DNA of 64,000 nt, from contig CAYMOO010000001.1 in NCBI GenBank assembly GCA_964392185.1, forward strand, positions 24,060 through 88,059, written 5' to 3'. The translations under genes were made by a program, and so were the position numbers. Positions 1-64,000 of the stretch are shown here, one piece after another (positions within the stretch are counted from its first letter, which is position 1; each line of letters starts with the position of its first letter). The notes below the pieces were generated by a model. The model made no database searches and was not told where the DNA came from. It worked only from the letters and a program-made list of their open reading frames with translations. The stretch comes from an uncultured Gammaproteobacteria bacterium (lineage in GTDB: Bacteria > Patescibacteriota > Microgenomatia > UBA1406 > GWC2-37-13).

Positions 1-16
1 TCTGAACTACGTCCCG
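1..16 (-). tRNA. 5' end of a tRNA gene truncated by the window edge (probable tRNA-Pro paralogue or isoacceptor)
   Basis: The reverse complement of nt 1-16 (CGGGACGTAGTTCAGA) is identical to the first 16 nt (acceptor stem plus start of D arm) of tRNA-Pro at 20111. The rest of the gene lies outside the window, so the anticodon is unknown. Confidence 0.4.
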
Positions 17-101
17 TATTCCCCATTATTATAACACTCCTAACCCTTTTACGCTTTGGTGGTGCTTTTACACTTTATCATTTGTCTTATCTAGGTATAA
101 A

Positions 102-632
102 ATGATACGTATGGGTACTTATTTGGGAGGATTACAATTATTTGTTTTATTCATCATCAATGTTTTTATGGCTTTGGCAGGGCAACTCCCTACCAAACCC
201 GAACAACAAGTAACCTGGACAAAAGCTGCTGTCGATCCGAATTACGTCAAAGTAACACGCGTTATCGACGGTGACACGATAGTAATTGAGGGTAATGCCC
301 ATGTGCGGTACATCGGCATCGACACTCCTGAGCTTGGTAATAAAAAATCTCCGGCCGAATGTTATGCCGAAGCGGCAAAAATAAGAAACAAAGATTTGGT
401 GGAAGGCAAGATGGTGCGTTTGGAAAAAGACGTCTCCGAGACAGACCGTTATGGAAGACTTTTGCGCTATGTATTTCTCGACGATATGCTCGTAAATGAG
501 GAGCTTTTGCGCGAAGGTTATGCCAAAGCCGTCACGTTTCCCCCTGATGTGAAATATGCGGATTATTTTTCTGGCTTAGAAAAAACCGCTGCGAAAGAAA
601 AGGTTGGCTTGTGGACCAAGTGTGCCGATTGA
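102..632 (+). CDS. Membrane-anchored/secreted thermonuclease (staphylococcal nuclease, SNase family)
   Basis: 176-aa ORF. An N-terminal hydrophobic segment (LQLFVLFIINVFMALAG) is followed by SNase signatures VIDGDTI, VRYIGIDTPE, DRYGRLLRYV and LLREGYAKA. Confidence 0.85.
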   Translation: MIRMGTYLGGLQLFVLFIINVFMALAGQLPTKPEQQVTWTKAAVDPNYVKVTRVIDGDTIVIEGNAHVRYIGIDTPELGNKKSPAECYAEAAKIRNKDLVEGKMVRLEKDVSETDRYGRLLRYVFLDDMLVNEELLREGYAKAVTFPPDVKYADYFSGLEKTAAKEKVGLWTKCAD

Positions 633-633
633 T

Positions 634-1263
634 TTACTTCAACAGAACAACTCTTGCCGGGGCGGCATCATTGGTTTCGGCAGCCAAGGGAAGCGCTACT
701 AAAAAATAAGCACCTTCGGTGACTTTTGCTAAATCGATACCCTCGATGATCGGTATATTTTTGGATAAAAGCTCCGTGTGAGGACGGTTATCGGGCGATC
801 CTTTCTGCTTCACAGAAAAGGAATCTATTCCGAGTAGTCTTATTTCTTTTTCGGCAACATAATGAGCCGCCTCCGGCGATAAGAAAACATAATCGTCATA
901 AAAATGGGTGAAGCCTCGGGATGAATTGGTCGTTTTCAACAGGATCCGCTCGCCTTTTTTTACATTTTTACTTTTAATATCTACCAAAGATATCGAACTT
1001 TTTGATGATGATAAATCTAAAACGCGCACGCCACCAACAAAATAATTCAAAGGAAAATCCTGTATTTTTTTACCTTCGGAAAATGCATGTGCCGGTGCAT
1101 CAATGTGTGTACCCACATGTGATCCGAGTAAAATTTGCGAATTAAAAGATTGGCCGGAGGCGCTTGCGAAATGTTTTATCTCGACCGGGGGATTGCCTGG
1201 ATAGACGGGAGTATTTGCATTTAGAAATATTGAAATATCGATGATTTCCCTGTCTGTTACCAT
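634..1263 (-). CDS. Putative cyclase / kynurenine-formamidase-family metal hydrolase
   Basis: 209-aa ORF with the HxGTHxDxPxH motif of this family (SHVGTHIDAPAHAF). It lies 12 nt downstream of the zwf-gnd fusion on the same strand. Confidence 0.7.
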   Translation of the reverse strand: MVTDREIIDISIFLNANTPVYPGNPPVEIKHFASASGQSFNSQILLGSHVGTHIDAPAHAFSEGKKIQDFPLNYFVGGVRVLDLSSSKSSISLVDIKSKNVKKGERILLKTTNSSRGFTHFYDDYVFLSPEAAHYVAEKEIRLLGIDSFSVKQKGSPDNRPHTELLSKNIPIIEGIDLAKVTEGAYFLVALPLAAETNDAAPARVVLLK

Positions 1264-1275
1264 ATTTTGCAGAAA

Positions 1276-3639
1276 TTATTTTTTAATACTATGGCCGCCA
1301 AATTGATTGCGCATCGTCGAAAGCAATTTACCCGTATAACTGGGGTTCTTTTCGGAATCTTTTCGGAACTGAAGCGCTCCTTCTATAATTCTTGCCTTAA
1401 CATCTAGATCATTCGCGGCCTCAACCGTCCATGCACCTTCACCCGTATGTGCAACAGTACCCGAAACTTTATCCAGCTCTTCACCATATATTTCAAGACC
1501 ATCCTTAAGCCACCCAATCAAACGCGACTCCACAACCGAACCATGATTGTAAAGGTGAGCTACGTTTCTAAGATCTAATTTATATTTAGCCTTCTTCATA
1601 ATCGCAAAACCTTCGGCGATGGCCTGCATCATCCCGTACTCAATTCCGTTATGCACCATCTTTACAAAGTGCCCAGCACCGATCCCTTCAAAGAACTGCG
1701 TTCCCGACGCCACAGTAAGATCGATATAAAGAGGCGTGAGGTAATCGTAAATTTCCCGCTCACCACCAACCATTATACAAGCACCGTAACGAGCACCTTT
1801 TGGACCTCCGGAGACTCCGGCATCGGCGAACCTTATACCATATTTTTTTATCTTCTTCGCCCTCTCTATTGTGTCTTTGTAATTCGAATTGCCGGCATCG
1901 ATCATTATATCTCCTTTTTCCAAATATTTAACCAATCCGTCGGTACCAAAAATCATCTCGTCAACCGGCCTACCCGAAGGAACCATAATCCAAATGAGTC
2001 TGGGTGGCTTGAGTTGTTCGACTAAAGATTTTATCGTCACAGCAGTCTTTAAGCCGTCTTTTTCTAAGGCTTGAGCAACTTCAAAAGTACGGTTGTAACC
2101 AACTACATTCCAACCCTTTTCAAGAAGTTGCAGTGCAATACCCGTACCCATCTTACCCAAACCAACAACACCTATCGAGTGGTTATTGGCAATGCTATTA
2201 ATATGAGTAGTTGGGGATTCTACCTCGTTAATTATCGATTCGGAATGTTTTTTATAAAGAGATAGAGGAACCGCATTCTCCGCCCATGATTTTATGATCG
2301 GATCGACAAATTTCCACATCGCCAAGACTTCATCGGTACTGACAAACAATATTTGATTACCGCTTATCGCATCAAGAAGTAGCTTTTCATATTCCTCGAC
2401 ATATTGATTCGGATTAACGCGGTTACGGAATCTGTCGGTGAAGCACCGTTCTTCGAGGTCACTAGAAAGTCCGGATTTTTTTGAAAGAAAATTTATCCTA
2501 ATTTCTTCCTTCGGCTCGAGAGAAAAAACAACCTGATTTTTATGGTGACGGCCGCCCGGCGGACAGAGACAAGGCGCAGTGTGCTTGAAAGTGACAACGA
2601 TTTCCTTTTTAGATTTCTTAAGATTCTTACCGTGCTCCAATATTATCGGCACGCCCGCCCATCTTGGAGAATCAATGAATGTTTGTATACGGAAAAATGT
2701 CTCTGTTTTGGAGTCTGTCGCTACTCCAGTTTCGTCTACATAACCCTCATATTGCCCCCGGGAAGTATATTCGACGATTTCCTTTTTCGATAACTGTCTA
2801 ACGTACTTCAAAATAGCAGCTCGCACTTTTCTTACCTCGTCGCCTCCAAACTTACCCGGATGATCCATAGTGACAAGGGCCAACATTTGCATAAGATGAT
2901 TTTGACCCACGTCACGAAGCGCTCCCACACCATCATAAAACTTCCCTCTCGATTCAACCCCAAACACTTCATGCTGACGAATACAAATAGACTCGATATG
3001 GCGGTTATTCCAGGAAGACTCCAATATATTATTGGAAAATCTAAAGGTAAGAATATTCTGCAGCATTTCTTTTGCAAGATAATGATCAATGCGATAAATC
3101 TGTTCTTCCTTAAATAATTTACCCATAAAAAGATCAAGTGACTTTGCCGTTTCCAGATCGTGTCCGAATGGTTTCTCGACCAGAACCCGTGTCCATCCAC
3201 CATCTGGTCCGCAAGGTATCGTAAGACCGGAGCGATCGAGGTTGAGGAATATAGTTTTGTAATATTCGGGAGGTACTGCAAGATAAAACAACTTATTGGC
3301 GCAAGTCTTCCATTCACCATCAATGCGTCCCAAAATTGTCGCGAGCGCTTTGTAGTCGTCAAGGCTGTCAAATTTGCCCGAATGATAGTTTATATACTTA
3401 AAAAAGTCCTCGATAGTTTTTTTATCGGCTTTAATATTTTTGTAAGCTAAAAAATTCTGCATTATATGCAGCTGGAATTCCTCACGGGATATCTTTCGAC
3501 GGGAGAAACCGATAATCTGCATCATCTTGGGTAATTTACCTTTTTGGAAAAGGCGCAACAGTGAGGGGGCGATTTTTTTCGCCATCAGGTCGCCGGTGGC
3601 TCCGAATATTACAAGAATCGTGGGAGTATCTTGTATCAT
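1276..3639 (-). CDS. zwf: Fusion protein: glucose-6-phosphate dehydrogenase (N-terminal) plus short-form 6-phosphogluconate dehydrogenase (C-terminal)
   Basis: Uninterrupted 787-aa ORF. The N-terminal ~480 aa carry G6PD motifs IFGATGDLMAKK, EKPFGHDL and RIDHYLAKE. After the linker IINEVESPTTHINSIANNHS come a Rossmann motif IGVVGLGKMGTGIA and the 6PGDH motif GAGHFVKMVHNGIEYGMMQ. Confidence 0.85.
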   Translation of the reverse strand: MIQDTPTILVIFGATGDLMAKKIAPSLLRLFQKGKLPKMMQIIGFSRRKISREEFQLHIMQNFLAYKNIKADKKTIEDFFKYINYHSGKFDSLDDYKALATILGRIDGEWKTCANKLFYLAVPPEYYKTIFLNLDRSGLTIPCGPDGGWTRVLVEKPFGHDLETAKSLDLFMGKLFKEEQIYRIDHYLAKEMLQNILTFRFSNNILESSWNNRHIESICIRQHEVFGVESRGKFYDGVGALRDVGQNHLMQMLALVTMDHPGKFGGDEVRKVRAAILKYVRQLSKKEIVEYTSRGQYEGYVDETGVATDSKTETFFRIQTFIDSPRWAGVPIILEHGKNLKKSKKEIVVTFKHTAPCLCPPGGRHHKNQVVFSLEPKEEIRINFLSKKSGLSSDLEERCFTDRFRNRVNPNQYVEEYEKLLLDAISGNQILFVSTDEVLAMWKFVDPIIKSWAENAVPLSLYKKHSESIINEVESPTTHINSIANNHSIGVVGLGKMGTGIALQLLEKGWNVVGYNRTFEVAQALEKDGLKTAVTIKSLVEQLKPPRLIWIMVPSGRPVDEMIFGTDGLVKYLEKGDIMIDAGNSNYKDTIERAKKIKKYGIRFADAGVSGGPKGARYGACIMVGGEREIYDYLTPLYIDLTVASGTQFFEGIGAGHFVKMVHNGIEYGMMQAIAEGFAIMKKAKYKLDLRNVAHLYNHGSVVESRLIGWLKDGLEIYGEELDKVSGTVAHTGEGAWTVEAANDLDVKARIIEGALQFRKDSEKNPSYTGKLLSTMRNQFGGHSIKK

Positions 3640-3680
3640 GTATCTGCCATTATACTCTCTCCCACAGGAATATATCGTTG

Positions 3681-4178
3681 TTATTTGTATGCATTGTAAG
3701 CAGATAAAAATCTTTTCGACTCTAGTTTTATTACTTCTATTTCCGAACCGATGCGGGCTATTTCGTTAATGTAGTATGTATATTCCGGATCGCCACATTG
3801 GGCTGACCGAGAATTGAATGTGAGCATCATCTCGTATAGTTTTTGCTCTCTACAAGTGTATTCATCGATCATCTTCAACAAATAAACTGGGAATCCCGCA
3901 GCTATTCTCTCCGTAGGAAAACAAAACTGGAGATACTTTTTATCTACAACATGCTCCACCTCAGATATTTCCGACATCATCCGAGTTACAGAATAAGCGC
4001 CATATCTCTCGACCGTATGTTTATAGTGTGCGAATTCCTCGGCTCCCTTCTCTTGATCAAAATGGCAATATAATTCATCCGTCACGCCAGATACATATTT
4101 TCCTACTTCCTTCAGACGAAGATTAAAATCTATCTGTGACTGGTCAATTTCGCTCCATCCCCCATTTGTTTCTATCAT
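3681..4178 (-). CDS. Hypothetical protein (no recognisable motif)
   Basis: 165-aa ORF on the same strand, 41 nt upstream of the zwf-gnd fusion. I recognise no family signature. Confidence 0.45.
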   Translation of the reverse strand: MIETNGGWSEIDQSQIDFNLRLKEVGKYVSGVTDELYCHFDQEKGAEEFAHYKHTVERYGAYSVTRMMSEISEVEHVVDKKYLQFCFPTERIAAGFPVYLLKMIDEYTCREQKLYEMMLTFNSRSAQCGDPEYTYYINEIARIGSEIEVIKLESKRFLSAYNAYK

Positions 4179-4269
4179 AATATCGGACTATAAATTTAAC
4201 AGGAGTATCTTAATATATCGGTGATTAAAATCTCTTGGGCTGTAACAGGCGGTACGATATACTTAATTT

Positions 4270-5751
4270 ATGGAAAACCAAAAAGTTGTCGTTATCGGCG
4301 CCGGCATTTCTGGCTTGGCAACCGCGGCACTTCTTGGGAAAAATGGCTATAAAGTTACTATTCTGGAAAAAAACGAGGTGATTGGCGGGCGAGCGATGGT
4401 ATTTCGCGAATCGGGATTCACATTCGACATGGGCCCATCCTGGTACACGATGCCCGAAATATTCGACCGTTATTTTTCTCTTTTCAATAAAAAAACCAGT
4501 GACTATTACGTACTTAAAAAACTCGATCCACAACTGAAAGCTTTTTATAGTCTATCACAGAGCATTACTATTCCCGGCAACCTCGAGGGCGCGGTTGCGG
4601 CACTTGAGACCCTTGACCCCGGAATTGCCCCCCGTTTTTATAGTCATCTGGAAAAATCCGGATATATAAAAGAGAAGGCTACCGGAGATTTATTATATAA
4701 ATCCTACGATTCGATTTCCCAACTGATAATGCCTGGGATATTACTTGAAGGAAAAAAACTAGGCATTTACGAATCACTGCATTCCGAAGTTGCCAAAATC
4801 ACTTCCGACCCAAAAGTGCAACAGTTACTAGAATTTCATGCGATGTTTCTGGGTTGTTCACCCTACAACATTCCCGCTCTATATTCACTCATGGACAGCG
4901 TTATTTATAATGATGGCGTATTTTACCCCATGGGAGGAATGTATAAAATAATAAGCGCTTTGGAAAAACTTTGTATAGAAAATAAATGCGAAATAAAGAC
5001 AGCCCAGAATATCAAAAAAATCGCCGTCTCCGCCGGTAATGCCAAATCCGTTATTACTGAGGAGGGTGGCGTATATAGCGCCGACATCGTCGTTTCCTCT
5101 GCCGATTATCCATTCACAGAACTAAAATTATTAGACAAGGAGTGGTGTTCGTATCCGGCGTCATACTGGGAGAAAAAAACAGTCGCGCCTTCGGCATTTA
5201 TAATTTATCTCGGCATAAAGGGTAAAATAAATACTCTCGCACACCATTCCATTTATTTCTCCAGCCACTGGAAATCACATTTCGATTCCATCTTTACCAA
5301 TCCGGACTGGCCCAACGATCCTTCATACTATATTGGTGTGCCGTCCAAAACAGACTCCTCCATAGTCCCCGAAGACTCTGAATCTGTATTTATTTTAGTG
5401 CCGGTTGCTCCGGGCTTGGTCGACTCGGATGAGGTGTGTGATTATTTCGAAAAAAAAATCCTCAACCATTTTTCAAACCTAATAGGTGAATCGCTTAATG
5501 GTAGAATCGTCGTCAAACACATTCTATCTTCACGCGATTATTCCGCTTTATATAATGCATATCAAGGAACAGCCTTTGGGCTATCTCATACAAGATTGCA
5601 GACAGCCATGTTTAGACCGTCCATAAAAAGTAAAAAAGTAGATAATCTATACTATACCGGTCAATACCTTCATCCGGGTATCGGTGTACCGATGTGTCTG
5701 GTCTCGGCGGAGCTGACTGCGGGAAAAATAACCAATGACAAACGCAAATAA
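4270..5751 (+). CDS. crtI: Phytoene desaturase family (CrtI/CrtN-type FAD-dependent desaturase)
   Basis: 493-aa ORF with the N-terminal FAD fold VVVIGAGISGLATAALLGKNGYKVTILEKNEVIGGRA. The C-terminal YYTGQYLHPGIGVPMCLVSAE is typical of CrtI-family desaturases. Confidence 0.85.
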   Translation: MENQKVVVIGAGISGLATAALLGKNGYKVTILEKNEVIGGRAMVFRESGFTFDMGPSWYTMPEIFDRYFSLFNKKTSDYYVLKKLDPQLKAFYSLSQSITIPGNLEGAVAALETLDPGIAPRFYSHLEKSGYIKEKATGDLLYKSYDSISQLIMPGILLEGKKLGIYESLHSEVAKITSDPKVQQLLEFHAMFLGCSPYNIPALYSLMDSVIYNDGVFYPMGGMYKIISALEKLCIENKCEIKTAQNIKKIAVSAGNAKSVITEEGGVYSADIVVSSADYPFTELKLLDKEWCSYPASYWEKKTVAPSAFIIYLGIKGKINTLAHHSIYFSSHWKSHFDSIFTNPDWPNDPSYYIGVPSKTDSSIVPEDSESVFILVPVAPGLVDSDEVCDYFEKKILNHFSNLIGESLNGRIVVKHILSSRDYSALYNAYQGTAFGLSHTRLQTAMFRPSIKSKKVDNLYYTGQYLHPGIGVPMCLVSAELTAGKITNDKRK

Positions 5752-6604
5752 TACCGCAAAAAAAATATTCTCTCGTTCTTCAAATACTTATTTCTATTCT
5801 AGTCTTTTTTTTCCAAAAAAAATCCGGGAAGATATAACAACCCTATACGCATTTGTGAGGACCGCCGACAACTTCGTCGACAGTATTCCGCAAGACTTAT
5901 TAGGCTTCCAAAATCTTAAAAAACAACTATATGCAGCGCTTTCAGGTAAGAGCACCAACAACCTAATAATTGACAACTTCGTCCTTTTGGCTAAAACACA
6001 TAAATTCCAGCTCAACTGGATCGATGCTTTTATGGGAGTAATGGAGCAGGACACCGTGATAAAAAAATATCATAGTTTTGCCGATCTTCAAAAATATATA
6101 TATGGATCGGCAGAGATAATCGGTATCATGATCGCAAAAATTCTCAACTTGCCAAAAGCATCATATCCATTCGCCATGGCGCAGGGTCGGGCGATGCAGT
6201 TTATAAACTTCATAAGAGATATCGATGAGGATTTAACACTTGGTAGAGTTTATATTCCTCAAAAAGATATCGAAAAATTCGGATTGAAATCTTTGAAACC
6301 CACAACACCAAATGAAATCGTCAATTTTCAACGACTAATAAGATACGAGATCGACATATACAGGCGAATGCAAGAAGAGGCTTCCCGGGGATACGATCTA
6401 ATCCCGAGAAAGTATCGAGTGGCGATAAAAACAGCCGCCGATATGTACAAGTGGACAGCCGAAAATATATATAAGAATCTCATGATAGTATTTCAACATA
6501 AAATAAAACCGAACAAGATGCGCGTCGTATTGAATGCTTTACTAAATTTATTGAAAGCATACTCTTCATTCGATATAGATAGACGAAGGATGGTGTTGAC
6601 ATAA
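5735..6604 (+). CDS. crtB: Phytoene/squalene synthase family (CrtB/CrtM)
   Basis: 289-aa ORF overlapping the crtI end by 17 nt. Motifs are YAFVRTADNFVD (first Asp-rich region) and FINFIRDIDEDLTLGRVYIP (second Asp-rich region). Confidence 0.85.
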   Translation: MTNANNTAKKIFSRSSNTYFYSSLFFPKKIREDITTLYAFVRTADNFVDSIPQDLLGFQNLKKQLYAALSGKSTNNLIIDNFVLLAKTHKFQLNWIDAFMGVMEQDTVIKKYHSFADLQKYIYGSAEIIGIMIAKILNLPKASYPFAMAQGRAMQFINFIRDIDEDLTLGRVYIPQKDIEKFGLKSLKPTTPNEIVNFQRLIRYEIDIYRRMQEEASRGYDLIPRKYRVAIKTAADMYKWTAENIYKNLMIVFQHKIKPNKMRVVLNALLNLLKAYSSFDIDRRRMVLT

Positions 6605-6623
6605 TTGTTGACTAAAATAAAAT

Positions 6624-7688
6624 ATGAAAATAGAATCATTCGTAAAAGACAACAAGCCTCGGTTGGAGAATTATCTAACAGAATACTTGAATCACCAAAA
6701 AATACATTCACCAAAAGATCTCCCTTACCTTTCGGAGACTATAGACTTATATTCCCATTTCATACTGAACGGAAAAATGATTCGCGGGCTACTGATTCTT
6801 ATCGGTGCCACAATAAATGGCGATAAACACTCGAATGAAGCCGTCGCGATGGCAGGAGCGATCGAAATTATTCATTCGACTCTTCTCATACATGACGACA
6901 TAATGGACAACGACAGACTTAGACGCGGGAACAAAGCTCTCTTTGCCCATTATGAAGAAAAAGGAGAGTCTGCCCGCGTACTAAACCCTCATTTATATGG
7001 GCAGTCTATGGCGATATGCGTCGGGGATGTGGGATTTTTTTTGGCATATGAGCTTATATCTACGCACTCGGATAATCCAAAAACTACAATCAACCTCATA
7101 AAAATGCTTTCGAGAGAGTTGCAATATGTTGGAGCGATGCAGATGTCCGATGTCGATCTGGGTATGAGACAAACGGAACCTACCGAGGAAGAAATATTAT
7201 CCGTATACCGATATAAAACCGGCCGTTACACTATTTCTCTTCCGTTAACACTTGGGGCAAAACTGACCCGCGCGCCAAAAAATTTGATTTCCTCACTGGA
7301 CTCTTACGGAGAAGATTTGGGCATACTTTTCCAACTTCGCGACGATGAACTATCCATCTTCGGCGGCGAAAATGTCACCGGCAAACCCATAGGCTCCGAT
7401 ATAAGAGAAAATAAAAAAACGTTAATAAGACACCTTTTGTTTAAGTTCGCCAACGAAAGGGAGACTCTGATTCTCAAAACCATTTTTGGCAATAAAGATA
7501 TCGGTAATAAGGAAATAGAAATCGTAAAAAAAATTTTCGACTCCTCCCAGGCAAAAACATTCTTGTCCAATAAGGTAAGCTTGACTTTGAATAACCTACA
7601 TAACAAAATCGATACAATGCCTATAAATACCGATCGGCAGGAACTCCTTCACAGTTTCACCGATTATATAATCACAAGAAATAAATGA
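6624..7688 (+). CDS. Polyprenyl diphosphate synthase (GGPP-synthase-like trans-prenyltransferase)
   Basis: 354-aa ORF. The first Asp-rich motif is LLIHDDIMDNDRLRRG. The second motif region reads FQLRDDELSIFG, so the third Asp of DDxxD is Ser. GKPIGSDIRENKKT lies downstream. Confidence 0.8.
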   Translation: MKIESFVKDNKPRLENYLTEYLNHQKIHSPKDLPYLSETIDLYSHFILNGKMIRGLLILIGATINGDKHSNEAVAMAGAIEIIHSTLLIHDDIMDNDRLRRGNKALFAHYEEKGESARVLNPHLYGQSMAICVGDVGFFLAYELISTHSDNPKTTINLIKMLSRELQYVGAMQMSDVDLGMRQTEPTEEEILSVYRYKTGRYTISLPLTLGAKLTRAPKNLISSLDSYGEDLGILFQLRDDELSIFGGENVTGKPIGSDIRENKKTLIRHLLFKFANERETLILKTIFGNKDIGNKEIEIVKKIFDSSQAKTFLSNKVSLTLNNLHNKIDTMPINTDRQELLHSFTDYIITRNK

Positions 7689-8374
7689 AATATGAATATC
7701 TAATATTCGACCTGTTAATTTTCATATCTCCTTTTATTGCAAAATACTTCTTCGTCAAACTTAATTTCCCTGATTTGAAGCGGACAATTATATCGACAAT
7801 AATAACCGCCTCTATATTTACAATCTGGGATAACCTTGTGGTGGGATATTTTTGGGAATTTAACCCACAATATATAACGGGAATATATTTGCTTCGATTA
7901 CCATTGGAAGAGTGGGTTTTCTTTTTAGTCGTACCTTACGCCTGTCTATTTATTTGGCAAAATTTAGAAAACCGTTTCAATGATTCGAGTCTCCCTGATT
8001 ACTATCAAAGGACACTCATTATACTTCTGTTGTTACTTAGTGTTTGGTTTTTTATAGATAAAAAACTATATACTTCATCCGACCTTTTTATTTTTTCTAT
8101 CGTGATATGGCTCGATATGTTATTGCAAACCAACCTCATCTTTACCATAAAGGGACTATTATTCACAATAATTACTTTAATTCTCACCTTCGTATTCAAC
8201 TACTATCTGACAGCAAGACCAGTGGTCTTGTACGCGCCGGAAATGAAAACAAATATAAATTTTATCTCTATACCTGTCGAAGATTTTATATTCGGATTGT
8301 CATTAATGTATCTGGAAGTAATTATCTATATAAAATCTTTGGAAAAATCACGCGGGGGAAAAATGACTACTTAA
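7685..8374 (+). CDS. Lycopene cyclase domain protein (fused CrtYc/CrtYd-type)
   Basis: 229-aa polytopic membrane ORF with an ATGA overlap onto the upstream synthase. It has two halves, each with the PxE(E/D) motif of heterodimeric-type lycopene cyclases (RLPLEEWVFF and IPVEDFIFG). Confidence 0.7.
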   Translation: MKYEYLIFDLLIFISPFIAKYFFVKLNFPDLKRTIISTIITASIFTIWDNLVVGYFWEFNPQYITGIYLLRLPLEEWVFFLVVPYACLFIWQNLENRFNDSSLPDYYQRTLIILLLLLSVWFFIDKKLYTSSDLFIFSIVIWLDMLLQTNLIFTIKGLLFTIITLILTFVFNYYLTARPVVLYAPEMKTNINFISIPVEDFIFGLSLMYLEVIIYIKSLEKSRGGKMTT

Positions 8375-10847
8375 TATATTTAAAGAATCTCACCTTGGCT
8401 ACCTCAACGATACCAACATAAATAATGACGATTCCGATAAGGTAAATCCAGAAATTCAATGGTACGGAAACGAACTTAAAATAGGAACCTACCCAGGTCT
8501 GTGCTATAAAAACCGACGCCACAGACGTCGCGAGAACCGATAGTATCAAATATTTTGATGGTGTGCTTTTCCAAAAGGGCACTTTGTGCGTTCGACTGGC
8601 AAGGATTATCAAGGATTGACTTATCAATGATTCCATGAACCAACCGGTACGGAATGCGGCAACTCCAACGTGAAGAACATATAACAAAACATAAAAGGTG
8701 ACAAAGTCGAAAAACGAACTGATCGGACCGAAGGTTATTATCGCCTGGCGGATGTATTTCATATTCCAACGTTTGGGTTCTTTAAGCTCCGACTCATCGA
8801 CATTATCGGTGGGGAGGGCAAGCTGGGACAAATCGTACATAAGATTATTGAGCAATATCTGAATAGGCAGCATTGGTAGAAACGGAAATAAAAGCGAAGC
8901 GATACTTACAGACATCATATTACCGAAATTTGAGCCCATACCCATGAATATATACTTCATCGTGTTGGCAAAAGTCCGTCTCCCTTCAACTATACCATCA
9001 TGAAGCACTCTCAAAGACTTTTTGGTCAATATAATATCCGCTGACTCTTTAGCAACGTCAACGGCGTTATCAACCGAAATACCGATATCGGCAGCGCGCA
9101 ATGGTGGCGCATCGTTGACTCCGTCCCCCATATAACCAACCACATTACCTTCTTTTTTTAGAGCAAGGATCAATCGTTCTTTTTGCGCCGGTGTCAAGCG
9201 AGCGAAAATAGTATTTTGAGTCGCGATACGCTGCATAGCTCGGTCGGAAACATGCACAAGCTGCTGTCCAACAACTACTCCGCTCACCTCAATACCCAGC
9301 TCATCACAAATTTTTTTGGTTACCAACTCGCTATCCCCGGTGAGAATTTTCAAACCTACACCTGCCGACTTAAGATCGGCGAGTACCGCTTTAACCGAAT
9401 GTTTGGGTGGGTCGAGAAATGCAGTGTATCCGGCAAAAACCAGATCTTTTTCATCGCTTTTAGAAAAACTCTCCTTTTCATCAACCTTACGGTATGCAAC
9501 AGTTAAAACTCGATAACCTTCTGAGCTTAATTGTTCGTATCTTTTCTTCAACTTCAATCTCAAAGAATCATCTAGCGACTGCACATGTCCCCCAACGACT
9601 ACACAGTTACATTGTTCATTTACAGATTCGGGTGCTCCCTTGCAGATTAATTTCAACTCATGATCTTGCGTAGCCACAACAACGGAAAGACGTTTTCTTA
9701 TAAAGTCGAAGGGTATTTCCGTAATTTTACTGATATTCTTCTCGTGTGCCTCTTTATGGGCGAGTACCGCCTCGTCCAACGGACTCTTCAAATTTGCCTG
9801 ATAAAGACTATTCAAATAAGCTAACCGCAGAACTTCTGTATCTTCTTCGCCACCAGCGTTTTCGTATTTTTCCAATTTTATTTTATTTTCGGTTATCGTT
9901 CCGGTTTTATCGGTGCATAAAATATTCATCCCGCCAAAATTCTGGATTGAAGGTAGATGCTTCACAATGACACCTTTCTTCGCCATGCGAGTTGCCCCTT
10001 GTGCAAGATTGACGGTAACCACCATAGGAAGTAATTCTGGCGTTAGTCCGACTGCCAAGGCGACTGCGAACAAAAAAGACTGAAAAAGATCATGCTTCAT
10101 CACTATATGTGCCAAAAAAATCATCATTATAAGTCCGATCGTAACCTGCATGACCAAATAACCAAATTTTTTCATACCTCGCTCAAAATCGGTTTCTGGA
10201 CGTACCTTGGCGAGAGATTCTGCGATCGATCCGAATCTTGTTGCTGCGCCAACTGCGGTCACAACACAAAGTCCTTCTCCGTTTACGACGGTCGAGCCCA
10301 TGAAAACGCCTTCGCCCTCGGCTTTACCAACCGGGTATGATTCTCCGGTGAGCGCCGATTCGTCTACGTGAAAGTCGACCGACGATACTACTTCGGCGTC
10401 GGCCGGAACCACGTCGCCGGTTGTAAGATTTATAAGATCGCCAACAGTGAGATGTGCGGCAACGAGTTCCATGCGTTGTCCGTCGCGATAAACCCAAGTA
10501 TGGATTGAAGCTTTCTGTTTAAGCTTATCGGCGGCAGCGGCCGACTGATACTCCTGAAAAAAATCCAAAGCAACACTAATAATGACTATGCATATTATTA
10601 TTACGAAATCGGCGTAGCTGCCGGTAAAAGCCGACACGCATGAAGCGATAATAAGTATGATTACGAGCGGATTATTGAAACGGGCAAGAAGCGATTTGAG
10701 TAGATTCTGTTTCTTTTGTGTAGCCACAACATTAGGGCCATACTGTATTATCCTCTTTTCAGCCTCTTCGGAAGTGAGGCCTTTTTTATTTGATCTCAAT
10801 CCACTAATATGTTTAACTTGGTCTTCGCTCAAATGAAGATCTTCCAT
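8367..10847 (-). CDS. mgtA: Mg2+-importing P-type ATPase (MgtA/MgtB type)
   Basis: Motifs are the phosphorylation site ICTDKTGTITENK, the hinge MGDGVNDAPPLRAADIGISV, and the C-terminal LNNLMYDLSQLALPTDNVD...PKRW typical of MgtA. The ORF-track start at 10907 is a TTG that would overlap the upstream gene, so I prefer the first ATG at 10847 (MEDLHL). Confidence 0.85.
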   Translation of the reverse strand: MEDLHLSEDQVKHISGLRSNKKGLTSEEAEKRIIQYGPNVVATQKKQNLLKSLLARFNNPLVIILIIASCVSAFTGSYADFVIIICIVIISVALDFFQEYQSAAAADKLKQKASIHTWVYRDGQRMELVAAHLTVGDLINLTTGDVVPADAEVVSSVDFHVDESALTGESYPVGKAEGEGVFMGSTVVNGEGLCVVTAVGAATRFGSIAESLAKVRPETDFERGMKKFGYLVMQVTIGLIMMIFLAHIVMKHDLFQSFLFAVALAVGLTPELLPMVVTVNLAQGATRMAKKGVIVKHLPSIQNFGGMNILCTDKTGTITENKIKLEKYENAGGEEDTEVLRLAYLNSLYQANLKSPLDEAVLAHKEAHEKNISKITEIPFDFIRKRLSVVVATQDHELKLICKGAPESVNEQCNCVVVGGHVQSLDDSLRLKLKKRYEQLSSEGYRVLTVAYRKVDEKESFSKSDEKDLVFAGYTAFLDPPKHSVKAVLADLKSAGVGLKILTGDSELVTKKICDELGIEVSGVVVGQQLVHVSDRAMQRIATQNTIFARLTPAQKERLILALKKEGNVVGYMGDGVNDAPPLRAADIGISVDNAVDVAKESADIILTKKSLRVLHDGIVEGRRTFANTMKYIFMGMGSNFGNMMSVSIASLLFPFLPMLPIQILLNNLMYDLSQLALPTDNVDESELKEPKRWNMKYIRQAIITFGPISSFFDFVTFYVLLYVLHVGVAAFRTGWFMESLISQSLIILASRTHKVPFWKSTPSKYLILSVLATSVASVFIAQTWVGSYFKFVSVPLNFWIYLIGIVIIYVGIVEVAKVRFFKYIK

Positions 10848-10867
10848 ATTTACAGTATACACGCCTT

Positions 10868-11146
10868 TTATTTTGCGTTTGTTTCCCCATGATGATGTCT
10901 TCCCCAAGATACTTTATTCCATAGTCGCTCATGAAGAAAGTACAATATGGTACTTGAAAAATTGGAAACGATAATTATCCCGATCGCAACGTCGTTACGT
11001 CCGGTTAATTTAGAAATAATCAAAAAATCGGCCGTAAGTGCAAGGATACGAAAAGTAAACGCTTTGGTAAGAGATCGCTTATAATGCTCGATGAACTTGA
11101 TGGGCATGAAAAGAATTCTATCATAACGCAAACCATACTTCGACAT
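10868..11146 (-). CDS. DUF2061-like small membrane protein
   Basis: 92-aa ORF. KRSLTKAFTFRILALTADFLI ... ILYFLHERLWNKVSWG resembles the DUF2061 family as I remember it. Confidence 0.55.
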   Translation of the reverse strand: MSKYGLRYDRILFMPIKFIEHYKRSLTKAFTFRILALTADFLIISKLTGRNDVAIGIIIVSNFSSTILYFLHERLWNKVSWGRHHHGETNAK

Positions 11147-11187
11147 TTCGGTAAAAGCGCGTGTAATTTTAAGATTGTTTATATATA

Positions 11188-11655
11188 ATGAAGCCTATGA
11201 ATATTCTCCTGACATACGCCACTTATTCTTCCGGAACAAAATTGGCGAGTGAATGCATAGTCAGAGCATTGGAAGAAGTCGGAAATAAGGTTGATATGAA
11301 AGAAATCGGTACTATTAATCCAGAAAATTTCAATCAATACGATTTGATTCTCATGGGCTCACCCAGCTGGTATAACCGAGAAAAGGAGGGTATGCCTCAC
11401 GAGGACTTCATCAAATTTTCCGAAAGATCCCAGGGTAAAGATTTCACCGGGAAAAAATTTGCTATCTTTGGTTTAGGCGATAAATCTTACGCACATTTTT
11501 GCGGCGCAGTGGATTTTTTGGAGGAGTTCGTGAATAATATAAAAGGTACGTTGGCTGGCCAATCGCTTCGCGTCGATAGTTTTTTTAATGACGAACCGGG
11601 TAAAGAAAAAATTCTGGGCGACTGGGCGAAATCACTGGCGGCGACGGCTAAATAA
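11188..11655 (+). CDS. Flavodoxin
   Basis: 155-aa ORF. It has the N-terminal ILLTYATYSSGT phosphate-binding loop, LILMGSPSW, and FAIFGLGDKSYAHFCGAVD. Confidence 0.8.
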   Translation: MKPMNILLTYATYSSGTKLASECIVRALEEVGNKVDMKEIGTINPENFNQYDLILMGSPSWYNREKEGMPHEDFIKFSERSQGKDFTGKKFAIFGLGDKSYAHFCGAVDFLEEFVNNIKGTLAGQSLRVDSFFNDEPGKEKILGDWAKSLAATAK

Positions 11656-11657
11656 GT

Positions 11658-12839
11658 ATGAAATTTATCCTTTCACTACTTTTTATTGGGGCAATCTCAG
11701 CGACTGTAATCTACTACATGCGTGAACAACAAAATTATCTTTCCAAAAAAATTATATCTTCTTCAGCTAGGGCAGACGAACTGGATCAACGATACCAAAA
11801 CATAAAAGAAGAGCTAGAAAAAACCGCTCACAACCTTGACATCTTGCGCAACGAAGACCAACGCACCATCAACCAAAATCTTGAAAAGTCGATAACAGAA
11901 ATAAAAAGTGCATATAAAGAGGCCGTTGGAACATATGAGGAGTTATTAAAATTAAGAGAGGCAACCAGCAAAACCACCGATTTCGATAACAAGTTCACCT
12001 CAGTTCTCCTATCGCTTTCTAAGGGAGATTACGCTTCAGGAACAGCTACACTTACTGCACTTAAAAAATCTATCGCAGGCGAGCGAGACAAAATCACATC
12101 TTCATTTTCTATTCCACAAAATGTACCCACCAACAATGCACCTCCGGGATCAGGATACCGCAGGCAAGTTGTTCAGACCGATATCGGTAGCTATATGGTA
12201 GATATAGTCGCCGCGGATCTCAACTCAACACGAGTTATTGTTGATACCGCATCAGACAGCAACTGTGCTAATGATTGTCCCGTATTGTCGTTGGGTGACT
12301 TCGTTAGCCGCTCCGGAGCGTACGCTGGTATAAACGGACCGTATTTTTGCCCGGCCACATACCCCAGCTGCGACGGTAAAAAAAATTCTTTTGATACCCT
12401 AATTATGAATAAGAAAAAATATTATTTTAATTCCGATAATAATGTCTATAGCACGGTGCCGGCAGTCATCTTTTCCGGCAGCTCAGCCAGATGGGTAAGT
12501 CGGTCGCTGGAATGGGGGCGAGATACCGGAGTTGATGCGGTTATTGCCGGTCAACCGCTTCTTATCTTTAACAGCAATGTTACTTTCGGGGGTGACGGCG
12601 AGGTTAAGAGGTCGGGAAAAGGTTTGCGTAGTTTCATTGGGACCAAGGGAACAACCGTATTTATAGGTGTTGTCCATAATGCCAATGTGGCAGAGGTAGC
12701 CCGTGTGCTTAAGGCTCTCGGAATGGAAAATGCCTTAAATCTTGATTCGGGCGGATCAACCGCGCTTATGAGTGGAGGTAAATATCTTGCCGGGCCAGGT
12801 CGTAGTACGCCCTTTGGAATCTTGTTCGTCAGAAAATAA
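11658..12839 (+). CDS. Phosphodiester glycosidase family protein (DUF2233/NAGPA-like) with N-terminal TM and coiled coil
   Basis: 393-aa ORF with an N-terminal TM helix and a coiled-coil stretch. The C-terminal GINGPYF ... LNLDSGGSTALM is typical of the family. Confidence 0.65.
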   Translation: MKFILSLLFIGAISATVIYYMREQQNYLSKKIISSSARADELDQRYQNIKEELEKTAHNLDILRNEDQRTINQNLEKSITEIKSAYKEAVGTYEELLKLREATSKTTDFDNKFTSVLLSLSKGDYASGTATLTALKKSIAGERDKITSSFSIPQNVPTNNAPPGSGYRRQVVQTDIGSYMVDIVAADLNSTRVIVDTASDSNCANDCPVLSLGDFVSRSGAYAGINGPYFCPATYPSCDGKKNSFDTLIMNKKKYYFNSDNNVYSTVPAVIFSGSSARWVSRSLEWGRDTGVDAVIAGQPLLIFNSNVTFGGDGEVKRSGKGLRSFIGTKGTTVFIGVVHNANVAEVARVLKALGMENALNLDSGGSTALMSGGKYLAGPGRSTPFGILFVRK

Positions 12840-12841
12840 TT

Positions 12842-13327
12842 ATGGATAACCAAACTCTACAGAAAGAGTTCATGCAGGGAACCGTGCCCAATAAACTTGA
12901 AGGCTTCTATAAGGGCAAAATTGAGGAAATATACCCAACAGGAGCAGCTGAATCTTTCATTGCGACTATCAATAATATCTGGACTCCTTGGCAAGGAAAA
13001 TGCTTTTATCTAAATGGCCGTGGGGACAATATACTTTCCCCTATTCTTATGTGGGCTACACGAATACGTTTCGGTGATTTTTTTAATAACGAATCCACCG
13101 ATGGACGCTTTCACGCTTTTCCATTTCAGACAACAATAAGCAGTTCAATATTCGATGAAAAACCAGTACTTCAATTGGCTTACAATCTGCCGCAAAATCC
13201 CAAAGCGATATCTGGGATAATCGATGAAATTGTCTGGGTCGGTGATAAAGCTTATCTAGGAAAAATGTACGTCAAATCAATTGATTCCTATGCATTGAAA
13301 GCTTGGTTCAGATTGTTCTCAAATTGA
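12842..13327 (+). CDS. Hypothetical protein
   Basis: 161-aa ORF starting 3 nt after the upstream stop. No motif recognised. Confidence 0.45.
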   Translation: MDNQTLQKEFMQGTVPNKLEGFYKGKIEEIYPTGAAESFIATINNIWTPWQGKCFYLNGRGDNILSPILMWATRIRFGDFFNNESTDGRFHAFPFQTTISSSIFDEKPVLQLAYNLPQNPKAISGIIDEIVWVGDKAYLGKMYVKSIDSYALKAWFRLFSN

Positions 13328-13328
13328 C

Positions 13329-13898
13329 TCAGATTGGTTCGGCCGGAAAATCTTCATCGCCATTATTCTTACTTGTTGCACCGGTATTGAGCCATTCTAC
13401 ATAAGTACAGCCAACCGCTTGTTTTTTTTGCCTATCCCATGTATTGGTAGAACACTTTTTTAGACGTTTACCGTTTGCTGTCGTCATGAGGACGAGCTTG
13501 TTTCCACACTGGGGACACTCTTCTTCAAGCTCTTCTCGAGTGGTCTTATTTAACCATTCGATATAATCACATCCGGTCGCCTTCTTAGCTTCTCGATCCC
13601 ATCCGGAAGTAGAACACTTTTTGGCTTTTTTGCCAAATCTTGTCGTCATGATAATAAGGTTGGCGCCACATTTTGGACATTTCTCATCTGTTTCTTCCGG
13701 TGGTGTTTCGAGCCATTTAACATAGTCACAACCATCAACCTGCCTTGTCTGCGGATTCCATGTGCCAGCTGAACATCGCTGTAGTCTCTTTCCGGTTGGC
13801 GTTTCTGTAATTGGAGATAGAGCACTACCGCATTTTGGACACACATCCGACTTTGTTTCTTCCGCTTTCGTCTCTGATTTCGCTTTTGATTTAGGCAT
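13329..13898 (-). CDS. Stand-alone protein with three tandem topoisomerase-type C4 zinc-finger modules
   Basis: 189-aa ORF with three ~55-aa repeats of CP(K/Q)CG-x17-19-C(S)-x-W-x-GC-Y(V/I)(K/E)WL. Examples are CPKCGSALSPITETPTGKRLQRCSAGTWNPQTRQVDGCDYVKWL and CPKCGANLIIMTTRFGKKAKKCSTSGWDREAKKATGCDYIEWL. Confidence 0.65.
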   Translation of the reverse strand: MPKSKAKSETKAEETKSDVCPKCGSALSPITETPTGKRLQRCSAGTWNPQTRQVDGCDYVKWLETPPEETDEKCPKCGANLIIMTTRFGKKAKKCSTSGWDREAKKATGCDYIEWLNKTTREELEEECPQCGNKLVLMTTANGKRLKKCSTNTWDRQKKQAVGCTYVEWLNTGATSKNNGDEDFPAEPI

Positions 13899-14014
13899 AT
13901 TTTATAGCGTGAAATTATGAAGTGCCTAGATAGTCACGCCACGTTATCGGGCACGGGAAAAAATATAGTAAAAAAAATAAGAAAGTTCAATAGCATATTG
14001 TCTACAAAAATCAT

Positions 14015-14551
14015 TCATTTATGGAATAGGCTTTCCGGCGGCGCAAATATTTGGATGAGAGCATTGCGCAATGCCTCCTCCAAACTCACATTACGAAGTA
14101 CAATATTACCACTATAGTTTCCCCAGGTATCATCTCGTGTGTAGTGAAACTCTTCTTCTAACTGTTGCATTACCTGCCAATGTTCAAGATCGGATTTATT
14201 TAACTTTTTTATTATATATGTAGGAACCTTTAGACCACTTGAGTATCCAAAAAAATCTCTTTTATCTCCGGTCAACACACATGCCCACGCTTCCTCGTAT
14301 ATATCACCGTAACGATTCACGAGCCCGCTCTCCAGTCCAATCGCCAAATCGACTTGAGGATGGAGAGCGAAACTTTTTGTCGCGCGGTTCTTGGCGCCTT
14401 TTTTTGTCTCCCGACCCCATGGAGTATAACCGACTCCCGAGTCCACACTGCATGGGTAAACCACCATATTTTCGATCCGCACAACCTCGGTGATTATTTT
14501 CTTAACGGCTTCCTGTTTGATTTTGCTGGTTGTGCCGAGCGCAATATGCAT
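14015..14551 (-). CDS. Inosine/xanthosine triphosphatase (YjjX/DUF84 NTPase family)
   Basis: 178-aa ORF. VDSGVGYTPWGRETKKGAKNRA and IGLESGL align with the YjjX motifs V(E)SGV..QP.G.EET..GA.NR and IEAG. Confidence 0.65.
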   Translation of the reverse strand: MHIALGTTSKIKQEAVKKIITEVVRIENMVVYPCSVDSGVGYTPWGRETKKGAKNRATKSFALHPQVDLAIGLESGLVNRYGDIYEEAWACVLTGDKRDFFGYSSGLKVPTYIIKKLNKSDLEHWQVMQQLEEEFHYTRDDTWGNYSGNIVLRNVSLEEALRNALIQIFAPPESLFHK

Positions 14552-14571
14552 AATGCTATAATCTACCGTAT

Positions 14572-15241
14572 GAAAGGTGAAGAAGCAAGAAATACATTAA
14601 AAACAATGGCTCTAGATATTGAATTTCTGATAATAAGCGTTATTCAAGGTATGGCTTTACAAATGCTCGCAGGGGCAGCGGCGCCAGTAATAGGCGACTT
14701 TAAACTGGAATATTGGCCATATATTATTTCGGGATTTATACTCATTCTTGTTTTTTGGTCTCAATCCGTACTACACGCCTGGAGTTTTATCGACTGGCCG
14801 ATAGATCTAATACATTCATTTCTTTATTTTCTCGCCTGCTTCGTCGAGGTTATTGCCTTTTATTATATAACCAACCCGCAAAAATGGTACTTATTCTGTT
14901 TAATTTTTCTTCTTGTAATGATTGTCTTATATTTATATGACTTATCAATAATAAAGCGTAAAAAAGATAAACTGTCAAACAACACTGTGCAGAAAAAAAT
15001 TTACGAACACACATATCGTTCCCAGTTAAAAGAAATAAAACTAGTGCTCCCGGCGGCGGTGTTGTTTCAGGCGTATGCACTGTGGGAAGTGAATACACAA
15101 ATTAACTTTTACATCAATAGACACTACCATTTGATTTTCGGCATTCTTCAGGCATGCTCGAGCATAATTCTCCTTATATTTTCAACCAAAACTTTCAAAA
15201 GCAGATTGCGCCTAATCGAAGAAAAATATATTAATATTTAA
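14572..15241 (+). CDS. Hypothetical polytopic membrane protein
   Basis: ORF-track entry 14354..15241 overlaps the yjjX-like gene on the opposite strand. The first ATG clear of that gene is 14572 (MKGEEARN). Several hydrophobic helices follow. Confidence 0.45.
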
Positions 15242-15256
15242 CATCAACCAATATAA

Positions 15257-15514
15257 ATGGGTATAGAACGCTATAGAAAACTTGTTGTCGAACTAGGTCT
15301 AAATCCGCTACAAGATACAAAACCATTACAGTTAACCCTGGAGGAAATTCTAGCGCTTGAGCCGGGACATGTAATAATGCGAACTGACCCGGATCCGGAG
15401 ATGGCAGTACCACTGCTGAAGGGATCTCTTAATCTTAATGAGTTCGAGATCTACTATGAAGGGGACAAGATAGTTGTGAGAAGATTATTTTCTCTGCCGG
15501 TACAAATAAGCTAA
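15257..15514 (+). CDS. Hypothetical small protein
   Basis: 85-aa ORF with no motif. Coding status is uncertain. Confidence 0.3.
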   Translation: MGIERYRKLVVELGLNPLQDTKPLQLTLEEILALEPGHVIMRTDPDPEMAVPLLKGSLNLNEFEIYYEGDKIVVRRLFSLPVQIS

Positions 15515-15549
15515 ATGTCTCTTTTGATACTTTTCTACGTGATTATATG

Positions 15550-15623
15550 TGGACCTGAGGGGACTCGAACCCCTGATCTCCTGACTGCCAGCCAGGCATT
15601 CTAGCCAACTGAACTACAGGCCC
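15550..15623 (-). tRNA. tRNA-Ala (anticodon GGC)
   Basis: The minus strand reads GGGCCTGTAGTTCAGTTGGCTAGAATGCCTGGCTGGCAGTCAGGAGATCAGGGGTTCGAGTCCCCTCAGGTCCA. It forms a cloverleaf with a 7-bp acceptor stem carrying the G3:U70 alanine identity pair, anticodon loop CTGGCAG, and T loop TTCGAGT. No CCA is encoded. Confidence 0.9.
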
Positions 15624-15665
15624 GTTCATCGCAACTTCATCCGGTAATATTATAGAATATCACTA

Positions 15666-16307
15666 ATGATATTTAAAGACAGAGAAGATGCGGGCGAACA
15701 ATTGGCTGAAATTCTGAAAATGAGAATGAAGTCGGTGCCTGCAAGCAAAGTAATAGTGGCTTCCCTCCTAAGAGGAGGTGTCATCGTCGGATCGGCAGTC
15801 GCTCACAAAATCGGATGCGGACACATAGCATTACCGGTAGCTAAAATAAGAGCACCTCACAATCCGGAGTTGGCACTTGGTGCCGTATGCTTCGACATAA
15901 CATATCTAGAAAAGAACGTAATTGAATTGGTTTCAGGCTTGAAAAAAATCGACATCACGGAACAAATCAAAATAGCTAAAAAAAGATTTGAGTATTATCG
16001 TGAAAAATTTTTTATTGATGAAATCAAAACACATGCGCTCATCGCCGGACAAAACATAATAATAGTCGATGACGGTATCGCAACTGGCGCGACCGCAAAA
16101 GCCGCTACTTTATACGCCTCAATATATAAGCCGCAGTCGATAATAATCGCATCTCCCGTCGTTATAAACAATTTTCAGGCTCCCGGCATAGAGTTGATAA
16201 CAATCAACTTAACACGCAATGCTCAGTCTATTTCCCAGTTTTACCGGTTTTTTCCACAAATAGGAGATGATGAAGTAAAAAAGTTCCTCCGTCAACCAAC
16301 AAAATAG
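15666..16307 (+). CDS. Phosphoribosyltransferase family protein
   Basis: 213-aa ORF with the PRPP-binding motif IIIVDDGIATGATAKAA. The N-terminal FKDREDAGEQLA is typical of the putative PRTase family. Confidence 0.75.
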   Translation: MIFKDREDAGEQLAEILKMRMKSVPASKVIVASLLRGGVIVGSAVAHKIGCGHIALPVAKIRAPHNPELALGAVCFDITYLEKNVIELVSGLKKIDITEQIKIAKKRFEYYREKFFIDEIKTHALIAGQNIIIVDDGIATGATAKAATLYASIYKPQSIIIASPVVINNFQAPGIELITINLTRNAQSISQFYRFFPQIGDDEVKKFLRQPTK

Positions 16308-17452
16308 CCTTGTATAAAATATGCTAGAACTACTGTATGAACTGCAAAAAACAAGCCCGCTAAAAGAACTTTAATCACGCGTGAGTTTATCTCGGAAAAA
16401 AATATATAGGCCGATATCGCCATGGAACTATACCTTGGCATAGAGGAGAGTGTACCCGTCATGGTCGGCAACAAAAGATAAACTAAAGAAAATACAGCTA
16501 AACCCAACCTGGACCCTAGCCAATCTTTTTTCTTGTTTTTCCAGATTTGCCACAGTTCCGATAAAACAGCCACAAACATGAGCACAAATGAAAAAAATTC
16601 AAATACGGACACAAAGTAACGAAAATCATGTTTAGCGGTAATAAATATCTTTAGGTAACGGTAAACTACCTGGGGCAACAAGATTAAAGTAGTTGAACGA
16701 TACGCCCCAAAAGCAGGTTGCGCAGTAACGAAATAAAAAGGATCGCCCGTGGTCTGATATAGATATCCCATATAAACAAATAAACCCAAAATAGGCATGA
16801 GGGTAATTAAAACTTTAATGGTGGTTTTTTCGCCTCGGATTTGCTTACGACTAGGATTGAGCCACAACTCTATAAAGAAAGGAAAGAATATAAAAACACC
16901 CGCCAAACGAGTCAGGGCAGCAAAAAATGCTGCGATGGACGCCAACCACTGATTATGCCTACCTAAACTATAAAGAGATAAAAATAGTAGGAATAAAAAT
17001 AATGATTCACCGTAAATTGCGCCAAAATAAAATGATGTAGGATAAAAACATATAAATAAAATTGTCCAAAAAAGCTTGTCCTTTTTTAACCCAATCGTCT
17101 CAAGATATTTTGCCAGAAGTACGAGCCCAAAACCACCAAAAAACCATGATACAACTATACCAGCAAAAACCATTCTGCCTCCTAAAATTATACTCACCAT
17201 CCTTATGACTAGAGGGTACAGAGGGAAAAAAGCCTGTTCGAAGTTGTCGTAGCCGTGGGAAGCAATGCGTATATAGTGAACTCCGTCGAAATTTCCAAAA
17301 CCACTAAGGAAATATGGTAGTCGCGAAAGATCCAATATTTCCTTGTATGGGAAAAAGCCAAGATAAGGTAAAAAATATGGTGCGATTGTGGCGACAACCA
17401 AATCTACGATGCGAAAAAAAAGATAAATGAATATTATCGTTATTGTAGCCAT
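16292..17452 (-). CDS. Polytopic membrane glycosyltransferase (GT-C fold, PIG-V/mannosyltransferase-like)
   Basis: About 11 predicted TM helices. The loop motif FDGVHYIRIASHGY is typical of this family. I prefer the ATG at 17452 (MATITI) to the ORF-track start at 17491. Confidence 0.55.
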   Translation of the reverse strand: MATITIIFIYLFFRIVDLVVATIAPYFLPYLGFFPYKEILDLSRLPYFLSGFGNFDGVHYIRIASHGYDNFEQAFFPLYPLVIRMVSIILGGRMVFAGIVVSWFFGGFGLVLLAKYLETIGLKKDKLFWTILFICFYPTSFYFGAIYGESLFLFLLFLSLYSLGRHNQWLASIAAFFAALTRLAGVFIFFPFFIELWLNPSRKQIRGEKTTIKVLITLMPILGLFVYMGYLYQTTGDPFYFVTAQPAFGAYRSTTLILLPQVVYRYLKIFITAKHDFRYFVSVFEFFSFVLMFVAVLSELWQIWKNKKKDWLGSRLGLAVFSLVYLLLPTMTGTLSSMPRYSSMAISAYIFFSEINSRVIKVLLAGLFFAVHTVVLAYFIQGYFVG

Positions 17453-17976
17453 TCTAGGGATCGATCCTGGATTTTCTTGGTATCGCCCCAAAGAATCATA
17501 ATATTTTCTGGATCGACTCCTTGATCACGAAGCCAACCGTAGACATTTTGAGCCCCCATGCGGAACAATTCTCTATGTTTAGACATATCAGGCGATTTGT
17601 CGGGAATTTCGTAATCCACGCCATCTATATTTACGGTAAGCAACCAGCGGTGTGCGTTCTGGCTGGTTTTAGGAATGTACACGATGGCTTCTTCTCCGGA
17701 ATCAAGCTTTACTGTGGATTTATATGGAAGCTTATTATTTATTATTGATATTTCATCTATTGATTTTTTCACCACTTGAGAATTTACATCAATACCAGAA
17801 ACACCGGAAACCGCCAACGTTGGAGCTGCGCTAATATTTTTAAATGAATTTTTATTTATATTTTGTTTATGGTCGTCTTTAGGCTCTTGTCTACTTCGTA
17901 TATTATTTATGATGATCAGCGATATAAGAATAATGACACCGATTATTATGGTTAATGTATATCTATTTTTTAACAT
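17440..17976 (-). CDS. Hypothetical membrane-anchored protein
   Basis: It has a single N-terminal TM helix (LTIIIGVIILISLIII) and no recognised domain. The ATG at 17976 (MLKNRY) overlaps the upstream stop by 7 nt. Confidence 0.45.
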   Translation of the reverse strand: MLKNRYTLTIIIGVIILISLIIINNIRSRQEPKDDHKQNINKNSFKNISAAPTLAVSGVSGIDVNSQVVKKSIDEISIINNKLPYKSTVKLDSGEEAIVYIPKTSQNAHRWLLTVNIDGVDYEIPDKSPDMSKHRELFRMGAQNVYGWLRDQGVDPENIMILWGDTKKIQDRSLEWLQ

Positions 17977-19265
17977 GAATGTTTGTCGCAATAAGATACC
18001 CATTTGATAATACTAAGTCCTCCCGGACGCTTGAAAACGGGCGCCGGATTGCATAGCACCCTATCTCCGTCACAATAAGGTAAACACATAGTAGCATGCT
18101 TTTGATCGAACCAATTCATAGGGTAAGGATGATCGTCTCCTCGGAAAGAAGCAGGGCAATAACCATAAATACTTGTACATTTATCACAGTTGGTATTACC
18201 CCATCCATTGTAGCCAGCCATTCCGGCTGCGAGTTGGGGTATACTTTCTATCGATCCTTGGAGTTTGTTTTCAACAAGTATTCTTGCCCCGTCACATGCT
18301 GCGTCGATGAACGATTTATAACCACATCCTCCGGCAACCGGCACGGTTCGGCATGGACCCGTGTCTTGCGGACTACAGGTCCCGGCACGATCCGGTTCGG
18401 CAGCACCTATTTTTCTTCCACTTATTATCGATTGATTAGGGTTGCACGAGCCACCTGTTTCCACATTATGGAAACCGCTCAAAATTTGCCAAGGTACGGG
18501 CGCGGCGTTTTTATCGGTTCTATACTGTTGATACATAGCAACGGCTTGTTGATACAAAGATTTATTGGCCAGACAGCGAGTTGCGTGAGAAACGTATTGA
18601 CTGGGCGGTGCATCCGTCGGATTTAACAAAGCATCCAGTCCTTGAGGAATTTGACTATCAGGCAGGGTGGGTACCGGGGTGCCCGAGCTTACCGCTGTTG
18701 TGGGCGTGCCAGCTCCGCCGGAAACATTGGGGTTTTGATATCCGGAACACAATTTGGTCAGTGTATTTCGCAAACCCAGATCGCTACCATAAGTTTCTAT
18801 AAGTTTTTTAATAAGTGCTTCAACGTCATAATTGGCACATTTATTCAGATCAACTGTTTGGGAAGAGGTTGGTTGGACGCCTGGAGTAGTTGTGGGTGCT
18901 GTGCGAGTGGGTGTTAAAGAATTGGAAGGACATAAAGCTCTATATTCGTAATATCCACGCACCCAATCAGCGTCCGCGTAACTTCCGTCACCATTCGGGT
19001 CACAATAACCACCGGGGAATGTTACGGGACAACCGTCTGTCTTCGGTGGAAAAAAACACATATTATCTGTCCAGTTTTGACCATGAGCGGTTTCAGGAGG
19101 CGGGTTACAACCACAACCAGTAGCGGCCGGTGTGGAGGCAGGGGATGTTTCCTGTGCCAGCGCTACAGGAATAGTATTTTTATTTGGATTAAATTGATGA
19201 GATATGAATATTGCTCCAAAAACAACAATCAATACAAATACAAAAAAACTTTTTGGGTGTCTCAT
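17970..19265 (-). CDS. Secreted cysteine-rich protein with T/P-rich linkers; C-terminal domain possibly lysozyme/lytic-transglycosylase-like
   Basis: 431-aa ORF with a signal/anchor segment (FFVFVLIVVFGAIFI) and more than 25 Cys. It has TPTRTAPTTTPGVQPTSS and GTPTTAVSSGTPVPT linkers. The C-terminal FHNVETGGS ... AAGMAGYNGWG loosely resembles the E-S/T ... AYN.G pattern of the SLT fold (weak). Confidence 0.5.
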   Translation of the reverse strand: MRHPKSFFVFVLIVVFGAIFISHQFNPNKNTIPVALAQETSPASTPAATGCGCNPPPETAHGQNWTDNMCFFPPKTDGCPVTFPGGYCDPNGDGSYADADWVRGYYEYRALCPSNSLTPTRTAPTTTPGVQPTSSQTVDLNKCANYDVEALIKKLIETYGSDLGLRNTLTKLCSGYQNPNVSGGAGTPTTAVSSGTPVPTLPDSQIPQGLDALLNPTDAPPSQYVSHATRCLANKSLYQQAVAMYQQYRTDKNAAPVPWQILSGFHNVETGGSCNPNQSIISGRKIGAAEPDRAGTCSPQDTGPCRTVPVAGGCGYKSFIDAACDGARILVENKLQGSIESIPQLAAGMAGYNGWGNTNCDKCTSIYGYCPASFRGDDHPYPMNWFDQKHATMCLPYCDGDRVLCNPAPVFKRPGGLSIIKWVSYCDKHSC

Positions 19266-19310
19266 AAACCTTTAACTATAGTAACACTCCTAAATAACAC
19301 TTGCAAGATG

Positions 19311-20066
19311 TCATATTTCAAACTCAACCATATAACCATAGTGGTCCGATAAATCGAGCTCATCAACCAATCTTATGTGCTTGATCTTTACGTTGGTACT
19401 CGCATATACATAATCAACTGGTAGCCCTTTGGGAAATAAATGTTTCGCTTTATGAATGTTTGGATTAAGAGTGTTGGGATAATCCAAGCTTTCAGATAAA
19501 TTTTTGCCTAGGCTATTTAAAGATTTAACCAGATTAGAGTCGGGAGTTATATTAAAATCACCAGTCAACAACCATGGGGACGGCGTTTTCTGTATGTACT
19601 GAATTAATTTTTGATGCTGCACTATTTTGTAGGGCTCATCGTGTGGTGTGATACCCCAAACCATATGGACATTTACGAAATGTACCGAGGTTCCGGCCAC
19701 TTTTATAGAAACATCTATACCATTTCGCGGATATGACTCAAATTGACCAACCGGCTTCTCTTTATAAGAGATCATCTGATTCATAAAAAAAATCTCTACC
19801 GATTCTGCAGTATATTCTTTTTTATATAAAGTAGCGTTACCCAAGTATGATTTAGCATCTCCCTCTATGATCGCCGCCGGGGCGAAACTAATCCGATAAT
19901 CCTTTTCCGCTTTTAAGACCGAATATACATCTGGATGATGTCCCCAAACACCGCCGGTAACTTCTTGAAAATGCACAACATCCGGCTTCTCCTTGTGAAC
20001 AAAATCCAGTATTTTATCCAAATTAAACCCACCGTAAATATTTAGCTGAAAAAGTTTCATATTCAA
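19311..20066 (-). CDS. Endonuclease/exonuclease/phosphatase (EEP) family protein
   Basis: 251-aa ORF. It has the N-terminal VVHFQEV, GDFNITPDS, and the C-terminal LSDHYGYMVEFEI catalytic His motif. Confidence 0.75.
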   Translation of the reverse strand: MNMKLFQLNIYGGFNLDKILDFVHKEKPDVVHFQEVTGGVWGHHPDVYSVLKAEKDYRISFAPAAIIEGDAKSYLGNATLYKKEYTAESVEIFFMNQMISYKEKPVGQFESYPRNGIDVSIKVAGTSVHFVNVHMVWGITPHDEPYKIVQHQKLIQYIQKTPSPWLLTGDFNITPDSNLVKSLNSLGKNLSESLDYPNTLNPNIHKAKHLFPKGLPVDYVYASTNVKIKHIRLVDELDLSDHYGYMVEFEI

Positions 20067-20110
20067 AATTATATCCTAATATAAGCTAATTCTGGTAAAA
20101 TAAGTCAATA

Positions 20111-20184
20111 CGGGACGTAGTTCAGATGGCTAGAATGCACGCTTTGGGAGCGTGAGGTCGGCGGTTCAAGTCCGCCCGTCCCGA
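20111..20184 (+). tRNA. tRNA-Pro (anticodon TGG)
   Basis: Sequence CGGGACGTAGTTCAGATGGCTAGAATGCACGCTTTGGGAGCGTGAGGTCGGCGGTTCAAGTCCGCCCGTCCCGA. Acceptor stem is CGGGACG/CGTCCCG, anticodon stem CACGC/GCGTG with loop TTTGGGA, and T loop TTCAAGT. No CCA is encoded. Confidence 0.9.
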
Positions 20185-20335
20185 CAAATTTTTTCTCTGT
20201 TGTTAATTCTCCAAAATTCTTTCTCGCGGTTGTATTAATTCCCAACATCTATTTATTTAATTTTTTACAAGATTATTTCGGGGATTTTATCTAGTCGAAT
20301 ATACAATATATACTAAGTAGGATCGATCGGATATA

Positions 20336-20404
20336 AACAAACAATTGGAGAGAAGAAACAGGCGGGATCTCGGGCGTCTTGAGGAAGCTCCTCAATTGTT
20401 TGTT
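20336..20404. repeat. 12-bp perfect inverted repeat (AACAAACAATTG / CAATTGTTTGTT) enclosing a 45-nt loop, just 3' of the GC-rich ORF
   Basis: Nt 20336-20347 are the exact reverse complement of 20393-20404. On the minus strand the structure starts 8 nt after the stop codon at 20413. No U-tract follows, so it is not a canonical terminator. Confidence 0.6.
20342..20360. repeat. Left copy of an imperfect ~19-21-bp inverted repeat bracketing the GC-rich cassette
   Basis: CAATTGGAGAGAAGAAACA at 20342-20360 matches the reverse complement of 21715-21735 (CAATTGGAGAGAGAAACAATT), with 18 matching positions and one 1-nt indel. Confidence 0.5.
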
Positions 20405-20412
20405 AACTCATA

Positions 20413-21570
20413 TTATTGAGTTAAACTTTGTGGCTGCAACACATGCATGGCCGGGAAAAGGTGCCCCCCACGAAGGAGAACACCACCCTCGCTGGTCACT
20501 GCATATGTCTCAATGTGGAAACTTCCGGCTAAACTCCAGTGCATTTCCGTCCGAACTAAGATCATACTGTTTGGAGGAATGAGCACATTCTTACAGCTCA
20601 AAACAGCACCACTGACGGTACAAAAATTTTGCGCTGTAGCATTTGTGCCGGCAGGCAGATTCGCGGTGACATCTACTTTAACCTCGGTGTCTGCCATATT
20701 AATCAGCTTCACAGTATGATAACTGTTGAACTGACTTACCGTAGTGTTAACATCGGGAGCATAGACTAACCACGATAACGATTCGGGATCCGACGGATCT
20801 GCTGCAGCTTCAACACCATTGGTTACTGTCACTCTTCGAATCATCCAACCTGGCCTTGTGGAATGAATACCCTCGAGGACAAGGATTTTCACTTCATACG
20901 TGCCTGTTTGATTCCAAGTTACTGGAATAAGCAGATTTCTGACTTGGTTTGCGCCCACCTCAACGCCAAAACACACGATTCTGTCGGGGTGATCATAATC
21001 GGGGTGACATCCGCTCGGCAACGCGCCAATTTGAAGTGAACCAAGAGGAAATTCGAAGATCACCTGAAACGATTGAGTTTTATTACCCGCGTTTACAATT
21101 TTGATCGGAAACGCCGCACTTAATACTGAGGTTTTTTGGTCTTCCGTGTATGAAACGAATGGGAAGCGTACTACTTCGGGTTCTTCTGCCCCGGCCCCAT
21201 CGAGGAATTCATCGGAATATGCAGGATCTTGGTATACAATCCTGATGGTTTGCAAGTAATCCGAATGAATTACGAGCCTAAACTCCTCAGTGCCGCAGAA
21301 AACCTGCAGCTCGGTTGTTTGATCCGAAAAACTGCAGTGTGAACTTTCCGTACGCAGCTCATCGACCACGATTCCCCATTCGCTCTGAATAAACACCTTC
21401 TTTGCTCGAAGCGTAAGATGTGTTTGCCCAGCGGCAAGCGGGATCGACACGATCCGCGCCATCAGCGGAAGATAAACATTGGAACTTGAGTCGGTTGTGT
21501 CCTGTGCCTGCGCTGATGAAGCGATAAGACACATGATTGTAACTAAAACTACCAAAATTCTTGTTTTCAT
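20413..21570 (-). CDS. Secreted hypothetical protein in a compositionally atypical (more GC-rich) segment
   Basis: 385-aa ORF with a signal peptide MKTRILVVLVTIMCLIASSAQA, followed by NVYLPLMAR. No family is recognised. By eye it is more G+C-rich than the flanking genes, and long AT-rich non-coding flanks lie on both sides. Confidence 0.55.
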   Translation of the reverse strand: MKTRILVVLVTIMCLIASSAQAQDTTDSSSNVYLPLMARIVSIPLAAGQTHLTLRAKKVFIQSEWGIVVDELRTESSHCSFSDQTTELQVFCGTEEFRLVIHSDYLQTIRIVYQDPAYSDEFLDGAGAEEPEVVRFPFVSYTEDQKTSVLSAAFPIKIVNAGNKTQSFQVIFEFPLGSLQIGALPSGCHPDYDHPDRIVCFGVEVGANQVRNLLIPVTWNQTGTYEVKILVLEGIHSTRPGWMIRRVTVTNGVEAAADPSDPESLSWLVYAPDVNTTVSQFNSYHTVKLINMADTEVKVDVTANLPAGTNATAQNFCTVSGAVLSCKNVLIPPNSMILVRTEMHWSLAGSFHIETYAVTSEGGVLLRGGHLFPAMHVLQPQSLTQ

Positions 21571-21714
21571 AGTCTCCTTGTATTGTTGGAAAAGGGAATA
21601 TACGGTGTGACTGCAACTTGCCTCTTCCCCGCAAGTAAGCGCGCGTCACAGGACGAACACAAATACGCACTCATCACTCTTTAACTCATATTCGACCTGT
21701 GACGCCGCTTAAAA

Positions 21715-21735
21715 AATTGTTTCTCTCTCCAATTG
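21715..21735. repeat. Right copy of the imperfect inverted repeat bracketing the GC-rich cassette
   Basis: AATTGTTTCTCTCTCCAATTG. Its reverse complement matches 20342-20360 (see the left copy). Confidence 0.5.
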
Positions 21736-22012
21736 TAAAAGTACATTCTCATTTAATCGCTTATTCACGAGCTAATCGAAAACAGCGATTTATGAGGTAT
21801 TAGTAATTTATTATACTCTAATAAAAATATTTTTGCACATTTAATATGTATAAAATATAGGTAAAAACTCTTTAGAATTACGGCTTTTTCCGTGAATAAG
21901 TCATCGACCGATGTAAAGATTTAAAACCAATTTTTTACTTGGTTTTTCATTTATTGATATTTATACAGGTCAAATGACGGCGCCTCTACTAATATGTATA
22001 ATATTGCAAGAT

Positions 22013-22900
22013 ATGAAAGCAAACCCCATGCGTCTTTTAACAACAACCGGATGGACCGATTACCAACTGCTGGATTCTGGCGAAGGAAGCAGATTGGAAA
22101 AATTTGGTAAATTCAAAATAATGAGACCGGATCCGCAAGCTATCTGGAAAAGAAGATTGGGTCCGTCGGTATGGGCTAATTGCGACGCTTCGTATATAAG
22201 TGGGGGAAAATCTGGTAAATGGATCTATAAAAAGGGAATGCCGCAGGAATGGCCGATAAAATATGAAGATATCTCCCTCTTTTGTCGCCTTACCCCATTC
22301 AAGCACACAGGTATTTTTCCGGAACAACAATCACACTGGGATTGGATAAAAAAAACCATCTCCAAATGCGGATTCCAACCCAACATCCTCAACCTTTTTG
22401 GCTACACCGGAGCTGCTACTTTGGTTGCTGCCTCGGCAGGAGCTAAGGTCACTCACGTCGACGCGTCTTACCAAGCAATCGGGTGGGCACGTAAAAATCA
22501 GGAGAATTCCTCGTTGAAGGACAAACCAATCAGATGGATTCTTGATGATGTGGTCAAATTTATAAAAAGAGAGTTAAAACGGGGAACAAAATACGACGGA
22601 ATATTAATGGATCCTCCCACATATGGCCACGGCCCAAACGGCGAAGTCTGGAACTTCGATCGTATGTTTCCGGAACTAACTGATATTTGCGTCAAGTTAC
22701 TAACAAGTAAACCTCTCTTCGTTATCGTCAATGCTTATGCCGATGCCGCATCAAACATAATGCTGCAAAATGTGATGGCAGACTATATGACGAATCTCGC
22801 AGGAACAATCGAATCCGGTGAGCTCATAATCCAGGAATCCGGCAACGGCAGACTGTTTTCAACCGGTATATATGCGAGGTGGTCCGGGACAGCTCAATAA
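22013..22900 (+). CDS. Class I SAM-dependent methyltransferase (RlmI/RlmK-like)
   Basis: It has WTDYQLLDSGEGSRLEKFG at the N-terminus, the SAM motif LNLFGYTGAATLVAASAGAKVTHVDAS, and the catalytic ILMDPPTYGHG. The ORF begins at 21974, and I prefer the internal ATG at 22013 (MKANPM), though the start is uncertain. Confidence 0.7.
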   Translation: MKANPMRLLTTTGWTDYQLLDSGEGSRLEKFGKFKIMRPDPQAIWKRRLGPSVWANCDASYISGGKSGKWIYKKGMPQEWPIKYEDISLFCRLTPFKHTGIFPEQQSHWDWIKKTISKCGFQPNILNLFGYTGAATLVAASAGAKVTHVDASYQAIGWARKNQENSSLKDKPIRWILDDVVKFIKRELKRGTKYDGILMDPPTYGHGPNGEVWNFDRMFPELTDICVKLLTSKPLFVIVNAYADAASNIMLQNVMADYMTNLAGTIESGELIIQESGNGRLFSTGIYARWSGTAQ

Positions 22901-23241
22901 TCAACACCCGTGGCTGAACCAACCGTCGAATGAATGGTTGGATGAATCTCGAATTCATTATATTTTTTATTCGGCTCCAGCCAAAGGACATCAACTTCGG
23001 AGACGTGTGATATAGGTGATCCTTTTCTTATGGTTTCTATAAATTTTTTTACTTGTTCCGAATCTCCCGAAAGCACTGCCTCGACTCCACCCCCGGCTCC
23101 GAATATATCTGTTTTTTCATGGTTGTTTCTTACCCAACCGGTAATTCCGTGAATTTTCGCTTGAATTTTTGTCCAGGCACGAAAACCCACTCCTACAACA
23201 TCACCTTTTATATATATATGAGCCCTTACGTTTTCTGACAC
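22894..23241 (-). CDS. acyP: Acylphosphatase
   Basis: 115-aa ORF. VGFRAWTKIQAKIHGITGWVRN matches the acylphosphatase signature V.GVGFR...A...gl.GWVrN. It has a short C-terminal extension. Confidence 0.75.
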   Translation of the reverse strand: MSENVRAHIYIKGDVVGVGFRAWTKIQAKIHGITGWVRNNHEKTDIFGAGGGVEAVLSGDSEQVKKFIETIRKGSPISHVSEVDVLWLEPNKKYNEFEIHPTIHSTVGSATGVDY

Positions 23242-23256
23242 AAATATAGTATTAAT

Positions 23257-23736
23257 TTATAAACCAATGGGTTGAGTTTCGTATTTAATATATCTGCCGA
23301 CAAGCGGGTCGATTACTTCCGCTTTATGCATATAAACATCCGCTGCCTTATCATCCCCTTGTTCACGATACAATTTACTCAAATAAAACAACACGTCACG
23401 ATGTTCGGGATACTTTACCGCGACCAATTCAAGTTTACGTATCTGTTCTCCACGAAAACGCACATCAGAATAGACATAGTTGCCCAGATCGCCACCACTA
23501 ATATTATTGAGTCGATTGAAAAAATTATCATAATTCCTAGTTGAACGCATGCCTTGCAAAAAAAATATAGCTGCGTCTCGATCGCCTCTCATAAGAGGTA
23601 TATAAACATCTGGTACGTATTGGGAAGCGGCTATATTACCTATTAAGATTAAGAATATAATTATGGTTAATATCCTTGGAAACCAGCGATGAATTTTCTC
23701 GGAATAATACCCACTCATACCGATAGTATACTGCAT
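23257..23736 (-). CDS. Hypothetical membrane-anchored protein with TPR-like C-terminal helices
   Basis: It has a TM helix (ILTIIIFLILIGNIAA) and a TPR-like stretch LFYLSKLYREQGDDKAADVYMHKAEVIDP. I prefer the ATG at 23736 (MQYTIG), which avoids overlap with the divergent Hpt gene. Confidence 0.4.
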   Translation of the reverse strand: MQYTIGMSGYYSEKIHRWFPRILTIIIFLILIGNIAASQYVPDVYIPLMRGDRDAAIFFLQGMRSTRNYDNFFNRLNNISGGDLGNYVYSDVRFRGEQIRKLELVAVKYPEHRDVLFYLSKLYREQGDDKAADVYMHKAEVIDPLVGRYIKYETQPIGL

Positions 23737-23759
23737 GCGGAGTATGGTATCATGATTGC

Positions 23760-24146
23760 ATGATGGTTGATCTAAAAGAGTATAAATCACTCTACATAAA
23801 AACCGCGCGCGAATACGTCCAAAAAATAAAAAAAAACTTTTCCTTATTGAAAGAAAATCCGTCTGATCTTACCGCTATTGGAGAGGTCTACATAGCTGCA
23901 CACTCGCTTAAAAGCCAAAGTCAGATAATGAATTTTACTGAAATTGCCAATCTCTGTTCGCAAATTGAATCCAGTTTCAAACAAATAAAAGAGTCTAAAA
24001 ATCCGATAAAAGCCGATATAGCAACAATTTTTGACGAAGTAAGCGCGTTATTAGATGATGAAATGTCAGCTATAGAAAATGGGCGTCCGGAATTATCAAG
24101 TGCAGCTCTATGTGAGCGATTTGGATCTATATTAAAGTCTTTATAA
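23760..24146 (+). CDS. Hpt (histidine phosphotransfer) domain protein
   Basis: 128-aa helical ORF with AAHSLKSQSQ matching the HPt phospho-His motif HxLK(G/S). It lies directly upstream of a receiver-domain gene. Confidence 0.6.
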   Translation: MMVDLKEYKSLYIKTAREYVQKIKKNFSLLKENPSDLTAIGEVYIAAHSLKSQSQIMNFTEIANLCSQIESSFKQIKESKNPIKADIATIFDEVSALLDDEMSAIENGRPELSSAALCERFGSILKSL

Positions 24147-24147
24147 A

Positions 24148-24516
24148 ATGAAAATATTACTAATCGAAGATGATACTTTTTTCCGGGAATTTTATGCCTC
24201 AAAATTGAAGGATGAAGGATATGAGGTGGAGACTGCCGTAGATGGTGTTGTCGGAATAGAAAAACTCGACAAAATAAAACCAGACCTCGTTCTCCTGGAT
24301 ATTATCATGCCAAACAAAGATGGTTTTGACGTACTCGAACACAAAGCCAAGAGTCCTTCTATAAAAAATATACCGGTAATTGTATTTTCCACCTTAAGCC
24401 AGGAATCGGACGTAAAACGCGCTAAGGAGTTGGGCGCACTCGACTACATTAATAAAAGTTTTTTTGACTTCGAGAATCTGAAAGCCAGAATAAAAGCGAT
24501 TATTAAACAAAAATAG
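24148..24516 (+). CDS. Single-domain response regulator (REC only)
   Basis: 122-aa ORF with MKILLIEDD, the phospho-acceptor context LVLLDIIMP, and VIVFSTL ... K at the C-terminus. Confidence 0.85.
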   Translation: MKILLIEDDTFFREFYASKLKDEGYEVETAVDGVVGIEKLDKIKPDLVLLDIIMPNKDGFDVLEHKAKSPSIKNIPVIVFSTLSQESDVKRAKELGALDYINKSFFDFENLKARIKAIIKQK

Positions 24517-24519
24517 TCT

Positions 24520-26217
24520 ATGCAGACGCCGGCTAATATTACCGATGAGGAAATAAAAAAACTCATCCTAAAAAATAATCTGGTATCGGAAAAACAACTG
24601 AATTCTATTCACGAATATGCGCGGAATGCCGAAATCTCTTTTACTCAGGCGCTACTGGAAAAAAGCGTCATCTCCGACGAAAATTTAGGATTGTTGATAT
24701 CCGATCATCTCAAGATTCCCTTCACCATACTATCCAAACTCTCGATCCCAACAGATGTTTTCCATATTGTTCCAGAACGAATCGCACGCAAACAAAAAGT
24801 AATCGCATACGCCAGAGATAAAAACTATGTAAAACTCGCGATGATGGATCCGCAAAACACCGCCGTCCGAGAAATGATCGAAAAGAAAACGGGTCTCAAA
24901 ACGCAGGTCAGCCTTTCTACCGAACAGGATATAATTAACGCCCTCTATATATATCGCAAAAACCTGCAGAAAACTTTCGACGAGATACTGCGCGAAGTTA
25001 TGAGTAAAAAAGTCGGTGAAGAAATGGGAGATGCACCCATATCACGCATGGTTGATCAACTGATCGAATACGCTTACCAAGATAAAGCCTCCGACATACA
25101 CATAGAGCCGCAGGAAAAAAACTCCCTAATCCGCTTCCGTATAGATGGCGTTTTGCATGATGTTGTGTTATTACCAAAAAGTCTCCATGAAAGAATCGTT
25201 TCGCGCATAAAAGTTCTTTCAAGATTACGAACAGATGAGCATCTTGCGGCACAGGATGGAAAAATGAGGATGATTTTTGATGAAGGATATGTAGATATTC
25301 GCGTGTCCATACTTCCTATAGTCGAAGGGGAAAAAATCGTCATGCGTCTCTTGTCTTCGAGTGCACAACAACTCTCATTGGTGACCCTCGGAATGAGCGA
25401 TGAAGATCTTAAAAAAGTCACCAATGCTTTTACCAAATCTTTCGGCATGATCCTGTCTACCGGACCAACTGGCTCCGGAAAATCGACCTCTATATATGCA
25501 ATTTTGAAAATCCTCAACGTAAGGGAAAAAAATATCACAACGATAGAAGATCCTGTAGAATACCGCTTAAAAGGTATAAACCAGATTCAGGTCAATCCTA
25601 AAACAAACTTAACTTTTGCCAATGGTTTACGATCTATTCTACGCCAGGACCCAAATGTCGTATTCGTCGGAGAAATGCGCGATGGAGAAACCGCAGGCAT
25701 CGGAGTAAATGCCGCCCTTACAGGTCATCTTGTATTATCAACACTCCACACAAATGACGCAGCAACTACACTTCCAAGACTTATAGATATGAATATAGAA
25801 CCATTTCTGGTCGCCTCAACGGTAAATATTATTATTGGTCAAAGATTGGTACGTAAGATCTGTGATATGTGTAAAACTTCATACAATCTTTCCGGCGCCG
25901 ATCTTGGCAAAAATATAGGAGCGGCTATAATCAAAAAAAATTTCGGCGATAAAAAAGAATTTCGTTTTTATAAAGGATCTGGTTGTCACCTCTGTCACAA
26001 CACTGGGTATGCCGGACGTATCGGATTGTTTGAAGTCTTGGAGGTCACAAAAGCGGTTCGTGAACTCATTATACAAAAAGCTGATTCCGACAAAATCGTT
26101 GCGCGAGCCATCGAAGACGGGATGAAAACAATGCTTGACGATGGACTAATAAAAGTCGGCAAAGGGCTAACGACCATTGAGGAAGTGATGCGTGTTACCA
26201 AAGTCGAAAGCTTATAA
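24520..26217 (+). CDS. pilB: Type IV pilus assembly ATPase (PilB/GspE family)
   Basis: 565-aa ORF. It has Walker A TGPTGSGKST, Asp box ITTIEDPVEY, Walker B VVFVGEMRD, His box LTGHLVLSTLHTND, and a tetracysteine motif CDMC...GSGCHLC. Confidence 0.9.
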   Translation: MQTPANITDEEIKKLILKNNLVSEKQLNSIHEYARNAEISFTQALLEKSVISDENLGLLISDHLKIPFTILSKLSIPTDVFHIVPERIARKQKVIAYARDKNYVKLAMMDPQNTAVREMIEKKTGLKTQVSLSTEQDIINALYIYRKNLQKTFDEILREVMSKKVGEEMGDAPISRMVDQLIEYAYQDKASDIHIEPQEKNSLIRFRIDGVLHDVVLLPKSLHERIVSRIKVLSRLRTDEHLAAQDGKMRMIFDEGYVDIRVSILPIVEGEKIVMRLLSSSAQQLSLVTLGMSDEDLKKVTNAFTKSFGMILSTGPTGSGKSTSIYAILKILNVREKNITTIEDPVEYRLKGINQIQVNPKTNLTFANGLRSILRQDPNVVFVGEMRDGETAGIGVNAALTGHLVLSTLHTNDAATTLPRLIDMNIEPFLVASTVNIIIGQRLVRKICDMCKTSYNLSGADLGKNIGAAIIKKNFGDKKEFRFYKGSGCHLCHNTGYAGRIGLFEVLEVTKAVRELIIQKADSDKIVARAIEDGMKTMLDDGLIKVGKGLTTIEEVMRVTKVESL

Positions 26218-26219
26218 AT

Positions 26220-27272
26220 ATGAATCTAAAAAGACTTACTCTCTCCACCAACGACAAAATCGGTCTAATTAACAATATGGCTACGATGTTGTCTGCGGGC
26301 ATATCCATACTCGAAGCGGTCGATTCACTACTCGAGGATTCTAAGGGAAACCTAAAAAAAGTTACCCAGACCTTGCGCGACGACCTTGTTCAGGGCAATC
26401 ATGTTTATGAAACCTTCGCCAAATTCCCCAACATATTCGATAAAGTAACGGTCAATATTCTAAAAGCTTCCGAAGAAGCGGGCACACTCGACGTAACCCT
26501 AAAAGATCTGGCGAATAACATTCAAAAGGAAGTTGAGTTTAATGACAAAGTTAAGTCGGCGGTTATGTATCCGATACTAATATCTATTGTTTTTGTCGGA
26601 GTTATGCTTATGATATTAATAGTAGTCGTACCAAAGATCGCAACCGTTTTCACCCGTCTGAATGTCCCTCTACCCCTACCCACAAGAATTATGATCTTCG
26701 TATCGAATTTACTACTCCACCAAACAGTATTGCTCTTATCGGGACTGGTTATATTTTTAGCAATAATTATCACCTTGTATCGGATGAATAAAAAAGCAAT
26801 GATCAGATTGATTTTTTCTTTCCCGATAATAAGTGAGCTTGTAAAAGAAATAGACCTCACCAGATTTAGTCGTAGTTTCTATCACTTACTGTCTTCCGGC
26901 ATCCCCATAACATCAGCTCTTGAGCTATGTCAGGATATGGTAATCAGAAAAGATATTAGCCAAACTATCAGACTCACACGAGAAATGGTTTTGAGTGGAA
27001 AAAGACTTTCGGAGGGATTTAAAACGAACAAAAAAAATATCCCGACAATTATGTTGAAAATGATTGAAGCCGGAGAAAAGACAGGTACTCTCGATAAATC
27101 TATGCTAGAGATCGCCGAACACCTCGATTATCGGGTCACAAGTACTCTCAAGCTACTAACAGCCATGCTTGAACCAATTATGCTTGTTGTTGTTGGAGTG
27201 TGTATTGGTGGCATGATGCTGGCGATAATTGCTCCAATTTACGGCCTTATCGGACAAGTGGGACAACATTAA
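26220..27272 (+). CDS. pilC: Type IV pilus platform protein (PilC/GspF family)
   Basis: 350-aa ORF with two T2SSF repeats, three TM segments, and the C-terminal LEPIMLVVVGVCIGGMMLAIIAPIY typical of GspF/PilC. Confidence 0.85.
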   Translation: MNLKRLTLSTNDKIGLINNMATMLSAGISILEAVDSLLEDSKGNLKKVTQTLRDDLVQGNHVYETFAKFPNIFDKVTVNILKASEEAGTLDVTLKDLANNIQKEVEFNDKVKSAVMYPILISIVFVGVMLMILIVVVPKIATVFTRLNVPLPLPTRIMIFVSNLLLHQTVLLLSGLVIFLAIIITLYRMNKKAMIRLIFSFPIISELVKEIDLTRFSRSFYHLLSSGIPITSALELCQDMVIRKDISQTIRLTREMVLSGKRLSEGFKTNKKNIPTIMLKMIEAGEKTGTLDKSMLEIAEHLDYRVTSTLKLLTAMLEPIMLVVVGVCIGGMMLAIIAPIYGLIGQVGQH

Positions 27273-27334
27273 TAAAACGCAGTTTGGAGAATAATACTCA
27301 TATGTAGCCGCTTCCTAAATGATATAAATAAAGT

Positions 27335-27817
27335 ATGTTGCGCATTAAAGGATTCACCGTGATCGAGCTTGCGGTTGTGTTGGGAATACTAACTACCATC
27401 ATGGGAATAGCGGCTATCAATCTGACTACCATACAGCATAAAACATATCTCGCAACAACAGTTGATACTGTGATCGCCGATATAAAAAAACAACAGCTCA
27501 AAGCGATGATTGGTGATTCCGAAGGTAGATCCAGTCATGACAGATATGGGGTTTATTTTGAATCAGACAGATATACGCTTTTCCACGGACTCAATTATTC
27601 TCCGTCTGATCTAGCAAATAAAGTAGTGCCACTAGACAACAGCATTATATTCGGTACCATATCCTTTCCTCAAAATAAAATCGTTTTCGAGGGTGTTAGC
27701 GGAGAAATAAATAACTATACATCTGGATCAGATAAATTCATCTTAAAAAATAGCGTAACGAACGAACAGAGAACGATCACCTTTAATCGTTATGGGGTAA
27801 TCATTTCAGTTAACTAA
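27335..27817 (+). CDS. Prepilin-type minor pilin
   Basis: It has the class III signal MLRIKG|FTVIELAVVLGIL (Gly-1, Glu+5). Confidence 0.75.
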   Translation: MLRIKGFTVIELAVVLGILTTIMGIAAINLTTIQHKTYLATTVDTVIADIKKQQLKAMIGDSEGRSSHDRYGVYFESDRYTLFHGLNYSPSDLANKVVPLDNSIIFGTISFPQNKIVFEGVSGEINNYTSGSDKFILKNSVTNEQRTITFNRYGVIISVN

Positions 27818-30800
27818 ATGATAATAAAAACACGCGGACAATCACTGGTTGAGTTGCTGCTTGCGGTAGCTTTGGCAGCGGTGATTTTACCAGCGCTTCT
27901 TACCGGCATGGTAGCAACACGCGAAGGCAAAGCACAACAGAATCAAAGATCCGAAGCGGTAACAATACTTAAGGAAACTGAGGATGCAGTTCGTCGTGTA
28001 CGTGATAATGGCTGGACAACCTTCGCCGTAAACGGGACATTTCACCCGGTAAGTAATGGCACAAACTGGACATTGTCGGCCGGATCGGATACTGTTGGTG
28101 ATTTTACAAGATCGGTAACCATAAGTAATGTTGAGCGTAATAGTGGCGGCGCCATAGTTAGTAGCGGAGGGACTACGGATCCTTCAACAAAAAAAGCCAC
28201 CATTACTATAAACTGGACCCAGCCACACACTTCATCGATAACTTCTACCCTATATATCACCCGCTATAAAGATAATGTTGCTTACGTGCAGACATCTAAA
28301 GCCGACTTCGACAGCGACACATTGACACAGCTCATAACCACAAATACCAGTGGCGGCGAAGTACAGCTTTCGGATAACACGAAAGCCAAATGGTGCACAC
28401 CATCCTTTGCCAGTTCAACTATTGACCTACCTGACGGTCCTCCAGTTGCGGTTTCCGCAACTGCTAGCGCCTCCGTAAGCGTGCCTAACGATGTATTTGT
28501 GGCAATTGCTCCTTATACCACCAGCTCGGCAAAACTTGCTTATATAAATGTTTCAGCTAATGTCGATCCCCCCGCTTCTACTCTAAAGGGGACATTTACT
28601 TTAGACGCCAGTAAATATAGCGATGCTGGTCTAGTGCCCAGTGGCATAGGACTTGACAACTCATTCAAAACCAATGACGTAAAATTCTACAAATCAGCTT
28701 CGGGTAAATTATATGCTCTGCTTGCGACCGACCTCCCCACCAAAGAAGTTGTAGTAGTACAAATCAACAATGGCAGCACCGATTCATATCAAGATCCAAC
28801 AAATAAAATCTACCGATACTGGACATATTATGACACTTCTATTTACGGGCGTGCTTCTTCTTCGGGCGCAACACCCACTCCAACACCCACTCCAACAAGC
28901 GCGGTATCTAATACAGGCAATCTCAATCCATCGGCAAACGTAGCCGACGGCGGCGGCGACGGCAACGGCTTCCAAACCTCACCAACCAACGCCTATAGCT
29001 CAAACTCACAGTTTGCGTCAGACACAAACAGTGGTAGTGGTACAAGCACCAGTTGCGCCAATTCCGGGAAAGACAGTCATCAATTTTACAACTATAATAT
29101 TTCGATACCGAATGGTGCATCAATCGATGGGATCGAAGTGAGGTTGGATGCCAAAGTGGACTCCACCACCGGGGCTCCAAAAATGTGTGCACAACTTTCT
29201 TGGGATGGTGGCAGCAATTGGACGAGTACACAATCGACAAGTACGCTCTCAACAAGCAATCAAACTTATACACTTGGTGGCCCAGCAGACACTTGGGGCC
29301 GGGTATGGAATAGTGCTACCAACTTTACAAACGCAAACTTTAGATTAAGAGTAATTAATGTCGCTTCAAATACGAGCCGCGATTTTTCACTGGATTGGGC
29401 AGCGGTAAAAGTTTACTATACCCCATTATCACCCACCAATACGCCTACCCCGGCCGCGACGGCTACTCCCACACCAACACCAACTTTGCTTCCGGCAGGC
29501 TCAAGTGACCAAGCACCATTTGGCTATGGAGCAACTTCAATAACTACAGAAGGCAATCGGGGATACGTTTCATCTGGTGGATATCTATATGCTTTCGATC
29601 TTAGTAACATCGACTCCAAATCACCGTCAGATGGTTTGGACGGAGTGGGCTGTCGCATTCAACTTGATGGGTACGACTGTCAACCAGGATCAGGCACGGA
29701 TAAAAAATACAGTTCGGGACAGTCGGGCGCAAGTTGGAGCGATACCACCAGCCCCGCCCACAACGACTGCTCCGACGGTGGCAACATCGAGCTATATGCT
29801 ACAAACGACATATACCCGGTATCCGTCGGATCTAACACTTATATTTACGTTGCGGTTGGCGCTGGTACAAATCCGGAATTTGAAATCGTAGATGTGTCAT
29901 CGCCGCCGACAGGAGGGACGGCCATGACGGGTAGTAGTTGTGGCAGAATTTCCGGCGGAGCAACCGGTTGGAAGCTTACCGGATCTTTAGATTTCAATTC
30001 GCAGTCCAATACCGAGGAGGCTGCCAATTCTGTGTATGCCAAATCCGATGGGTCCAGAGCATACATATCGTCAAACGGTGGTATAGACGGCAATAACAAC
30101 GGTCAACCGGACAGCCGACAATTTTATGTCCTCAACACTACAAATAAAAGCAGCATCTCGTTTCTATCAGGCACATCCAGCACAGGAGCGACCAGTGGTT
30201 ATTACTCAGGAGACTCGACCCAAATACAAATGTTTCCTCGTCGCTCATTGACTGTCCTCAATGGACAAAGAGCCGTGCTGGTAGGTAAAGATGGTTACCC
30301 CGCCGATGCCACCAATCCGCAAGAATACCAAGTGATCGATATTACCAGTGAATCATCACCCTCATATTGTAGCGGAATAGACTTCGATAACGGATTCAAT
30401 GACCTCACCTCTGTGTCCGAAGCTGACGGCGACAATTTCGTATATATGGTCGCAAACACTAATGTAAATGAATTGAAAATTATCCAAGGAGGCCCCGACG
30501 GAAGATACCTCGACTCAGGCACATTAGTGTCTACGATCTACAACCCAGGTTATCAAACGGCATTCAACCGTATTGTTGCCACAAGCTCTACTCCCACCAA
30601 CACCTCTATTCAACTGCAAATAGCCCTAGCCGATCCGGTATCGGGCAGCTGTAATAGTGCCGTTTACAACTATGTTGGACCAGATGGTACTAGTGGCAGT
30701 TTTTTCGGTTCTACCGGAGGAGTTATTGCTATAAATGACGATGGGTCAGGATATGAGAATCCGGCGCAGTGCATGCGATACAAAGCTTTCTTCTCAACTA

Positions 30801-30856
30801 CCGATTTCAACACGACACCCATACTTTATGATGTAACGATAAATTATTCGCCATAA
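27818..30856 (+). CDS. Giant pilin-like protein (1012 aa), candidate pilus-tip adhesin
   Basis: It has the prepilin-like N-terminus MIIKTRG|QSLVELLLAVALAAVIL (Glu+5). TPTPTPTPT and TPTPAATATPTPTPT linkers flank a ~170-aa inserted module. The C-terminal half carries LVIVD-like repeat motifs (LYAFDLSNIDSKSP, EFEIVDVSSPP, YQVIDITSESSP). Confidence 0.7.
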   Translation: MIIKTRGQSLVELLLAVALAAVILPALLTGMVATREGKAQQNQRSEAVTILKETEDAVRRVRDNGWTTFAVNGTFHPVSNGTNWTLSAGSDTVGDFTRSVTISNVERNSGGAIVSSGGTTDPSTKKATITINWTQPHTSSITSTLYITRYKDNVAYVQTSKADFDSDTLTQLITTNTSGGEVQLSDNTKAKWCTPSFASSTIDLPDGPPVAVSATASASVSVPNDVFVAIAPYTTSSAKLAYINVSANVDPPASTLKGTFTLDASKYSDAGLVPSGIGLDNSFKTNDVKFYKSASGKLYALLATDLPTKEVVVVQINNGSTDSYQDPTNKIYRYWTYYDTSIYGRASSSGATPTPTPTPTSAVSNTGNLNPSANVADGGGDGNGFQTSPTNAYSSNSQFASDTNSGSGTSTSCANSGKDSHQFYNYNISIPNGASIDGIEVRLDAKVDSTTGAPKMCAQLSWDGGSNWTSTQSTSTLSTSNQTYTLGGPADTWGRVWNSATNFTNANFRLRVINVASNTSRDFSLDWAAVKVYYTPLSPTNTPTPAATATPTPTPTLLPAGSSDQAPFGYGATSITTEGNRGYVSSGGYLYAFDLSNIDSKSPSDGLDGVGCRIQLDGYDCQPGSGTDKKYSSGQSGASWSDTTSPAHNDCSDGGNIELYATNDIYPVSVGSNTYIYVAVGAGTNPEFEIVDVSSPPTGGTAMTGSSCGRISGGATGWKLTGSLDFNSQSNTEEAANSVYAKSDGSRAYISSNGGIDGNNNGQPDSRQFYVLNTTNKSSISFLSGTSSTGATSGYYSGDSTQIQMFPRRSLTVLNGQRAVLVGKDGYPADATNPQEYQVIDITSESSPSYCSGIDFDNGFNDLTSVSEADGDNFVYMVANTNVNELKIIQGGPDGRYLDSGTLVSTIYNPGYQTAFNRIVATSSTPTNTSIQLQIALADPVSGSCNSAVYNYVGPDGTSGSFFGSTGGVIAINDDGSGYENPAQCMRYKAFFSTTDFNTTPILYDVTINYSP

Positions 30857-30858
30857 AT

Positions 30859-31356
30859 ATGAAACTAAAAATAAAGAAAAATTCCGGATTTACCGTAGTT
30901 GAACTTATTTTATATATGGCGATTATGGGAATATTTCTGACTGTACTAACTGAGATTTTTACATCCATAAGTGGGGTGCGCACCGAATCTGAAATTAGCT
31001 CCAGCGTTGCACAGGACAACACCTTCATACTGGCCCGCCTCATGTATGATATTCAAAGAGCAGACAATGCTACGACTCCGGCAACGGCAGGACAACAATC
31101 ATCATCACTCCAGCTGACGATTGGTGGCGCAACTAATACGTATTCAATAGTTGGTGGTAATCTTAAATTAACCAATGCGAGTGGCAGCAACAATCTCAAC
31201 GGCTTCAATACATCTATATCAAATTTAAACTTCACAAGATTGGGTAATGGTAGTGATACCGATACTATAAAAATTAGCTACACAATAACCAGCAGGCAAT
31301 CTGATAAAAACGGGGTCGAGTCCAAGACGGTCCAAACAACTGTCGGTTTAAGATAA
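30859..31356 (+). CDS. Prepilin-type minor pilin
   Basis: It has the class III signal MKLKIKKNSG|FTVVELILYMAIMGIF (Glu+5). Confidence 0.75.
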   Translation: MKLKIKKNSGFTVVELILYMAIMGIFLTVLTEIFTSISGVRTESEISSSVAQDNTFILARLMYDIQRADNATTPATAGQQSSSLQLTIGGATNTYSIVGGNLKLTNASGSNNLNGFNTSISNLNFTRLGNGSDTDTIKISYTITSRQSDKNGVESKTVQTTVGLR

Positions 31357-31392
31357 AAGACATCCGCTCGATAACTTGTATAATAAAATATT

Positions 31393-31791
31393 ATGTCCAT
31401 GCCATATTTAAAAAGTAAATTATCCTCAAAGGGTCAAGCGGTCGTGACCTTGCTTATATTTATGGTTATCGGAGTTACCGTTACCACTGCGGGTACCATC
31501 CTTATCATGACCAGCTCGTCCTCAACAAGTGCTCTACAGGAGGGCGTGATCGCTCGACAGATGGCCGAAAGCGGGGCGGAAAATGCTATGATAAGATTAT
31601 TGAGAGATCCGTCTTATACAGGAGAAACTATGGCTATCGACAGTGGAACAGCTACTATTACGGTAAGCGGCACCAACCCAAAAACAATATTGTCTACGGG
31701 TAAAAACGGAAATTATATCCGCAAAATACAGGTAACGGCATCTGATGTCAACAACATCTTAACCGTTACGTCTTGGGGTGAAATTTTCTAA
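31393..31791 (+). CDS. Pilin-like protein lacking Glu+5 (PilX/GspK-like minor pilin)
   Basis: 132-aa ORF with N-terminus KLSSKG|QAVVTLLIFMVIGVTV. The hydrophobic helix is present, but position +5 is Thr. Confidence 0.5.
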   Translation: MSMPYLKSKLSSKGQAVVTLLIFMVIGVTVTTAGTILIMTSSSSTSALQEGVIARQMAESGAENAMIRLLRDPSYTGETMAIDSGTATITVSGTNPKTILSTGKNGNYIRKIQVTASDVNNILTVTSWGEIF

Positions 31792-31797
31792 ACAAAT

Positions 31798-32910
31798 ATG
31801 AATACGAAATTCAAAGGAATCATTTACCTGCATAAAGATTCAATAGACTATGCAACCTCTCAGAAACCGGAGACACTAAACATCAAATTCTCCTCCGAGA
31901 TGGTGCAAGATATGGAAATAATAAATGAAGAAAAAATACAAGAGGCTATCAATAATTTATTTGAGAAAGAAAAAATCTCGCCGGCGCACAATCTAGTAAT
32001 ACTTGGGGACTCACTTATTTTTTCAAAAACATTGACAGAAAAAACCCCTGATAAACAAGAGCTGGAGATCAAAGAGTATTTAAAAAATGTACCGTTCGAA
32101 AAAATATCGAGCAAAAATATAAAAGGTCCAAAAGAATCAAGGTTACTTGCGGCGAATAAAGATTTTTTCAATAAGATATGTTCCTTTTTTATCGCCAAAC
32201 AACACACGATTTCAGCCGTCACTTATCAATCCCTATTTACAAAAGAACTATCTACGGAATCCACCCTCAACTCCACTCAGGCAAAATCGCTCCTTGCATG
32301 GGTTGACTCTATTAAGCCAACCGATAACTTCAATGAACAATATGAGATTAGCAGATCAGATTCGGAACAATCTTTAATCATCGAAACGACTAAAAAAAAA
32401 TCTACCTTGCCCGTGCTACTTCCCGTATTCGCGGTTCTAATAATCGTCATGGTGGCTCTTTACCTCTCGCAACAGAACCAACAAAAAACCTATGTTGCCA
32501 AGGCGGAAAATAAGGCCAGAATCCTACCCACTTTTACACCCACTCCAAAGCTTGAACCGACGGCTGTGATAGGCACACAAGAAGCAAAATTAAAAGACAG
32601 CGACTACGCTATTTCTATTCGTATACTCAACGGTTCGGGAATCGTCGGCCAAGCGGAAAAAACAAAAAAAATTCTTATTGATGCTGGATTCAATAATATA
32701 TCAACGGGCAACGCCTCAACCGGAACTCAAGAAAAAACCTTAGTCGTGTTTTCTCAATCATTAACCGAGCAAGTAAAATCCATAATTATGGCTGGTCTAA
32801 AACAGACATACACCGATATAAATTCCCAGGAAACACAAGAATCTCAGTATCAGGTTATAATCACCGTCGGCTCGCAGGTTGCAAACCCTACCTTCGCACC
32901 TCGACCATAA
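31798..32910 (+). CDS. Bitopic membrane protein with C-terminal LytR_C (LytR/CpsA/Psr C-terminal) domain
   Basis: 370-aa ORF with a central TM helix (LPVLLPVFAVLIIVMVALYL). The C-terminal ISIRILNGSGIVGQAEKTKKILIDAGFNNISTGNA matches the LytR_C pattern. Confidence 0.55.
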   Translation: MNTKFKGIIYLHKDSIDYATSQKPETLNIKFSSEMVQDMEIINEEKIQEAINNLFEKEKISPAHNLVILGDSLIFSKTLTEKTPDKQELEIKEYLKNVPFEKISSKNIKGPKESRLLAANKDFFNKICSFFIAKQHTISAVTYQSLFTKELSTESTLNSTQAKSLLAWVDSIKPTDNFNEQYEISRSDSEQSLIIETTKKKSTLPVLLPVFAVLIIVMVALYLSQQNQQKTYVAKAENKARILPTFTPTPKLEPTAVIGTQEAKLKDSDYAISIRILNGSGIVGQAEKTKKILIDAGFNNISTGNASTGTQEKTLVVFSQSLTEQVKSIIMAGLKQTYTDINSQETQESQYQVIITVGSQVANPTFAPRP

Positions 32911-32929
32911 ACCCTTCTCCTCAATGTAC

Positions 32930-32958
32930 TTGACATTATTAATAAACTTATATAGTCT
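32930..32958 (+). promoter_or_regulatory. Candidate sigma70-type promoter of the major pilin gene
   Basis: TTGACA (32930-32935), a 17-nt spacer, then TAGTCT (32953-32958). It lies about 35 nt upstream of the pilin ATG. Confidence 0.3.
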
Positions 32959-32991
32959 GATATTAATCGTTATTAAATTAGTTCATTTTAT

Positions 32992-33447
32992 ATGAAAAAA
33001 ATGGTCTCACGAGGTTTCACCCTCATTGAGCTTTTGGTCGTTATCGGCATTTTGGCCGTTCTGTTAGCAATAACTCTTATCGCCATAAATCCGGCCCGCC
33101 AGTTTGCTCAGTCAAACAATACGAAAAGAGCCAGTGATGTAAACGCTATTCTTAATGCTATAAATCAGTACCAGACAGACAATCGTGGAGCGCTTCCTGC
33201 AGGAATTACACAAAATGTACTAAATGTCTCCAGTACCGGAGCAAACATCTGTACGATTTTGGTACCCACATATATTGCTCAACTTCCGGTTGACCCGAGT
33301 ATCAACAATGGAACCGCCCTCAGTGCGGCAGATTGTGCAAACGCCTATGATACCGGCTACACCGTAGTTCAGGGAGCATCCGACAACAGAATCACTGTTG
33401 CCGCACCAGCAGCCGAGCTTAGTGCTACGATTCAAGTTACTCGATAA
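32992..33447 (+). CDS. pilA: Major type IV pilin (PilA-like)
   Basis: 151-aa ORF with the class III signal MKKMVSRG|FTLIELLVVIGILAVLLAITLIAINP (Glu+5). It appears to have its own promoter and terminator. Confidence 0.8.
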   Translation: MKKMVSRGFTLIELLVVIGILAVLLAITLIAINPARQFAQSNNTKRASDVNAILNAINQYQTDNRGALPAGITQNVLNVSSTGANICTILVPTYIAQLPVDPSINNGTALSAADCANAYDTGYTVVQGASDNRITVAAPAAELSATIQVTR

Positions 33448-33460
33448 TTTCTTTTAATAA

Positions 33461-33495
33461 ATCCCGTCCCCAATATCGGGGACGGGATTTTTTTT
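33461..33495 (+). terminator. Rho-independent terminator after the major pilin gene
   Basis: The stem CCCGTCCCC (33463-33471) pairs with GGGGACGGG (33478-33486) around the loop AATATC. It is followed by ATTTTTTTT. Confidence 0.75.
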
Positions 33496-33506
33496 GCTAT
33501 AATGAC

Positions 33507-33884
33507 ATGATGAATAAATCGACCGTACTCCTCGTTGAAGATGATGAATTCTTGAGAGAATTATATACAGATCTGCTTGAAGAAGCGGGTTTTGTTATTC
33601 AGACCGCTTCCGATGGAAAAACTGCTTATGACAAACTAATCACAAACACATTCGATATAACTTTGCTCGACGTCAATCTTCCACTCATGAACGGGATCGA
33701 AGTGGTGAAAAAACTTCATGAAAATAATAAAAAAGCGGATATTGTTTTTCTCACCAATATGGAAGATAATGAACTTTTAGAAGCGGCAAAAAAATATGGG
33801 TGTGAATACTTCCAGAAAAGCGCTCTGTCTCCCAAAGAATTCATAAAAAGAGTAAATCAACATCTCGATCTTAATCGAGTATAA
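33507..33884 (+). CDS. Single-domain response regulator (REC only)
   Basis: 125-aa ORF with VLLVEDDEFLRELY, the acceptor context ITLLDVNLP, and IVFLTN. Confidence 0.8.
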   Translation: MMNKSTVLLVEDDEFLRELYTDLLEEAGFVIQTASDGKTAYDKLITNTFDITLLDVNLPLMNGIEVVKKLHENNKKADIVFLTNMEDNELLEAAKKYGCEYFQKSALSPKEFIKRVNQHLDLNRV

Positions 33885-33891
33885 TGGTTTT

Positions 33892-36249
33892 ATGGACGCT
33901 ATCACTCTGAACGATCTTACAAGCGGACTTATTAGATTTGTGCTTGTCGTGATCGCTATTTTAATGTCTGCAGGCATTACCGGAGGGCTCTTGTATTTCC
34001 TCATAATTTATAATCGACTTAAAAAAAGAGAGGAAATATCTCTCGAAATGGTTACTCTGGAAGTAAAAATGCCCAAAGATAACGAGATTAAGATCGATTC
34101 CGCCGAACAGATGTTTGCCGCTTTGAGCTCCATTCAAAAATCGGGTTGGCTATCTTCAATTACCGACCTGGAAGATGTTCTTGCATTTGAAATCGTTGGG
34201 AGAAGAGCGGAGATACGGTTTTACGTTTCGGCACCGGCAAGACTTATAGATTTGGTTGAAAAAACAATCTATGCCTATTATCCTGCTGCCGATATAAAAA
34301 AAGTTGAAGAACCGAATATTTTTACCGAAAACGGTAAAGTAGCCTATGCGTTTTTAGTACAAAAAGAGGTGCCCTATATGCCGATACGGGTATTTAAAGA
34401 CTTACCCACAGATTCGCTTGCCGGTATAACTTCTGCACTATCTAAAATGAACGAGGGAGAAGGCGCAATAATACAACTTCTTATACGGGCAGCACCAGCC
34501 AAATGGAAAAGCGCCGGTAAGTCTTACGTGGCCTCAACAAAAAGGACCGAGGCCAACCCGGAGAAAGCAACATTCAAAACAGACCCCAAGGTCTTAGAGA
34601 AAATAGAGGATAAATGCTCCAAACCGAGTTTTGAAGCTGTGCTCAGACTAGTTGTTTCGGCCCAAACACAACAAATGGCCGATATCCATTTAAGGAATAT
34701 GGTCTCCGCATATGGCCAGTTCAATTCCGATCAAAACCGTATAAAAAAAGGGCGCATGTTGGTAAAAGGTGGATTCATGACCAATTTTATCTATAAATTT
34801 TTTCCCATCTTCCAGCCGCCTTTCTATAAAACTACCTCGATGTTCTCGAGCGAGGAGCTGGCTTCACTATTCCATTTTCCTAATAAAACGGTAGAAACGC
34901 CTCATATACAATGGCTAAAAGCGAAAACCGGTCCGGTACCTTCTGAGGTGCCGCAATCTGATGGTACTTATATGGGATTTGGTTATCACCGCGGTATAAA
35001 ACGCCCTGTTTATATCGATTATGAAGATCGCCGCAGGCACGTTTACATAATCGGAAAAACAGGTACGGGAAAGTCACAATTACTTATCGAAATGATAAAA
35101 CAAGATATAAAGACCGGACATGGTGTATGCGTGATCGATCCACACGGAGACTTGATCGATGAGACTCTTAGATATATACCACCACAAAGGGCTGAAGATG
35201 TAATATATTTCGATCCTTCCGATACCGAAAGACCAATGGGGCTAAACCTACTTGAAGCTTATAACGAAGAACAAAAGCACTTTATGACGACCGCAATTAT
35301 AAACCTTATGTACAAACTGTACGACCCTCAAAGGACAGGCATAATCGGTCCACGATTTGAGCATGCCGTAAGAAATGCCATGCTCACTGTCATGTCCGAA
35401 CAAGGAAGCACTTTTATTGAAATAGTCCGCATTCTAACCGATCAAAAATATGTTCAAGAATTACTGCCAAAAGTTCAGGACCCAATTGTACGCCGCTACT
35501 GGACAGATCAGATCGCTCAGACTTCCGATTTTCACAAATCAGAGGTCTTGGATTATATCGTTTCCAAGTTTGGCCGATTCGTAACTAACAAAACGATGCG
35601 TAATATTATCGGTCAGTCTAAGTCGGCATTCAACTTCCGTAACGTTATGGATGAGGGAAAAATACTTCTAATCAATCTTTCAAAAGGTAAACTCGGCGAA
35701 GAAAACTCCAGCTTCTTGGGATTGGTTCTCATACCGAAAATACTAGTCGCCGCTATGAGTAGACAAGAAATACCCGAACCTCAAAGACGGGATTTTTTCC
35801 TCTATGTCGATGAGTTCCAAAATTTCGCTACACCAGACTTCGCAACCATACTTTCAGAAGCCCGTAAATACCGTCTGAATCTTACGGTTGCCAATCAGTT
35901 CATCGGACAGATGGACGAAGAAGTAAAAAATGCTATATTCGGAAATGTGGGTACTATGATATCCTTCCGCGTAGGAGTATCGGACGCTTCATATTTACAG
36001 CGGGAATTTCAACCTATTTTCAACGAATCTGACCTTATAAATATAGAGAGATTTCATATATATATGAAAACGATAGTTAAAAACGAACCGGTACTACCTT
36101 TTTCTGTAGACGTAACCAAGGACATGGGCAAAGCGAAGGCAGAAGCCAACGAAAAAATCGCCCAAGCGGTAATACAACTATCACGATTGAAATTCGGCCG
36201 ACCAAGAGAACTGGTAGAAGCAGAAATCAGTCAACGCGCACGGTTGTAA
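33892..36249 (+). CDS. VirD4/TraD/TraG-like coupling-protein ATPase (T4SS DNA-binding-domain family) with N-terminal TM anchor
   Basis: 785-aa ORF with an N-terminal TM helix (VLVVIAILMSAGITGGLLYFLII). It has Walker A IIGKTGTGKSQLL and Walker B FFLYVDEFQNFAT. The architecture is typical of coupling proteins. Confidence 0.7.
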   Translation: MDAITLNDLTSGLIRFVLVVIAILMSAGITGGLLYFLIIYNRLKKREEISLEMVTLEVKMPKDNEIKIDSAEQMFAALSSIQKSGWLSSITDLEDVLAFEIVGRRAEIRFYVSAPARLIDLVEKTIYAYYPAADIKKVEEPNIFTENGKVAYAFLVQKEVPYMPIRVFKDLPTDSLAGITSALSKMNEGEGAIIQLLIRAAPAKWKSAGKSYVASTKRTEANPEKATFKTDPKVLEKIEDKCSKPSFEAVLRLVVSAQTQQMADIHLRNMVSAYGQFNSDQNRIKKGRMLVKGGFMTNFIYKFFPIFQPPFYKTTSMFSSEELASLFHFPNKTVETPHIQWLKAKTGPVPSEVPQSDGTYMGFGYHRGIKRPVYIDYEDRRRHVYIIGKTGTGKSQLLIEMIKQDIKTGHGVCVIDPHGDLIDETLRYIPPQRAEDVIYFDPSDTERPMGLNLLEAYNEEQKHFMTTAIINLMYKLYDPQRTGIIGPRFEHAVRNAMLTVMSEQGSTFIEIVRILTDQKYVQELLPKVQDPIVRRYWTDQIAQTSDFHKSEVLDYIVSKFGRFVTNKTMRNIIGQSKSAFNFRNVMDEGKILLINLSKGKLGEENSSFLGLVLIPKILVAAMSRQEIPEPQRRDFFLYVDEFQNFATPDFATILSEARKYRLNLTVANQFIGQMDEEVKNAIFGNVGTMISFRVGVSDASYLQREFQPIFNESDLINIERFHIYMKTIVKNEPVLPFSVDVTKDMGKAKAEANEKIAQAVIQLSRLKFGRPRELVEAEISQRARL

Positions 36250-36278
36250 AAAACACACTCTGCTATAATTCTAAAATT

Positions 36279-37019
36279 ATGATCCAAACATACCAAACTA
36301 CACTAACAGAAAAAAAAGAGCTTGTGCCCGAAGTATGGTACTTTAAATTCGTAATTCCTGAAACCCAAGAGCTTCAATACACAGCCGGACAATATATGAT
36401 TCTTTTTGTACCTCAGCCCGAAGGGCATTCGGTCAGACGATTATATTCGGTTCTATCCGCACCGCAAGGACAAAAATTTTTTGAACTAGTAATTAAACTC
36501 GTTCCTGGCGGTATCGCCTCAGAATACTTAAAAACCCTCACGGTTGGCTCTCGCGCCACATTTCAAGGTCCGGCAGGCGTGTTTACACTTAATCCGGGTG
36601 TTGGTCCAAAAGTTTTTTTTGCAACCGGTACCGGAATAACACCCATGCTCAGCATCATAGAGAAATACCTACCAGAGGTGCCTGCCGAAGAACATTTTTA
36701 TCTTTATTGGGGAATGCGTACTAAGACAGAAATGTATTTTCAAGACAAACTTATAGAGCTCGCAAAGAAATACCCTAATTTTCATCTAAAATATTGTCTT
36801 TCCAGAGAAACTGGATTGGAATCTATGTCAGAAATAGAGAGACCATACTGTGCTCTAGGTAGGGTAACTGCCGGATTTGAAGCCGATTTTAAAAACCAAG
36901 CAGAGCTCACAAAAGCACACTACTATATATGTGGTGGGCGGGATGCGGTTGAGACTTTACGCCAAATTTTGACTGAAAAACAAATCCCCAAGGAGCTCGT
37001 ACATTTCGAAAAATTCTAA
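36279..37019 (+). CDS. Ferredoxin-NADP reductase-like FAD/NAD(P)-binding oxidoreductase
   Basis: 246-aa ORF with the FAD motif RRLYSV (RxYS) and the NAD(P) motif FFATGTGITPMLS. Confidence 0.75.
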   Translation: MIQTYQTTLTEKKELVPEVWYFKFVIPETQELQYTAGQYMILFVPQPEGHSVRRLYSVLSAPQGQKFFELVIKLVPGGIASEYLKTLTVGSRATFQGPAGVFTLNPGVGPKVFFATGTGITPMLSIIEKYLPEVPAEEHFYLYWGMRTKTEMYFQDKLIELAKKYPNFHLKYCLSRETGLESMSEIERPYCALGRVTAGFEADFKNQAELTKAHYYICGGRDAVETLRQILTEKQIPKELVHFEKF

Positions 37020-37023
37020 AACA

Positions 37024-37437
37024 TCACCTACCGAGAGCTTTTTTTACTAAAGAATCGGCGTGGGTATTTTTTTCACGAAGAACATGTGTATACATAATAC
37101 GAACACCTATTGCCTGCTCTAGTGTTCTTATACTTAGAACCATCTCTTGAAGGTGTGACTTTTTCACCTTATACTCGCCATTCAGTTGGCGCACCATGAG
37201 TTGAGAATCGGAATACACTTGGATTGAAGTAATGCTATGTTTCTTAACCACCTCTTTTGCCGCTTTGAGCGCTTCGATTAGACCAGTGAATTCGGCAACA
37301 TTGTTTGTGGCTATACCTATTGCTCTACCTTCTTCCTTAATAAGGTTATCATTGAAGTATATTACGTAAGCATATGCGGCTTTTCCCGGGTTATTAAGAG
37401 AACCCCCGTCGGTATATATTGTGAGAGTATTCATCAA
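37024..37437 (-). CDS. rnhA: Ribonuclease HI (archaeal/RVT_3-like type 1 RNase H)
   Basis: 137-aa ORF with DEDD residues in context: IYTDGGS, NNVAEFTGL, VYSDSQL, NTHADSL. Confidence 0.75.
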   Translation of the reverse strand: MMNTLTIYTDGGSLNNPGKAAYAYVIYFNDNLIKEEGRAIGIATNNVAEFTGLIEALKAAKEVVKKHSITSIQVYSDSQLMVRQLNGEYKVKKSHLQEMVLSIRTLEQAIGVRIMYTHVLREKNTHADSLVKKALGR

Positions 37438-37443
37438 AGATGA

Positions 37444-38304
37444 TTATAGCTGACCGAGCTTTTCTTTTCTCTCGGTTTCTTCACGGACAAGATTGAGAAA
37501 TCTTTCGGTAGATGACAAACGGCGGTGTCCGACTATTCGGGCTATATATTCAAGGGATGCTCCACGCATCAGTTGATGGGCAATAAAAGTGTTTCTAAGG
37601 TCGTTGACGGTTGCATTGGTGATTTCCACCTCGCGGAAACAACGGTCGATAATTTGTCTAATATTTCTTATCAACAACTGCTTTCCGTTTCGCGTAATAA
37701 AAACGTAGGTCTCTTCCGATTGTGGTCGGATAGCTAAATATTCGTCTAGTGCAGTTTTCGCCGCTTTATTAAGAGGTACGTCACGTTCAATGTTCTTACC
37801 ATAAGGACGGATATGTAAATGATCTTCTTTTACGTCTTCCAGGTGTAATTCTGCCAGCTCTCCAATTTTTATACCAGTCTGGAGAAGTAACTCCACCAGA
37901 GCGTATGTGCGGACATCTTCCTTGGCTAAATCACGTAGTGCGCGATATTCAAGAGTGCTTAAAATTCTCGGTGACGATGGCGTAGATTTAGGATGGGAAA
38001 TATCCAGTGTAGGATTGTATTCAATCACGCTTTGCACTTTTAGGGTACGGAAAAATGTACGAATAGAGTTGAGCTTTCGGGAAGCTGATTTCTTTGTATA
38101 GTTCTCTTTTATCAGTTTTTCGATAAAAGCTTCTACGTCTTCTTTCTTTATCTCGCGCACATCGCTTTTTTCAAGCGTAGTAAAAAAACCTATAAACTGT
38201 TCCAGATCTTTTTTATATGCTATAACGGTATGATGCGACTTGTTTTGGCTCTTGAGTTGGCTTATAAACCCCTCAAGAAGCGACGGTAATGAGTACTGAT
38301 CCAT
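37444..38304 (-). CDS. XerC/XerD-like tyrosine-recombinase homologue with substituted catalytic residues (Tyr->Phe)
   Basis: 286-aa ORF with an N-terminal SAM-like core-binding domain (HTVIAYKKDLEQF). The catalytic domain aligns with E. coli XerD. TGIKIGEL has Lys for Arg-I. NDLRNTF has Asn for both His residues of the HxLRH box, with Arg-II kept. IVGHRRLSSTERF keeps His but has Phe at the Tyr nucleophile position (codon TTT). Confidence 0.8.
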   Translation of the reverse strand: MDQYSLPSLLEGFISQLKSQNKSHHTVIAYKKDLEQFIGFFTTLEKSDVREIKKEDVEAFIEKLIKENYTKKSASRKLNSIRTFFRTLKVQSVIEYNPTLDISHPKSTPSSPRILSTLEYRALRDLAKEDVRTYALVELLLQTGIKIGELAELHLEDVKEDHLHIRPYGKNIERDVPLNKAAKTALDEYLAIRPQSEETYVFITRNGKQLLIRNIRQIIDRCFREVEITNATVNDLRNTFIAHQLMRGASLEYIARIVGHRRLSSTERFLNLVREETERKEKLGQL

Positions 38305-38536
38305 AATAACCTATAATATTAGCACACCTGCCTCATACTTTCAAGTGTAAATTACAATTACTAAACATGCTTTCATCTGGCATAAAATGATCTAAAACGA
38401 TGTGTTTTGACCGTATAAAAATAGTAATATAACCTATAGATTGTAAAATAGTATGATTTATAAGATATGATGTTTGCGCTTTACAAAAAATGCTGCAATA
38501 GCTAAAATATTGCTGCATTAAGAATTTTAATTATAT

Positions 38537-38854
38537 ATGGCCGTAATTCATAGTGATCAAAATACATTCAAAAAAGATGTTTTGGAGGCTAAAAAGCCTG
38601 TTTTTGTTGATTTTTACGCTGAGTGGTGCGGACCTTGCAAGATGACATCTCCGATAATAGATGAGCTTTCGGAAGAAATTAAAGAGGTAACATTCGTAAA
38701 AGTAGACGTAGACAGCAATCAAGACCTAGCATCACAATATTCGGTTTTTTCCATTCCTACCTTTATGATATTCAAAGGAGGAAATGCCGTACACCAGTTT
38801 GTCGGCGCCATGGGAAAAGAAAAATTCATCGAAGAAATAAAAAAGGCAGGATAA
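38537..38854 (+). CDS. trxA: Thioredoxin
   Basis: 105-aa ORF with the WCGPC active site and VDVD...IPT(F) context. Confidence 0.9.
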   Translation: MAVIHSDQNTFKKDVLEAKKPVFVDFYAEWCGPCKMTSPIIDELSEEIKEVTFVKVDVDSNQDLASQYSVFSIPTFMIFKGGNAVHQFVGAMGKEKFIEEIKKAG

Positions 38855-39307
38855 TCAATAAAATCTTCCGATCTCGCGATTTAACACTCTTTTCATAAAT
38901 TTTAGTACGCCTTCATGGGTTTTGCTAAATTGGTGCTTTGTTTGCTCCATAATATAAAAGCTCAGAGTTCCTAGCCACCTGACAGATTCGTGCACTGGTT
39001 GCTTCATGGCGGTTGGTATTTTGTTTTGACTCATAGGTAGCTTTACCGTGTGATAATTGGGGAATTTAACAGCCGCATCTGATCTTACTCCGGCTTTTGC
39101 GATATCAGGCGCGATATTGGGAACGTCGGGCTTCTCTTCAACATATTGCTTAACCTGAGAATCTTCTATTTTATGCTCGACGACTTCACTCAGCGAAACC
39201 ATTTCTTGCCGTCGCACCGGCTCGGCCTCCGCCGAGGAGTGACTACTAGCGGAGTAGTTGGCAATTTTTAGCGGTGTGCTGTTTGGTTTTCTGTTGTCGT
39301 CATTCAT
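38855..39307 (-). CDS. Hypothetical protein (second gene of the riboswitch-controlled pair)
   Basis: 150-aa ORF on the same strand, 30 nt downstream of the 445-aa ORF. No motif recognised. Confidence 0.4.
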   Translation of the reverse strand: MNDDNRKPNSTPLKIANYSASSHSSAEAEPVRRQEMVSLSEVVEHKIEDSQVKQYVEEKPDVPNIAPDIAKAGVRSDAAVKFPNYHTVKLPMSQNKIPTAMKQPVHESVRWLGTLSFYIMEQTKHQFSKTHEGVLKFMKRVLNREIGRFY

Positions 39308-39337
39308 TAAGTTATTATATCTAAATCGGACGTTCGA

Positions 39338-40675
39338 TTAATCACAATCTATATTCGTCTTCTCTTTGAACTCATCTTTTGTCAAACCACATGTGGGGCA
39401 TATCTCGATGCCGTATCCTGACGGTATCGGACAGCCGCAACCACCGAATACAAAATCCGGACAATGAAAATGATCCTCAAGACTATTACAACCAGGAACT
39501 CCGCAAATTGAAAATAGTCCCGCTCCCAATAATCTAGTCATCTCATTTTGATACAATCTGCCGAATGATGACCAACTGTTTAACCCGTACTGATAGTCAC
39601 CATTGCTGGAAGATAAAAATCTATCGAGCGACCCAGCACTAACACTATTTCCTCCACATGATCCGGCAAGCTCTAACATCTGTATATTATTTATCTGTGC
39701 AAAATATTTCATGGTTAAAAAATACGCGTCGTCGACTATTTTTTGGGACCATCTCGAGTTGTCAGATATCTTAAGATCTGAAATTACCTTTTCAACAATC
39801 ATTTCTTTATGGTCCATCCCTTCGTATGCATCTCCGAACTTATCCCGTAATGAATCACTGATGGCCGCCACTGTAAAATGTTCATTGAAATGATTGGTGT
39901 AGCCAACCCTATCTCCGAATTCGTCTTTGATGGTATCCAAATAATCATTAACATCTAAGCCTGTTACAGCCGGTTGCCGCAAATACCAAAGTACTTTCGA
40001 GGATTTTATAACCTCTTCATCCGAAAAATCCGCTCTTAATTTTCCCAAACGAGATAATTCGAAAAAATACTCGTCTATGTAATCTGGCGGAGTGTGAGAA
40101 ATACCGAAACGATTCAAAATATCTACGCTTAAATCTTCTGCCGACCAAGTAACTGCTGAAGAATAGACTATATCTTTGGCGATGTCGTAATAGAGATGGT
40201 AAAACTGTGTTGTGTTGTATTCGATTTTATTAAATTCATTATGTGGATCGTCATCATAACCAGCTTTTCCGGGCAAACTCAAAGACAAAATCATTTTTCC
40301 CGGATTGAGCTTAGCCAGTCTGGTGCTCTCCCTGAATGCTTGAAGAGGTAAACCACCACGTTCTCCCAAATCGAACTGTTTCGCCATGGACGATTCCTCT
40401 GACCGATTTTGATTGCTGTAGACGTTGAAATAATCCGGATATTTATTTCCATAATACATCTGAAACACCGGCGAAACGGATTCATCTTTAAGAACTTCGT
40501 GTGTGAGAAAGTTAAGGTTTGCGATCAGCTCATTTCTGGCATCCTCAGCCGAATTTTCAGCAACGGTAGCTAATCTAAGGGATTCCTTTTTCCCGTCAAA
40601 ACCATAACGAACTAAGGCATCTATCATAAGATTCCCTGTACGGGGATATACACAAGGTTCGGTCTTCGGACTCAT
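39338..40675 (-). CDS. Hypothetical 445-aa protein with C-terminal Cys/His-rich metal-binding cluster, directly downstream of a cobalamin riboswitch
   Basis: It has no signal peptide. The C-terminus reads CGVPGCNSLEDHFHCPDFVFGGCGCPIPSGYGIEICPTCG. No family is recognised. The GAGG Shine-Dalgarno lies 9 nt upstream of the ATG, inside the riboswitch expression platform. Confidence 0.55.
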   Translation of the reverse strand: MSPKTEPCVYPRTGNLMIDALVRYGFDGKKESLRLATVAENSAEDARNELIANLNFLTHEVLKDESVSPVFQMYYGNKYPDYFNVYSNQNRSEESSMAKQFDLGERGGLPLQAFRESTRLAKLNPGKMILSLSLPGKAGYDDDPHNEFNKIEYNTTQFYHLYYDIAKDIVYSSAVTWSAEDLSVDILNRFGISHTPPDYIDEYFFELSRLGKLRADFSDEEVIKSSKVLWYLRQPAVTGLDVNDYLDTIKDEFGDRVGYTNHFNEHFTVAAISDSLRDKFGDAYEGMDHKEMIVEKVISDLKISDNSRWSQKIVDDAYFLTMKYFAQINNIQMLELAGSCGGNSVSAGSLDRFLSSSNGDYQYGLNSWSSFGRLYQNEMTRLLGAGLFSICGVPGCNSLEDHFHCPDFVFGGCGCPIPSGYGIEICPTCGLTKDEFKEKTNIDCD

Positions 40676-40679
40676 ACTT

Positions 40680-40815
40680 ATTTGCCTCGAGTTTACGAGA
40701 GACTAATAAGTACACACCGCTGCGTCACAGTTCGGGATTCACACCCGATTCCCATTTGTCACGCCTAAATTTGGCGCGATCAGTCTTCCCGTTCGTCTAA
40801 GAGGCGAACAGTGAC
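40680..40815 (-). promoter_or_regulatory. Cobalamin (B12) riboswitch
   Basis: The minus strand at 40753-40715 reads GGGAAUCGGGUGUGAAUCCCGAACUGUGACGCAGCGGUG. It matches nearly position for position the conserved core of the E. coli btuB leader as I recall it (GGGAAUCCAGUGCGAAUCUGGAGCUGACGCGCAGCGGU). The 3' platform is a two-tier helix in which 40705-40711 pairs with 40676-40682 and 40696-40700 pairs with 40685-40689. This helix sequesters the GAGG Shine-Dalgarno. B12-related genes lie immediately upstream. Confidence 0.7.
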
Positions 40816-40817
40816 TG

Positions 40818-41357
40818 TCAACCTTGGTTACTAATGTTTAATCTACTTAATAACTTCGAACTTACGCTGTCTGCGAACTTTAATCCATAAAATAAACCGA
40901 AAGAAAAAAATAGATCGCCAATTAAATTATTTCTAAAAAAAGGAATTCCCATAACATAAGAGCTTATGAGCCCTTGAGTGTTTTTAGCATAAATAGTGCC
41001 AGTGGACCATACGCCGTAATTTGTTATAAGAAAAAACAATACGGAAGATGTTAGGGAATATCCAACCAGCTTGGACAACGAAGGGTTGGCTTTTAACATT
41101 ATTCCCAACATAATCACGATTAAAAAACTGCCGTAAACGTAGGGAATTGTCGCATGCAAACCAATAATCAAATCGGAAACAATCATCGCAACTAACGGAA
41201 CCAAAAACTTTGCTTTACCGCTAAAATGAGCTCCGCTGAACAAAGCCAGAGCCGCAATCGGAGTAAAATTCGGGGGGTGAGGAATGACACGTGCGACAAT
41301 TGCCCCTATAATAAAAACTCCCATCAATATTGGTGAAAATTTTCTCTTATTAAACAT
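40818..41357 (-). CDS. Small polytopic membrane protein (ECF S-component-like/DUF6580-like), candidate corrinoid uptake component
   Basis: About 179 aa from the ATG at 41357 (MFNKRK). The ORF-track start overlaps the upstream gene. It has 5-6 TM helices and an IPHPPNFTPIAALALFSG motif. The functional suggestion rests on context only (pduO and DUF4430 upstream, B12 riboswitch downstream). Confidence 0.5.
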   Translation of the reverse strand: MFNKRKFSPILMGVFIIGAIVARVIPHPPNFTPIAALALFSGAHFSGKAKFLVPLVAMIVSDLIIGLHATIPYVYGSFLIVIMLGIMLKANPSLSKLVGYSLTSSVLFFLITNYGVWSTGTIYAKNTQGLISSYVMGIPFFRNNLIGDLFFSFGLFYGLKFADSVSSKLLSRLNISNQG

Positions 41358-41365
41358 AAAATTTA

Positions 41366-41782
41366 TTAATAATATTCCAATTTCCATTCGACCACGTCTC
41401 CGTCCTTCAATATATAACTTCCCGCACCAACTTCCGCTTGCTTTCCATTCACGTAAAATGCCCAAAATTCTCTAGACGCATCTTTTGCTTCGCGACCGTT
41501 TATGGCGGTGATAAATGAATTAGCACCTTCACCCTTCTTCGCGATCTTCGATGCTGATGCAAGTAGATCAAGTGCGTTTGTGCCCGGCTTGACTGCCGAT
41601 TCGCCCAGATCGGTTTTTATTTTTTTAGATTCAATAATTCTCTGGGTGACCTTGATCGTGTTTGTTTTTTCTTTTTTTTCTGTCTTTAAAATTGCTTTAT
41701 TATCACCAAGGTCGCTATGGTAGGCAAAATAACCGACACCGATAAGAATTAATAAAGCAATTACGACTAGATTTCGCTTCAT
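41366..41782 (-). CDS. DUF4430 domain protein (transcobalamin-like beta domain), membrane-anchored
   Basis: 138-aa ORF with an N-terminal TM helix. The C-terminal FITAINGREAKDASREFWAFYVNGKQAEVGAGSYILKDGDVVEWKL matches the DUF4430 pattern (W.y.vNG....ga....l.dGD.i.w). Confidence 0.65.
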   Translation of the reverse strand: MKRNLVVIALLILIGVGYFAYHSDLGDNKAILKTEKKEKTNTIKVTQRIIESKKIKTDLGESAVKPGTNALDLLASASKIAKKGEGANSFITAINGREAKDASREFWAFYVNGKQAEVGAGSYILKDGDVVEWKLEYY

Positions 41783-41786
41783 GGAT

Positions 41787-42302
41787 TTAGGTAATGAATT
41801 CTCGGCCTTTATTATACCATCTCGCCAAAGTAAACAAAAAATCCGAAAGCCTATTCATATACTGCACAATGTGCTCTCCATTACCTTTCAGGTCTTTGGC
41901 ATAAACAACAACCACCGATCGCTCGGCACGACGACATACTCCACGCACGATGTGTAACCTGGACGACGCCTCACTCCCACCGGGAAGAATAAATCTGTTG
42001 AGCTTCGGAAGGGCCTTCTCCATTTTGTCTATCTTGGTTTCGAACTCAACCGCTCGTGAATTAAGCACGACAACCGATTGCTTCGACCCGGCTATGACAG
42101 CCATGACAAGATATAGGTCTTTTTGCACTTCCGTGAGAAAAACCTGCATATCACTATCAAGTGGCAGGCTTGCCCAACCCAAGAAGCTCGTCAACTCATC
42201 TATTTGCCCACCCGCCTCTATCCTCGCATCGGCTTTAGAGACCCTTTCTCCGCCAAACAAGGCGGTTGTCCCGTCATCGCCAGTTTTTGTATATATAGGC
42301 AT
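41787..42302 (-). CDS. pduO: ATP:cob(I)alamin adenosyltransferase, PduO type
   Basis: 171-aa ORF with the N-terminal IYTKTGDDGTTALFGGERVSK signature and RRAERS. Confidence 0.85.
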   Translation of the reverse strand: MPIYTKTGDDGTTALFGGERVSKADARIEAGGQIDELTSFLGWASLPLDSDMQVFLTEVQKDLYLVMAVIAGSKQSVVVLNSRAVEFETKIDKMEKALPKLNRFILPGGSEASSRLHIVRGVCRRAERSVVVVYAKDLKGNGEHIVQYMNRLSDFLFTLARWYNKGREFIT

Positions 42303-42352
42303 AGAGGCTAAAAATCGATCGATTTGGTCATAATTATTAACTCGCTAATTTT

Positions 42353-44752
42353 TCAACACGCCGCATAACCACAGGCATAACATTTACTACAACCCTCTTC
42401 ATTGGCCAAAGTTGAGTTACCGCATTCGGGACAAAGATCAAAGTGAGCGGGCATCGCTGCTTGGGCAACGGGTGCCTGAATGCTCTGACTTGCCAATTGG
42501 GCTTGTTTCGGTGCCTGATCTGCTACAACGGCGTGTCCATTACTTTGACCATTTGTCGCCGCACCATTGTTCATTTTTTGCATCTGTTGTTGGCGTGAAA
42601 AATGCATCATGAGAACTTTGGCGATCGCGTCCGGCAAACTGAGAATCCTCGACTTACCAAAACCCATCGCTCTCGCGCCGCCAATACCCTGCATTTGTCT
42701 AACGATCTCAGTAACTCTTTCTTGGGGGGATAAATGCGATGCGAAACGTAAAGCTACAGAAATCACCCTCCCCATACCTTCCGCCATCGCGTTTACATCG
42801 GTTCCGGCCTTACCGACAGTGATGAAAACTTCGTTCGGTTCGCCTTCATCGCTAGTATTTATGGTTATAAAGGCTGTGCCAACCGGTGTGCCAATCTTAT
42901 AAGTCGAGCCATGGACGACCATCGGTCTGGGCTTGACCATGTATTTCGGCTCTTCTTTTTTCTTCTCTTCTTTCTTGTCTTCTATCTTTGACAAAACACC
43001 CTCCCGTGAGCCATCACGCATATAAGTGACGCCTTTTAATCCTAATTTATAAGCTAAATTATATAGACGCTTCACATCTTCGACCGTATGGTTATTGGGT
43101 GCATTACACGTTTTGGATATAGATGCATCAACATATTTCTGAATAGCTCCCTGAACGCGCACATGATCTTCCGGGGTCAGATCGTTTGCGCTTACGAACC
43201 ATTCCGGCTTCTTAAGCATTCCCGCTCTCACTTCCGCCTCGTGTTTCTTGTACCATTCTTCAAAAAGATGGTGTCTTATAATGTGCTCACCGATACGGTC
43301 GCGACGAATAAACTCAAACTCATAAACCGGCTCTATGCCTGAAGTGGTACCGGACATAAGCGAGGTGGAACCCGTCGGAGCCTGCATAAGTAACAAAGAA
43401 TTCCTGATACCTTGCTTTTTAATGCCGTCTTTTATGTCTTCCGGTAGCTGAGAAATAAACTGACCTTCCACGAATTTCTTTGCTTCGAATTTCCCGAAAG
43501 ACCCTTTTTCAGCACCGACTTCAACCGATGCTCTGTAAGCTTCGTCTCTTATTGTGCTATAAACTTTTTCGATAAATTGCAAAGACTCTTCCGAACCGTA
43601 ACGCATGTGGAGTTTTATAAGCGCGTCACCTATTCCCATCGTGCCTAGACCTATTCTTCTCTCCCCTTCCAACTGCGTCTTGCGGATGCCATCAAAAATA
43701 TAAGGATCCATGTCGATGACATTATCTTGGAAACGGACAGCGGTGCGGACAATTTTTCTCAACGTTTTGAAATCGAAGTGACCTTTTTTGTCAATACTCG
43801 ATGAGACAACCAAAGCTGAAAGATTTATCGAGCCAAGGTTGCAAACTCCCCAGGAAGGTAGCGGCTCTTCGCCACAGGGGTTGGTAGCGTTTATCTTATT
43901 CCAATAGTAATTATTGTAAAGCTTGTTACAACGCTCCATAAATACAACTCCTGGTTCGGCCGACTTCCAGGCGGCTTCGGCAATCATATCCCATATCTTT
44001 CTTGCTTTGACGATTTTGTGAACATTAATTTTCTTGCCCAACTTTTTCCATGTATTAATGTCACCATCCCATTTTTCATCGTATTCAGGATCATGAGTGT
44101 CAGGAAAAACCAGCGGCCAATCAGCGTCTTCTTCGACAGCTTTCATAAATGTATCAGATACACAAACGGAGAGATTGGCACCTAGAATACGACGCAAATC
44201 TTGTTTGACGGTTATAAATTCTTCAAGATCCGGATGCCAGTCCCATATCATGAGCATAAGCGCGCCACGTCTTGTACCGCCTTGCTGAATAATATCGCGT
44301 GTGGCAACGGAAAAGAGCTCCGCCCAGTTCATCGGGCCAGAAGAATAACCATTGACTTTTTCGACCCGCATACCTCTTGGCCTTAAAGAAGAAAGATTGA
44401 AGCCGACACCGCCACCATGGGCCATAATTTCAACCATTTGCTTTAATGTGTCGAGAATCCCACCGCGAGAATCCTTGGGTGATGGAATAACAAAACAGTT
44501 ATAGTAGGTAACCTTATATCCGGTACCGGCACCGGCTAGAATTCTTCCTCCCGGAACATACTTAAAATCTTTCATGGCAAAATAAAATTCTTTTTCCCAT
44601 TTTTTTCTTTCTTTTGGCTTTTCCAGCTCAGCGACCGCTTTGGCGACACGTTTCCACATTTCATCTGGTGTTTTTTCTTGTGGTTCACCTTTCTTGTTTT
44701 TTAACGAATAGCGATCGAGAAAGACTTTTTGCGAGATACCCGTGAGTTTCAT
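42353..44752 (-). CDS. nrdJ: Adenosylcobalamin-dependent (class II) ribonucleotide reductase
   Basis: 799-aa ORF with the active-site region NPCGEEPLPSWGVCNLGSINL. It has a Gln/Ala-rich insertion and a C-terminal zinc ribbon CPECGNSTLANEEGCSKCYACGY. Confidence 0.9.
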   Translation of the reverse strand: MKLTGISQKVFLDRYSLKNKKGEPQEKTPDEMWKRVAKAVAELEKPKERKKWEKEFYFAMKDFKYVPGGRILAGAGTGYKVTYYNCFVIPSPKDSRGGILDTLKQMVEIMAHGGGVGFNLSSLRPRGMRVEKVNGYSSGPMNWAELFSVATRDIIQQGGTRRGALMLMIWDWHPDLEEFITVKQDLRRILGANLSVCVSDTFMKAVEEDADWPLVFPDTHDPEYDEKWDGDINTWKKLGKKINVHKIVKARKIWDMIAEAAWKSAEPGVVFMERCNKLYNNYYWNKINATNPCGEEPLPSWGVCNLGSINLSALVVSSSIDKKGHFDFKTLRKIVRTAVRFQDNVIDMDPYIFDGIRKTQLEGERRIGLGTMGIGDALIKLHMRYGSEESLQFIEKVYSTIRDEAYRASVEVGAEKGSFGKFEAKKFVEGQFISQLPEDIKDGIKKQGIRNSLLLMQAPTGSTSLMSGTTSGIEPVYEFEFIRRDRIGEHIIRHHLFEEWYKKHEAEVRAGMLKKPEWFVSANDLTPEDHVRVQGAIQKYVDASISKTCNAPNNHTVEDVKRLYNLAYKLGLKGVTYMRDGSREGVLSKIEDKKEEKKKEEPKYMVKPRPMVVHGSTYKIGTPVGTAFITINTSDEGEPNEVFITVGKAGTDVNAMAEGMGRVISVALRFASHLSPQERVTEIVRQMQGIGGARAMGFGKSRILSLPDAIAKVLMMHFSRQQQMQKMNNGAATNGQSNGHAVVADQAPKQAQLASQSIQAPVAQAAMPAHFDLCPECGNSTLANEEGCSKCYACGYAAC

Positions 44753-44765
44753 AAAAATTGAAAAT

Positions 44766-45212
44766 TTATAATATTTTTTTTAATTCCTTTTGGAATTCTT
44801 CCACATCGAGAAATCTTCTAAACACCGAAGCGAATCTAATATATGCAACTTTGTCTATGGATTTGAGGTTGGTCGCTACCATGTCCCCTATCGCCTGACT
44901 ATCAACCTCGGCTTCTTCTCTCTGCGTTATCTCGGTTTCTATTGCGTCAATAATTCTTTCTACCTGTTCTGCCGAAACGGTTGTTTTTTCAACCGAACGA
45001 ATCACGCCGGCTCTTATTTTGTCACGGTTGAAGCGTTCGCGTCTGCCGTCACGTTTTATCACCAAGATCGGCAACTCCTCTATTCGTTCGTACGTAGTGA
45101 ATCTTTTTTTGCAAGACGCACAGGTGCGTCTTCTTCTGATTGTGCGTCCGTCTTCCGACGCTCTCGTTTCGATTACCTCGGTTTCGATGTTTTTACAAAA
45201 TAAACAGTGCAT
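44766..45212 (-). CDS. nrdR: Transcriptional repressor NrdR
   Basis: 148-aa ORF with the zinc ribbon MHCLFCKN...CASCKKRFTTYE, followed by an ATP-cone (VIKRDGRRERFNRDKI). Confidence 0.9.
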   Translation of the reverse strand: MHCLFCKNIETEVIETRASEDGRTIRRRRTCASCKKRFTTYERIEELPILVIKRDGRRERFNRDKIRAGVIRSVEKTTVSAEQVERIIDAIETEITQREEAEVDSQAIGDMVATNLKSIDKVAYIRFASVFRRFLDVEEFQKELKKIL

Positions 45213-45240
45213 CTTGAAAAAAATTCAGACCTATTCCAAC

Positions 45241-45288
45241 ATAATTTATATAGTGTCACATACAAGACTAAAACACTAATGGTATGAA
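45241..45288. promoter_or_regulatory. Two candidate NrdR boxes upstream of nrdR-nrdJ
   Basis: ATAATTTATATAGTGT (45241-45256) has a right half that perfectly matches the acaCwAtATaTwGtgt consensus. ACACTAATGGTATGAA (45273-45288) has a matching left half. The start-to-start spacing is 32 bp, as expected for tandem NrdR boxes. Both boxes are degenerate. Confidence 0.35.
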
Positions 45289-45395
45289 TGCAAGATATCA
45301 AAATCTCTTTTAAATACATCAGTTTTTCTACACATTTTTTAAACATTAAATATTTTTACTTATCCGACAATCTAAAGTTGATATAATATAAACCT

Positions 45396-46031
45396 ATGAA
45401 CAAAAAACAGCTAAACAACAGTCTAAAACGAATTCTATATCTGATACAACAAGCTGGGACACTTATGTTATTTCCTCGAACCCATATACGCTCGCTCGGC
45501 AACACATTTGACACAGTCGCTTCACATAGTCACCATGTGGCGGTGATTTGCTACTGTATTTGCCGCATGGAGGGGTTGAGTCACGAAGAAGCAATCAACG
45601 GGGTAGCAATGGCGGTATTTCACGATTTGGCGGAAGCCCGTACGGGCGATTTGGATTTTGTCGCCAAACATTACGGTAAAGTTGACGAGAAAAAAGCAAT
45701 CGATGATCAGTTCTCCGGCACGCCTTTCGTAGAAGATCTCACAAAAATGATGGATGAGTATAATGCGCGAGAGTCGTGGGTGTCCAAATGCACAAAAGAC
45801 GCCGATAGTTTGGCACAGATGTTTGCCGAATGGGTTCTTATGTGGCAGGGAAACAAACTCGCTGGAAAATGGTTTGAGTCGGACTACAAAGACAGATTGC
45901 CCGCCTTCAAAACAGAATCAGCGAGGCGGTTGGCTCTCGCTATGAAGGATAGTAATCCGCATGAATGGTGGTGGAGCCAGTTTATGCAAAATGATGTCGC
46001 GATTGATAAAGAAAAATTGACGGGAAAATAA
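45396..46031 (+). CDS. HD-domain phosphohydrolase (YfbR-like 5'-nucleotidase family)
   Basis: 211-aa ORF with VASHSHHVAVICY (H) and FHDLAEARTGDL (HD...D) metal-binding motifs. Confidence 0.75.
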   Translation: MNKKQLNNSLKRILYLIQQAGTLMLFPRTHIRSLGNTFDTVASHSHHVAVICYCICRMEGLSHEEAINGVAMAVFHDLAEARTGDLDFVAKHYGKVDEKKAIDDQFSGTPFVEDLTKMMDEYNARESWVSKCTKDADSLAQMFAEWVLMWQGNKLAGKWFESDYKDRLPAFKTESARRLALAMKDSNPHEWWWSQFMQNDVAIDKEKLTGK

Positions 46032-46107
46032 TAAAAAACGGAGTCACAAACACTTACAACTATTATCGAAAGGAATAATTTGACGGCCCATATGATATCA
46101 TTAACTT

Positions 46108-46725
46108 ATGGAATCATATGTTCTGGACACCAATCTATTTTTCAATATGGAAGCGGGGATCGGCCTTGGCAACAAGACAGAAGAGGTTGTTATCGCGATA
46201 ACAGAAGGCGTAATAAGACATAAAAACAATAAAACAGCGGAATTTCTGATGCCGCCGAGAATAGTCGAAGAATTTTTAAGTTTTTTTGAGAACAAAGAGC
46301 AGTCATTTATAAAAAAATTACTTGCAACAATTACCGTAAAATCTCCGCAGATTCACCGCGACCAGATATCAGCGACTGTTTTTTACGAACTGGTAAATGA
46401 TATTCGCACAAGAAGCTATCGAGGGTTGGCACTAGGTGAAGATAGCTTGAAAAACATGGCAAAAATGATGGAGAACAAACAAACGGAAAGCAAGAAAGAT
46501 TTCGAGATGACAACCGGTCCGATTATCAAAAACTTCCGCGAACGGTACCGTCAGGCCACTAGGTTTGGTTTCCTAGATAGTGTCGCTGATCTGGATTTAA
46601 TAATGCTTGCTCGCGAACAAGGTGCTGCTATAGTGTCCACCGACGAGGGCGTCGTGAAATGGGGAAGAATATTCGGTGTTCAGGAACTATCACCCTCGGC
46701 ATTTAGTCAGATCGTTAAGGGTTAA
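46108..46725 (+). CDS. PIN-domain protein of the archaeal RNA-ligase-partner (MJ_0950) type
   Basis: 205-aa ORF. YVLDTNLFFN, AEFLMPPRIVEEF, VFYELVNDIRTRSYRGL and FLDSVADLDLIMLAREQGAAIVSTDEGVVKWGRIFGV parallel the archaeal family as I remember it. Confidence 0.55.
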   Translation: MESYVLDTNLFFNMEAGIGLGNKTEEVVIAITEGVIRHKNNKTAEFLMPPRIVEEFLSFFENKEQSFIKKLLATITVKSPQIHRDQISATVFYELVNDIRTRSYRGLALGEDSLKNMAKMMENKQTESKKDFEMTTGPIIKNFRERYRQATRFGFLDSVADLDLIMLAREQGAAIVSTDEGVVKWGRIFGVQELSPSAFSQIVKG

Positions 46726-46943
46726 TATAACCGGGTATTATCTTTGTCTTTGCGAACGACAAAAAACCTTCCCGTCCCGTCGTTTGGAGCATATATAACT
46801 CTATTACCGTCCGAAGACTCTATGACTGTCTCGGAATAACCGCTCCATCCCTCATTCGCCGGTTGCACGTGTGATATGAGCTCACCGTTTTGATCGAGAT
46901 GACCTTTGTAAGTACCGGTATCAATAGGCGGACCTTCTTTCAT
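46722..46943 (-). CDS. Hypothetical small protein
   Basis: 73-aa ORF with no motif. Coding status is uncertain. Confidence 0.3.
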   Translation of the reverse strand: MKEGPPIDTGTYKGHLDQNGELISHVQPANEGWSGYSETVIESSDGNRVIYAPNDGTGRFFVVRKDKDNTRLY

Positions 46944-47027
46944 AATTTCACCTCCTTTGGGATCGATAAATATATCTTAGTATGGAGATGGAGCTTACGG
47001 CGTGATCCCAATCACGGCATAAATAAA

Positions 47028-47579
47028 TCAAACCGACTCTTTGACAATTTTAGGAGAATCCTCTTCTGGAATAAGAAAGGCTAACCAGTCGATAATTTTT
47101 TCAATGAAAGTCTTATGATGATTTTCTTGATAAATAATATGTTCTGATAAAATTTCGATAATTTTGTGCTTGAGCCCTTCGTTGGGAACAACGAAATATA
47201 AATGATGATTAAAAGGTGGGTGACTGACAACCACTAAAATAGTTGAGCCGAATCTTTCGGTAAAATAAAAGTGTGATATAAGCTCCCAACGGGCTGTTAT
47301 ATCGGCACTCTCTATACCGAATTTGGTGATTCTGTGCTTTATCTGCTGTGCTGGCGTAATTGTGAGTGTATAAAAGAGAAACAAAAGCGCCCATATCGGA
47401 ATAAGTAGTATCGTGTCGCTGAAAAACGCCACAAATAGAGAAAGCAACAGTGCCAATGCCAAGTAGAAACGCATGATTTTATGACTGGGTTTTTTATGTG
47501 GTCTTATCGGAGCAGTCCACTCAAGTAATAGTTGTGGATTTTTTCCCGAACCAATCACTTCCGTGTCGGTCTTGTACAT
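47028..47579 (-). CDS. Hypothetical membrane protein (two TM helices plus cytoplasmic domain)
   Basis: 183-aa ORF with the hydrophobic hairpin FYLALALLLSLFVAFF / LLIPIWALLFLFYTL. No family is recognised. Confidence 0.45.
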   Translation of the reverse strand: MYKTDTEVIGSGKNPQLLLEWTAPIRPHKKPSHKIMRFYLALALLLSLFVAFFSDTILLIPIWALLFLFYTLTITPAQQIKHRITKFGIESADITARWELISHFYFTERFGSTILVVVSHPPFNHHLYFVVPNEGLKHKIIEILSEHIIYQENHHKTFIEKIIDWLAFLIPEEDSPKIVKESV

Positions 47580-47612
47580 ACTTTATTCTTGTCTATTAGT
47601 GAAGAAAAGTCA

Positions 47613-48635
47613 ATGAGAAACTGGTATATTAGTGTTATGAAGGAAATGAAAGTGGAAATATCGACGCGGACGATACTTGTCGCATTGGCTACGGTTATGG
47701 CGCTTTACATTGTGTGGCTTATACAAGATCTATTATATTCTCTTTTTATCGCCTTCATCTTAATGAGTGCATTAAGGCCAGTTGTACAGATACTCAAACG
47801 CCACAAAGCACCTCATTCTCTGGCGGTTATAATGGTTTACATATCATTTATTTTATTCATCGTAATACTGTTCGGAATAATTATCCCACCGTTAACAATC
47901 GAAACCGTCTCTCTTATAAAAAATTTACCCGATATTATTTCCAGTATGGGTCCGCTGGCTGAAAAATGGATCAGGGAAGATTCTATCAGTCAGTATGTTC
48001 CATCAATTACCAACAATATCTTTTCGTTGGCGGGAAGTATTTTTGAAAATATCTTATTTATAATTTCGACTCTTTTCTTTGGCTTCTATTTCCTAGTCGA
48101 AGAAAACATTCTAAAAAAATTCATTGCTAAAATTTTCGAAAATGGAGAACAACACATAACCGGGAGAGTGGTGATAAAAGCCGAACAACGAATGTCTTCC
48201 TGGTTTTGGGGGGAACTTACTCTCATGCTTATTATTGGACTTATGACCTTTGTAACGCTTAACCTTATCGGAATGAGCCGCTACGCACTTCCTTTAGCTG
48301 TTCTTGCCGGCCTGCTTGAAGCGGTGCCTAATATCGGTCCCGTCATCTCGGCGGTCCCCGCTCTTATTATAGGCCTAGCCAACTCTCCGGTTACCGGCGC
48401 CCTGGCAGTCAGCTCCTATTTCATAATCCAACAATTGGAAAATAATATGATTGTTCCTGTAGTTATGAAGAAAACTGTCGGCATAAATCCAATAATCACT
48501 TTAATCGTGCTTATAATTGGTGGTCGACTGGGAGGTATTTTGGGACTATTCCTTTCTATCCCAATATACGTGGTTATCGAGACCACAATTATAGAATTCC
48601 TAAAAGAACATAGGCCTGCGGATATTCTGCGGTAA
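47613..48635 (+). CDS. AI-2E family transporter (PerM-like permease)
   Basis: Polytopic ORF with GLLEAVPNIGPVISAVPALIIGL typical of the AI-2E family. I prefer the ATG at 47613 (MRNWY). The ORF-track start at 47532 overlaps the divergent gene. Confidence 0.75.
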   Translation: MRNWYISVMKEMKVEISTRTILVALATVMALYIVWLIQDLLYSLFIAFILMSALRPVVQILKRHKAPHSLAVIMVYISFILFIVILFGIIIPPLTIETVSLIKNLPDIISSMGPLAEKWIREDSISQYVPSITNNIFSLAGSIFENILFIISTLFFGFYFLVEENILKKFIAKIFENGEQHITGRVVIKAEQRMSSWFWGELTLMLIIGLMTFVTLNLIGMSRYALPLAVLAGLLEAVPNIGPVISAVPALIIGLANSPVTGALAVSSYFIIQQLENNMIVPVVMKKTVGINPIITLIVLIIGGRLGGILGLFLSIPIYVVIETTIIEFLKEHRPADILR

Positions 48636-48665
48636 TTACGCGGTAATAAATATTTAGTATTATAT

Positions 48666-49940
48666 ATGAAAATCGCTATTCTTGGGGGAGGCTACACAGG
48701 GCTTACCGCGGCATATTATCTTAAAAAATCCAACCATGAGGTTCATATCTTTGAGCGCTTGCCAGCGTTGGGCGGGCTCGCATCCGGATTCAACTCAGGC
48801 AAGTGGGAATGGCCGCTTGAGAGAGCCTATCATCATCTTTTCGCCTCTGACAATGATATTTTGGATTTTGCCAAAGAGATAGGTTTTAATAAAATTTACT
48901 TTCGTGCCCCTCATACAGATTCTCTTTACAAAGTCGAAGATAATTACCGCATATTTCCCTTAGATACTCCGCAAGATTTTATGAAATTTCCCTTGCTGAC
49001 TTTTTGGGAAAAGATAAGAGCTGCGTTGGTAATTGTATTTCTCCGCTTTTCGCCTCACTTAAAAATATACGAAAAGACCCCTGCCAAAGATTTTCTGATG
49101 AAAACAATGGGGGAGAAATGCTGGCAAGTGTTATGGGAACAACTCTTTCGGAAAAAATTCGGTAAATACGCGGAAAATGTTCTTATGTCTTTTTTCTGGG
49201 CAAGAATCTCCAAAAGAACTAAAAATTTAGGCTACATGGGGGGCGGCTTTCAGGCTTTCACCGACTTTCTGGAAAACAAAGTGGGGTCGATGGGGGCTAA
49301 AATACACAAGAACGCTACAATAAAAAAAATATCAAAAAATGGTGGTGACTATAACCTGGAGATCGAAGGAAGAAGCGAAACATTCGATATTGTCATATCC
49401 ACTCTGCCAACTCCGGTTCTGACCATTCTAGCCAAGGAAATATTTCCGGAAAACTACATCCAAAAACTAAATAAGCTCAAATACTTGAACGCGCTGGTAC
49501 TTATATTGGAAACCCGCACACCTATCCTAAAATCGACTTACTGGCTAAATATTTCAACTCCTGATATACCAATGATGTTTGTTGGGCAACATACCAACTT
49601 TGTCGATCCCAAACACTATGGGCAAGCCAATATAGCTTATATTGGATATTACCTTAAGGAAGATGATAAATTGATGGCGATGTCCAAAGAAGAGTTGATC
49701 GAATATCTCAAGCCATATCTTAAAAATATCAGTGGGTCTGACCTGGATATCACCGATTCTTATCTCTGGAAAGCGCCTTTCGCGCAACCCATATTCGACT
49801 CGGATTTCGCCATAAGCAAGCCCGACTTCAAGACACCACTCAATAATTTTTATGTCGCCAATTTGGATATGACTTACCCTTACGATAGGGGAACTAATTA
49901 TGCTGTTGCATTGGGAAAAAAGGTGGCTACGATGATATAA
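48666..49940 (+). CDS. NAD(P)/FAD-dependent oxidoreductase (amine-oxidase/protoporphyrinogen-oxidase-like fold)
   Basis: 424-aa ORF with the N-terminal dinucleotide fold MKIAILGGGYTGLTAAYYLKKSNHEVHIFERLPALGGLA. Confidence 0.7.
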   Translation: MKIAILGGGYTGLTAAYYLKKSNHEVHIFERLPALGGLASGFNSGKWEWPLERAYHHLFASDNDILDFAKEIGFNKIYFRAPHTDSLYKVEDNYRIFPLDTPQDFMKFPLLTFWEKIRAALVIVFLRFSPHLKIYEKTPAKDFLMKTMGEKCWQVLWEQLFRKKFGKYAENVLMSFFWARISKRTKNLGYMGGGFQAFTDFLENKVGSMGAKIHKNATIKKISKNGGDYNLEIEGRSETFDIVISTLPTPVLTILAKEIFPENYIQKLNKLKYLNALVLILETRTPILKSTYWLNISTPDIPMMFVGQHTNFVDPKHYGQANIAYIGYYLKEDDKLMAMSKEELIEYLKPYLKNISGSDLDITDSYLWKAPFAQPIFDSDFAISKPDFKTPLNNFYVANLDMTYPYDRGTNYAVALGKKVATMI

Positions 49941-49947
49941 TAACTCC

Positions 49948-50640
49948 ATGAAAAAAATGGATTCGCTTCCCTCTATAGTACGTCTTCTTGCGGAGTTAAC
50001 CGTTTTCGATACCTTAGACTTCGAAACCTTTCTTAAGAAACTAATTAGACTACTTACAGAAATTATTCCTGTCGACTCGTGCCTAATATATTTTTACGAT
50101 CGGGAAAATAAAAAACTGACACTAATTGCTTCAAAAAAACCACATAAAAGACTAATTGGAAAAATCGAGATGAAAAGCGGGGAGGGAATAACCGGGTGGG
50201 TAGCTGATCATAAAAAAACCGTAGTACTAAGAAAAAACGCTTATAAGGATATTCGTTTTAAGTTCGTGCGTGAGCTGCCGGAAGACCTGTACGAGGCTTT
50301 TCTGTCTGTCCCCATAGTAGATCGTGAGGGGGTTGTAGGTGTTGTTAACTTCCAGAACAAAAAAAGCTTCAACTTCACCAACCAACAGACAGAACTTATA
50401 AAATCGGTTGTGGGTATTATCGCCGCAGCATTTGAAAACATCATGCTCTCCCGGAAAGTTAATAGTCTGGAGTCGCGATTGCTGGAGCGTAAGATTGTTG
50501 AAAAGGCAAAAGGCTTATTAATGAAAGAGAAAAATATAAATGAATCCGACGCTTACACACTGATCCGCGAAGAAGCAATGAAAAAAAGAAAATCTATAAG
50601 AGAAATAGCTGAGGCCATAGTTCTTGTTTACGGCAGATAA
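49948..50640 (+). CDS. GAF-ANTAR RNA-binding antiterminator-type regulator
   Basis: 230-aa ORF with a GAF domain (GEGITGWVADHKKTVVL ... VGVVNFQN). The C-terminal ANTAR helices read ERKIVEKAKGLLMKEKNINESDAYTLIREEAMKKRKSIREIAEAIV. Confidence 0.8.
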   Translation: MKKMDSLPSIVRLLAELTVFDTLDFETFLKKLIRLLTEIIPVDSCLIYFYDRENKKLTLIASKKPHKRLIGKIEMKSGEGITGWVADHKKTVVLRKNAYKDIRFKFVRELPEDLYEAFLSVPIVDREGVVGVVNFQNKKSFNFTNQQTELIKSVVGIIAAAFENIMLSRKVNSLESRLLERKIVEKAKGLLMKEKNINESDAYTLIREEAMKKRKSIREIAEAIVLVYGR

Positions 50641-50680
50641 TCTATTGAAAAAAAAGATGATAGCTCGTATACTTCTTCCA

Positions 50681-50716
50681 TCTCAACGCTGAGACACTGC
50701 AAGACAATGACGTCTT
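50681..50716 (+). promoter_or_regulatory. Candidate ANTAR target: two tandem hexaloop hairpins in the glnA leader
   Basis: Hairpin 1 is TCTC-AACGCT-GAGA (50681-50694). A 6-nt linker follows, then hairpin 2, AAGAC-AATGAC-GTCTT (50701-50716). Both hexaloops have A at position 1 and G at position 4, as in the published ANTAR dual-hairpin motif. The stems are short, and I see no overlapping terminator. Confidence 0.3.
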
Positions 50717-50766
50717 CATACTCTAACGACACCGGAGTCCATAAATATTTGATAATTTAATAATCT

Positions 50767-52158
50767 ATGATAACTATAAAAAAACTATTTTCGCTGATCG
50801 ATGGTGGAGAAATCACAGATATCGATCTTAGATTTACCGATCTTCGTGGTGTGTGGCATCATATGACGATAACGCCGAGAGAGTTCACGCCGGAAGCGGT
50901 TAAAAAAGGCATCGGCTTTGATGGTTCAAGCATACGTGGATTCATGGCTATTCACGAATCCGACATGTTACTTAAACCAGATGCTGAAGCTATATATCTG
51001 GACCCTTTCTTCGACAAAACCGCGATCGTTATATGCGATATCTATGATCCGGATTCAGGAAAAATGTATCCGAAATGTCCAAGATATACCGCAAAAAAGG
51101 CGGAAAAATACCTTATCGATTCCGGATATGGAGACATCTCATATTGGGGACCGGAATTGGAGTTTTTCGTATTCGATTACATAGATGTTTCTCTCACGCC
51201 TTACGAATCGGGAATATATATTGGTCAAAGAGAAATCGACCGCGAAGAACAGGATGGTTACCCGATACTTAACAAGGGTGGATATTTCCCGGTGCCGCCG
51301 TTCGATAAGCTTCAGAGTTTCCGTTCGGAAATGGTTAGAATCCTTGAGGGTTTAGGTGTGAAGGTTGAAGTACATCACCATGAAGTCGCCGCCGGGGGAC
51401 AAGTAGAGATAGATCTCCGCTATGGACCACTTGTTGAGACCGCCGATCATGTTATGCTCTACAAATATGTCGCCCGTAATTTGGCTAAAAAATACGACAT
51501 GATGGCGTGCTTTTTACCCAAACCGATATACGGTGATAATGGATCGGGCATGCATACACATCAGAGTATTTTTAAGGGTAATAAAAATATTTTCTATGAC
51601 CCTAAAGGATATGGAGAGTTATCACACACAGCGCTTTCCTATACAGCAGGGCTCTTGAGCCACATCGACGCTATTTTGGGAATCACCAACTCAACGGTGA
51701 ACTCTTACAGACGCTTAGTGCCACATTTCGAAGCCCCAACATCAATTGCTTTTTCCAAAAGAAACAGGAGCGCCGCAATCAGGACCCCGATGTATTTCAC
51801 CAAGGAAGAAAAGTCGAAAAGGATTGAGTTCCGTTGCCCCGACCCGACATGTAACCCTTATCTGTCATTTTCCGCTCAGCTCGTGTGCGGCATCTCCGGA
51901 ATTAAAAACAAACTCGACCCAACCAAACTCGGATTTGGACCGTTCGACGAAAATATCTGGGAGAAGTCGGGAGTGAAACAAACACCCAATTCTATATTTG
52001 CCACTCTTGATGCGCTCGGATCCTGTGAGACTCTCACGAAATCCGGAGTGGTTGAGGAGTCGCTTATAAAAAGCTTTATAGAAGTAAAATATGAGGAAGC
52101 ACGACTCAATTTGATGTACCCGACACCGGCCGATTTTCGCTTTTATGGTGATCTCTAA
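50767..52158 (+). CDS. glnA: Glutamine synthetase, type I
   Basis: 463-aa ORF with FDGSSIRGF, GPELEFFVF, KPIYGDNGSGMHTHQS and NSYRRLVPHFEAP motifs. Confidence 0.9.
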   Translation: MITIKKLFSLIDGGEITDIDLRFTDLRGVWHHMTITPREFTPEAVKKGIGFDGSSIRGFMAIHESDMLLKPDAEAIYLDPFFDKTAIVICDIYDPDSGKMYPKCPRYTAKKAEKYLIDSGYGDISYWGPELEFFVFDYIDVSLTPYESGIYIGQREIDREEQDGYPILNKGGYFPVPPFDKLQSFRSEMVRILEGLGVKVEVHHHEVAAGGQVEIDLRYGPLVETADHVMLYKYVARNLAKKYDMMACFLPKPIYGDNGSGMHTHQSIFKGNKNIFYDPKGYGELSHTALSYTAGLLSHIDAILGITNSTVNSYRRLVPHFEAPTSIAFSKRNRSAAIRTPMYFTKEEKSKRIEFRCPDPTCNPYLSFSAQLVCGISGIKNKLDPTKLGFGPFDENIWEKSGVKQTPNSIFATLDALGSCETLTKSGVVEESLIKSFIEVKYEEARLNLMYPTPADFRFYGDL

Positions 52159-52185
52159 AGGCGCATAAAATGCGTATGATAAAAT

Positions 52186-52215
52186 AAAAGGCGGTCTTTG
52201 AGACCGCCTTTTATT
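52186..52215 (+). terminator. Rho-independent terminator after glnA
   Basis: GGCGGTCT (52190-52197) pairs with AGACCGCC (52201-52208) around a TTG loop, followed by TTTTATT. Confidence 0.7.
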
Positions 52216-52935
52216 ATGATTGAGTCAACAGCCACGATCGAAAAAAGCCGACAAATATCTCCTCGTGAAGAATCACTGCTACGCGAAGCGTTGGGACAAA
52301 AACTCAAAACCGAAGAATTGCAAATTATAGGTGATGGTTTTTTTAATAAAGTGTATCGATATGACAACACCGTATACAAAATTCCAAAAAATTTAACCTA
52401 TTTTGGTTACCCTTCTTATCTGCAGCTGGGTTTCGAAAATTCGATATACAAAAGTTGCCGATTACCGGCGCCAGATAGCGAGGTGTTACCGACGTTTGAT
52501 AGAACCACCGGCATAATCGCAACTGAATTTGTACCCGATTTTAGACCACTCACCCTATTCGACACAATATACGACCCGCAAATAAGGAGCCAGCTTCTCG
52601 GTTTTTTAGAGCTGGATCGGGTGATAACCGAAGGTTTTGGCTGCGCTATCGACTTCATCGACTTTGAAGCGGGTAAACTATATGCAGCTAATTATGGGTT
52701 GCCGCTTTCATTTTTACTTAACGATGAACATAGTATTCCGGATATGACTTTGTCCAATAATTTAGTAATATCACCAAATAATAAGTTGATAAATATAGAT
52801 AACGGAATGTTATGGCTGAAGGATAAATTGCATATTGCCAACCAAAAATGGATAACTCCCCACACCGCCTGCTACCAAGCGGTGCATAAATTTATGCTAA
52901 ATCCTCTGGAAGATTATTTGAAACGGTTAAATTAA
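52216..52935 (+). CDS. Hypothetical protein, possibly protein-kinase-like fold
   Basis: I prefer the ATG at 52216 (MIESTA), because the ORF-track start at 52198 lies inside the glnA terminator. IGDGFFNKVYRYDNTVYKIPK resembles a Gly-loop plus VxK. The rest is unrecognised. Confidence 0.35.
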   Translation: MIESTATIEKSRQISPREESLLREALGQKLKTEELQIIGDGFFNKVYRYDNTVYKIPKNLTYFGYPSYLQLGFENSIYKSCRLPAPDSEVLPTFDRTTGIIATEFVPDFRPLTLFDTIYDPQIRSQLLGFLELDRVITEGFGCAIDFIDFEAGKLYAANYGLPLSFLLNDEHSIPDMTLSNNLVISPNNKLINIDNGMLWLKDKLHIANQKWITPHTACYQAVHKFMLNPLEDYLKRLN

Positions 52936-52961
52936 TTATTAATGTTATAATTTTAGCTACC

Positions 52962-53369
52962 ATGCTCGATAAATACCCGGTGGTGCTTGCGGTTGCCGCA
53001 TTCATCGAAAATAATAATAAACAGATCTTAGTCGTTAAAAAAGCTCCCAGTGAGCCAGTCGACGGTGGATTCTGGACGATTCCTGGTGGAAAAATAGAAC
53101 CAAAAGAAGCTATAATCGATGGCCTAAAGAGAGAAACTCTGGAAGAAGCCGGTTTGAAAGTGACAGATTATAAATGGATAGGGGAGGATGTCTTTGAAAG
53201 TGGTGGCTGGTGGTATCATGGCCAACATTTCCTTTGTCATGTTGAAAATACTGAAGAAATAAAATTAGAAAGAACACTTCTTGAATACCGCTGGGTATCC
53301 AGAGAAGATCTTGACAAATTGGAATTTCATCCCAATATCAAAAAAAGACTTCTGGAAATATTCACCTAA
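52962..53369 (+). CDS. NUDIX hydrolase
   Basis: 135-aa ORF with the Nudix box GGKIEPKEAIIDGLKRETLEEAGL. Confidence 0.8.
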   Translation: MLDKYPVVLAVAAFIENNNKQILVVKKAPSEPVDGGFWTIPGGKIEPKEAIIDGLKRETLEEAGLKVTDYKWIGEDVFESGGWWYHGQHFLCHVENTEEIKLERTLLEYRWVSREDLDKLEFHPNIKKRLLEIFT

Positions 53370-53371
53370 AA

Positions 53372-54691
53372 TCATTTTGCCTCTAGTACTTTTTTGGTTT
53401 CTATTTTATACAGCTCTACATGTGGCTGATCAAATGTGTTTACATTGAGAAGCTTACCCAAGTACATCATCTCAATCATCTTAAACTGCATGAACGCCCC
53501 GAGTGATTTCTCGGAAATTTCATCGAGAACGACCTCAACGAAGGGCACCGATTGTTTTTTATACGCTTCTTTAATTCCTGTCAATATCGCCCGCATGATA
53601 TCTGATGCTTTTTTTCCGTATATACTCTCCACCAATCCTGGCATCAATGGATGAGAAGGAATCTGCGCGTCACTGTTATTTTTAAGAGCGGAGACGAAAG
53701 TTGTTGTTTTATCTCTAGGACCACCTAAATAAAGTTGACCCACCGAATGCAGGTCGGTAGAGCCAACAGAGACTGTTGGCGTTATCCCGGCGTAAACTAA
53801 TTTACCACTTAAATCGTGCTCTTTACCGATACTTTCGCCCATGAGTTGACGGTACCATTTCCCCACGGATTCAAGCTCCTGGTTGAACACAAATGTATCG
53901 TTGATAACCCTACCTTCTTGAAGATGGGCATAGAGAAAAACCGCCGAAATGAGAGCGGGGTTTTTTTCCCAATTTCTATCCAAACATGATTCTCTTATAT
54001 TGAGAGCTCCCTCTAATAATGCCCTTATATCAAAACCGGCAACCGCTAAAGGAAAGAGTCCTACCGTCGAAAACACCGAATAACGACCTCCAACGGTGTC
54101 TGGTAAAGCCAATGTTTGTATATTGTTTTTTTCTGCACCGTGCCAAAATTTAGAACCTTTACCCGAAGTAACAACAACGCGCTCTAAAATAGATTTTCCA
54201 AATTTCTTAACTAGAGACTGGGTGATAATCTCGAAATTGGCGGTTGTTTCCGTAGTACCACCTGATTTACTTATAGCATTAACAACAACTTCTTCTATTG
54301 ATGAAATTCGCGATTCTATAAACGAGCAAAGTTTGGCTAAAAAAACCGGATTCGTTGTGTCGGCAAAAAACATTTTCGGGAACTTATCTGGCTCGAGATT
54401 TTCATAAAAACCCCCCATAGCATCGTAGATCGCCTTTGTTCCCAGATTGGAACCTCCTATACCGATGTCTACTATATATTTAAGCTTCTGGTTGCGAAAT
54501 TTTGTCGCAAACAACTCCACTTGTTTCAGTAATTCTATATCGGCGGGAAGATTGATGGAGCTTTCCGGAAAATCATAACTATTACTTTTCGCTACTTTAG
54601 ACAGATGCTCTATGTAATTAACAACTCTTTCGGTAATTTTTGTAAATTTTTCGGTGTCGACTTGGCTGGACCCTTGATGTTTGAGCTTCAT
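53372..54691 (-). CDS. pgi: Glucose-6-phosphate isomerase
   Basis: 439-aa ORF with DIGIGGSNLGTKAIYDA, SKSGGTTET and GGRYSVFSTVGLFPLAVAG motifs. Confidence 0.85.
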   Translation of the reverse strand: MKLKHQGSSQVDTEKFTKITERVVNYIEHLSKVAKSNSYDFPESSINLPADIELLKQVELFATKFRNQKLKYIVDIGIGGSNLGTKAIYDAMGGFYENLEPDKFPKMFFADTTNPVFLAKLCSFIESRISSIEEVVVNAISKSGGTTETTANFEIITQSLVKKFGKSILERVVVTSGKGSKFWHGAEKNNIQTLALPDTVGGRYSVFSTVGLFPLAVAGFDIRALLEGALNIRESCLDRNWEKNPALISAVFLYAHLQEGRVINDTFVFNQELESVGKWYRQLMGESIGKEHDLSGKLVYAGITPTVSVGSTDLHSVGQLYLGGPRDKTTTFVSALKNNSDAQIPSHPLMPGLVESIYGKKASDIMRAILTGIKEAYKKQSVPFVEVVLDEISEKSLGAFMQFKMIEMMYLGKLLNVNTFDQPHVELYKIETKKVLEAK

Positions 54692-54721
54692 AGTGTAAAA
54701 ATTTTAAGATCGTCGCACAGC

Positions 54722-55849
54722 TTAGGCGGGATAACTTTTAAGAATGGTTGCTTTTCCGGTTTGGGGCTTAATTTTGTAGAAACCACATTCCTTTGGTATG
54801 AAACACGAGTGTCCTTGCCCCACGCGCACATTCCCCTCAGGACCATCAACCTCTATCGCTCCTTGACGCACGAACAAATGAACGAAATTATTACCCGTGT
54901 GATCTCCGAAGTCATGACTTATTTCCAAGCGATCCATAAAATAGTAAGGTGTTTTCAGAAGAGAATTTCCATCGGGCAATCTGGTTGCATTTTTTATATC
55001 GTTTGCCAACGGATCCGAATCAATAAATCGAAAATAATCGTCTATGTGAATCTTCCTGATAGAGCCGTCTTCCTTCATTTTTCCTTGATCGAAAGATCTG
55101 ATAGTACAGATAGGATCCATAACATCGAGTTGTATTTCGTAAAGAATATTACCGCTGGGAAATTGTTGACGATCTTCTTCCCATGAATGATGAACGGCTC
55201 CCGCACTTAAATCTATTATCGAATCCTTTTGGGTTTCATGGATATTTACGAACTGCTTAGGATTGTTATTCGCTATAAAGATGTGGGCTTGATTTTTTGC
55301 TTGTTCTATGGGCATTTCTCCTGATTTAACTAGATTGCTCAAACGCATCATCTCATTGTTTACTAAATGACAAATGTTTTTATATTCGTTTAAGTCAACG
55401 CCTTCTTTGATACCAAAACTAACAAGTCCGGGCTCGAAATAATACCAGGATTCGGGTTTTGGTTTCCAGTGAGAGTGTGACACACCAGGTTTTATATGTA
55501 GTTGAAAAGAGTTACCATAGGCCTGATTCATCTTGAGAAGCAGAGGCATGTGTTTGGCGATGTGACCTACAGTAATATAATCCTTGCCTTCCAATAAATG
55601 GAAGTCTTGATCCTGCATTAGATTCCCGTCTGCCGAGCTTATCTCGGGCAAAAATCGATTGAAGTCGGTGTCGTTTACATTTAACAATAACTTAGATCTG
55701 CCAAATAGCTCATAACTCTGACCGATCTTTTTACCTTTGAGCTGGGGTAATTCGGACCACCCCTTCATTTCCAGGATATAGTCCCCACCCCAAGTAGGTT
55801 GTTCGATCAAGCGCGGTATAACTAAAAAGGGTCTTTTCAAGGAATACAT
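54722..55849 (-). CDS. Class I mannose-6-phosphate isomerase-like cupin
   Basis: 375-aa ORF. QPTWGGDYILEMKGW...KIGQSYELFG, SFQLHIKPG and AGAVHHSWEED parallel the PMI type I motifs WGG...GE.WE, lS.QVHP and aG..HA. Confidence 0.6.
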   Translation of the reverse strand: MYSLKRPFLVIPRLIEQPTWGGDYILEMKGWSELPQLKGKKIGQSYELFGRSKLLLNVNDTDFNRFLPEISSADGNLMQDQDFHLLEGKDYITVGHIAKHMPLLLKMNQAYGNSFQLHIKPGVSHSHWKPKPESWYYFEPGLVSFGIKEGVDLNEYKNICHLVNNEMMRLSNLVKSGEMPIEQAKNQAHIFIANNNPKQFVNIHETQKDSIIDLSAGAVHHSWEEDRQQFPSGNILYEIQLDVMDPICTIRSFDQGKMKEDGSIRKIHIDDYFRFIDSDPLANDIKNATRLPDGNSLLKTPYYFMDRLEISHDFGDHTGNNFVHLFVRQGAIEVDGPEGNVRVGQGHSCFIPKECGFYKIKPQTGKATILKSYPA

Positions 55850-55957
55850 GATTACAGTATCTTACACTATTGCCGCCCTTAATACAATCCGCAGCCTGCA
55901 TATATTTTCCTTTTGCTGGCTGGCTATAGATATATTATATATAGTATAATTCTCTTG

Positions 55958-56881
55958 ATGAAACAAAAAGAATCGTTCCTGCTTGCCGCCCGTGTTTTGA
56001 GAGTAAATCAGTGGGTAAAAAACTTGGTCGTTTTGACAGCGATTCTTTTTTCCGGAAATTTGTTCCGCTGGGACCAATTATCAATAAGCCTTTACGCCTT
56101 CCTAAACTTTTGCCTATTATCATCGGCATCTTATATTCTCAACGACATAATCGATTATAAATACGATAAAAACCACCCTGTAAAACGCAACCGCCCTCTT
56201 GCTTCCGGAAAGATATCGATTGCACAGGCAACATTTTTTGTTTTCATATTAACAATCGTGTCTCTTCTTGTCGCTCTTGGAATATCGGTGCAATTTTTCC
56301 TGTTGGCTCTTGTTTTCATAATGCTGCACTTCATATATTCTCTTTATCTAAAAAAATATCCTGTAATCGATATATTCACCATTTCCTTTTCGTTCATGAT
56401 CCGGACTTTTGCAGGCGAAGTTGTGTCTGGATTCCATATACCAATCTGGCTCTTGCTGACAATTTTCTTCATTTCCCTCTTTATGGCAACGATAAAAAGA
56501 CATGCCGAGCTGAAATCGCACGTAAAAGGAACGCGGGAATCTCTCTATGGCTATAAAGGACCACTCCTTGATTTTCTTACGTATGTATTTGCAACCGCAA
56601 CACTGATAAGTTATTCCACCTATACATACCAAGAAAAATTGCCGGCGACAAAAGGATTGTTATCTTGGTATTTTTCTTATTTGTATCCTAACTTTGAGGC
56701 TAGAAAATGGATGATGATAACGATCCCGGTGGTTGTTTACGGTATATCGAGATACGCTCAGCTTCTTTATGAAAAATCTGAAGGGGAAAGGCCAGAAAAG
56801 ATAATCACAACCGACAAACCACTCATGATCACGATGGCACTCTGGGGAATAATCGTGGTTGCCCTGATATATGTCGTTTAA
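55958..56881 (+). CDS. UbiA-family prenyltransferase (decaprenyl-phosphate phosphoribosyltransferase-like)
   Basis: It has the Asp-rich motif NDIIDYKYDKNHPVKRNRPLASG and is polytopic. The ORF-track start at 55913 is TTG. I prefer the first ATG at 55958 (MKQKES), which is preceded by TATAAT at 55945-55950. Confidence 0.75.
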   Translation: MKQKESFLLAARVLRVNQWVKNLVVLTAILFSGNLFRWDQLSISLYAFLNFCLLSSASYILNDIIDYKYDKNHPVKRNRPLASGKISIAQATFFVFILTIVSLLVALGISVQFFLLALVFIMLHFIYSLYLKKYPVIDIFTISFSFMIRTFAGEVVSGFHIPIWLLLTIFFISLFMATIKRHAELKSHVKGTRESLYGYKGPLLDFLTYVFATATLISYSTYTYQEKLPATKGLLSWYFSYLYPNFEARKWMMITIPVVVYGISRYAQLLYEKSEGERPEKIITTDKPLMITMALWGIIVVALIYVV

Positions 56882-56960
56882 ATGGTGTAGACTATATACG
56901 ATAGACATCTAATGTGATTCTGCTACAATGGTACAATCCTTTAATATTTAGTTTCAAAAT

Positions 56961-57971
56961 ATGAAAACAACAGATACGAACAGTCAAAAAAAACAGGCAG
57001 TTAATATGGCGATCGAGCAGATACAAAAACAATTCGGTAAAGGCTCGATAATGAGACTCGGTGAAAAACCAGCAACAGCAATCGATGTAATTCCAACCGG
57101 TATCATGCCCCTCGACTTTGCACTTGGTGTGGGAGGCGTGCCAAAAGGAAGAATCATAGAAATTTTTGGTCCGGAATCTTCCGGTAAAACCACATTGTGT
57201 CTTTCACTTATAGCAGAAACGCAAAAATCTGGTGGAACAGCCGCCTTTGTCGATGCCGAACATGCTTTGGATCCGGTATGGGCTAAAACAATCGGTGTCA
57301 AACTGGAGGACTTACTTGTTTCTCAGCCGGATACAGGCGAACAAGCTCTTGAGATTACGGAGGCGTTAATAAGATCGGGTGGTATTGATCTGGTTGTTGT
57401 CGATTCTGTCGCAGCACTTGTTCCTCGATCGGAAATCGAGGGCGAAATGGGCGACTCTCAAATGGGAGTACAGGCCCGCCTCATGTCCCAAGCGTTGCGC
57501 AAGCTTACCGGAGTTGTCTCCAAATCCAAAACTACCATCATATTCACCAACCAACTACGGTTAAAAATAGGCGTCATGTTCGGAAATCCGGAAACAACTA
57601 CCGGAGGTATGGCGCTTAAATTTTACGCCTCGGTACGTATGGATGTACGCAAGATAGAAACACTCAAAAAAAACGGCAATGTTTATGGAGCGAGAGCACG
57701 AGTAAAAATCGTCAAAAACAAAGTCGCCCCTCCTTTTAAAGAGGCTGAGATAGTGATAACCGCAGAGGGTGTCGATAGAATAGAAGGGTTGGTTGATACA
57801 GCAATAAACGCTGGGGTCATAACCAAAAGCGGCTCATTCCTTAAATACAAAGACCAGACTTTGGCGCAAGGTAAGGAACAAATAAAGGAAGTTTTAGAAA
57901 AAGACGAAAAATTAAAAAAGCAGATAATCAAGGAAGTAACAGACAAGATAACAACACAACCAAATTCTTAA
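56961..57971 (+). CDS. recA: Recombinase RecA
   Basis: 336-aa ORF with Walker [30 protein letters not shown] and [23 protein letters not shown]. No intein is present. Confidence 0.95.
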
Positions 57972-57974
57972 GAC

Positions 57975-58454
57975 ATGAATAAAGATGAAATCGAAGAAAT
58001 TCTGAATTCGGCATATTTTTATCTTAAATTTCGGCCAAGAACTAAGAAGGAGGTTGTTGCATATCTCAATAAAAAAGCTACCGACCGCTCCTGGAGCGAA
58101 GAAGGAATAAACAAAGCCGTAGAGTCTCTGGAAAAAAATAAATATATCGATGATAGTGCCTTTACAGAGTGGTTCGTAAATTCGCGCAATTCAAGTAAGC
58201 CAAAGGGGGAATATGTGTTGCGGGGCGAGCTTATGCGCATGGGCGTAGAAAGGGAGCTGTTGGATAAATACTTCATCGAGAATAAACCTGATGATACTGA
58301 GATGGCATACAGAGCCATCGCGAGTAAATGGTCGAGAATGGGTGATTTACACCCTAAGGAAAGATTCCGCAAGGTTGCTGCATTACTCCAACGTAGAGGA
58401 TTTTCTTGGGAAACGATCAAAAAAGTTGTTGATAAACTGGAAGAAAACAAGTAA
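57975..58454 (+). CDS. recX: Recombination regulator RecX
   Basis: 159-aa helical-repeat ORF immediately after recA. YLKFRPRTKKEV..YL and YIDDSAFTEWFV are RecX-like. Confidence 0.8.
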   Translation: MNKDEIEEILNSAYFYLKFRPRTKKEVVAYLNKKATDRSWSEEGINKAVESLEKNKYIDDSAFTEWFVNSRNSSKPKGEYVLRGELMRMGVERELLDKYFIENKPDDTEMAYRAIASKWSRMGDLHPKERFRKVAALLQRRGFSWETIKKVVDKLEENK

Positions 58455-58641
58455 AATACTGACAATTATAAATTTCGACTAAGAATCGGGTAAGACGAAC
58501 ACATGAATTTTAGTTATATCTGTAAAAAACAGCAACTATTATTTGGTCAAATATTCCATCTCGAATTTGTTTTCGCAATAAAATTAACACATATACCAGA
58601 TAAACCTAGCCTTTTCTTACTAGAAAAACCAACAATTTTAT

Positions 58642-58670
58642 TTGACGGTTTTTCTTCATTGACGTAAGCT
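58642..58670 (+). promoter_or_regulatory. Candidate promoter of rny
   Basis: TTGACG (58642-58647), a 17-nt spacer, then TAAGCT (58665-58670). It lies about 50 nt upstream of the ATG. Confidence 0.3.
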
Positions 58671-58723
58671 AATACTGTTTCTCAGATATAAACTTCGCTT
58701 TATCCGTAATTAATTCTATTATT

Positions 58724-60181
58724 ATGTTTAAAACATTTTTTAAGCGCCTCTTTCAAAGCGAAGAAGAGCGTCAGGAAGAAATATTGCGCACAAAACAAAA
58801 AGCTAAAGAAATTCTCCTAAAAGCAAATGAAGAGGCTCTAAGGATAAAACAGGAAGCGGAAAGAGAAGCGAGAAAGACATTGTCTGAAGGTTTGGAACTG
58901 GAAAAAAACCTCAACCGCAAAGAACAGCAATTGGAAGATCAAAGAGCGTCTTTAGTTCGCGATCGGTCTCAAAACGACCGCGAAAAACAAAAAATTGAAG
59001 GCCTGAAAAAAGAACTGGAAGATAAAAAAGACCAAATTTTACTTAAGTTAGAATCTGTCGCTCAGATGACCAAAGATCAGGCAAGAAATCTCATGTTGCT
59101 CGGCTGGGAAGATAAACTTAAGGCTGATGTCGCCAAAAGAATAAAGCAAGCGGAAGAAGAAATAAAAATCAACGTCGAAGAGAAAGCTAAAGAATTACTA
59201 ATAGATTCAATGAGATATGGCGCTACCGACTATACCGCAGAGTATACACTGTCGGTAGTCCAACTTCCAAACGAAGAATTTAAGGGGCGAATAATCGGTA
59301 AGGATGGCCGCAACATTCGTGCCTTTGAACTTGCAACCGGCGTCGATGTAGACCTGGAAGAAGAGGGAGTAATGCGTCTTTCATCATTTGATTCGGTAAG
59401 ACGTGAAATCGCTCGCATATCACTCGAAAGACTTATCCGTGATGGCAGAATACAACCACAACGTATAGAAGAAATAGTTAAAAAAGTAAGGGAGGAAATA
59501 GAAATGATAATATTCAAAAGCGGCAACGAGCTGGCTCATAAAGTAGGTATTTTCAATCTTCCCCAAGAAGTGACAAAGTTCCTCGGAAAATTCAAATACA
59601 GATATTCGTATGGACAAAACATGATCTTACATACTCTGGAAGAAACGCGCATTGGCGTTGCCCTGGCGCACGAACTGAAGGCTAACGTCAATACGGTGAA
59701 ACTGGGTTGTCTACTCCACGATATTGGTAAAGTAGTCAATGACAAAGAAGGTTCACATGTTGATCTGGGTGTAGACCTTCTGAATAGATATCATTTTCCC
59801 AAACCGGTTGTCGACTGTGTGGCTGCCCACCATGAGGATATCCCTTTTCCCTCCATCGAGGCTATTATTGTCTATATAGCGGACGCTGTTTCCGGTGGCA
59901 GACCCGGAGCGAGACACGAAGATTTACAAGAATATATAAAAAGAATTAAAACTATTGAGGATATTGCTCGAGTAGAGAAGGGTGTACGCGAAGCGTACGC
60001 ACTTCAAGCCGGCCGAGAACTTCGCATCATAGTTAAGCCGGAAGAGGTGTCCGACGAAGAGTGTGCAATATTGGCAAAAAAAATAAAAGAGAGTTTGGAA
60101 AAAAAATTCGACGTGTTTCCCGGTCAAATAAAAGTCACTATTATTCGCGAATATCGAGCGGAAGAAACAACGAAAATATAA
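58724..60181 (+). CDS. rny: Ribonuclease Y
   Basis: 485-aa ORF with a long Lys/Glu coiled coil and a KH domain (GRIIGKDGRNIRAFELATGV). It also has an HD domain (HTLEETRIG...LLHDIGK). Confidence 0.9.
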   Translation: MFKTFFKRLFQSEEERQEEILRTKQKAKEILLKANEEALRIKQEAEREARKTLSEGLELEKNLNRKEQQLEDQRASLVRDRSQNDREKQKIEGLKKELEDKKDQILLKLESVAQMTKDQARNLMLLGWEDKLKADVAKRIKQAEEEIKINVEEKAKELLIDSMRYGATDYTAEYTLSVVQLPNEEFKGRIIGKDGRNIRAFELATGVDVDLEEEGVMRLSSFDSVRREIARISLERLIRDGRIQPQRIEEIVKKVREEIEMIIFKSGNELAHKVGIFNLPQEVTKFLGKFKYRYSYGQNMILHTLEETRIGVALAHELKANVNTVKLGCLLHDIGKVVNDKEGSHVDLGVDLLNRYHFPKPVVDCVAAHHEDIPFPSIEAIIVYIADAVSGGRPGARHEDLQEYIKRIKTIEDIARVEKGVREAYALQAGRELRIIVKPEEVSDEECAILAKKIKESLEKKFDVFPGQIKVTIIREYRAEETTKI

Positions 60182-60252
60182 TGTAATGATTATATTACTG
60201 TGACGCTATAAATTTGATATAGATTGTTACATAAAGATATTCAAAATATAGA

Positions 60253-60281
60253 TTGACAAGACGCCCAAAAACCACTAAGCT
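60253..60281 (+). promoter_or_regulatory. Candidate promoter of the HU gene
   Basis: TTGACA (60253-60258), a 17-nt spacer, then TAAGCT (60276-60281). It would give a leader of about 110 nt ending in the strong Shine-Dalgarno AAGGAAGGGGGTGA. Confidence 0.35.
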
Positions 60282-60398
60282 TTTCCGTATCTTTATCTTG
60301 CCAAAACGGAAGGCAGACGTGGTTGCGATACAATAAAAAATCCAAATCACGCCTCTTTCCGCAACTAATAATTTATTAAGGAAGGGGGTGACAATATT

Positions 60399-60671
60399 AT
60401 GACAAAAGCAGATTTAGTGGCTCAAGTAAGTAAAAAGGTTGGACTAACATCCAAAGCAGCCAAAGATGCAGTTAATGCAGTTTTTGGTTCTGTTACCGAA
60501 GCTATGAAACGTGGTGAGAAAGTAGTCGTCACCGGTTTCGGCACTTTTATGGTTAGAAAACGAGCAGCCAGAAAAGGACGCAATCCTCAAACCGGAGCAG
60601 TCATCCAGATTCCTTCGACCAAAACTCCAGGTTTCACAGCTGGAAAAAGCTTGAAAAGAATGATTAAATAA
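60399..60671 (+). CDS. hup: DNA-binding protein HU
   Basis: 90-aa ORF with MTKADLV...GFGTFMVRKRAARKGRNPQTG...IPSTKTPGFTAGK. Confidence 0.9.
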   Translation: MTKADLVAQVSKKVGLTSKAAKDAVNAVFGSVTEAMKRGEKVVVTGFGTFMVRKRAARKGRNPQTGAVIQIPSTKTPGFTAGKSLKRMIK

Positions 60672-60681
60672 CCAACCAGAC

Positions 60682-60716
60682 AAAAAACCCGTCTCCTAAA
60701 AAATGACGGGTTTTTT
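60682..60716 (+). terminator. Rho-independent terminator after the HU gene
   Basis: CCCGTC (60688-60693) pairs with GACGGG (60705-60710) around an 11-nt loop, followed by TTTTTT. Confidence 0.7.
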
Positions 60717-60853
60717 GATGGTTTAATTTTGGCCGAAAAAACGTAATTGTCGCAACAGTAATATATGGACTTGTTTTTTGCGCCATCGTTTGGTAAAGTA
60801 TATTCCTAATCCCAAAAGGATTGAGCTAAAAAAAAGGAGGACATCTCAAACTC

Positions 60854-61942
60854 ATGCCAACAAAAAAAACAAAGACAAAAACAACGACTCAAAATCAGAA
60901 CCTAATGGAGTCACTTCTTCAAAAAGGAACAGTAGCTACAGTTAAGAAGAGTCAAGAGCTTGATGCAAAAATTGTTGCGCTTTCAAAAAAAGGTGTCACC
61001 TTTAATGTGGGTGGCAAAGCACATGCCGTGCTCGGGGATCGTGAAGTCAAAGAAATCTCAACTTATCTGCCTTATCTTAAAATCGGGGACACCGTACATA
61101 TAAGAGTCATTTCTGAAGAATCCAAAGAAGGTTTTCCAGTTGTTTCAATGAGAAAATTTTTCGAAAAAGGTAAGTGGGACATATTAAAGCAGAAGAAAGA
61201 AAATGAAGAAAACATCGAAGTAGTGTGTGGAGAGTATGGTAAAGGTGGAGTCTTTATCGACTTCATGGGAATTCGTGGTGTTATCCCAAAAATACAACTT
61301 ACCGCCGACTTTCTCAATAGCCCGGAAAAGCTTGAAAAACAAAAAATTAAAGTGAAGGTGCTAGAGGTAGACCAGATAAAAAACCGCTTAGTAGTATCTC
61401 AAAAGGCTTCCGCACTGAACATCTCACATAAAGAATTAAAAGAGAGGTTCGACAAAATAAAAGTCGGCGAAAAATATGAAGCGAAAGTACTTGGCGTATC
61501 TGAATTTGGAGTTTTCTGTGAAGTAAACGGTGTTGAGGGATTGGTTCACATATCTGAAATTTCTTGGGAAAAAGTGACCGATACTTCTTCTTATGTACGA
61601 CAGGGCGAGACGATAAATGTAATCGTCGTGGAAAAGAACGAAACAGATCTTAAATTAAATCTTTCGATAAAGCGCTTCAGTAAGGATCCTTGGGACTCAA
61701 TAGAGGAAAAGTATCCGAAAGATAAAGCTATCGAAGGCGAAGTTGTGAGAAAAGAACAATATGGATACTTTGTCCGATTAGAACCGGGAGTAGAGGGTCT
61801 TATTCATGTAAGTAAGCTTGCCGGTGCTGAAAATATAAAAATTGGTCAGAAAATCACCGTATTTATAGAGCGAATAAATGTCAAGAGCAGAAAAATGAGC
61901 CTCCTCCTGCCACAGACAGAAAAACCAATCACTTACCGCTAA
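60854..61942 (+). CDS. rpsA: 30S ribosomal protein S1 (four S1 domains)
   Basis: 362-aa ORF with repeated S1 OB-fold modules. Examples are GVFIDFMGIRGVIP, FGVFCEVNGVEGLVHISEISW and YGYFVRLEPGVEGLIHVSKL. Confidence 0.8.
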   Translation: MPTKKTKTKTTTQNQNLMESLLQKGTVATVKKSQELDAKIVALSKKGVTFNVGGKAHAVLGDREVKEISTYLPYLKIGDTVHIRVISEESKEGFPVVSMRKFFEKGKWDILKQKKENEENIEVVCGEYGKGGVFIDFMGIRGVIPKIQLTADFLNSPEKLEKQKIKVKVLEVDQIKNRLVVSQKASALNISHKELKERFDKIKVGEKYEAKVLGVSEFGVFCEVNGVEGLVHISEISWEKVTDTSSYVRQGETINVIVVEKNETDLKLNLSIKRFSKDPWDSIEEKYPKDKAIEGEVVRKEQYGYFVRLEPGVEGLIHVSKLAGAENIKIGQKITVFIERINVKSRKMSLLLPQTEKPITYR

Positions 61943-62005
61943 TCTTTAACTCTCTTCGTCTGCACTAGTCGTTTATAACGTTTATAATGTTTATACTTAA
62001 ACATT

Positions 62006-62836
62006 ATGGAACAACACCCGATCCCAAGACAAATAACCTCCTTTGAATTCAAACTTATCGGGTTTATGACTTTACATCAGTTTCTATATCTGGTCGTGTT
62101 CTTCCCCAGTGCTTTTGTCGTCTTCAAACTTATACCGATTCCCTTTATAAATATAATGGCCGCTTTCGTAACCGCAGGCGCCGGAATCGCGTTTGCATTC
62201 TTACCAATCCAAGACAGACCACTCGATGTGTGGCTAAAAAACTTATGGAAAAGACTCAATTCGCCTACACAGTATACATATCATAAAAATAATCCCGCGA
62301 TACTTGTTTTACAGGATTTATATTATATATCGGATCCACACAAAGTTTCGGCCCACATCGAAACCAGAGAAAAATTATCATCGTATTTATCAAGAACACA
62401 ACCCAAACCCCAACCAAATAACAAAAAATTAGAGATCCAAAACCTAATCAACAAAGCAGCAACTGAAAAAACGACATTAAAAACTCCTTTGGCTCCGGCA
62501 AAAAAAGCACCAAATGGAGCGACGCCGTTACCCAAATCGCTTCAGCCGACAGTAGAGGCGCCCAACAAACCCTTCCTCATGGGCACCATCAAAAACAACA
62601 AAAAGATACCTCTTCCTGGTGTGCTTATTTACATTAAAGATAAAAGCAATAAGCCGATAAGACTTCTGAAAACAAACCCCCATGGTGTTTTTGCCACCTT
62701 TCATACTATTCCACCGGGAGAATATACTCTCGAACCCAAGGATGCTAAAGAAGGGTATTTTTTTGATACAATGAAAATCACGATAACAAGTGCACCGATA
62801 AACAGTTTAGAAATCCATTCGAAGGAAATGTTGTGA
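62006..62836 (+). CDS. PrgI-family T4SS membrane protein with C-terminal carboxypeptidase-regulatory-like beta domain
   Basis: The N-terminal IPRQITSFEFKLIGFMTLHQFLYL plus two TM helices resemble the PrgI family. The C-terminal GVLIYIKDKSNKPIRLLKTNPHGVFAT resembles the CarboxypepD_reg pattern. Confidence 0.5.
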   Translation: MEQHPIPRQITSFEFKLIGFMTLHQFLYLVVFFPSAFVVFKLIPIPFINIMAAFVTAGAGIAFAFLPIQDRPLDVWLKNLWKRLNSPTQYTYHKNNPAILVLQDLYYISDPHKVSAHIETREKLSSYLSRTQPKPQPNNKKLEIQNLINKAATEKTTLKTPLAPAKKAPNGATPLPKSLQPTVEAPNKPFLMGTIKNNKKIPLPGVLIYIKDKSNKPIRLLKTNPHGVFATFHTIPPGEYTLEPKDAKEGYFFDTMKITITSAPINSLEIHSKEML

Positions 62837-62840
62837 CATT

Positions 62841-63497
62841 ATGCAGCCAAAAAAACCCACATCACCCATAAAAGCGACAACACAGAGCTTCATCGCGATC
62901 GAAGACGTTAAAGATGATATTTTACTGATGAAAGATTTTTCTGCGACTTGCATCATAGAAATCGGAGCGGTAAACTTCTGGCTTCTATCTCAGGAAGAGC
63001 AGGCCTCAATAATCTATTCATACGCGAGCTTACTCAATTCTTTGTCTTTTCCTGTTCAGATCCTTATCCTTTCCAAAAGAATGGATATTTCTTCATATAT
63101 AGAATACCTTAACGGCAAAATCAAAACTCAATCAAACACCCTTATAAAAAACCGCCTCAACTCATATAAAGAATTCATTCAAGACATTGTGAAAATAAAC
63201 ACCGTCCTCGAAAAAAGATTTTTTTTCACAATCCCCTTCAACCCGCTCGAGCTCGGAGTATCCGGAGTAAACACCAAAGGTATGAATAAAGAATATATTT
63301 TTAGCAGAGCGAAGGCCTCTCTGTATCCAAAAAGGGATCATCTTTTGCGCTTATTGGCAAAAGTCGGCTTGAGATCGACAGTGATGCAACAACAGGAGAT
63401 CGTTGATCTTTTTTATAACCTATATAATCCATCATCGACAGGAAGACAGTTGGCGCCCATTGCCAGTTACACTGACGTTATAACAACAACGGGTTAA
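62841..63497 (+). CDS. Hypothetical protein resembling the N-terminal (non-ATPase) domain of VirB4/TrbE
   Basis: 218-aa ORF. FIAIEDVKDDILLMKDFSATCIIEIGAVNFWLLSQEEQASIIYSYASLLNSLSFPVQILILSKRMD follows the same pattern as the start of the next ORF and of VirB4 N-domains. No Walker motifs are present. Confidence 0.4.
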   Translation: MQPKKPTSPIKATTQSFIAIEDVKDDILLMKDFSATCIIEIGAVNFWLLSQEEQASIIYSYASLLNSLSFPVQILILSKRMDISSYIEYLNGKIKTQSNTLIKNRLNSYKEFIQDIVKINTVLEKRFFFTIPFNPLELGVSGVNTKGMNKEYIFSRAKASLYPKRDHLLRLLAKVGLRSTVMQQQEIVDLFYNLYNPSSTGRQLAPIASYTDVITTTG

Positions 63498-63506
63498 CTT
63501 AATAAT

Positions 63507-64000
63507 ATGTTCGGATCAGGAAACAAAAAATCATCAGGAAAAATCCCCTCAACATCTCAGAATGTGGCCGACGTAATGGCTAAGGGTACTCTAGCGATCA
63601 AAGATATGATTGCGCCGTCTTTTGTTGAAGTGGATTTTAATAATATAAAAATCGATGATAAATATTATCGGACGCTATACGTGGTTGGTTATCCAAGATA
63701 TGTGAATGCCAATTGGTTATACTCTCTGATAACATTCGATCATCCTGTGTACACATCGATGTATATCTATCCGACCGAGGCAAAAGTTGTTCTTGAGGAA
63801 CTGCGACGAAAAATAGCCGAGATGGAGGCGACAATCGAAGGTGATATAAAAGCAGGAAAAGTAGTTGATCCGACGGTGCAGGTAGCGCTCGATGATGCTC
63901 TTGCGCTCCAGGCTGAACTCGCCAAAGGATCGGAGAGGTTCTTTCAGTTCGGGCTTTATATAACCGTTCCGGCAGATAGCCTTGATGAACTGGATCAAAT
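63507..64000 (+). CDS. VirB4/TrbE-like T4SS ATPase, 5' part (runs off the window end)
   Basis: An open frame runs from the ATG at 63507 to the window end. It is not in the ORF track because it has no stop. IKDMIAPSFVEVDFNNIKIDDKYYRTLYVVGYPRYVNANWLYSLITFDHPVYTSMYIYP is typical of VirB4-family N-termini. Confidence 0.6.
   Translation, partial: MFGSGNKKSSGKIPSTSQNVADVMAKGTLAIKDMIAPSFVEVDFNNIKIDDKYYRTLYVVGYPRYVNANWLYSLITFDHPVYTSMYIYPTEAKVVLEELRRKIAEMEATIEGDIKAGKVVDPTVQVALDDALALQAELAKGSERFFQFGLYITVPADSLDELDQ

Follow-up and report, generated by a model that had tools for sequence, protein, structure and literature searches.

Inverted repeats around a fast-evolving secreted-protein gene in a CPR genome: most likely a gene-specific control element, and possibly one that pairs the two ends of the mRNA

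The inverted repeats that bracket a single secreted-protein gene beside tRNA-Pro most likely constitute a gene-specific control element and not the scar of a horizontal acquisition or of a mobile element. As to how such an element might work, we tentatively propose, from sequence comparison and by analogy with known messages, that the repeats could serve as a 5'/3'-UTR pairing switch or stabiliser resembling those of icaR or hbs. The window examined here is the whole stretch of 64,000 nucleotides that was analysed. Within it, ARAGORN and Rfam (64 bits) place tRNA-Pro(TGG) at 20111-20185 (+), as the original prediction had it; the tRNA converges on a lone ORF of 385 aa on the minus strand (20413-21570) and lies outside the conserved unit described below. 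Direct reading of the sequence locates a Shine-Dalgarno motif, AAGGAG (21574-21579, -), 3 nt before the ATG. The long AT-rich non-coding flanks and the single minus-strand ORF were likewise confirmed, the flanks measuring 227 nt and 403 nt with a GC content of 0.33 and 0.34, and a gene for a SAM-dependent methyltransferase (21974-22900, +; Pfam PF10672) serves as the syntenic anchor. No recombinase or transposase gene lies within 20186-21973, in agreement with the earlier claim, and the closest tyrosine recombinase gene is 16 kb away. To our knowledge, few bacterial genes are documented to be controlled post-transcriptionally through the 3' UTR, and none of these belongs to the uncultivated CPR/Patescibacteria, about whose regulation next to nothing has been described. 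The locus offers a clean and small test case, with one gene and one 13-20-nt motif in three copies that is invariant amid very fast protein evolution.

Homologues of the ORF protein are few. Only two were found among 1.84e9 representative proteins, word-based searches returned the query itself and P0002 and nothing else, and a search of genome contigs for loci related to that of the ORF returned nothing. Both homologues come from genus-level relatives within the Microgenomates group of CPR, one from the same genus (G003) and the other (L037) with flanking genes 67-83% identical to those of this genome; the named relatives are Levyibacteriota, Gottesmanbacteria and Roizmanbacteria. Each of the three proteins is recorded on a single contig only. 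Identity among the proteins is 29-42%, against 67-69% for the adjacent methyltransferase across the three genomes. The gene is an ordinary chromosomal gene, restricted to its lineage and fast-evolving.

The ORF and its leader had been described as bracketed by inverted repeats, and this description holds in all three loci. In the window, 13 nt match exactly (20341-20353 / 21724-21736), and if one indel is allowed the match grows to 19-20 nt (20341-20360 / 21718-21736), the consensus over 18-20 bp being ACAATTGGAGAGAnGnAAnA. Both copies were delineated by repeat search: the upstream one, motif A (ACAAUUGGAGAGAGAAACA; 21718-21736, -), lies 166 nt before the ATG, and the downstream one, consisting of A' and its extension (20341-20360, -), reads UGUUUCUUCUCUCCAAUUGU in the mRNA. 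The sequence ACAATTGGAGAGA is found 150-166 nt upstream of the start codon in 3/3 loci, with the 13-mer exact at -166, -164 and -150, and in each of them a hairpin right behind the stop codon has the reverse complement of this sequence as its 3' arm; the downstream 13-mer is identical in L037 and G003. The 13-mer, being invariant, shows no internal covariation, and its CAATTG core is palindromic. In the extension of 5-7 nt, no more than 6 of the 12 variable positions agree between the copies of one genome, while three positions do not vary in any of the 6 copies. When the 250 nt ahead of each naive ORF of this genome were compared with the 150 nt behind it, 6 of 1038 ORFs showed an exact inverted match of 13 nt, and therefore the inverted repeat alone is not beyond chance; its significance comes from exact conservation in the two homologous loci. 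Exact copies of the motif number two in this genome. The forward and reverse pair occurred only in G000 and G003 among 223 genomes of the order, in which singletons numbered 12 versus 7 for a reversed-pattern control, 11 of the 12 lying inside open frames of at least 159 aa. Scans of public contigs for the motif returned only G003. A 16-mer scan of genome contigs gave at least 119 matches, all of them chance matches and none with the hairpin, and of the 58 matches to the hairpin pattern in genome and metagenome contigs only that of G003 was real.

Inverted-repeat search and folding placed the 3' hairpin directly past the stop codon (20337-20403, -), with a 5' arm A'' (ACAAACAAUUGAGGAG; 20388-20403), a conserved box in the loop (CUUCCUCA; 20380-20387) and a 3' arm A' (CUCUCCAAUUGUUUGU; 20337-20352). 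The further inverted repeat that had been seen to overlap the left copy corresponds to this palindrome, which measures 17 nt at 88% (20336-20352 / 20388-20404). The hairpin folds at -19 kcal/mol (z=-2.7; -4.3 and -4.8 in the homologues) with no consistent strand asymmetry, and alignment A3 shows ACAAACAATTG, CTTCCTCA and CTCTCCAATTGTTTGT to be invariant in 3/3 loci. Two sequences are complementary to arm A' (…UCUCUCCAAUUGUUUGU): the local partner A'' (ACAAACAAUUGGRG) and, along 15-20 nt, motif A at the distant 5' end. The variable positions of A'' alternate between A and G opposite U of A', turning A-U into G·U pairs; such changes preserve RNA pairing and not DNA identity, and they argue for RNA. 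Rfam at E<=1 returned the tRNA and a sub-threshold match to HPnc0260, which at 36 bits versus a threshold of 59 was dismissed as noise. An integron attC cassette was rejected as well: the hairpin ends …GTTAACAAAC / GTTTGTTTAT misfit the R''/R' core sites (RYYYAAC … GTTRRRY), and the locus has no cassette array and no adjoining integrase.

At the other end of the gene, the leader of about 150-166 nt runs from motif A (ACAAUUGGAGAGA…) through a very stable hairpin, P1, and a GGGGAAG box to the ribosome-binding site. P1, a predicted stem of about 29 bp (21636-21712, -; core arms 21643-21657 / 21691-21705), lies 12-20 nt downstream of motif A and folds at -38.4 kcal/mol (z=-6.3); at the same position the homologues carry unrelated sequences, whose folds reach z=-8.0 and -8.6. 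In 3/3 loci folding is more stable on the sense than on the antisense strand (-38.4/-29.3, -48.9/-24.8 and -27.6/-25.8 kcal/mol), and G·U pairs number 4, 9 and 2. Since P1 has retained its position and structure but not its sequence, and favours the sense strand in folding, the leader is selected as RNA. The purine box (21624-21630, -), conserved past P1 in all three leaders, is complementary, with one G·U pair, to a CUUCCUC box in the loop of the 3' hairpin. This B:B' pairing may form, to judge from the complementarity, but it is unsupported: in a crude test with RNAduplex that set the complete leader against the complete 3' UTR, A and A' being masked, the result was not significant and the duplex no better than that of shuffles. 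Just upstream of motif A lies a conserved promoter-proximal stretch (…GATTAAATGAGAATGTACTTTT; 21737-21768, -), a putative promoter/TSS region that in alignment A2 takes the form GCAGA…GCAC.TT[TC] across the loci, with a -10-like [GC]AT[AT]AA box 17-20 nt upstream of motif A.

Leader and 3' UTR of the same gene are complementary over 15-20 nt at -24 to -27 kcal/mol in 3/3 loci. The duplex energies in the three loci are -27.2, -23.9 and -25.7 kcal/mol for A:A' and -18.1, -22.4 and -23.5 kcal/mol for A'':A', values in the range of a switch. The local, terminator-like pairing A'':A' and the 5'-3' end pairing A:A' would exclude each other at similar strength, and for this reason the mRNA could fold back so that its own 5' and 3' ends pair. 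The sequence of the 3' hairpin is frozen, unlike that of P1, which implies a further partner for A': the need to fit two partners may have frozen A', and P1, with one partner, would be free to drift. Closure of the ends could shield the mRNA from 5'- and 3'-dependent RNases, as for hbs in B. subtilis; alternatively, the A:A' duplex could be a double-stranded substrate of RNase III or a translational block, as for icaR in S. aureus. From the sequences we infer that transcription covers motif A and that a duplex of A with A' arises and influences expression. Several points speak against UTR pairing. If a -10 box found inside motif A in L037 (see below) is real, most of the motif would be untranscribed, and the pattern of the extension would also fit protein recognition of DNA. 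The lack of covariation inside the 13-mer, the result for B:B' and the absence of a consistent strand asymmetry in the 3' hairpin count against it as well. The evidence from conservation comes from three known loci only. Somewhat more doubtful, in our estimate, is the fuller proposal of a three-way RNA switch, in which the 5' end of the mRNA would compete with the 5' arm of the terminator hairpin for the invariant 3' arm and so toggle the message between a terminated/open and an end-closed form, the arrangement having stayed frozen while the protein diverged to ~30% identity; alternatively, and just as unusual, a recombinase encoded elsewhere would act on this locus as a whole-gene inverton, the first conserved one in the CPR.

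Pairing between 5' and 3' UTRs has precedents. It involves RNase III in the icaR mRNA of S. aureus (Ruiz de los Mozos et al. 2013, PMC3868564), and in the hbs mRNA of B. subtilis a 14-nt pairing protects from RNase Y (Braun et al. 2017, as summarised in the review PMC7821165). The likeness to icaR lies in a 5'/3'-UTR duplex as a potential substrate of RNase III, an enzyme that is encoded in this genome. The 5' partner in our locus, however, sits about 150 nt upstream of the real ribosome-binding site and not on it; the complementarity covers 15-20 nt, known from sequence alone, as opposed to 7 in icaR; and the 3' partner is at the same time one arm of a terminator-like hairpin, from which a three-way competition would arise. 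With hbs the locus would share the pairing of mRNA ends, and its long structured leader would suit an mRNA that is stable and highly expressed. It differs from hbs in organism, gene and sequences, and the pairing motif is invariant here though the protein has diverged, whereas the hbs 3' UTR, in the account given by that review (PMC7821165), is not conserved among close relatives.

A horizontally acquired islet integrated at tRNA-Pro, which the original prediction had offered as one explanation, is now largely refuted and in our view highly improbable. The gene does adjoin a tRNA, the interval between methyltransferase and tRNA-Pro in G003 is without it, and its tetranucleotide distance falls in the top 4% of genome windows (dinucleotide distance, top 10%). 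Its composition nevertheless lies inside the genome's own range: the GC content is 0.471 versus a genome ORF mean of 0.423 (sd 0.040; z=1.2, 87th percentile), its GC3 ranks at the 69th percentile, among all windows of 1158 nt in the genome 8.5% have a GC content at least as high, and two further secreted-protein genes in the window are similar at 0.462 and 0.474, which leaves the claim that the ORF is visibly richer in GC than all its neighbours weak. The homologues are confined to the same CPR lineage and do not come from Chloroflexi, and the N-terminal NVYLPLMAR that had been likened to secreted proteins of Chloroflexi is only partly conserved among them. In L037, where no tRNA adjoins the gene, an intact gene for a REC-only response regulator lies between the methyltransferase and the homologue, and in G003 an intact copy lies between the methyltransferase and tRNA-Pro. 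Alignments recovered the remnant of the 3' end of such a gene, together with the L037-type spacer after it, at 21769-21851 (-) of the window; it reads …LYILNVQKYFY and stop, versus …RYILDEQKKHLA and stop in L037 (local alignment score 51; shuffles 27.9±4.0, max 47). As the response-regulator gene found ahead of the L037 homologue has left this remnant in the window, the secreted-protein gene is, judging from these alignments, ancestral at the locus and not inserted. In the synteny comparison that had been proposed, the arrangement in L037, with the gene past the response regulator, points to ancestry; G003 lacks the gene in the corresponding interval and carries its copy at another locus, between SulP and an aldo-keto reductase. 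The response-regulator gene of G003 runs into the tRNA antisense, and the site looks like a deletion scar. The long AT-rich flank is made up of a structured leader and the remnant of a decayed neighbouring gene; the idea that all 403 nt represent a decayed response-regulator gene was dropped, as tblastn gave no significant protein match and what can be recognised in the DNA is limited to the last ~12 codons and the spacer. tRNA-linked islands resemble the locus in adjoining the 3' end of a tRNA and in being present or absent at the site among relatives, but here we found no integrase and no att-type or tRNA-derived direct repeat beyond D12 (13 nt, AT-rich, 1 mismatch), which is at chance level. 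As this locus shows, inverted repeats around a cassette beside a tRNA do not by themselves make it mobile or foreign. No more credible is the remnant of a non-autonomous transposable element, MITE-like and with a passenger gene, whose terminal inverted repeats would be the two copies. The repeats do resemble such termini, and the homology of the separate G003 locus to the other loci spans from ~30 nt before motif A to just past the 3' hairpin. Orthologues of SulP and the aldo-keto reductase number 0 in this genome and 40 relatives, so no empty site defines the ends of the G003 copy. Against such an element, each genome holds one pair and no other copies, with no transposase, no target-site duplication and no direct repeat in the flanks. 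Moreover, sequence conservation reaches ~20-30 nt beyond the upstream repeat, so that the conserved unit does not end at the repeats, and exact ends around a passenger gene so diverged are unexpected for an inactive remnant.

Inversion of the 1.37-kb segment between the 18-20-bp repeats by a site-specific recombinase, which would uncouple leader and gene from an outside promoter, appears unlikely, though several features fit it. The repeats bracket the segment, the invariance of three extension positions in every copy is as for a protein-recognised site, immediately beyond the upstream repeat there is a conserved stretch that resembles a promoter, a surface or secreted product is the usual target of phase variation, and two tyrosine recombinases are encoded in the genome. 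However, a recombinase adjoins the locus in 0/3 cases, the tyrosine recombinase in the window (37444-38304) looks in our judgement like a housekeeping Xer by its size and context, the second being the C150 copy, and a search of the genome (91% complete) for serine recombinases found none. Measured against the conserved outside stretch, the segment has one and the same orientation in 3/3 assemblies, with no orientation variants seen, and in two of them it also agrees with respect to the methyltransferase. Known invertons such as fimS, the Bacteroides Mpi-type promoters and Hin/Gin are alike in having short inverted repeats that bracket a control segment for surface proteins, but most of those described are shorter than 300 nt and carry a promoter (PMC11602134), whereas the segment here comprises a whole gene with its leader, has no nearby invertase and is flanked by repeats found at a single locus per genome. 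Inversion would also leave unexplained the third copy, A'', its pairing-preserving A/G changes and the RNA-type leader hairpin. We consider it equally doubtful that the copies are DNA sites for a dedicated regulator or sigma factor, with the motif overlapping the promoter ([T/C]ACAAT as the -10) and present in both orientations behind the gene, acting by looping, as a roadblock or as an antisense promoter. A promoter scan of L037 did return GTGATA-18-TACAAT, whose -10 (TACAAT) lies inside motif A, and the invariance over 13 nt and at further positions, like the palindromic core, would suit such sites. That scan result is nonetheless at chance level (2 found, 2.3 expected), no conserved -35 occurs at a fixed distance in the three loci or upstream of the antisense copy, the neighbouring response regulators are REC-only without a DNA-binding domain, and the A/G changes in A'', which preserve pairing, again argue for RNA.

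The product of the ORF is, from its sequence features and structural model, probably a secreted or cell-surface protein. As originally predicted, it is secreted by its signals and belongs to no recognisable family: a Sec-type N-terminus with a signal peptide (…SSAQA, followed by QD) precedes three predicted β-sandwich domains, and neither Pfam (E<=0.1) nor NCBIfam (E<=1) gave a match. The domains follow an Ig-like, DUF11-like pattern, each with a conserved Cys pair (alignment A1). An AlphaFold model is all-β with a pLDDT of 62, and Foldseek matched it to generic tandem Ig-like structures only (such as RbmA, transglutaminase C-terminal domains and MG domains), which gave no functional lead. Assignment as a DUF11/CARDB-type surface repeat protein was rejected, the likeness consisting of an LP.G…C…C pattern and a generic Ig-like fold with no Pfam match at that threshold. 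YLPLM was rejected as a lineage sorting signal, with 11 N-terminal matches in this genome versus 8.7 expected and hence no enrichment, and a DGR target gene was set aside when 20186-21973, compared by blastn (word size 9) with the complete genome, matched itself only and no template repeat. We speculate that the protein, secreted, fast-evolving, with three Ig-like domains and behind a long, potentially stabilising leader, may be a major surface component of the cells.

The cassette ORF (20413-21570, minus strand, 385 aa) lies between tRNA-Pro(TGG) (20111-20185, plus strand) and a SAM-dependent methyltransferase gene starting at 21974 (plus strand). The inverted repeats reported to bracket it are present: an exact 13-nt pair (20341-20353 / 21724-21736) reaches 19-20 nt with one indel (20341-20360 / 21718-21736). 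The second repeat said to overlap the left copy was also recovered, as a 17-nt palindrome with 88% identity directly behind the stop codon (20336-20352 / 20388-20404). The genome contains the 13-mer exactly twice, and no part of the 1.8-kb stretch recurs elsewhere in it. Of 1038 naive ORFs of the genome, 6 have an exact 13-nt inverted match linking their 250 upstream and 150 downstream nucleotides; within this genome alone the pair is hardly beyond chance, and it is the comparison with relatives that decides the matter. A direct repeat, AAATTTTTTCTCT / AAATTGTTTCTCT, was also seen right after the tRNA (20186-20198) and at the upstream inverted repeat (21714-21726); it is AT-rich and matches at 12 of 13 positions, and 2 kb should contain about one match of this kind by chance.

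When 1.84 billion representative proteins were searched in full with HMMER, only two true homologues of the cassette protein emerged, P0003 in the same-genus genome G003 and P0002 on the 3.9-kb metagenome contig L037, and word-based searches and pattern scans added none. The three proteins share 29-42% identity, compared with 67-69% for the adjacent methyltransferase in all three pairs. In all three loci the 13-mer ACAATTGGAGAGA (motif A) stands upstream of the start codon, at 166, 164 and 150 nt, and its reverse complement TCTCTCCAATTGT (A') follows within about 90 nt of the stop codon. The upstream/downstream repeat is 18-20 nt long within each genome, with the consensus ACAATTGGAGAGAnGnAAnA. 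A' serves as the 3' arm of a hairpin and A'', which reads ACAAACAATTGG[A/G]G, as its 5' arm; ACAAACAATTG, the loop box CTTCCTCA and CTCTCCAATTGTTTGT are invariant across the three aligned 3' regions. Among 223 genomes of the order, the forward and reverse motif pair was found only in G003 and the genome under study. Single motifs numbered 12 (7 in a reversed-pattern control); 11 of them were inside open frames of 159 aa or more, and no partner copy accompanied any of the 12. A scan for the hairpin pattern in 596 Gb of genomes and JGI metagenome contigs returned G003 alone. The repeat pair is specific to the cassette gene.

The G+C excess over neighbouring genes that had been described did not hold up on calculation. 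The ORF has a GC of 0.471 against 0.423±0.040 for the genome's 932 ORFs with 200 aa or more (genome size 1.46 Mb; z = 1.2, 87th percentile), its GC3 is at the 69th percentile, and 8.5% of 1158-nt genome windows are equally or more GC-rich. Other genes for secreted proteins in the window share this GC (0.462 for a Cys-rich protein, 0.474 for a 1012-aa pilin-like protein), and the methyltransferase gene has 0.446. In its distance to the genome the ORF ranks in the top 4% by tetranucleotides and the top 10% by dinucleotides. Because it is no compositional outlier, the proposed horizontal acquisition is essentially contradicted by composition. Apart from this compositional claim, the original observation is real.

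Gene order points to an old locus. On L037 the order is methyltransferase (minus), REC-only response regulator (plus), 246 nt, homologue (plus); in G003 it is methyltransferase, response regulator, tRNA-Pro, with the homologue at another site, flanked by a SulP transporter and an aldo-keto reductase; in the window it is methyltransferase, 403 nt, cassette gene, tRNA-Pro. Window positions 21769-21851 align with the final ~12 codons of the regulator gene on L037 and with the spacer that comes after them (…LYILNVQKYFY* versus …RYILDEQKKHLA*, followed in both by AGTATAATAA), scoring 51 against 27.9±4.0 for shuffles (maximum 47), and the first ~115 codons are gone from the window. The G003 regulator frame (locus L024, G003:C1 10287-10722) enters the antisense of the tRNA-Pro 3' end (…EEIL|GRDGRT*), which looks like a deletion scar that removed the cassette together with the regulator's own last codons. 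The simplest history starts from methyltransferase, regulator, cassette gene and tRNA-Pro, with the regulator lost in the window lineage and the cassette gene lost from this site in G003; the locus is thus ancestral rather than an insertion. The long AT-rich flanks are present as claimed (227 and 403 nt, GC 0.33-0.34), but this order accounts for the unusually long one as a 166-nt leader, promoter region and gene remnant instead of foreign DNA. With composition within the genome range and an ancestral locus, a horizontally acquired islet is highly improbable. No target-site duplication, transposase or integrase was found at the locus, consistent with the noted lack of a recombinase or transposase gene inside the cassette, and conserved sequence reaches ~20-30 nt beyond the upstream repeat; therefore the repeats are not the termini of a mobile element, and a remnant of one is equally hard to credit. 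The homology of the G003 copy runs from ~30 nt before the motif to right after the 3' hairpin, and its other location means that the unit was relocated or duplicated at least once; a search for an empty site defining the ends of this copy found none.

In each of the three loci a long, almost perfect hairpin, P1, occupies the same position between motif A and the start codon, with unrelated sequences (fold z-scores -6.3, -8.0 and -8.6). After P1 come a conserved GGGGAAG box and the ribosome-binding site, in that order. At every locus the sense strand gives a better fold than the antisense (-38.4/-29.3, -48.9/-24.8 and -27.6/-25.8 kcal/mol), with 4, 9 and 2 G·U pairs. The leader is RNA; it matched no Rfam family. 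Three facts need a joint explanation, namely the 13-20 nt shared by the start of the leader (A) and, inverted, by the 3' hairpin (A'), the third, imperfect copy A'' as local partner of A', and a 3' hairpin that is frozen while P1 drifts. We tentatively prefer an explanation at the RNA level, in which A' would pair either locally with A'', as in a terminator, or with motif A, closing the ends of the mRNA. The duplex energies are comparable (A:A' -27.2, -23.9 and -25.7; A'':A' -18.1, -22.4 and -23.5 kcal/mol). A sequence with two alternative partners needs two compensations per change, which would explain why the 3' hairpin is frozen and P1 is not. Where A'' varies, A and G replace each other across from a U of A', which preserves pairing in RNA only. 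The putative 5'-end pairing presupposes motif A in the transcript; in L037, the -10 of a promoter-like match, itself at chance level, falls within motif A. Two known cases are comparable: in icaR, 5'/3'-UTR pairing prevents translation and generates a site for RNase III (PMC3868564), and in hbs a 14-nt 5'/3'-UTR pairing gives protection from RNase Y (PMC7821165). The genome under study has an RNase III gene.

An inversion of the whole gene would accord with the inverted repeats, with a surface protein as target and with the conserved sequence directly beyond the repeat, but it is unlikely: no invertase lies nearby, the genome has no serine recombinase and only two tyrosine recombinases, the inspected one seemingly Xer-like, the segment greatly exceeds the usual inverton size (PMC11602134), and a single orientation was seen in all three assemblies. 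A site for a DNA-binding regulator or sigma factor would fit the invariant extension positions; it leaves the RNA-type changes in A'' unexplained and is likewise doubtful. Our reading moves away from a foreign or mobile cassette, and the alternative RNA pairing is put forward as a proposal. If true, conserved 5'/3'-UTR complementarity tied to a terminator would, on the basis of three loci, be a new form of a rare bacterial mechanism and the first in CPR.

As predicted, the product appears to be a secreted protein without a recognisable family; its N-terminus (MKTRILVVLVTIMCLIASSAQA|QD) is of the Sec-signal type, and it has no match in Pfam or NCBIfam. AlphaFold, run on an alignment of the three sequences, predicts an all-β protein of three β-sandwich domains (mean pLDDT 62; ~75-83 in domain 2), and Foldseek matches were generic tandem Ig-like only (RbmA, transglutaminase C-terminal barrels, macroglobulin domains). 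A Cys pair is conserved in every domain. By our reading domains 2 and 3 carry a DUF11-like "LP.G…C…C" pattern, although the Pfam profile itself did not match. The motif NVYLPLMAR, once likened to Chloroflexi proteins, is only partly conserved (VVYMPLIQY in L037, MSYLSLVTT in G003) and not enriched at N-termini across this genome, and nothing ties it to Chloroflexi. A 177-aa ORF at 23257-23790 (minus strand) has a transmembrane helix and then DVYIPLMRG, resembling NVYLPLMAR behind the signal peptide of the cassette protein.

Several further observations were made. The methyltransferase probably starts later than 21974 (21974-22030), as orthologues begin ~12-17 codons downstream, near MKANPMRLLTTTGW. 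One of the two tyrosine recombinase genes (37444-38304, minus strand) encodes 286 aa, an Xer-like size, and adjoins an RNase H gene. On L037 the homologue is followed by a gene (3194-3886) with 83% identity to G000:C1:22246-22935 of the genome under study, 21 kb from the cassette and in the other relative orientation; the two lineages differ by a large rearrangement. The named relatives of the genome are Levyibacteriota, Gottesmanbacteria and Roizmanbacteria, and it therefore belongs to the Microgenomates group of CPR; its PilB is 88% identical to that of G003. Several TPA MAGs titled 'uncultured Gammaproteobacteria bacterium' (L232-L248) have a PilB 62-88% identical to that of this genome, and their titles look wrong because they are placed among records of these same three groups.

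Follow-up and report, generated by a model that had tools for sequence, protein, structure and literature searches.

The window, that is, the whole stretch of 64,000 nucleotides analysed here, contains a minus-strand gene cluster in which a predicted cobalamin riboswitch stands directly 5' of a large open reading frame, whose product we call X, and the ORF of a small protein follows X after 30 nt (Table 1). At related loci the usual order is NrdR, class II RNR, PduO, (DUF4430), (DUF6580), riboswitch, X, small protein, and a convergent thioredoxin. The PduO adenosyltransferase, DUF4430, DUF6580, and thioredoxin products gave Pfam matches above the gathering score, while the L004 homologue of NrdJ carries Ribonuc_red_lgN/lgC and TSCPD. 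NrdR-box-like motifs were located 45–72 nt 5' of nrdR in the window. A sequence-only reading of this DNA had stated that the window lacks corrin biosynthesis genes, and none was found among the ~30 ORFs scanned or matched by synteny. The DUF4430 and DUF6580 genes, on the same strand just upstream, were not mentioned in that reading; their products are probable parts of a corrinoid uptake system.

Table 1. Features of the X locus, with positions in the window
Feature	Positions	Strand	Basis or remark
Thioredoxin	38537..38854	+	Pfam; convergent, abuts the small ORF with no spacer
Small partner protein, 150 aa	38855..39307	-	ORF; homologous ORFs in the same position at most X loci
Protein X, 429 aa (longest ORF 445 aa, from 40675)	39338..40627	-	New family
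Cys/His-rich zinc-ribbon module of X (predicted), residues 375-429, 8 Cys + 2 His	39341..39505	-	Cys pattern, weak matches
Expression platform, hairpin then AUG 40627-40625	40625..40645	-	Motif kept across X loci
Cobalamin riboswitch aptamer (RF00174), long peripheral hairpin	40640..40799	-	Covariance-model match
DUF6580 membrane protein, weakly ECF S-component-like	40818..41357	-	Pfam E 2.3e-48; hydrophobic
DUF4430 protein, N-terminal hydrophobic anchor	41366..41782	-	Pfam E 7e-21
PduO-type cobalamin adenosyltransferase	41787..42302	-	Pfam E 4e-52
Class II B12-dependent RNR NrdJ, Cys-rich C-terminal tail	42353..44752	-	89% identical to the L004 protein
NrdR repressor	44766..45212	-	Synteny with related loci

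The B12 riboswitch that the sequence-only reading had placed before the gene pair was recovered by the covariance model RF00174 as a full-length match (model positions 1-189) scoring 42.9 bits (gathering score 31.5; E 1.8e-7). The aptamer starts 18 nt past the stop codon of DUF6580, lies on the same strand as X, and ends 13 nt before the AUG at 40627. Judged by this match, the element is a genuine cobalamin riboswitch, predicted to be of the AdoCbl type. The DUF4430 and DUF6580 genes are positioned 5' of it and therefore fall outside its control, and the riboswitch is predicted to gate a two-gene unit composed of X and the 150-aa partner.

Inspection of the expression platform revealed a hairpin, CCCC(40645-40642)-GUACA-GGGA(40636-40633); the Shine-Dalgarno sequence forms its 3' arm. 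The arrangement CCC(C)-GAGCA-GGGA-N(2-9)-AUG is almost unvarying among 18 distinct X loci, and RNAalifold returned a 3-bp consensus stem without covariation. In riboswitches of this kind an L5-L13 kissing loop couples ligand binding to the platform. In 17 loci, L5 (UGCCG) could pair with the hairpin loop (GAGCA) through a 3-bp UGC/GCA interaction; in the window both L5-L13 partners deviate (UGACG, GUACA) and the change is non-compensatory. No intrinsic terminator was found on the minus strand between the aptamer and the AUG, and transcription termination was rejected as the switch mechanism. In models of corrinoid riboswitches, effector-stabilised RBS hairpins give repression, and corrinoid riboswitches that activate are also on record (PMC10653944). 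We infer from the hairpin architecture that the element is a translational OFF switch, and X would therefore be made only at low AdoCbl.

The longest ORF as called (39338..40675, minus strand) encodes the 445-aa protein described in the sequence-only reading, and that ORF does exist; its start, however, should almost certainly be moved. ATG 40675 falls within the conserved 3' strand of the aptamer (AUGAGUCCGAAGACC), homologues start ~14-16 nt past the aptamer, and the family alignment opens at ATG 40627 (MIDALVRYGFD vs MAETLVLYGFD), which has AGGGA before it. Because of the position of 40675 inside the aptamer, the homologue starts, and the alignment start, ATG 40627 is most likely the true start, giving a protein of 429 aa.

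X comprises a core of ~340 aa with conserved E89-R90, S117-P118-x-G120, Y143, P219, Y302, and G322-S-C324-G-G, followed by a low-confidence linker (residues 344-374) carrying SSxxR and by the Cys/His-rich tail. C324 of the GSCGG motif is conserved and is the sole Cys of the core; family members range from 350 to 440 aa. No TM helix was detected, the maximum 19-residue Kyte-Doolittle window being 1.14, and X looks cytoplasmic. The 101 cluster representatives gathered by an exhaustive HMM search include 59 with E<1e-10, and those family records that bear titles are from Roizmanbacteria or Patescibacteria. Comparison of X with Pfam, NCBIfam, PHROG, PADLOC, and PDB sequences disclosed nothing above cut-off, with weak matches confined to the zinc-ribbon tail; a viral contig scan gave no relative, and an exact-sequence lookup of the 445-aa product returned no record. 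The AF2 model, built from an alignment of 88 sequences, reached a pLDDT of 88.6. Foldseek of this model against PDB and BFVD returned nothing at E<0.02, with TM <0.2, and its faint partial matches were PAS, GAF, or dCache-like only. Judged from these data, X founds an undescribed family whose records to date are all of the Patescibacteria type. Its confidently predicted structure has no PDB match, and the system around it offers a defined ligand, a defined regulatory RNA, and a small gene set.

Searches for particular functional signatures in X were likewise negative. Neither a DxHxxG motif nor a Rossmann-like B12 domain is present, and X resembles none of CblC, BtuM, and PduS; no P-loop was visible by eye in the protein of the window, and no DNA-binding domain was detected. 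A CobB/CobQ-type GATase_3, suggested by the GxCGG signature, was discarded, as no GATase match appeared in 88 members and the core has no conserved His downstream of C324. PanD-like pyruvoyl formation or self-processing at GSC was rejected because the Ser is not conserved: it is replaced in some members (GACGG, GGCGG, GSNC), which keep the Cys. A fold match was absent as well.

The dense Cys/His cluster that the sequence-only reading had noticed at the end of the large protein is present. The pattern that defines a zinc ribbon, two CxxC/CPxC knuckles 15-25 residues apart, is matched by C389, C397, C410, and C413, which are invariant or almost so in the family. Most family tails are a plain CxxC...CxxC plus a terminal Cys, which in X is Cys428. 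Pfam gave weak sub-threshold zinc-ribbon matches to the tail, and a PDB sequence search pointed to zinc-ribbon proteins. The tail is thus predicted to be a zinc ribbon on a flexible linker, ending in Cys.

The 150-aa partner, found at the spacing that the sequence-only reading had given, has neither Cys nor a TM helix. Its N-terminus is acidic and variable, and a C-terminal segment is conserved (P104, S108, R110-W111-L112). No family match was obtained in Pfam, NCBIfam, PHROGs, PADLOC, or PDB sequences, so that the earlier statement that neither protein belongs to a recognised family holds for both, with the empty Foldseek result extending it for X. A radical SAM or NrdG-like role of the small protein was rejected because it contains no cysteine. 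At all loci the thioredoxin gene co-occurs with the small ORF, which in turn accompanies X often but not obligatorily.

To place the window in context, we compared X loci across lineages. A B12 riboswitch scoring above threshold lies directly 5' of X in 20 of the ~22 distinct lineages with upstream DNA, an outcome in line with the association that the sequence-only reading had asked to see in homologues. Of the other two, one (L019) is sub-threshold, and one (L017/L030) has lost a recognisable aptamer and kept X and the hairpin. Aptamer scores range from 31.9 to 60.5 bits, and two loci match RF01689 instead, a model of the same clan (CL00101) as RF00174. Among the metagenome loci, 16 of 20 have the riboswitch, and loci with it include L001-L003, L004, L007, L010, L011, L013, L014-L016, and L018. 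The association is far above chance, and the 20 above-threshold lineages, with protein identities down to ~20%, argue for sustained selection. As the family is nearly always preceded by a B12 riboswitch, X very likely represents a new B12-starvation function. Riboswitches are in effect functional labels built into a gene, and a B12 sensor kept before X across deep divergence means, almost certainly, that this function matters only when B12 is scarce.

The gene neighbourhood is conserved with some variation. PduO is found 5' of X wherever the upstream sequence is long enough, except at lone-X loci, and in several loci it immediately adjoins X. In the exceptions X has a riboswitch of its own, lacks NrdR boxes, and is not close to nrdJ. 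A low-power motif scan detected NrdR-box-like motifs 5' of nrdR in 5 of 7 loci and within 400 nt 5' of X in 0 of 22; an NrdR box belonging to X was therefore rejected. X also alternates between distant subfamilies in genomes that are otherwise syntenic. A literature search on DUF6580, on CPR with cobalamin riboswitch, and on Roizmanbacteria with RNR yielded nothing relevant.

Because X usually sits in a cluster of NrdR, NrdJ, PduO, DUF4430, and DUF6580, we propose, tentatively and at somewhat less than even likelihood, that X serves as the cytoplasmic branch of corrinoid salvage, induced by starvation and capturing or processing imported corrinoid for PduO and NrdJ. Low AdoCbl would free the Shine-Dalgarno sequence so that X is made; X could then capture incoming corrinoid or process it chemically, for example by reduction or by thiol-dependent removal of the upper ligand, and pass it on to PduO and NrdJ. 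C324 and the tail cysteine might serve as a redox or ligand pair that the adjacent thioredoxin would re-reduce, with the small protein as a possible accessory subunit. The B12 economy visible in the conserved clusters amounts to a class II RNR, a single adenosyltransferase, and two putative uptake proteins. X is therefore a strong candidate for a missing step in how bacteria handle corrinoids or, less likely, for a bypass of the B12-dependent synthesis of DNA precursors. The lone-X loci, where X keeps its riboswitch at a distance from nrdJ and has no NrdR boxes, are easier to reconcile with a role centred on B12 than with one centred on dNTPs. The terminal-Cys zinc-ribbon tail, which parallels the design of the NrdJ tail, also speaks for corrinoid handling. 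On the other side, neither homology nor fold links X with the binding or the chemistry of corrinoids. The riboswitch does not control PduO or the genes of putative uptake, so a core salvage step would be regulated unlike its neighbours. The thioredoxin is convergent, not co-transcribed, and tracks the small ORF rather than X, and with every locus drawn from a single region of the bacterial tree the synteny partly reflects shared ancestry. The OFF direction, too, is read from architecture, and corrinoid riboswitches of the activating kind exist (PMC10653944). Among the functions that the sequence-only reading had considered, namely corrinoid acquisition, remodelling, or chaperoning and a B12-independent backup, the evidence no more than tilts toward cytoplasmic corrinoid handling by X.

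B12 riboswitches classically repress B12-independent isozymes, for example metE, nrdAB, and nrdDG in other bacteria. By this logic X, with or without the small protein, could sustain deoxyribonucleotide supply while NrdJ is idle, through a fold unlike that of RNR, for instance as a novel reductase or a salvage activity. NrdJ being the only B12-dependent enzyme seen in the clusters, a tail with terminal Cys resembling that of NrdJ, and an adjoining thioredoxin all agree with such a bypass, which we nonetheless regard as quite unlikely. Among 88 family members none gave an RNR Pfam match, even with the cut-off relaxed to E<=5, the Foldseek PDB matches include no RNR barrel, and X at 350-440 aa is far below the size of any known RNR catalytic subunit. 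In addition, the core has only one conserved Cys, no P-loop was seen in the X of the window, and the NrdR-box counts separate X from nrdR. The bolder version, in which X, possibly with its partner, is a B12-independent enzyme of unprecedented fold that replaces or bypasses RNR in minimal-genome Patescibacteria, is very unlikely. A role in NrdJ maintenance is unlikely as well, although it would suit the large-plus-small layout adjoining nrdJ, pduO, and trx, the NrdJ-like tail, and an expression apparently limited to low AdoCbl; here the pair would act on the reductase itself when cofactor is scarce, loading it with AdoCbl, clearing damaged cofactor, or shuttling reducing equivalents, a role comparable to that of the two-subunit reactivases or the G-protein chaperones of other AdoCbl enzymes. 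X shows no ATPase or GTPase motif or fold, however, and several lineages have X by itself, with no small protein and at a distance from nrdJ.

Zinc ribbons are often nucleic-acid binders, and the only family matches to X, weak ones, are to zinc-ribbon domains. X could then be a regulator or checkpoint that binds nucleic acid or protein and slows replication or growth, or re-programmes expression, when B12 and with it dNTP synthesis fails. The swapping of X subfamilies, commoner among genes with accessory or regulatory roles than among those for core enzymes, is in agreement with this idea. We consider it improbable, given that the invariant Ser, Cys, Arg, and Tyr residues of the 340-aa core point rather to an enzyme or a pocket for a ligand and that a DNA-binding domain was not detected. 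A last reading, in our view remote, takes the riboswitch for an ON switch or for a relic, in which case X would either depend on B12 or have nothing to do with it. Activating corrinoid riboswitches are on record (PMC10653944), and the L017/L030 lineage retains X and the hairpin without a recognisable aptamer. Against this, the hairpin right after the aptamer is conserved and carries the Shine-Dalgarno sequence in its 3' arm, which is the repressing architecture, and the aptamers above threshold in 20 divergent lineages argue that the element is under selection.

Corrinoid handling, as preferred here, can be set beside several known systems. In the metE, nrdAB/nrdEF, and nrdDG regulons, as with X, a riboswitch lies directly 5' of a cytoplasmic protein, and for X the visible B12 user is a class II RNR; the predicted logic, expression only at low AdoCbl, is shared. 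X differs in having no RNR or MetE domain or fold and no NrdR box of its own. The DdrAB and PduGH reactivases resemble X in pairing a large and a small gene beside an AdoCbl enzyme and an adenosyltransferase, but X has no ATPase fold or motif and its small partner is dispensable in some lineages. C-terminal Cys tails of RNRs are known to relay reducing equivalents from thioredoxin. Beyond a flexible linker of low complexity, the NrdJ and X tails both present CxxC...CxxC and then a Cys that is last or nearly last in the chain; the likeness is in pattern only, and the rest of the two proteins is unrelated.

CblC/MMACHC and BtuM carry out thiol- or Cys-dependent decyanation or dealkylation of corrinoids. 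The role proposed for X would be alike, corrinoid handling before PduO-type adenosylation, with a single Cys as candidate ligand or nucleophile. No similarity of X to these proteins in sequence or structure was detected in the libraries searched, and X, soluble and without a TM helix, differs from BtuM in that the latter sits in the membrane. CbiR and DUF4465 belong to other families and other taxa, and X matches no Pfam model; they serve as precedents, being orphan families from B12 gene contexts that are reported to have proved to be a cobamide-remodelling enzyme (CbiR; PMC7733943) and B12 binders (DUF4465; PMC13398666).

A search of the entire window against Rfam at gathering thresholds returned three matches. 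Two are tRNAs; the third, a Cobalamin riboswitch (RF00174) that scored 42.9 bits (gathering score 31.5; E = 1.8e-7), bears out the B12 riboswitch that the sequence-only reading had placed 5' of two genes. The pair itself, a 445-aa and a 150-aa open reading frame with a 30-nt gap on the minus strand, was present as described, as was the Cys/His cluster quoted from the larger product, here called X. The start at ATG 40675 did not hold, as it falls within the conserved 3' strand of the aptamer (…AAGUAUGAGUCCGAAGACC…). The next in-frame ATG, 40627, has AGGGA before it and lies 13 nt past the aptamer match. Homologues start 14–16 nt past their own aptamers, at the residue equivalent to ATG 40627 (MIDALVRYGFD in comparison with MAETLVLYGFD). 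Because of the aptamer overlap and this alignment, X is most likely a protein of 429 aa, and its residues are numbered from ATG 40627. The public 445-aa gene call for X starts at the aptamer-internal ATG (window 40628–40675), and calls for several homologues likewise overlap their aptamers (e.g., loci L007 and L015).

Features of the X locus in the window
Feature	Position	Strand	Remark
Thioredoxin	38537-38854	plus	convergent with small ORF
Small ORF, 150 aa	38855-39307	minus	ORF reading; 30 nt downstream of X
X, longest ORF, 445 aa	39338-40675	minus	ORF reading
X replacement site	39188-40882		L004 8428-10117
Cobalamin riboswitch RF00174	40640-40799	minus	Rfam, full-length match
Candidate L5-L13 partners	hairpin loop 40637-40641; aptamer L5 about 40710-40714	minus	
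DUF6580 membrane protein	40818-41357	minus	multi-helix
DUF4430 protein	41366-41782	minus	N-terminal anchor
PduO-type adenosyltransferase	41787-42302	minus	
Class II RNR NrdJ	42353-44752	minus	
NrdR	44766-45212	minus	

The conserved link between riboswitch and X is robust and is the strongest result of the analysis. Loci were gathered by exact-protein lookup, a species-representative genome scan and a metagenome scan, and near-identical ones were merged before lineages were counted; X identities go down to about 20%. An aptamer of clan CL00101, to which RF00174 belongs, scored above its gathering score immediately 5' of X in the window and in L001, L002/L003, L004, L007, L010, L011, L013–L016, L018, L020–L024, L026–L029 and L032–L038, amounting to 20 of about 22 lineages. 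The check proposed earlier, whether RF00174 precedes X homologues, was answered positively. L019 has a sub-threshold match (25.2 bits) at the expected place, and L025 and L031 have no upstream sequence. The only lineage without a recognisable aptamer upstream of X is L017/L030. B12-box-like remnants and an intact CCCC-GAGCA-GGGA hairpin occur there (L030 3200–3470, L017 1–230); this element may be a switch in decay or one that has diverged strongly.

The expression platform of the X loci, CCC(C)-GAGCA-GGGA with the AUG 2–9 nt on, is nearly invariant. RNAalifold gave a 3-bp CCC/GGG stem with zero covariation, a consequence of this invariance, and the 3' arm of the stem is the Shine-Dalgarno sequence. 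Corrinoid riboswitches have been described as using effector-stabilised RBS hairpins coupled via an L5–L13 kissing loop (PMC10653944). In 17 loci, L5 and the hairpin loop could form a 3-bp UGC/GCA contact. Since both partners in the window differ from those of these 17 riboswitches without compensation (L5 UGCCG to UGACG, loop GAGCA to GUACA), the kissing loop stays a candidate contact. The architecture suggests an OFF switch, with X made only at low AdoCbl. Across the family, the pairing of a B12 aptamer and an SD-burying hairpin with a downstream soluble Cys/Zn protein is maintained.

In the window, the aptamer follows the DUF6580 gene after only 18 nt, X and the small ORF come next, and the small ORF meets the convergent thioredoxin gene stop codon to stop codon, with zero spacer (38854/38855). 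No sigma-70-like promoter was found between the aptamer and the stop codon of the DUF6580 gene, and no intrinsic terminator between the aptamer and the AUG; therefore, X in this genome may be transcribed as part of the nrdJ operon, leaving the riboswitch to act on translation. Across loci the usual order is [NrdR, NrdJ], PduO, (DUF4430), (DUF6580), riboswitch, X, small protein and convergent thioredoxin, and PduO directly adjoins the riboswitch in L011, L014, L015 and L019. The small proteins are homologous between loci and matched no known family. Their gene co-occurs with the thioredoxin at every locus having either and, given the abutting stops, may belong with the thioredoxin rather than with X. 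In four lineages (L018/L035–37, L020/21, L032 and L033) X occurs with its riboswitch alone in unrelated surroundings, with the small ORF, thioredoxin and PduO absent nearby. This makes X the core of the riboswitch unit, with the small protein as a frequent, non-obligatory partner.

Other features of the region deserve mention. Divergent from nrdR is an HD-domain YfbR-like 5'-deoxynucleotidase (45396–46031, plus), which is conserved in L004 and probably contributes to dNTP homeostasis around the RNR operon. Upstream of nrdR (window 45240–45290), two NrdR-box-like motifs in tandem, ACCATTAGTG and ACACTATATA, are spaced about 27 nt apart and are conserved in most related loci. A Fre/FNR-like flavin reductase (36279–37019, plus; FAD_binding_6 and NAD_binding_1) keeps its synteny near the cluster in L004, L005, L006 and L039 and could supply electrons for cobalamin reduction. 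A carotenoid-type gene row (4270–8374, plus) encodes a CrtI-like amine oxidase, phytoene/squalene synthase, polyprenyl synthase and lycopene cyclase, with a second CrtI-like gene elsewhere (48666–49940, plus); such a row seems unusual in a Patescibacteria-like genome. A single 787-aa ORF (1276–3639, minus) fuses glucose-6-phosphate dehydrogenase and 6-phosphogluconate dehydrogenase domains. L014 (CAZGYB010000001.1) is titled 'uncultured Gammaproteobacteria bacterium'; its locus (NrdR, NrdJ, PduO, riboswitch, X, small protein, thioredoxin, PIN_5) matches Patescibacteria loci in content, and the label is probably wrong.

X belongs to an undescribed family outside every curated family searched. 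It matched nothing in Pfam-A, NCBIfam, PHROGs, PADLOC or PDB sequences. Only two relatives came out of a word-indexed search through 5.8 billion proteins. When 1.84 billion cluster representatives were searched exhaustively with an HMM, 101 matched at E ≤ 1e-3 (59 at E ≤ 1e-10); these are mostly of 350–440 aa. Searched one by one against Pfam (E ≤ 5), 88 members gave only weak zinc-ribbon matches in the C-terminal tail, and the family profile retrieved only ribosomal and other zinc ribbons from PDB sequences. The database entry of one member reads "hypothetical protein [Patescibacteria group bacterium]", four of the five species-representative genomes with X are titled Candidatus Roizmanbacteria, and no relatives were found in viral contigs.

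An AlphaFold2 model from the 88-sequence alignment reached a mean pLDDT of 88.6 and a pTM of 0.77 (pLDDT 41 with three sequences only). It comprises an alpha/beta core (1–343), a low-confidence linker (344–374) and a small beta-rich C-terminal domain. Foldseek gave nothing convincing in the PDB (best E 0.038, TM <0.2) or BFVD (best E 0.023), so that, judged against these, the modelled fold is provisionally without a known counterpart. Conserved core positions are E89-R90 (ERGG), S117-P118-x-G120 (YSPPGPA in most members), Y143, P219, Y302 and G322-S-C324-G-G; R357 (SSxxR) is conserved within the flexible linker. The zinc-ribbon residues C389, C397, C410 and C413 are conserved too, along with a Cys that is the C-terminal residue or its neighbour. 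X is acidic, and in the window protein C324 is the sole cysteine of the 374-residue core, the other eight lying in the last 55 residues. NrdJ C-termini (window 42353–42440 and other loci) read FDxCPxCG…EEGCxKCYxCGYxxC after a long low-complexity linker; like the X tail, they combine a zinc ribbon with a terminal Cys in design.

Comparison with the syntenic locus L004 disclosed an exchange of X. Identities are high for NrdR (95%), Xer (92%), NrdJ (89%) and thioredoxin (79%) and fall in a gradient across the flanks of X (PduO 70%, DUF4430 68%, small protein 62%, DUF6580 49%). DNA similarity is interrupted exactly over 40882–39188, and BLASTP aligned the two X proteins over no more than 16 tail residues. 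The L004 type is a second subfamily, homologous over its full length by hhalign (probability 99.7%, E 2e-25). Synteny around X proteins that are homologous yet unalignable by BLASTP points to a swap at one site between deeply diverged subfamilies, behind a like riboswitch.

By elimination, a riboswitch-repressed gene in an organism with no corrin synthesis could serve uptake or the handling of corrinoid in the cytoplasm, or encode a B12-independent substitute. X is unlikely to be the membrane transporter itself, as it lacks a TM segment (its maximum hydrophobicity window is 1.14). Neither an RNR domain nor an RNR fold was found in X, and a low-power scan found an NrdR-box-like motif within 400 nt upstream of X at 0 of 22 loci and upstream of nrdR in five of seven regions. 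These absences and the repeated position next to PduO favour, tentatively, starvation-induced cytoplasmic corrinoid capture or processing. At low AdoCbl, X would be made and would capture or process corrinoid in the cytoplasm, feeding PduO and NrdJ; C324 and a Cys of the swinging zinc-ribbon tail could form a ligand or redox pair that the neighbouring thioredoxin possibly services.

A role of X in maintaining or loading NrdJ, with which it shares a tail design and commonly a locus, is unlikely; the lone X genes sit in unrelated neighbourhoods. A B12-independent bypass of dNTP synthesis would suit a gene made at low AdoCbl near nrdJ and is improbable, with neither an RNR domain nor the NrdR-box-like motif found. 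That X is a starvation regulator is slightly less probable still. An ON switch or a relic, for which the L017/L030 element might speak, is very improbable given the SD-burying hairpin. The riboswitch–X association is directly testable, and corrinoid capture or processing is our hypothesis for the function.

The closest parallels to X, namely processing of the CblC or BtuM kind, riboswitch-repressed isozymes and the reactivases of AdoCbl enzymes, are functional analogies only; X lacked the membership features that were testable for each. As an RNA, the riboswitch is an ordinary representative of a known class. The new part is the effector protein family, which makes this a B12-riboswitch regulon whose effector protein is without precedent.

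Follow-up and report, generated by a model that had tools for sequence, protein, structure and literature searches.

Gene order at the locus and the riboswitch match

The window, that is, the whole 64-kb stretch of DNA analysed here, carries on its minus strand the genes nrdR, nrdJ and pduO, a DUF4430 gene and a DUF6580 gene, followed by a cobalamin riboswitch and by a gene for an uncharacterised protein, termed FAM (Table 1). DUF4430 is a domain found at the C terminus of transcobalamins (PMC4350170); for DUF6580, our literature search returned no paper that mentions it. These five genes serve the use or supply of B12, and the position of the switch is such that repression would reach only what comes after it. 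Since NrdJ needs adenosylcobalamin (AdoCbl) and PduO makes it, repression of these genes under B12 would be senseless, which is why they are left outside the switch. An earlier note on this DNA had placed the element after the B12 genes and in front of two genes with no recognisable function. The order is as it described, with NrdJ, PduO, DUF4430 and DUF6580 encoded upstream and FAM lacking any family match, and the second gene is doubtful. ORF150, the gene behind FAM, has a −10-like UAUAAU at 39319-39314, 6 to 9 nt before its ATG, and a similar box precedes the ORF150 homologues in most of 30 other loci. Judged by this box, ORF150 is probably a separate leaderless transcript. Control by the switch is thus most likely limited to one gene instead of two.

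Table 1. Genes and RNA features at the locus (positions in the window)
Feature	Positions	Strand	Basis
NrdR repressor	44766..45212	-	
NrdJ, class II (adenosylcobalamin-dependent) ribonucleotide reductase	42353..44752	-	
PduO-type ATP:cob(I)alamin adenosyltransferase	41787..42302	-	
DUF4430 protein	41366..41782	-	
DUF6580 membrane protein gene, start ATG 41357, immediately upstream of riboswitch	40818..41357	-	
Cobalamin riboswitch aptamer, P1 5′ strand to P1 3′ strand	40650..40828	-	RF00174 match, MFE fold
P1 5′ strand ACCAAGGUU; overlaps TGA stop (40820-40818) of DUF6580 gene	40820..40828	-	Fold
5′ peripheral helices: CAGUC/GACUG around hairpin 40811-40789, then hairpin UCGCGCC/GGCGUGA 40779-40759	40759..40817	-	MFE fold
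Conserved core GGGAAUCGGGUGUGAAUCCCGAACUGUGACGCAGCGGUG: P3 5′ strand, P4/L4, P5/L5, P6 start	40715..40753	-	RF00174 alignment
L5 loop UGACG, partner of L13 in kissing loop	40723..40727	-	Alignment of relatives
P6-extension hairpin (two-tier helix of the earlier note), internal peripheral aptamer element	40674..40713	-	RF00174 alignment, fold
In-frame ATG, spurious; opens 445-aa version	40673..40675	-	Longest-ORF calling, public annotation
B12 box AGUCCGAAGACC, aligned to RF00174 consensus AGCCAGGAGACC	40661..40672	-	RF00174 alignment
P1 3′ strand AACCUUGUGU	40650..40659	-	MFE fold
P13 hairpin UCCC-CGUACA-GGGA, expression platform; L13 loop 40642-40637	40633..40646	-	Conserved in 54 related riboswitches
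True AUG of controlled gene, 5 nt past P13	40625..40627	-	Homologue N-termini, relatives' loci
FAM, controlled gene, 429 aa, uncharacterised family	39338..40627	-	
ORF150, conserved FAM neighbour, ATG 39307	38855..39307	-	
Thioredoxin, convergent with ORF150, within conserved synteny	38537..38854	+	

When the whole window was scanned against Rfam 15 at the curated thresholds, two tRNAs and one riboswitch were found. The riboswitch is a match to RF00174 (Cobalamin) on the minus strand at 40799-40640, which scores 42.9 bits (gathering score, 31.5), has an E value of 1.8e-7 for the whole 64-kb window and is full-length (model positions 1-189 of 189). In a narrower, permissive scan of 8 kb (38000-46000) the E value was 2.2e-8, and no second riboswitch appeared in the gene string. 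Competition within clan CL00101 kept RF00174 as the best member, and one lower-scoring overlapping clan match was dropped. The cobalamin riboswitch proposed in the earlier note was thus recovered on the same strand by a significant covariance-model match in which RF00174 outscores the other clan members, RF00174 matches were also obtained in the loci of relatives, and the quoted core GGGAAUCGGGUGUGAAUCCCGAACUGUGACGCAGCGGUG is present letter for letter at 40753-40715. Besides the score, the element has the B12 box, a P1 with covariation and the L5-L13 kissing loop/P13 module of the family. The suggestion of a compact or variant class did not hold, since RF00174 is best in its clan, the alignment is full-length and the P6 extension is merely length-variable in relatives. 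As for the extent, the riboswitch does lie at 40676-40817, as proposed, and these bounds are too narrow: the functional element spans ~40828-40625, and the gap had appeared to be 142 nt long because the longest ORF was called. The departures from the usual RF00174 switches are the L5 sequence UGACG, a bulged kissing loop, a short single-hairpin P6 extension and a host essentially without Shine-Dalgarno (SD) sequences. The RNA is an ordinary RF00174-type cobalamin riboswitch that differs in detail only.

Aptamer, P13 hairpin and start codon

The architecture of the element was derived from MFE folding of the minus strand at 40835-40615. The fold contains a P1 of 9 bp (40828-40820/40659-40650), which closes the aptamer domain. 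Among 63 related loci, 51 distinct P1 3′ strands have complementary partners, and the mean helix measures 8.5 bp versus 6.7 bp in shuffled sequences. The B12 box is nearly invariant across 54 relatives, and the related locus L001 folds into the same layout as the window element, 5′ peripheral helices included; the second of these hairpins (40779-40759) is also positioned by the Rfam alignment. We also considered a model in which the CCCC tract pairs with a GGGA at the aptamer's 5′ end, so as to extend P1 and imply an ON logic. It was rejected, for in L001 and other relatives a clean P1 directly follows the B12 box and leaves CCCC out. The Rfam alignment misplaces P1 in the window and marks non-canonical pairs there. 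It may also be noted that ribosomes ending at 40820-40818 on a read-through transcript would disturb P1.

In the earlier note, a two-tier helix immediately 3′ of the core was taken for the expression platform, with ACUUAUU (40711-40705) paired to AAUAAGU (40682-40676), UCUCG (40700-40696) paired to CGAGG (40689-40685) and an ATG at 40675. All of these strings are exactly where they were placed, and the MFE fold contains the helix with 14 bp (40713-40699/40688-40674). However, it falls in the variable insertion of RF00174 between model positions ~93 and ~144, that is, in the P6 extension, for which relatives have hairpins of ~10 to ~100 nt at the same place. Since it is followed by further aptamer parts, namely the B12 box and the P1 3′ strand, the helix is an internal hairpin of the aptamer and not the platform.

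The expression platform is the P13 hairpin. A continuous alignment beginning at L5 and reaching the start codon was made of 54 non-redundant riboswitches, including seven loci that were not pattern-constrained, and P5, P13 and L5-L13 were scored. The three inner pairs of P13 form in all 54, and each of the four stem pairs shows compensatory changes (CCC/GGG; CUCC/GGAG in L120; UGUC/GAUA in L126; ACA/UGU in L128). With one L13 nucleotide bulged out, L5 and L13 match at five pairs (complementary in 269 of 270 cells); none of 500 shuffles attained the observed pairing values. The sequences themselves, UGCCG in L5 and CG-N-GCA in L13, are invariant in 53 of the 54, with the window as the sole exception. 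Since the L5-L13 pairs are invariant among relatives, their complementarity is conserved, yet covariation provides no proof of the contact.

The window alone among the 54 carries L5 UGACG and L13 CGUACA, which gives an A·A mismatch in the common register; the L5 consensus in cobalamin riboswitches is UCCCG (PMC10327014). Moving the bulge by 1 nt, such that A40725 pairs with U40640 and A40639 is bulged, gives the window five pairs again. This joint change at two otherwise invariant positions, a single case, looks like co-adaptation. Alternatively, the altered loops could weaken the kissing loop of the window and with it the switch.

Two in-frame ATG codons compete for the start of the controlled gene. 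The longest ORF (445 aa) starts at 40675, where the earlier note had put the start, and the second in-frame ATG lies at 40627. Both close homologues and ~100 remote ones begin at the second Met, and in about 50 related loci the AUG sits 3-10 nt past P13, which places the true start at 40627. The public protein record contains the 445-aa version, which begins within the aptamer, immediately 5′ of the B12 box; in the related locus L121, the called start likewise lies ~180 nt into the aptamer. A start called within the aptamer is a recurring annotation error, public records included, that affects the window and at least one relative.

The GAGG held in the helix had been regarded as an SD sequence, and this assignment became moot when the genes of the window were inspected. 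SD-like 4-mers at −18 to −7 precede 6 of 50 genes (background, 11%), and TATAAT-like boxes starting at −20 to −11 precede 22 of 50 (background, 8%). These data indicated that the organism largely uses leaderless mRNAs and hardly any SD sequences. SD sequestration was dropped as the primary mechanism, there being no SD enrichment in the genome and no GGGA in L126 and L128. The AUG at 40627 is an internal AUG behind a 200-nt leader. In the window, a sigma-70 scan of the region directly before P1 found no promoter for the riboswitch; a weak TAGATT can be seen by eye at 40845-40840. In L001, a near-consensus TTGACA-19-TATAAT overlaps the stop of the DUF6580 gene, so by analogy an own promoter is plausible for the riboswitch transcript; read-through from the upstream operon is another possible source.

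The FAM family and its association with the switch

Two close homologues of FAM (46-48% identity) occur in the same synteny, nrdR-nrdJ-pduO-DUF4430-DUF6580-gap-FAM-ORF150-trx, and RF00174 matches the corresponding gap of syntenic relatives with 52.2, 44.6 and 41.9 bits. Further loci were collected by running a DNA pattern for the B12 box plus P13, GTCCGAAGACC N8-30 CCCCGNNCAGGG, on genome and metagenome collections. The pattern matched 116 loci, of which ~70 are genuine riboswitches on low-GC contigs; the ~45 chance matches, located in high-GC genomes and devoid of an aptamer core, were discarded. The contigs with genuine switches are named Roizmanbacteria, Gottesmanbacteria, Microgenomates, Patescibacteria or, with the same synteny, "uncultured Gammaproteobacteria". 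Peptide-pattern scans for FAM relatives returned nothing from species-representative genomes or JGI metagenome contigs.

In 52 pattern-derived loci the downstream ORF matches the HMM of the FAM family, a set that is biased because it was found via the riboswitch. In an unbiased test, contigs of seven diverse FAM members found by protein search only were looked up, and all seven have an RF00174 match immediately upstream, five with 47.9, 39, 37.8, 37.7 and 51.7 bits and two, at 27.4 and 25.2 bits (E < 0.01), below the gathering score. In every locus examined, FAM lies directly behind a cobalamin riboswitch, whatever its neighbours, and the riboswitch is its sole constant partner. Most FAM loci are nrdJ cassettes, with the synteny recurring in dozens of loci; elsewhere FAM is found in the dcw cluster (ftsW-switch-FAM-murG), beside a SAM-riboswitch-metK unit or isolated with unrelated neighbours. 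No coherent functional hint came from the neighbours outside the nrd cassette, which include nitroreductase, SET, ferric-reductase-like, cupredoxin, NicO-like and dcw genes. FAM diverges far more rapidly than the genes around it. The NrdJ of the window shares 81-82% identity with that of L001 or L058; for FAM the identity to the L001 protein is 46%, and in L058 the copy gives just a weak HMM match (22 bits). Our literature search found no paper joining a cobalamin riboswitch with Patescibacteria, or cobalamin with Roizmanbacteria.

FAM contains the motifs PVS, RERGG, SPxGPA, GQLY, GSCGG and SSxxR and a C-terminal four-Cys (zinc) ribbon, and has no match in Pfam-A, NCBIfam, PADLOC or PHROGs. 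An indexed search of 5.8 billion proteins returned three sequences, and 101, most of them 350-430 aa long, came from an exhaustive profile search of 1.84 billion cluster representatives; wherever the organism is named, the homologues belong to Patescibacteria. When 42 family members were scanned against Pfam, no family was found, weak zinc-ribbon matches apart, and in a PDB profile search the C-terminal zinc ribbon alone matched, again weakly. AlphaFold2 models were obtained for the FAM of the window and for a compact member, with pLDDT values of 88.0 and 88.8 and pTM values of 0.77 and 0.81, respectively. Foldseek searches with both models against PDB and BFVD gave nothing with E < 0.01, the best matches having E values of 0.03-0.07 and TM scores below 0.2. 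The predicted fold of FAM is a confident one and has no detectable structural relative in PDB or BFVD. By inspection, the protein has no signal peptide, lipobox or membrane segment.

Three leads on its identity were followed and abandoned. BT_1490/BtuG1, a B12-binding protein (PMC8941943), is the nominal top match of the compact-member model and absent from the match list of the window FAM model, and it was judged to be noise (E 0.07, probability 0.06, TM 0.1, rmsd 19 Å). A class I/III ribonucleotide reductase (RNR) was dismissed for want of a Pfam RNR domain and of any RNR/PFL among the Foldseek matches; the predicted secondary structure also has too few strands for the ten-stranded alpha/beta barrel of RNR/PFL. 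As to a link between FAM and NrdJ via their C-terminal ribbons, the part they have in common is the generic CPxCG only.

Since the switch would repress FAM alone, with the B12 gene string outside it, we infer that FAM is a B12-starvation-induced protein. From the regulatory logic and the gene neighbourhood, our best guess is that FAM helps to acquire or process scarce corrinoid; a second and rather doubtful guess, on the same basis, would have it spare or bypass the AdoCbl need of NrdJ. Put more broadly, and with little confidence, FAM, possibly together with ORF150 and thioredoxin, might be a structurally novel factor that lets NrdJ-dependent Patescibacteria cope without AdoCbl, either by a B12-sparing or bypass route to deoxyribonucleotides or by new intracellular capture or processing of corrinoid.

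The riboswitch itself adds nothing to riboswitch biology, being an element that Rfam detects at its curated threshold. What is new is the protein family under regulation: the switch flags a family of ~100 sequence clusters with a confidently predicted fold that is without structural relative. The Patescibacteria of the FAM loci are ultra-small and cannot make B12, and ribonucleotide reductase is the sole recognisable B12-dependent enzyme in the loci examined. Knowledge of the genes switched on at B12 shortage would bear on the dependence of Patescibacteria on hosts or communities, and the riboswitch offers a testable handle.

Mode of control and comparison with known systems

With a probability of about 0.85, the element is an RF00174-type switch that shuts down translation of a single gene behind it when coenzyme B12 is abundant. 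AdoCbl would bind the aptamer (40828-40650), whereupon L5 (40727-40723) would kiss L13 (40642-40637); the kissing loop would lock P13 (40646-40633) in front of the AUG at 40627, and the 30S subunit would be kept off. Without B12, the weak 4-bp P13 would open and the gene would be translated. The scheme follows the described course of events, in which ligand binding leads to the L5-L13 kissing loop, P13 is stabilised and the initiation region is hidden (PMC10327014). Because SD-like sequences are at background level, steric occlusion of the initiation region is preferred over SD sequestration.

Translational control had already been proposed in the earlier note, and this part of the proposal most likely stands. 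Between P13 and the AUG, which are 5 nt apart, the window has neither a terminator-like hairpin nor a U-run, so the switch would act on translation, although not through the helix and SD sequence originally put forward. In that original model, the two-tier helix sequesters the GAGG and the ATG at 40675 of a 445-aa protein. The helix exists and is stable, and this ATG opens the longest ORF and is used in the public protein record. Nevertheless, the model can hardly be correct: two integral parts of the aptamer, the B12 box and the P1 3′ strand, lie 3′ of the ATG at 40675; the alignment puts the helix in the variable P6 extension; homologous proteins begin at the second Met, and the AUG after P13 is conserved in ~50 loci; and SD motifs are unused in the genome. 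It is also unlikely that transcription or mRNA stability is the main point of action, by Rho-dependent termination or RNase access after a translation block. Secondary Rho effects are common among translational riboswitches, and in L120 the same aptamer and P13/L13 are followed by an intrinsic terminator, the 5′ arm of which can pair with the 3′ arm of P13. The window, however, has no such hairpin or U-run between P13 and the AUG, and the 3′ arm of P13, so close to the AUG here, abuts or overlaps it in L126 and L128.

The direction of the switch was judged from the same terminator-bearing relative. In the case of P. megaterium metE, the P13-terminator arrangement was shown experimentally to repress (PMC10327014), and since the topology of L120 matches it, the family of related switches would be an OFF switch by analogy. 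An ON switch, in which B12 binding activates FAM translation, is most improbable; the same L5-L13/P13 module does occur in an activating corrinoid riboswitch (PMC10327014), but P13 competes with a terminator in that case, whereas a stabilised P13 can here only cover the initiation region, and the terminator-bearing L120 shows the topology of a repressing switch. More specific to the window is the prospect that its own copy is weakened or decaying (L5 UGCCG to UGACG, L13 CGNGCA to CGUACA), so that FAM may be constitutive. It contains the sole non-pair in the common register among the 54 sequences, and its Rfam score was put lowest among its three close relatives. Set against this are an intact core, B12 box, P1 and P13, the five pairs restored by a 1-nt bulge shift, for which the bulged L13 of the env8 kissing loop is a precedent (PMC10327014), and a paired change at two otherwise invariant positions that resembles co-adaptation more than decay. 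Decay is accordingly an improbable reading, and we favour a functional OFF switch acting on translation.

Compared with characterised switches, the element resembles in its parts the E. coli btuB leader (RF00174, translational), with which it shares the core, the B12 box, P1, a P13 that pairs with L5 through L13 and would hide the initiation region, and a presumed OFF logic (PMC10327014). It differs from btuB and the RF00174 consensus in having L5 UGACG (UGCCG in relatives) instead of UCCCG, in needing a bulged L13 nucleotide, in a P6 extension made of a single short hairpin, in an essentially SD-less host and in a target that is no known B12 gene. Env8-type switches are not known to carry a P6 extension, and they generally prefer hydroxo- or methylcobalamin. 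The class II, translational env8HyCbl likewise has a kissing loop with a bulged L13 and a P13 that directly governs ribosome access (PMC10327014). In contrast to it, the window element possesses a P6 extension, and RF00174 beats the other clan members. The corrinoid riboswitch of P. megaterium metE, a transcriptional OFF switch, has the arrangement of P13 3′ arm and terminator 5′ arm that is shared by L120 (PMC10327014), whereas the window copy has no terminator and would act beside the AUG.

B12 riboswitches are also known to control B12-independent isozymes, such as metE and, in organisms with nrdJ, class I/III RNR. The locus is similar in that B12 would repress a neighbour of the gene for a B12-dependent enzyme, NrdJ. 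In contrast to such isozymes, FAM is unlike any RNR or MetE in sequence and predicted fold, and in some lineages it lies in the dcw cluster or alone. A further parallel is offered by BtuG and BtuH of Bacteroides, accessory B12-binding proteins encoded in riboswitch-controlled uptake loci (PMC8941943). These are surface lipoproteins, whereas FAM lacks a signal peptide and lipobox, bears a zinc ribbon and has no significant structural match to BT_1490. The likeness lies in their history: BtuG and BtuH, too, were lineage-specific proteins of once unknown function, and they were found through linkage to a cobalamin riboswitch and transport genes.

FAM divergence, start annotation and contig labels

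We found that FAM, the uncharacterised family encoded directly behind the cobalamin riboswitch, diverges far faster than its neighbour genes: between the window and the related locus L001, NrdJ is 81% identical and FAM 46%, and at a second related locus, L058, NrdJ is still 82% identical while FAM is recognised only as a weak HMM match of 22 bits. Public and automatic gene calls place the FAM start within the riboswitch aptamer, as shown in the table for two loci.

The Patescibacteria-type cassette, nrdR-nrdJ-pduO-switch-FAM-ORF150-trx-xerC-RNase H, is found on many MAG contigs (TPA assemblies) whose record title reads "uncultured Gammaproteobacteria bacterium"; these contigs share up to 82% NrdJ identity with the window. 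The Gammaproteobacteria label on these cassette-bearing contigs looks wrong.

Genes and riboswitches around FAM

ORF150 is a conserved family in its own right, with the motifs NYTPID, KEGEP, LPPDLKKxG and SSxRWLAExAxYxLKxAHL, for which database searches returned no match. In the window and about 30 related loci, it always lies 8-84 nt downstream of FAM and is convergent with the thioredoxin gene, and it is preceded in nearly all cases by a -10 box of its own.

Other lineages place FAM differently. In some, riboswitch and FAM are inserted together in a division and cell-wall cluster, in the order mraY-murD-ftsW-[switch]-FAM-murG-ftsQ-ftsA, so that ftsW lies on one side and murG on the other; one of these loci, L129, likewise encodes a MurL-type epimerase. 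In two further lineages, FAM is followed at a spacing of -19 to +14 nt by the gene of a nitroreductase-family protein (L016) or of a SET-domain protein (L076), and these genes may be co-transcribed with FAM behind the switch. At locus L120, the same cobalamin riboswitch occurs as a variant that acts on transcription, its P13 expression-platform hairpin (CUCC/GGAG) being followed by a terminator. Here FAM is followed by a sub-threshold SAM riboswitch match (38.9 bits; gathering score 44.4), metK, a deoxynucleoside kinase gene and a HAD hydrolase gene, in that order.

Coordinates of the features (L-numbered loci lie on other contigs)
Feature	Locus	Positions	Strand	Remark
FAM	window	39338-40627	-
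NrdJ	window	42353-44752	-
Miscalled FAM N-terminal stretch	window	40675-40628		445 aa called vs 429 aa
Miscalled FAM N-terminal stretch	L121	82-264		426 aa called vs about 365 aa
ORF150	window	38855-39307	-
Switch and FAM between ftsW and murG	L126	3001-4131
Switch and FAM between ftsW and murG	L127
Switch and FAM between ftsW and murG	L129/L130	3001-4080
Nitroreductase-family gene after FAM	L016	2942-3574
SET-domain gene after FAM	L076	2747-3310
Cobalamin switch variant; region downstream of FAM	L120	1714-1985 and 3150-3262
Example gene starts, start-signal survey	window	33892, 36279, 39307, 45396, 49948
tRNA gene	window	15550-15623	-	Rfam, 64 bits
tRNA gene	window	20111-20184	+	Rfam, 64 bits
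CRISPR-DR25 match	window	44777-44801	+	30.9 bits, sub-threshold (gathering score 36)
Gammaproteobacteria-titled contigs with cassette	L008, L011, L012, L019-L021, L025, L028, L034, L036, L040, L045, L054, L058, L059, L063, L065

Start signals and database matches

This genome makes essentially no use of Shine-Dalgarno (SD) sequences: across the whole window, an SD-like 4-mer was present at only 6 of 50 genes, which equals background. In 22 of the 50, a TATAAT-like box begins 11-20 nt upstream of the start codon (background, 8%), a frequency suggesting that leaderless mRNAs are widespread.

Besides the cobalamin riboswitch, the two tRNA genes were the sole matches in the Rfam scan of the window. 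The CRISPR-DR25 match, a single copy within the nrdR coding region, is almost certainly due to chance.

When a structure model of the compact FAM member P0038 (md66321fdb1a8) was searched with Foldseek, the nominal top match was 3hlz (BT_1490/BtuG1), at an E value (0.07) and a TM score (0.1) that are at noise level, and we regard it as a curiosity only; BT_1490/BtuG1 is a B12-binding surface protein from a riboswitch-controlled locus in Bacteroides (PMC8941943).
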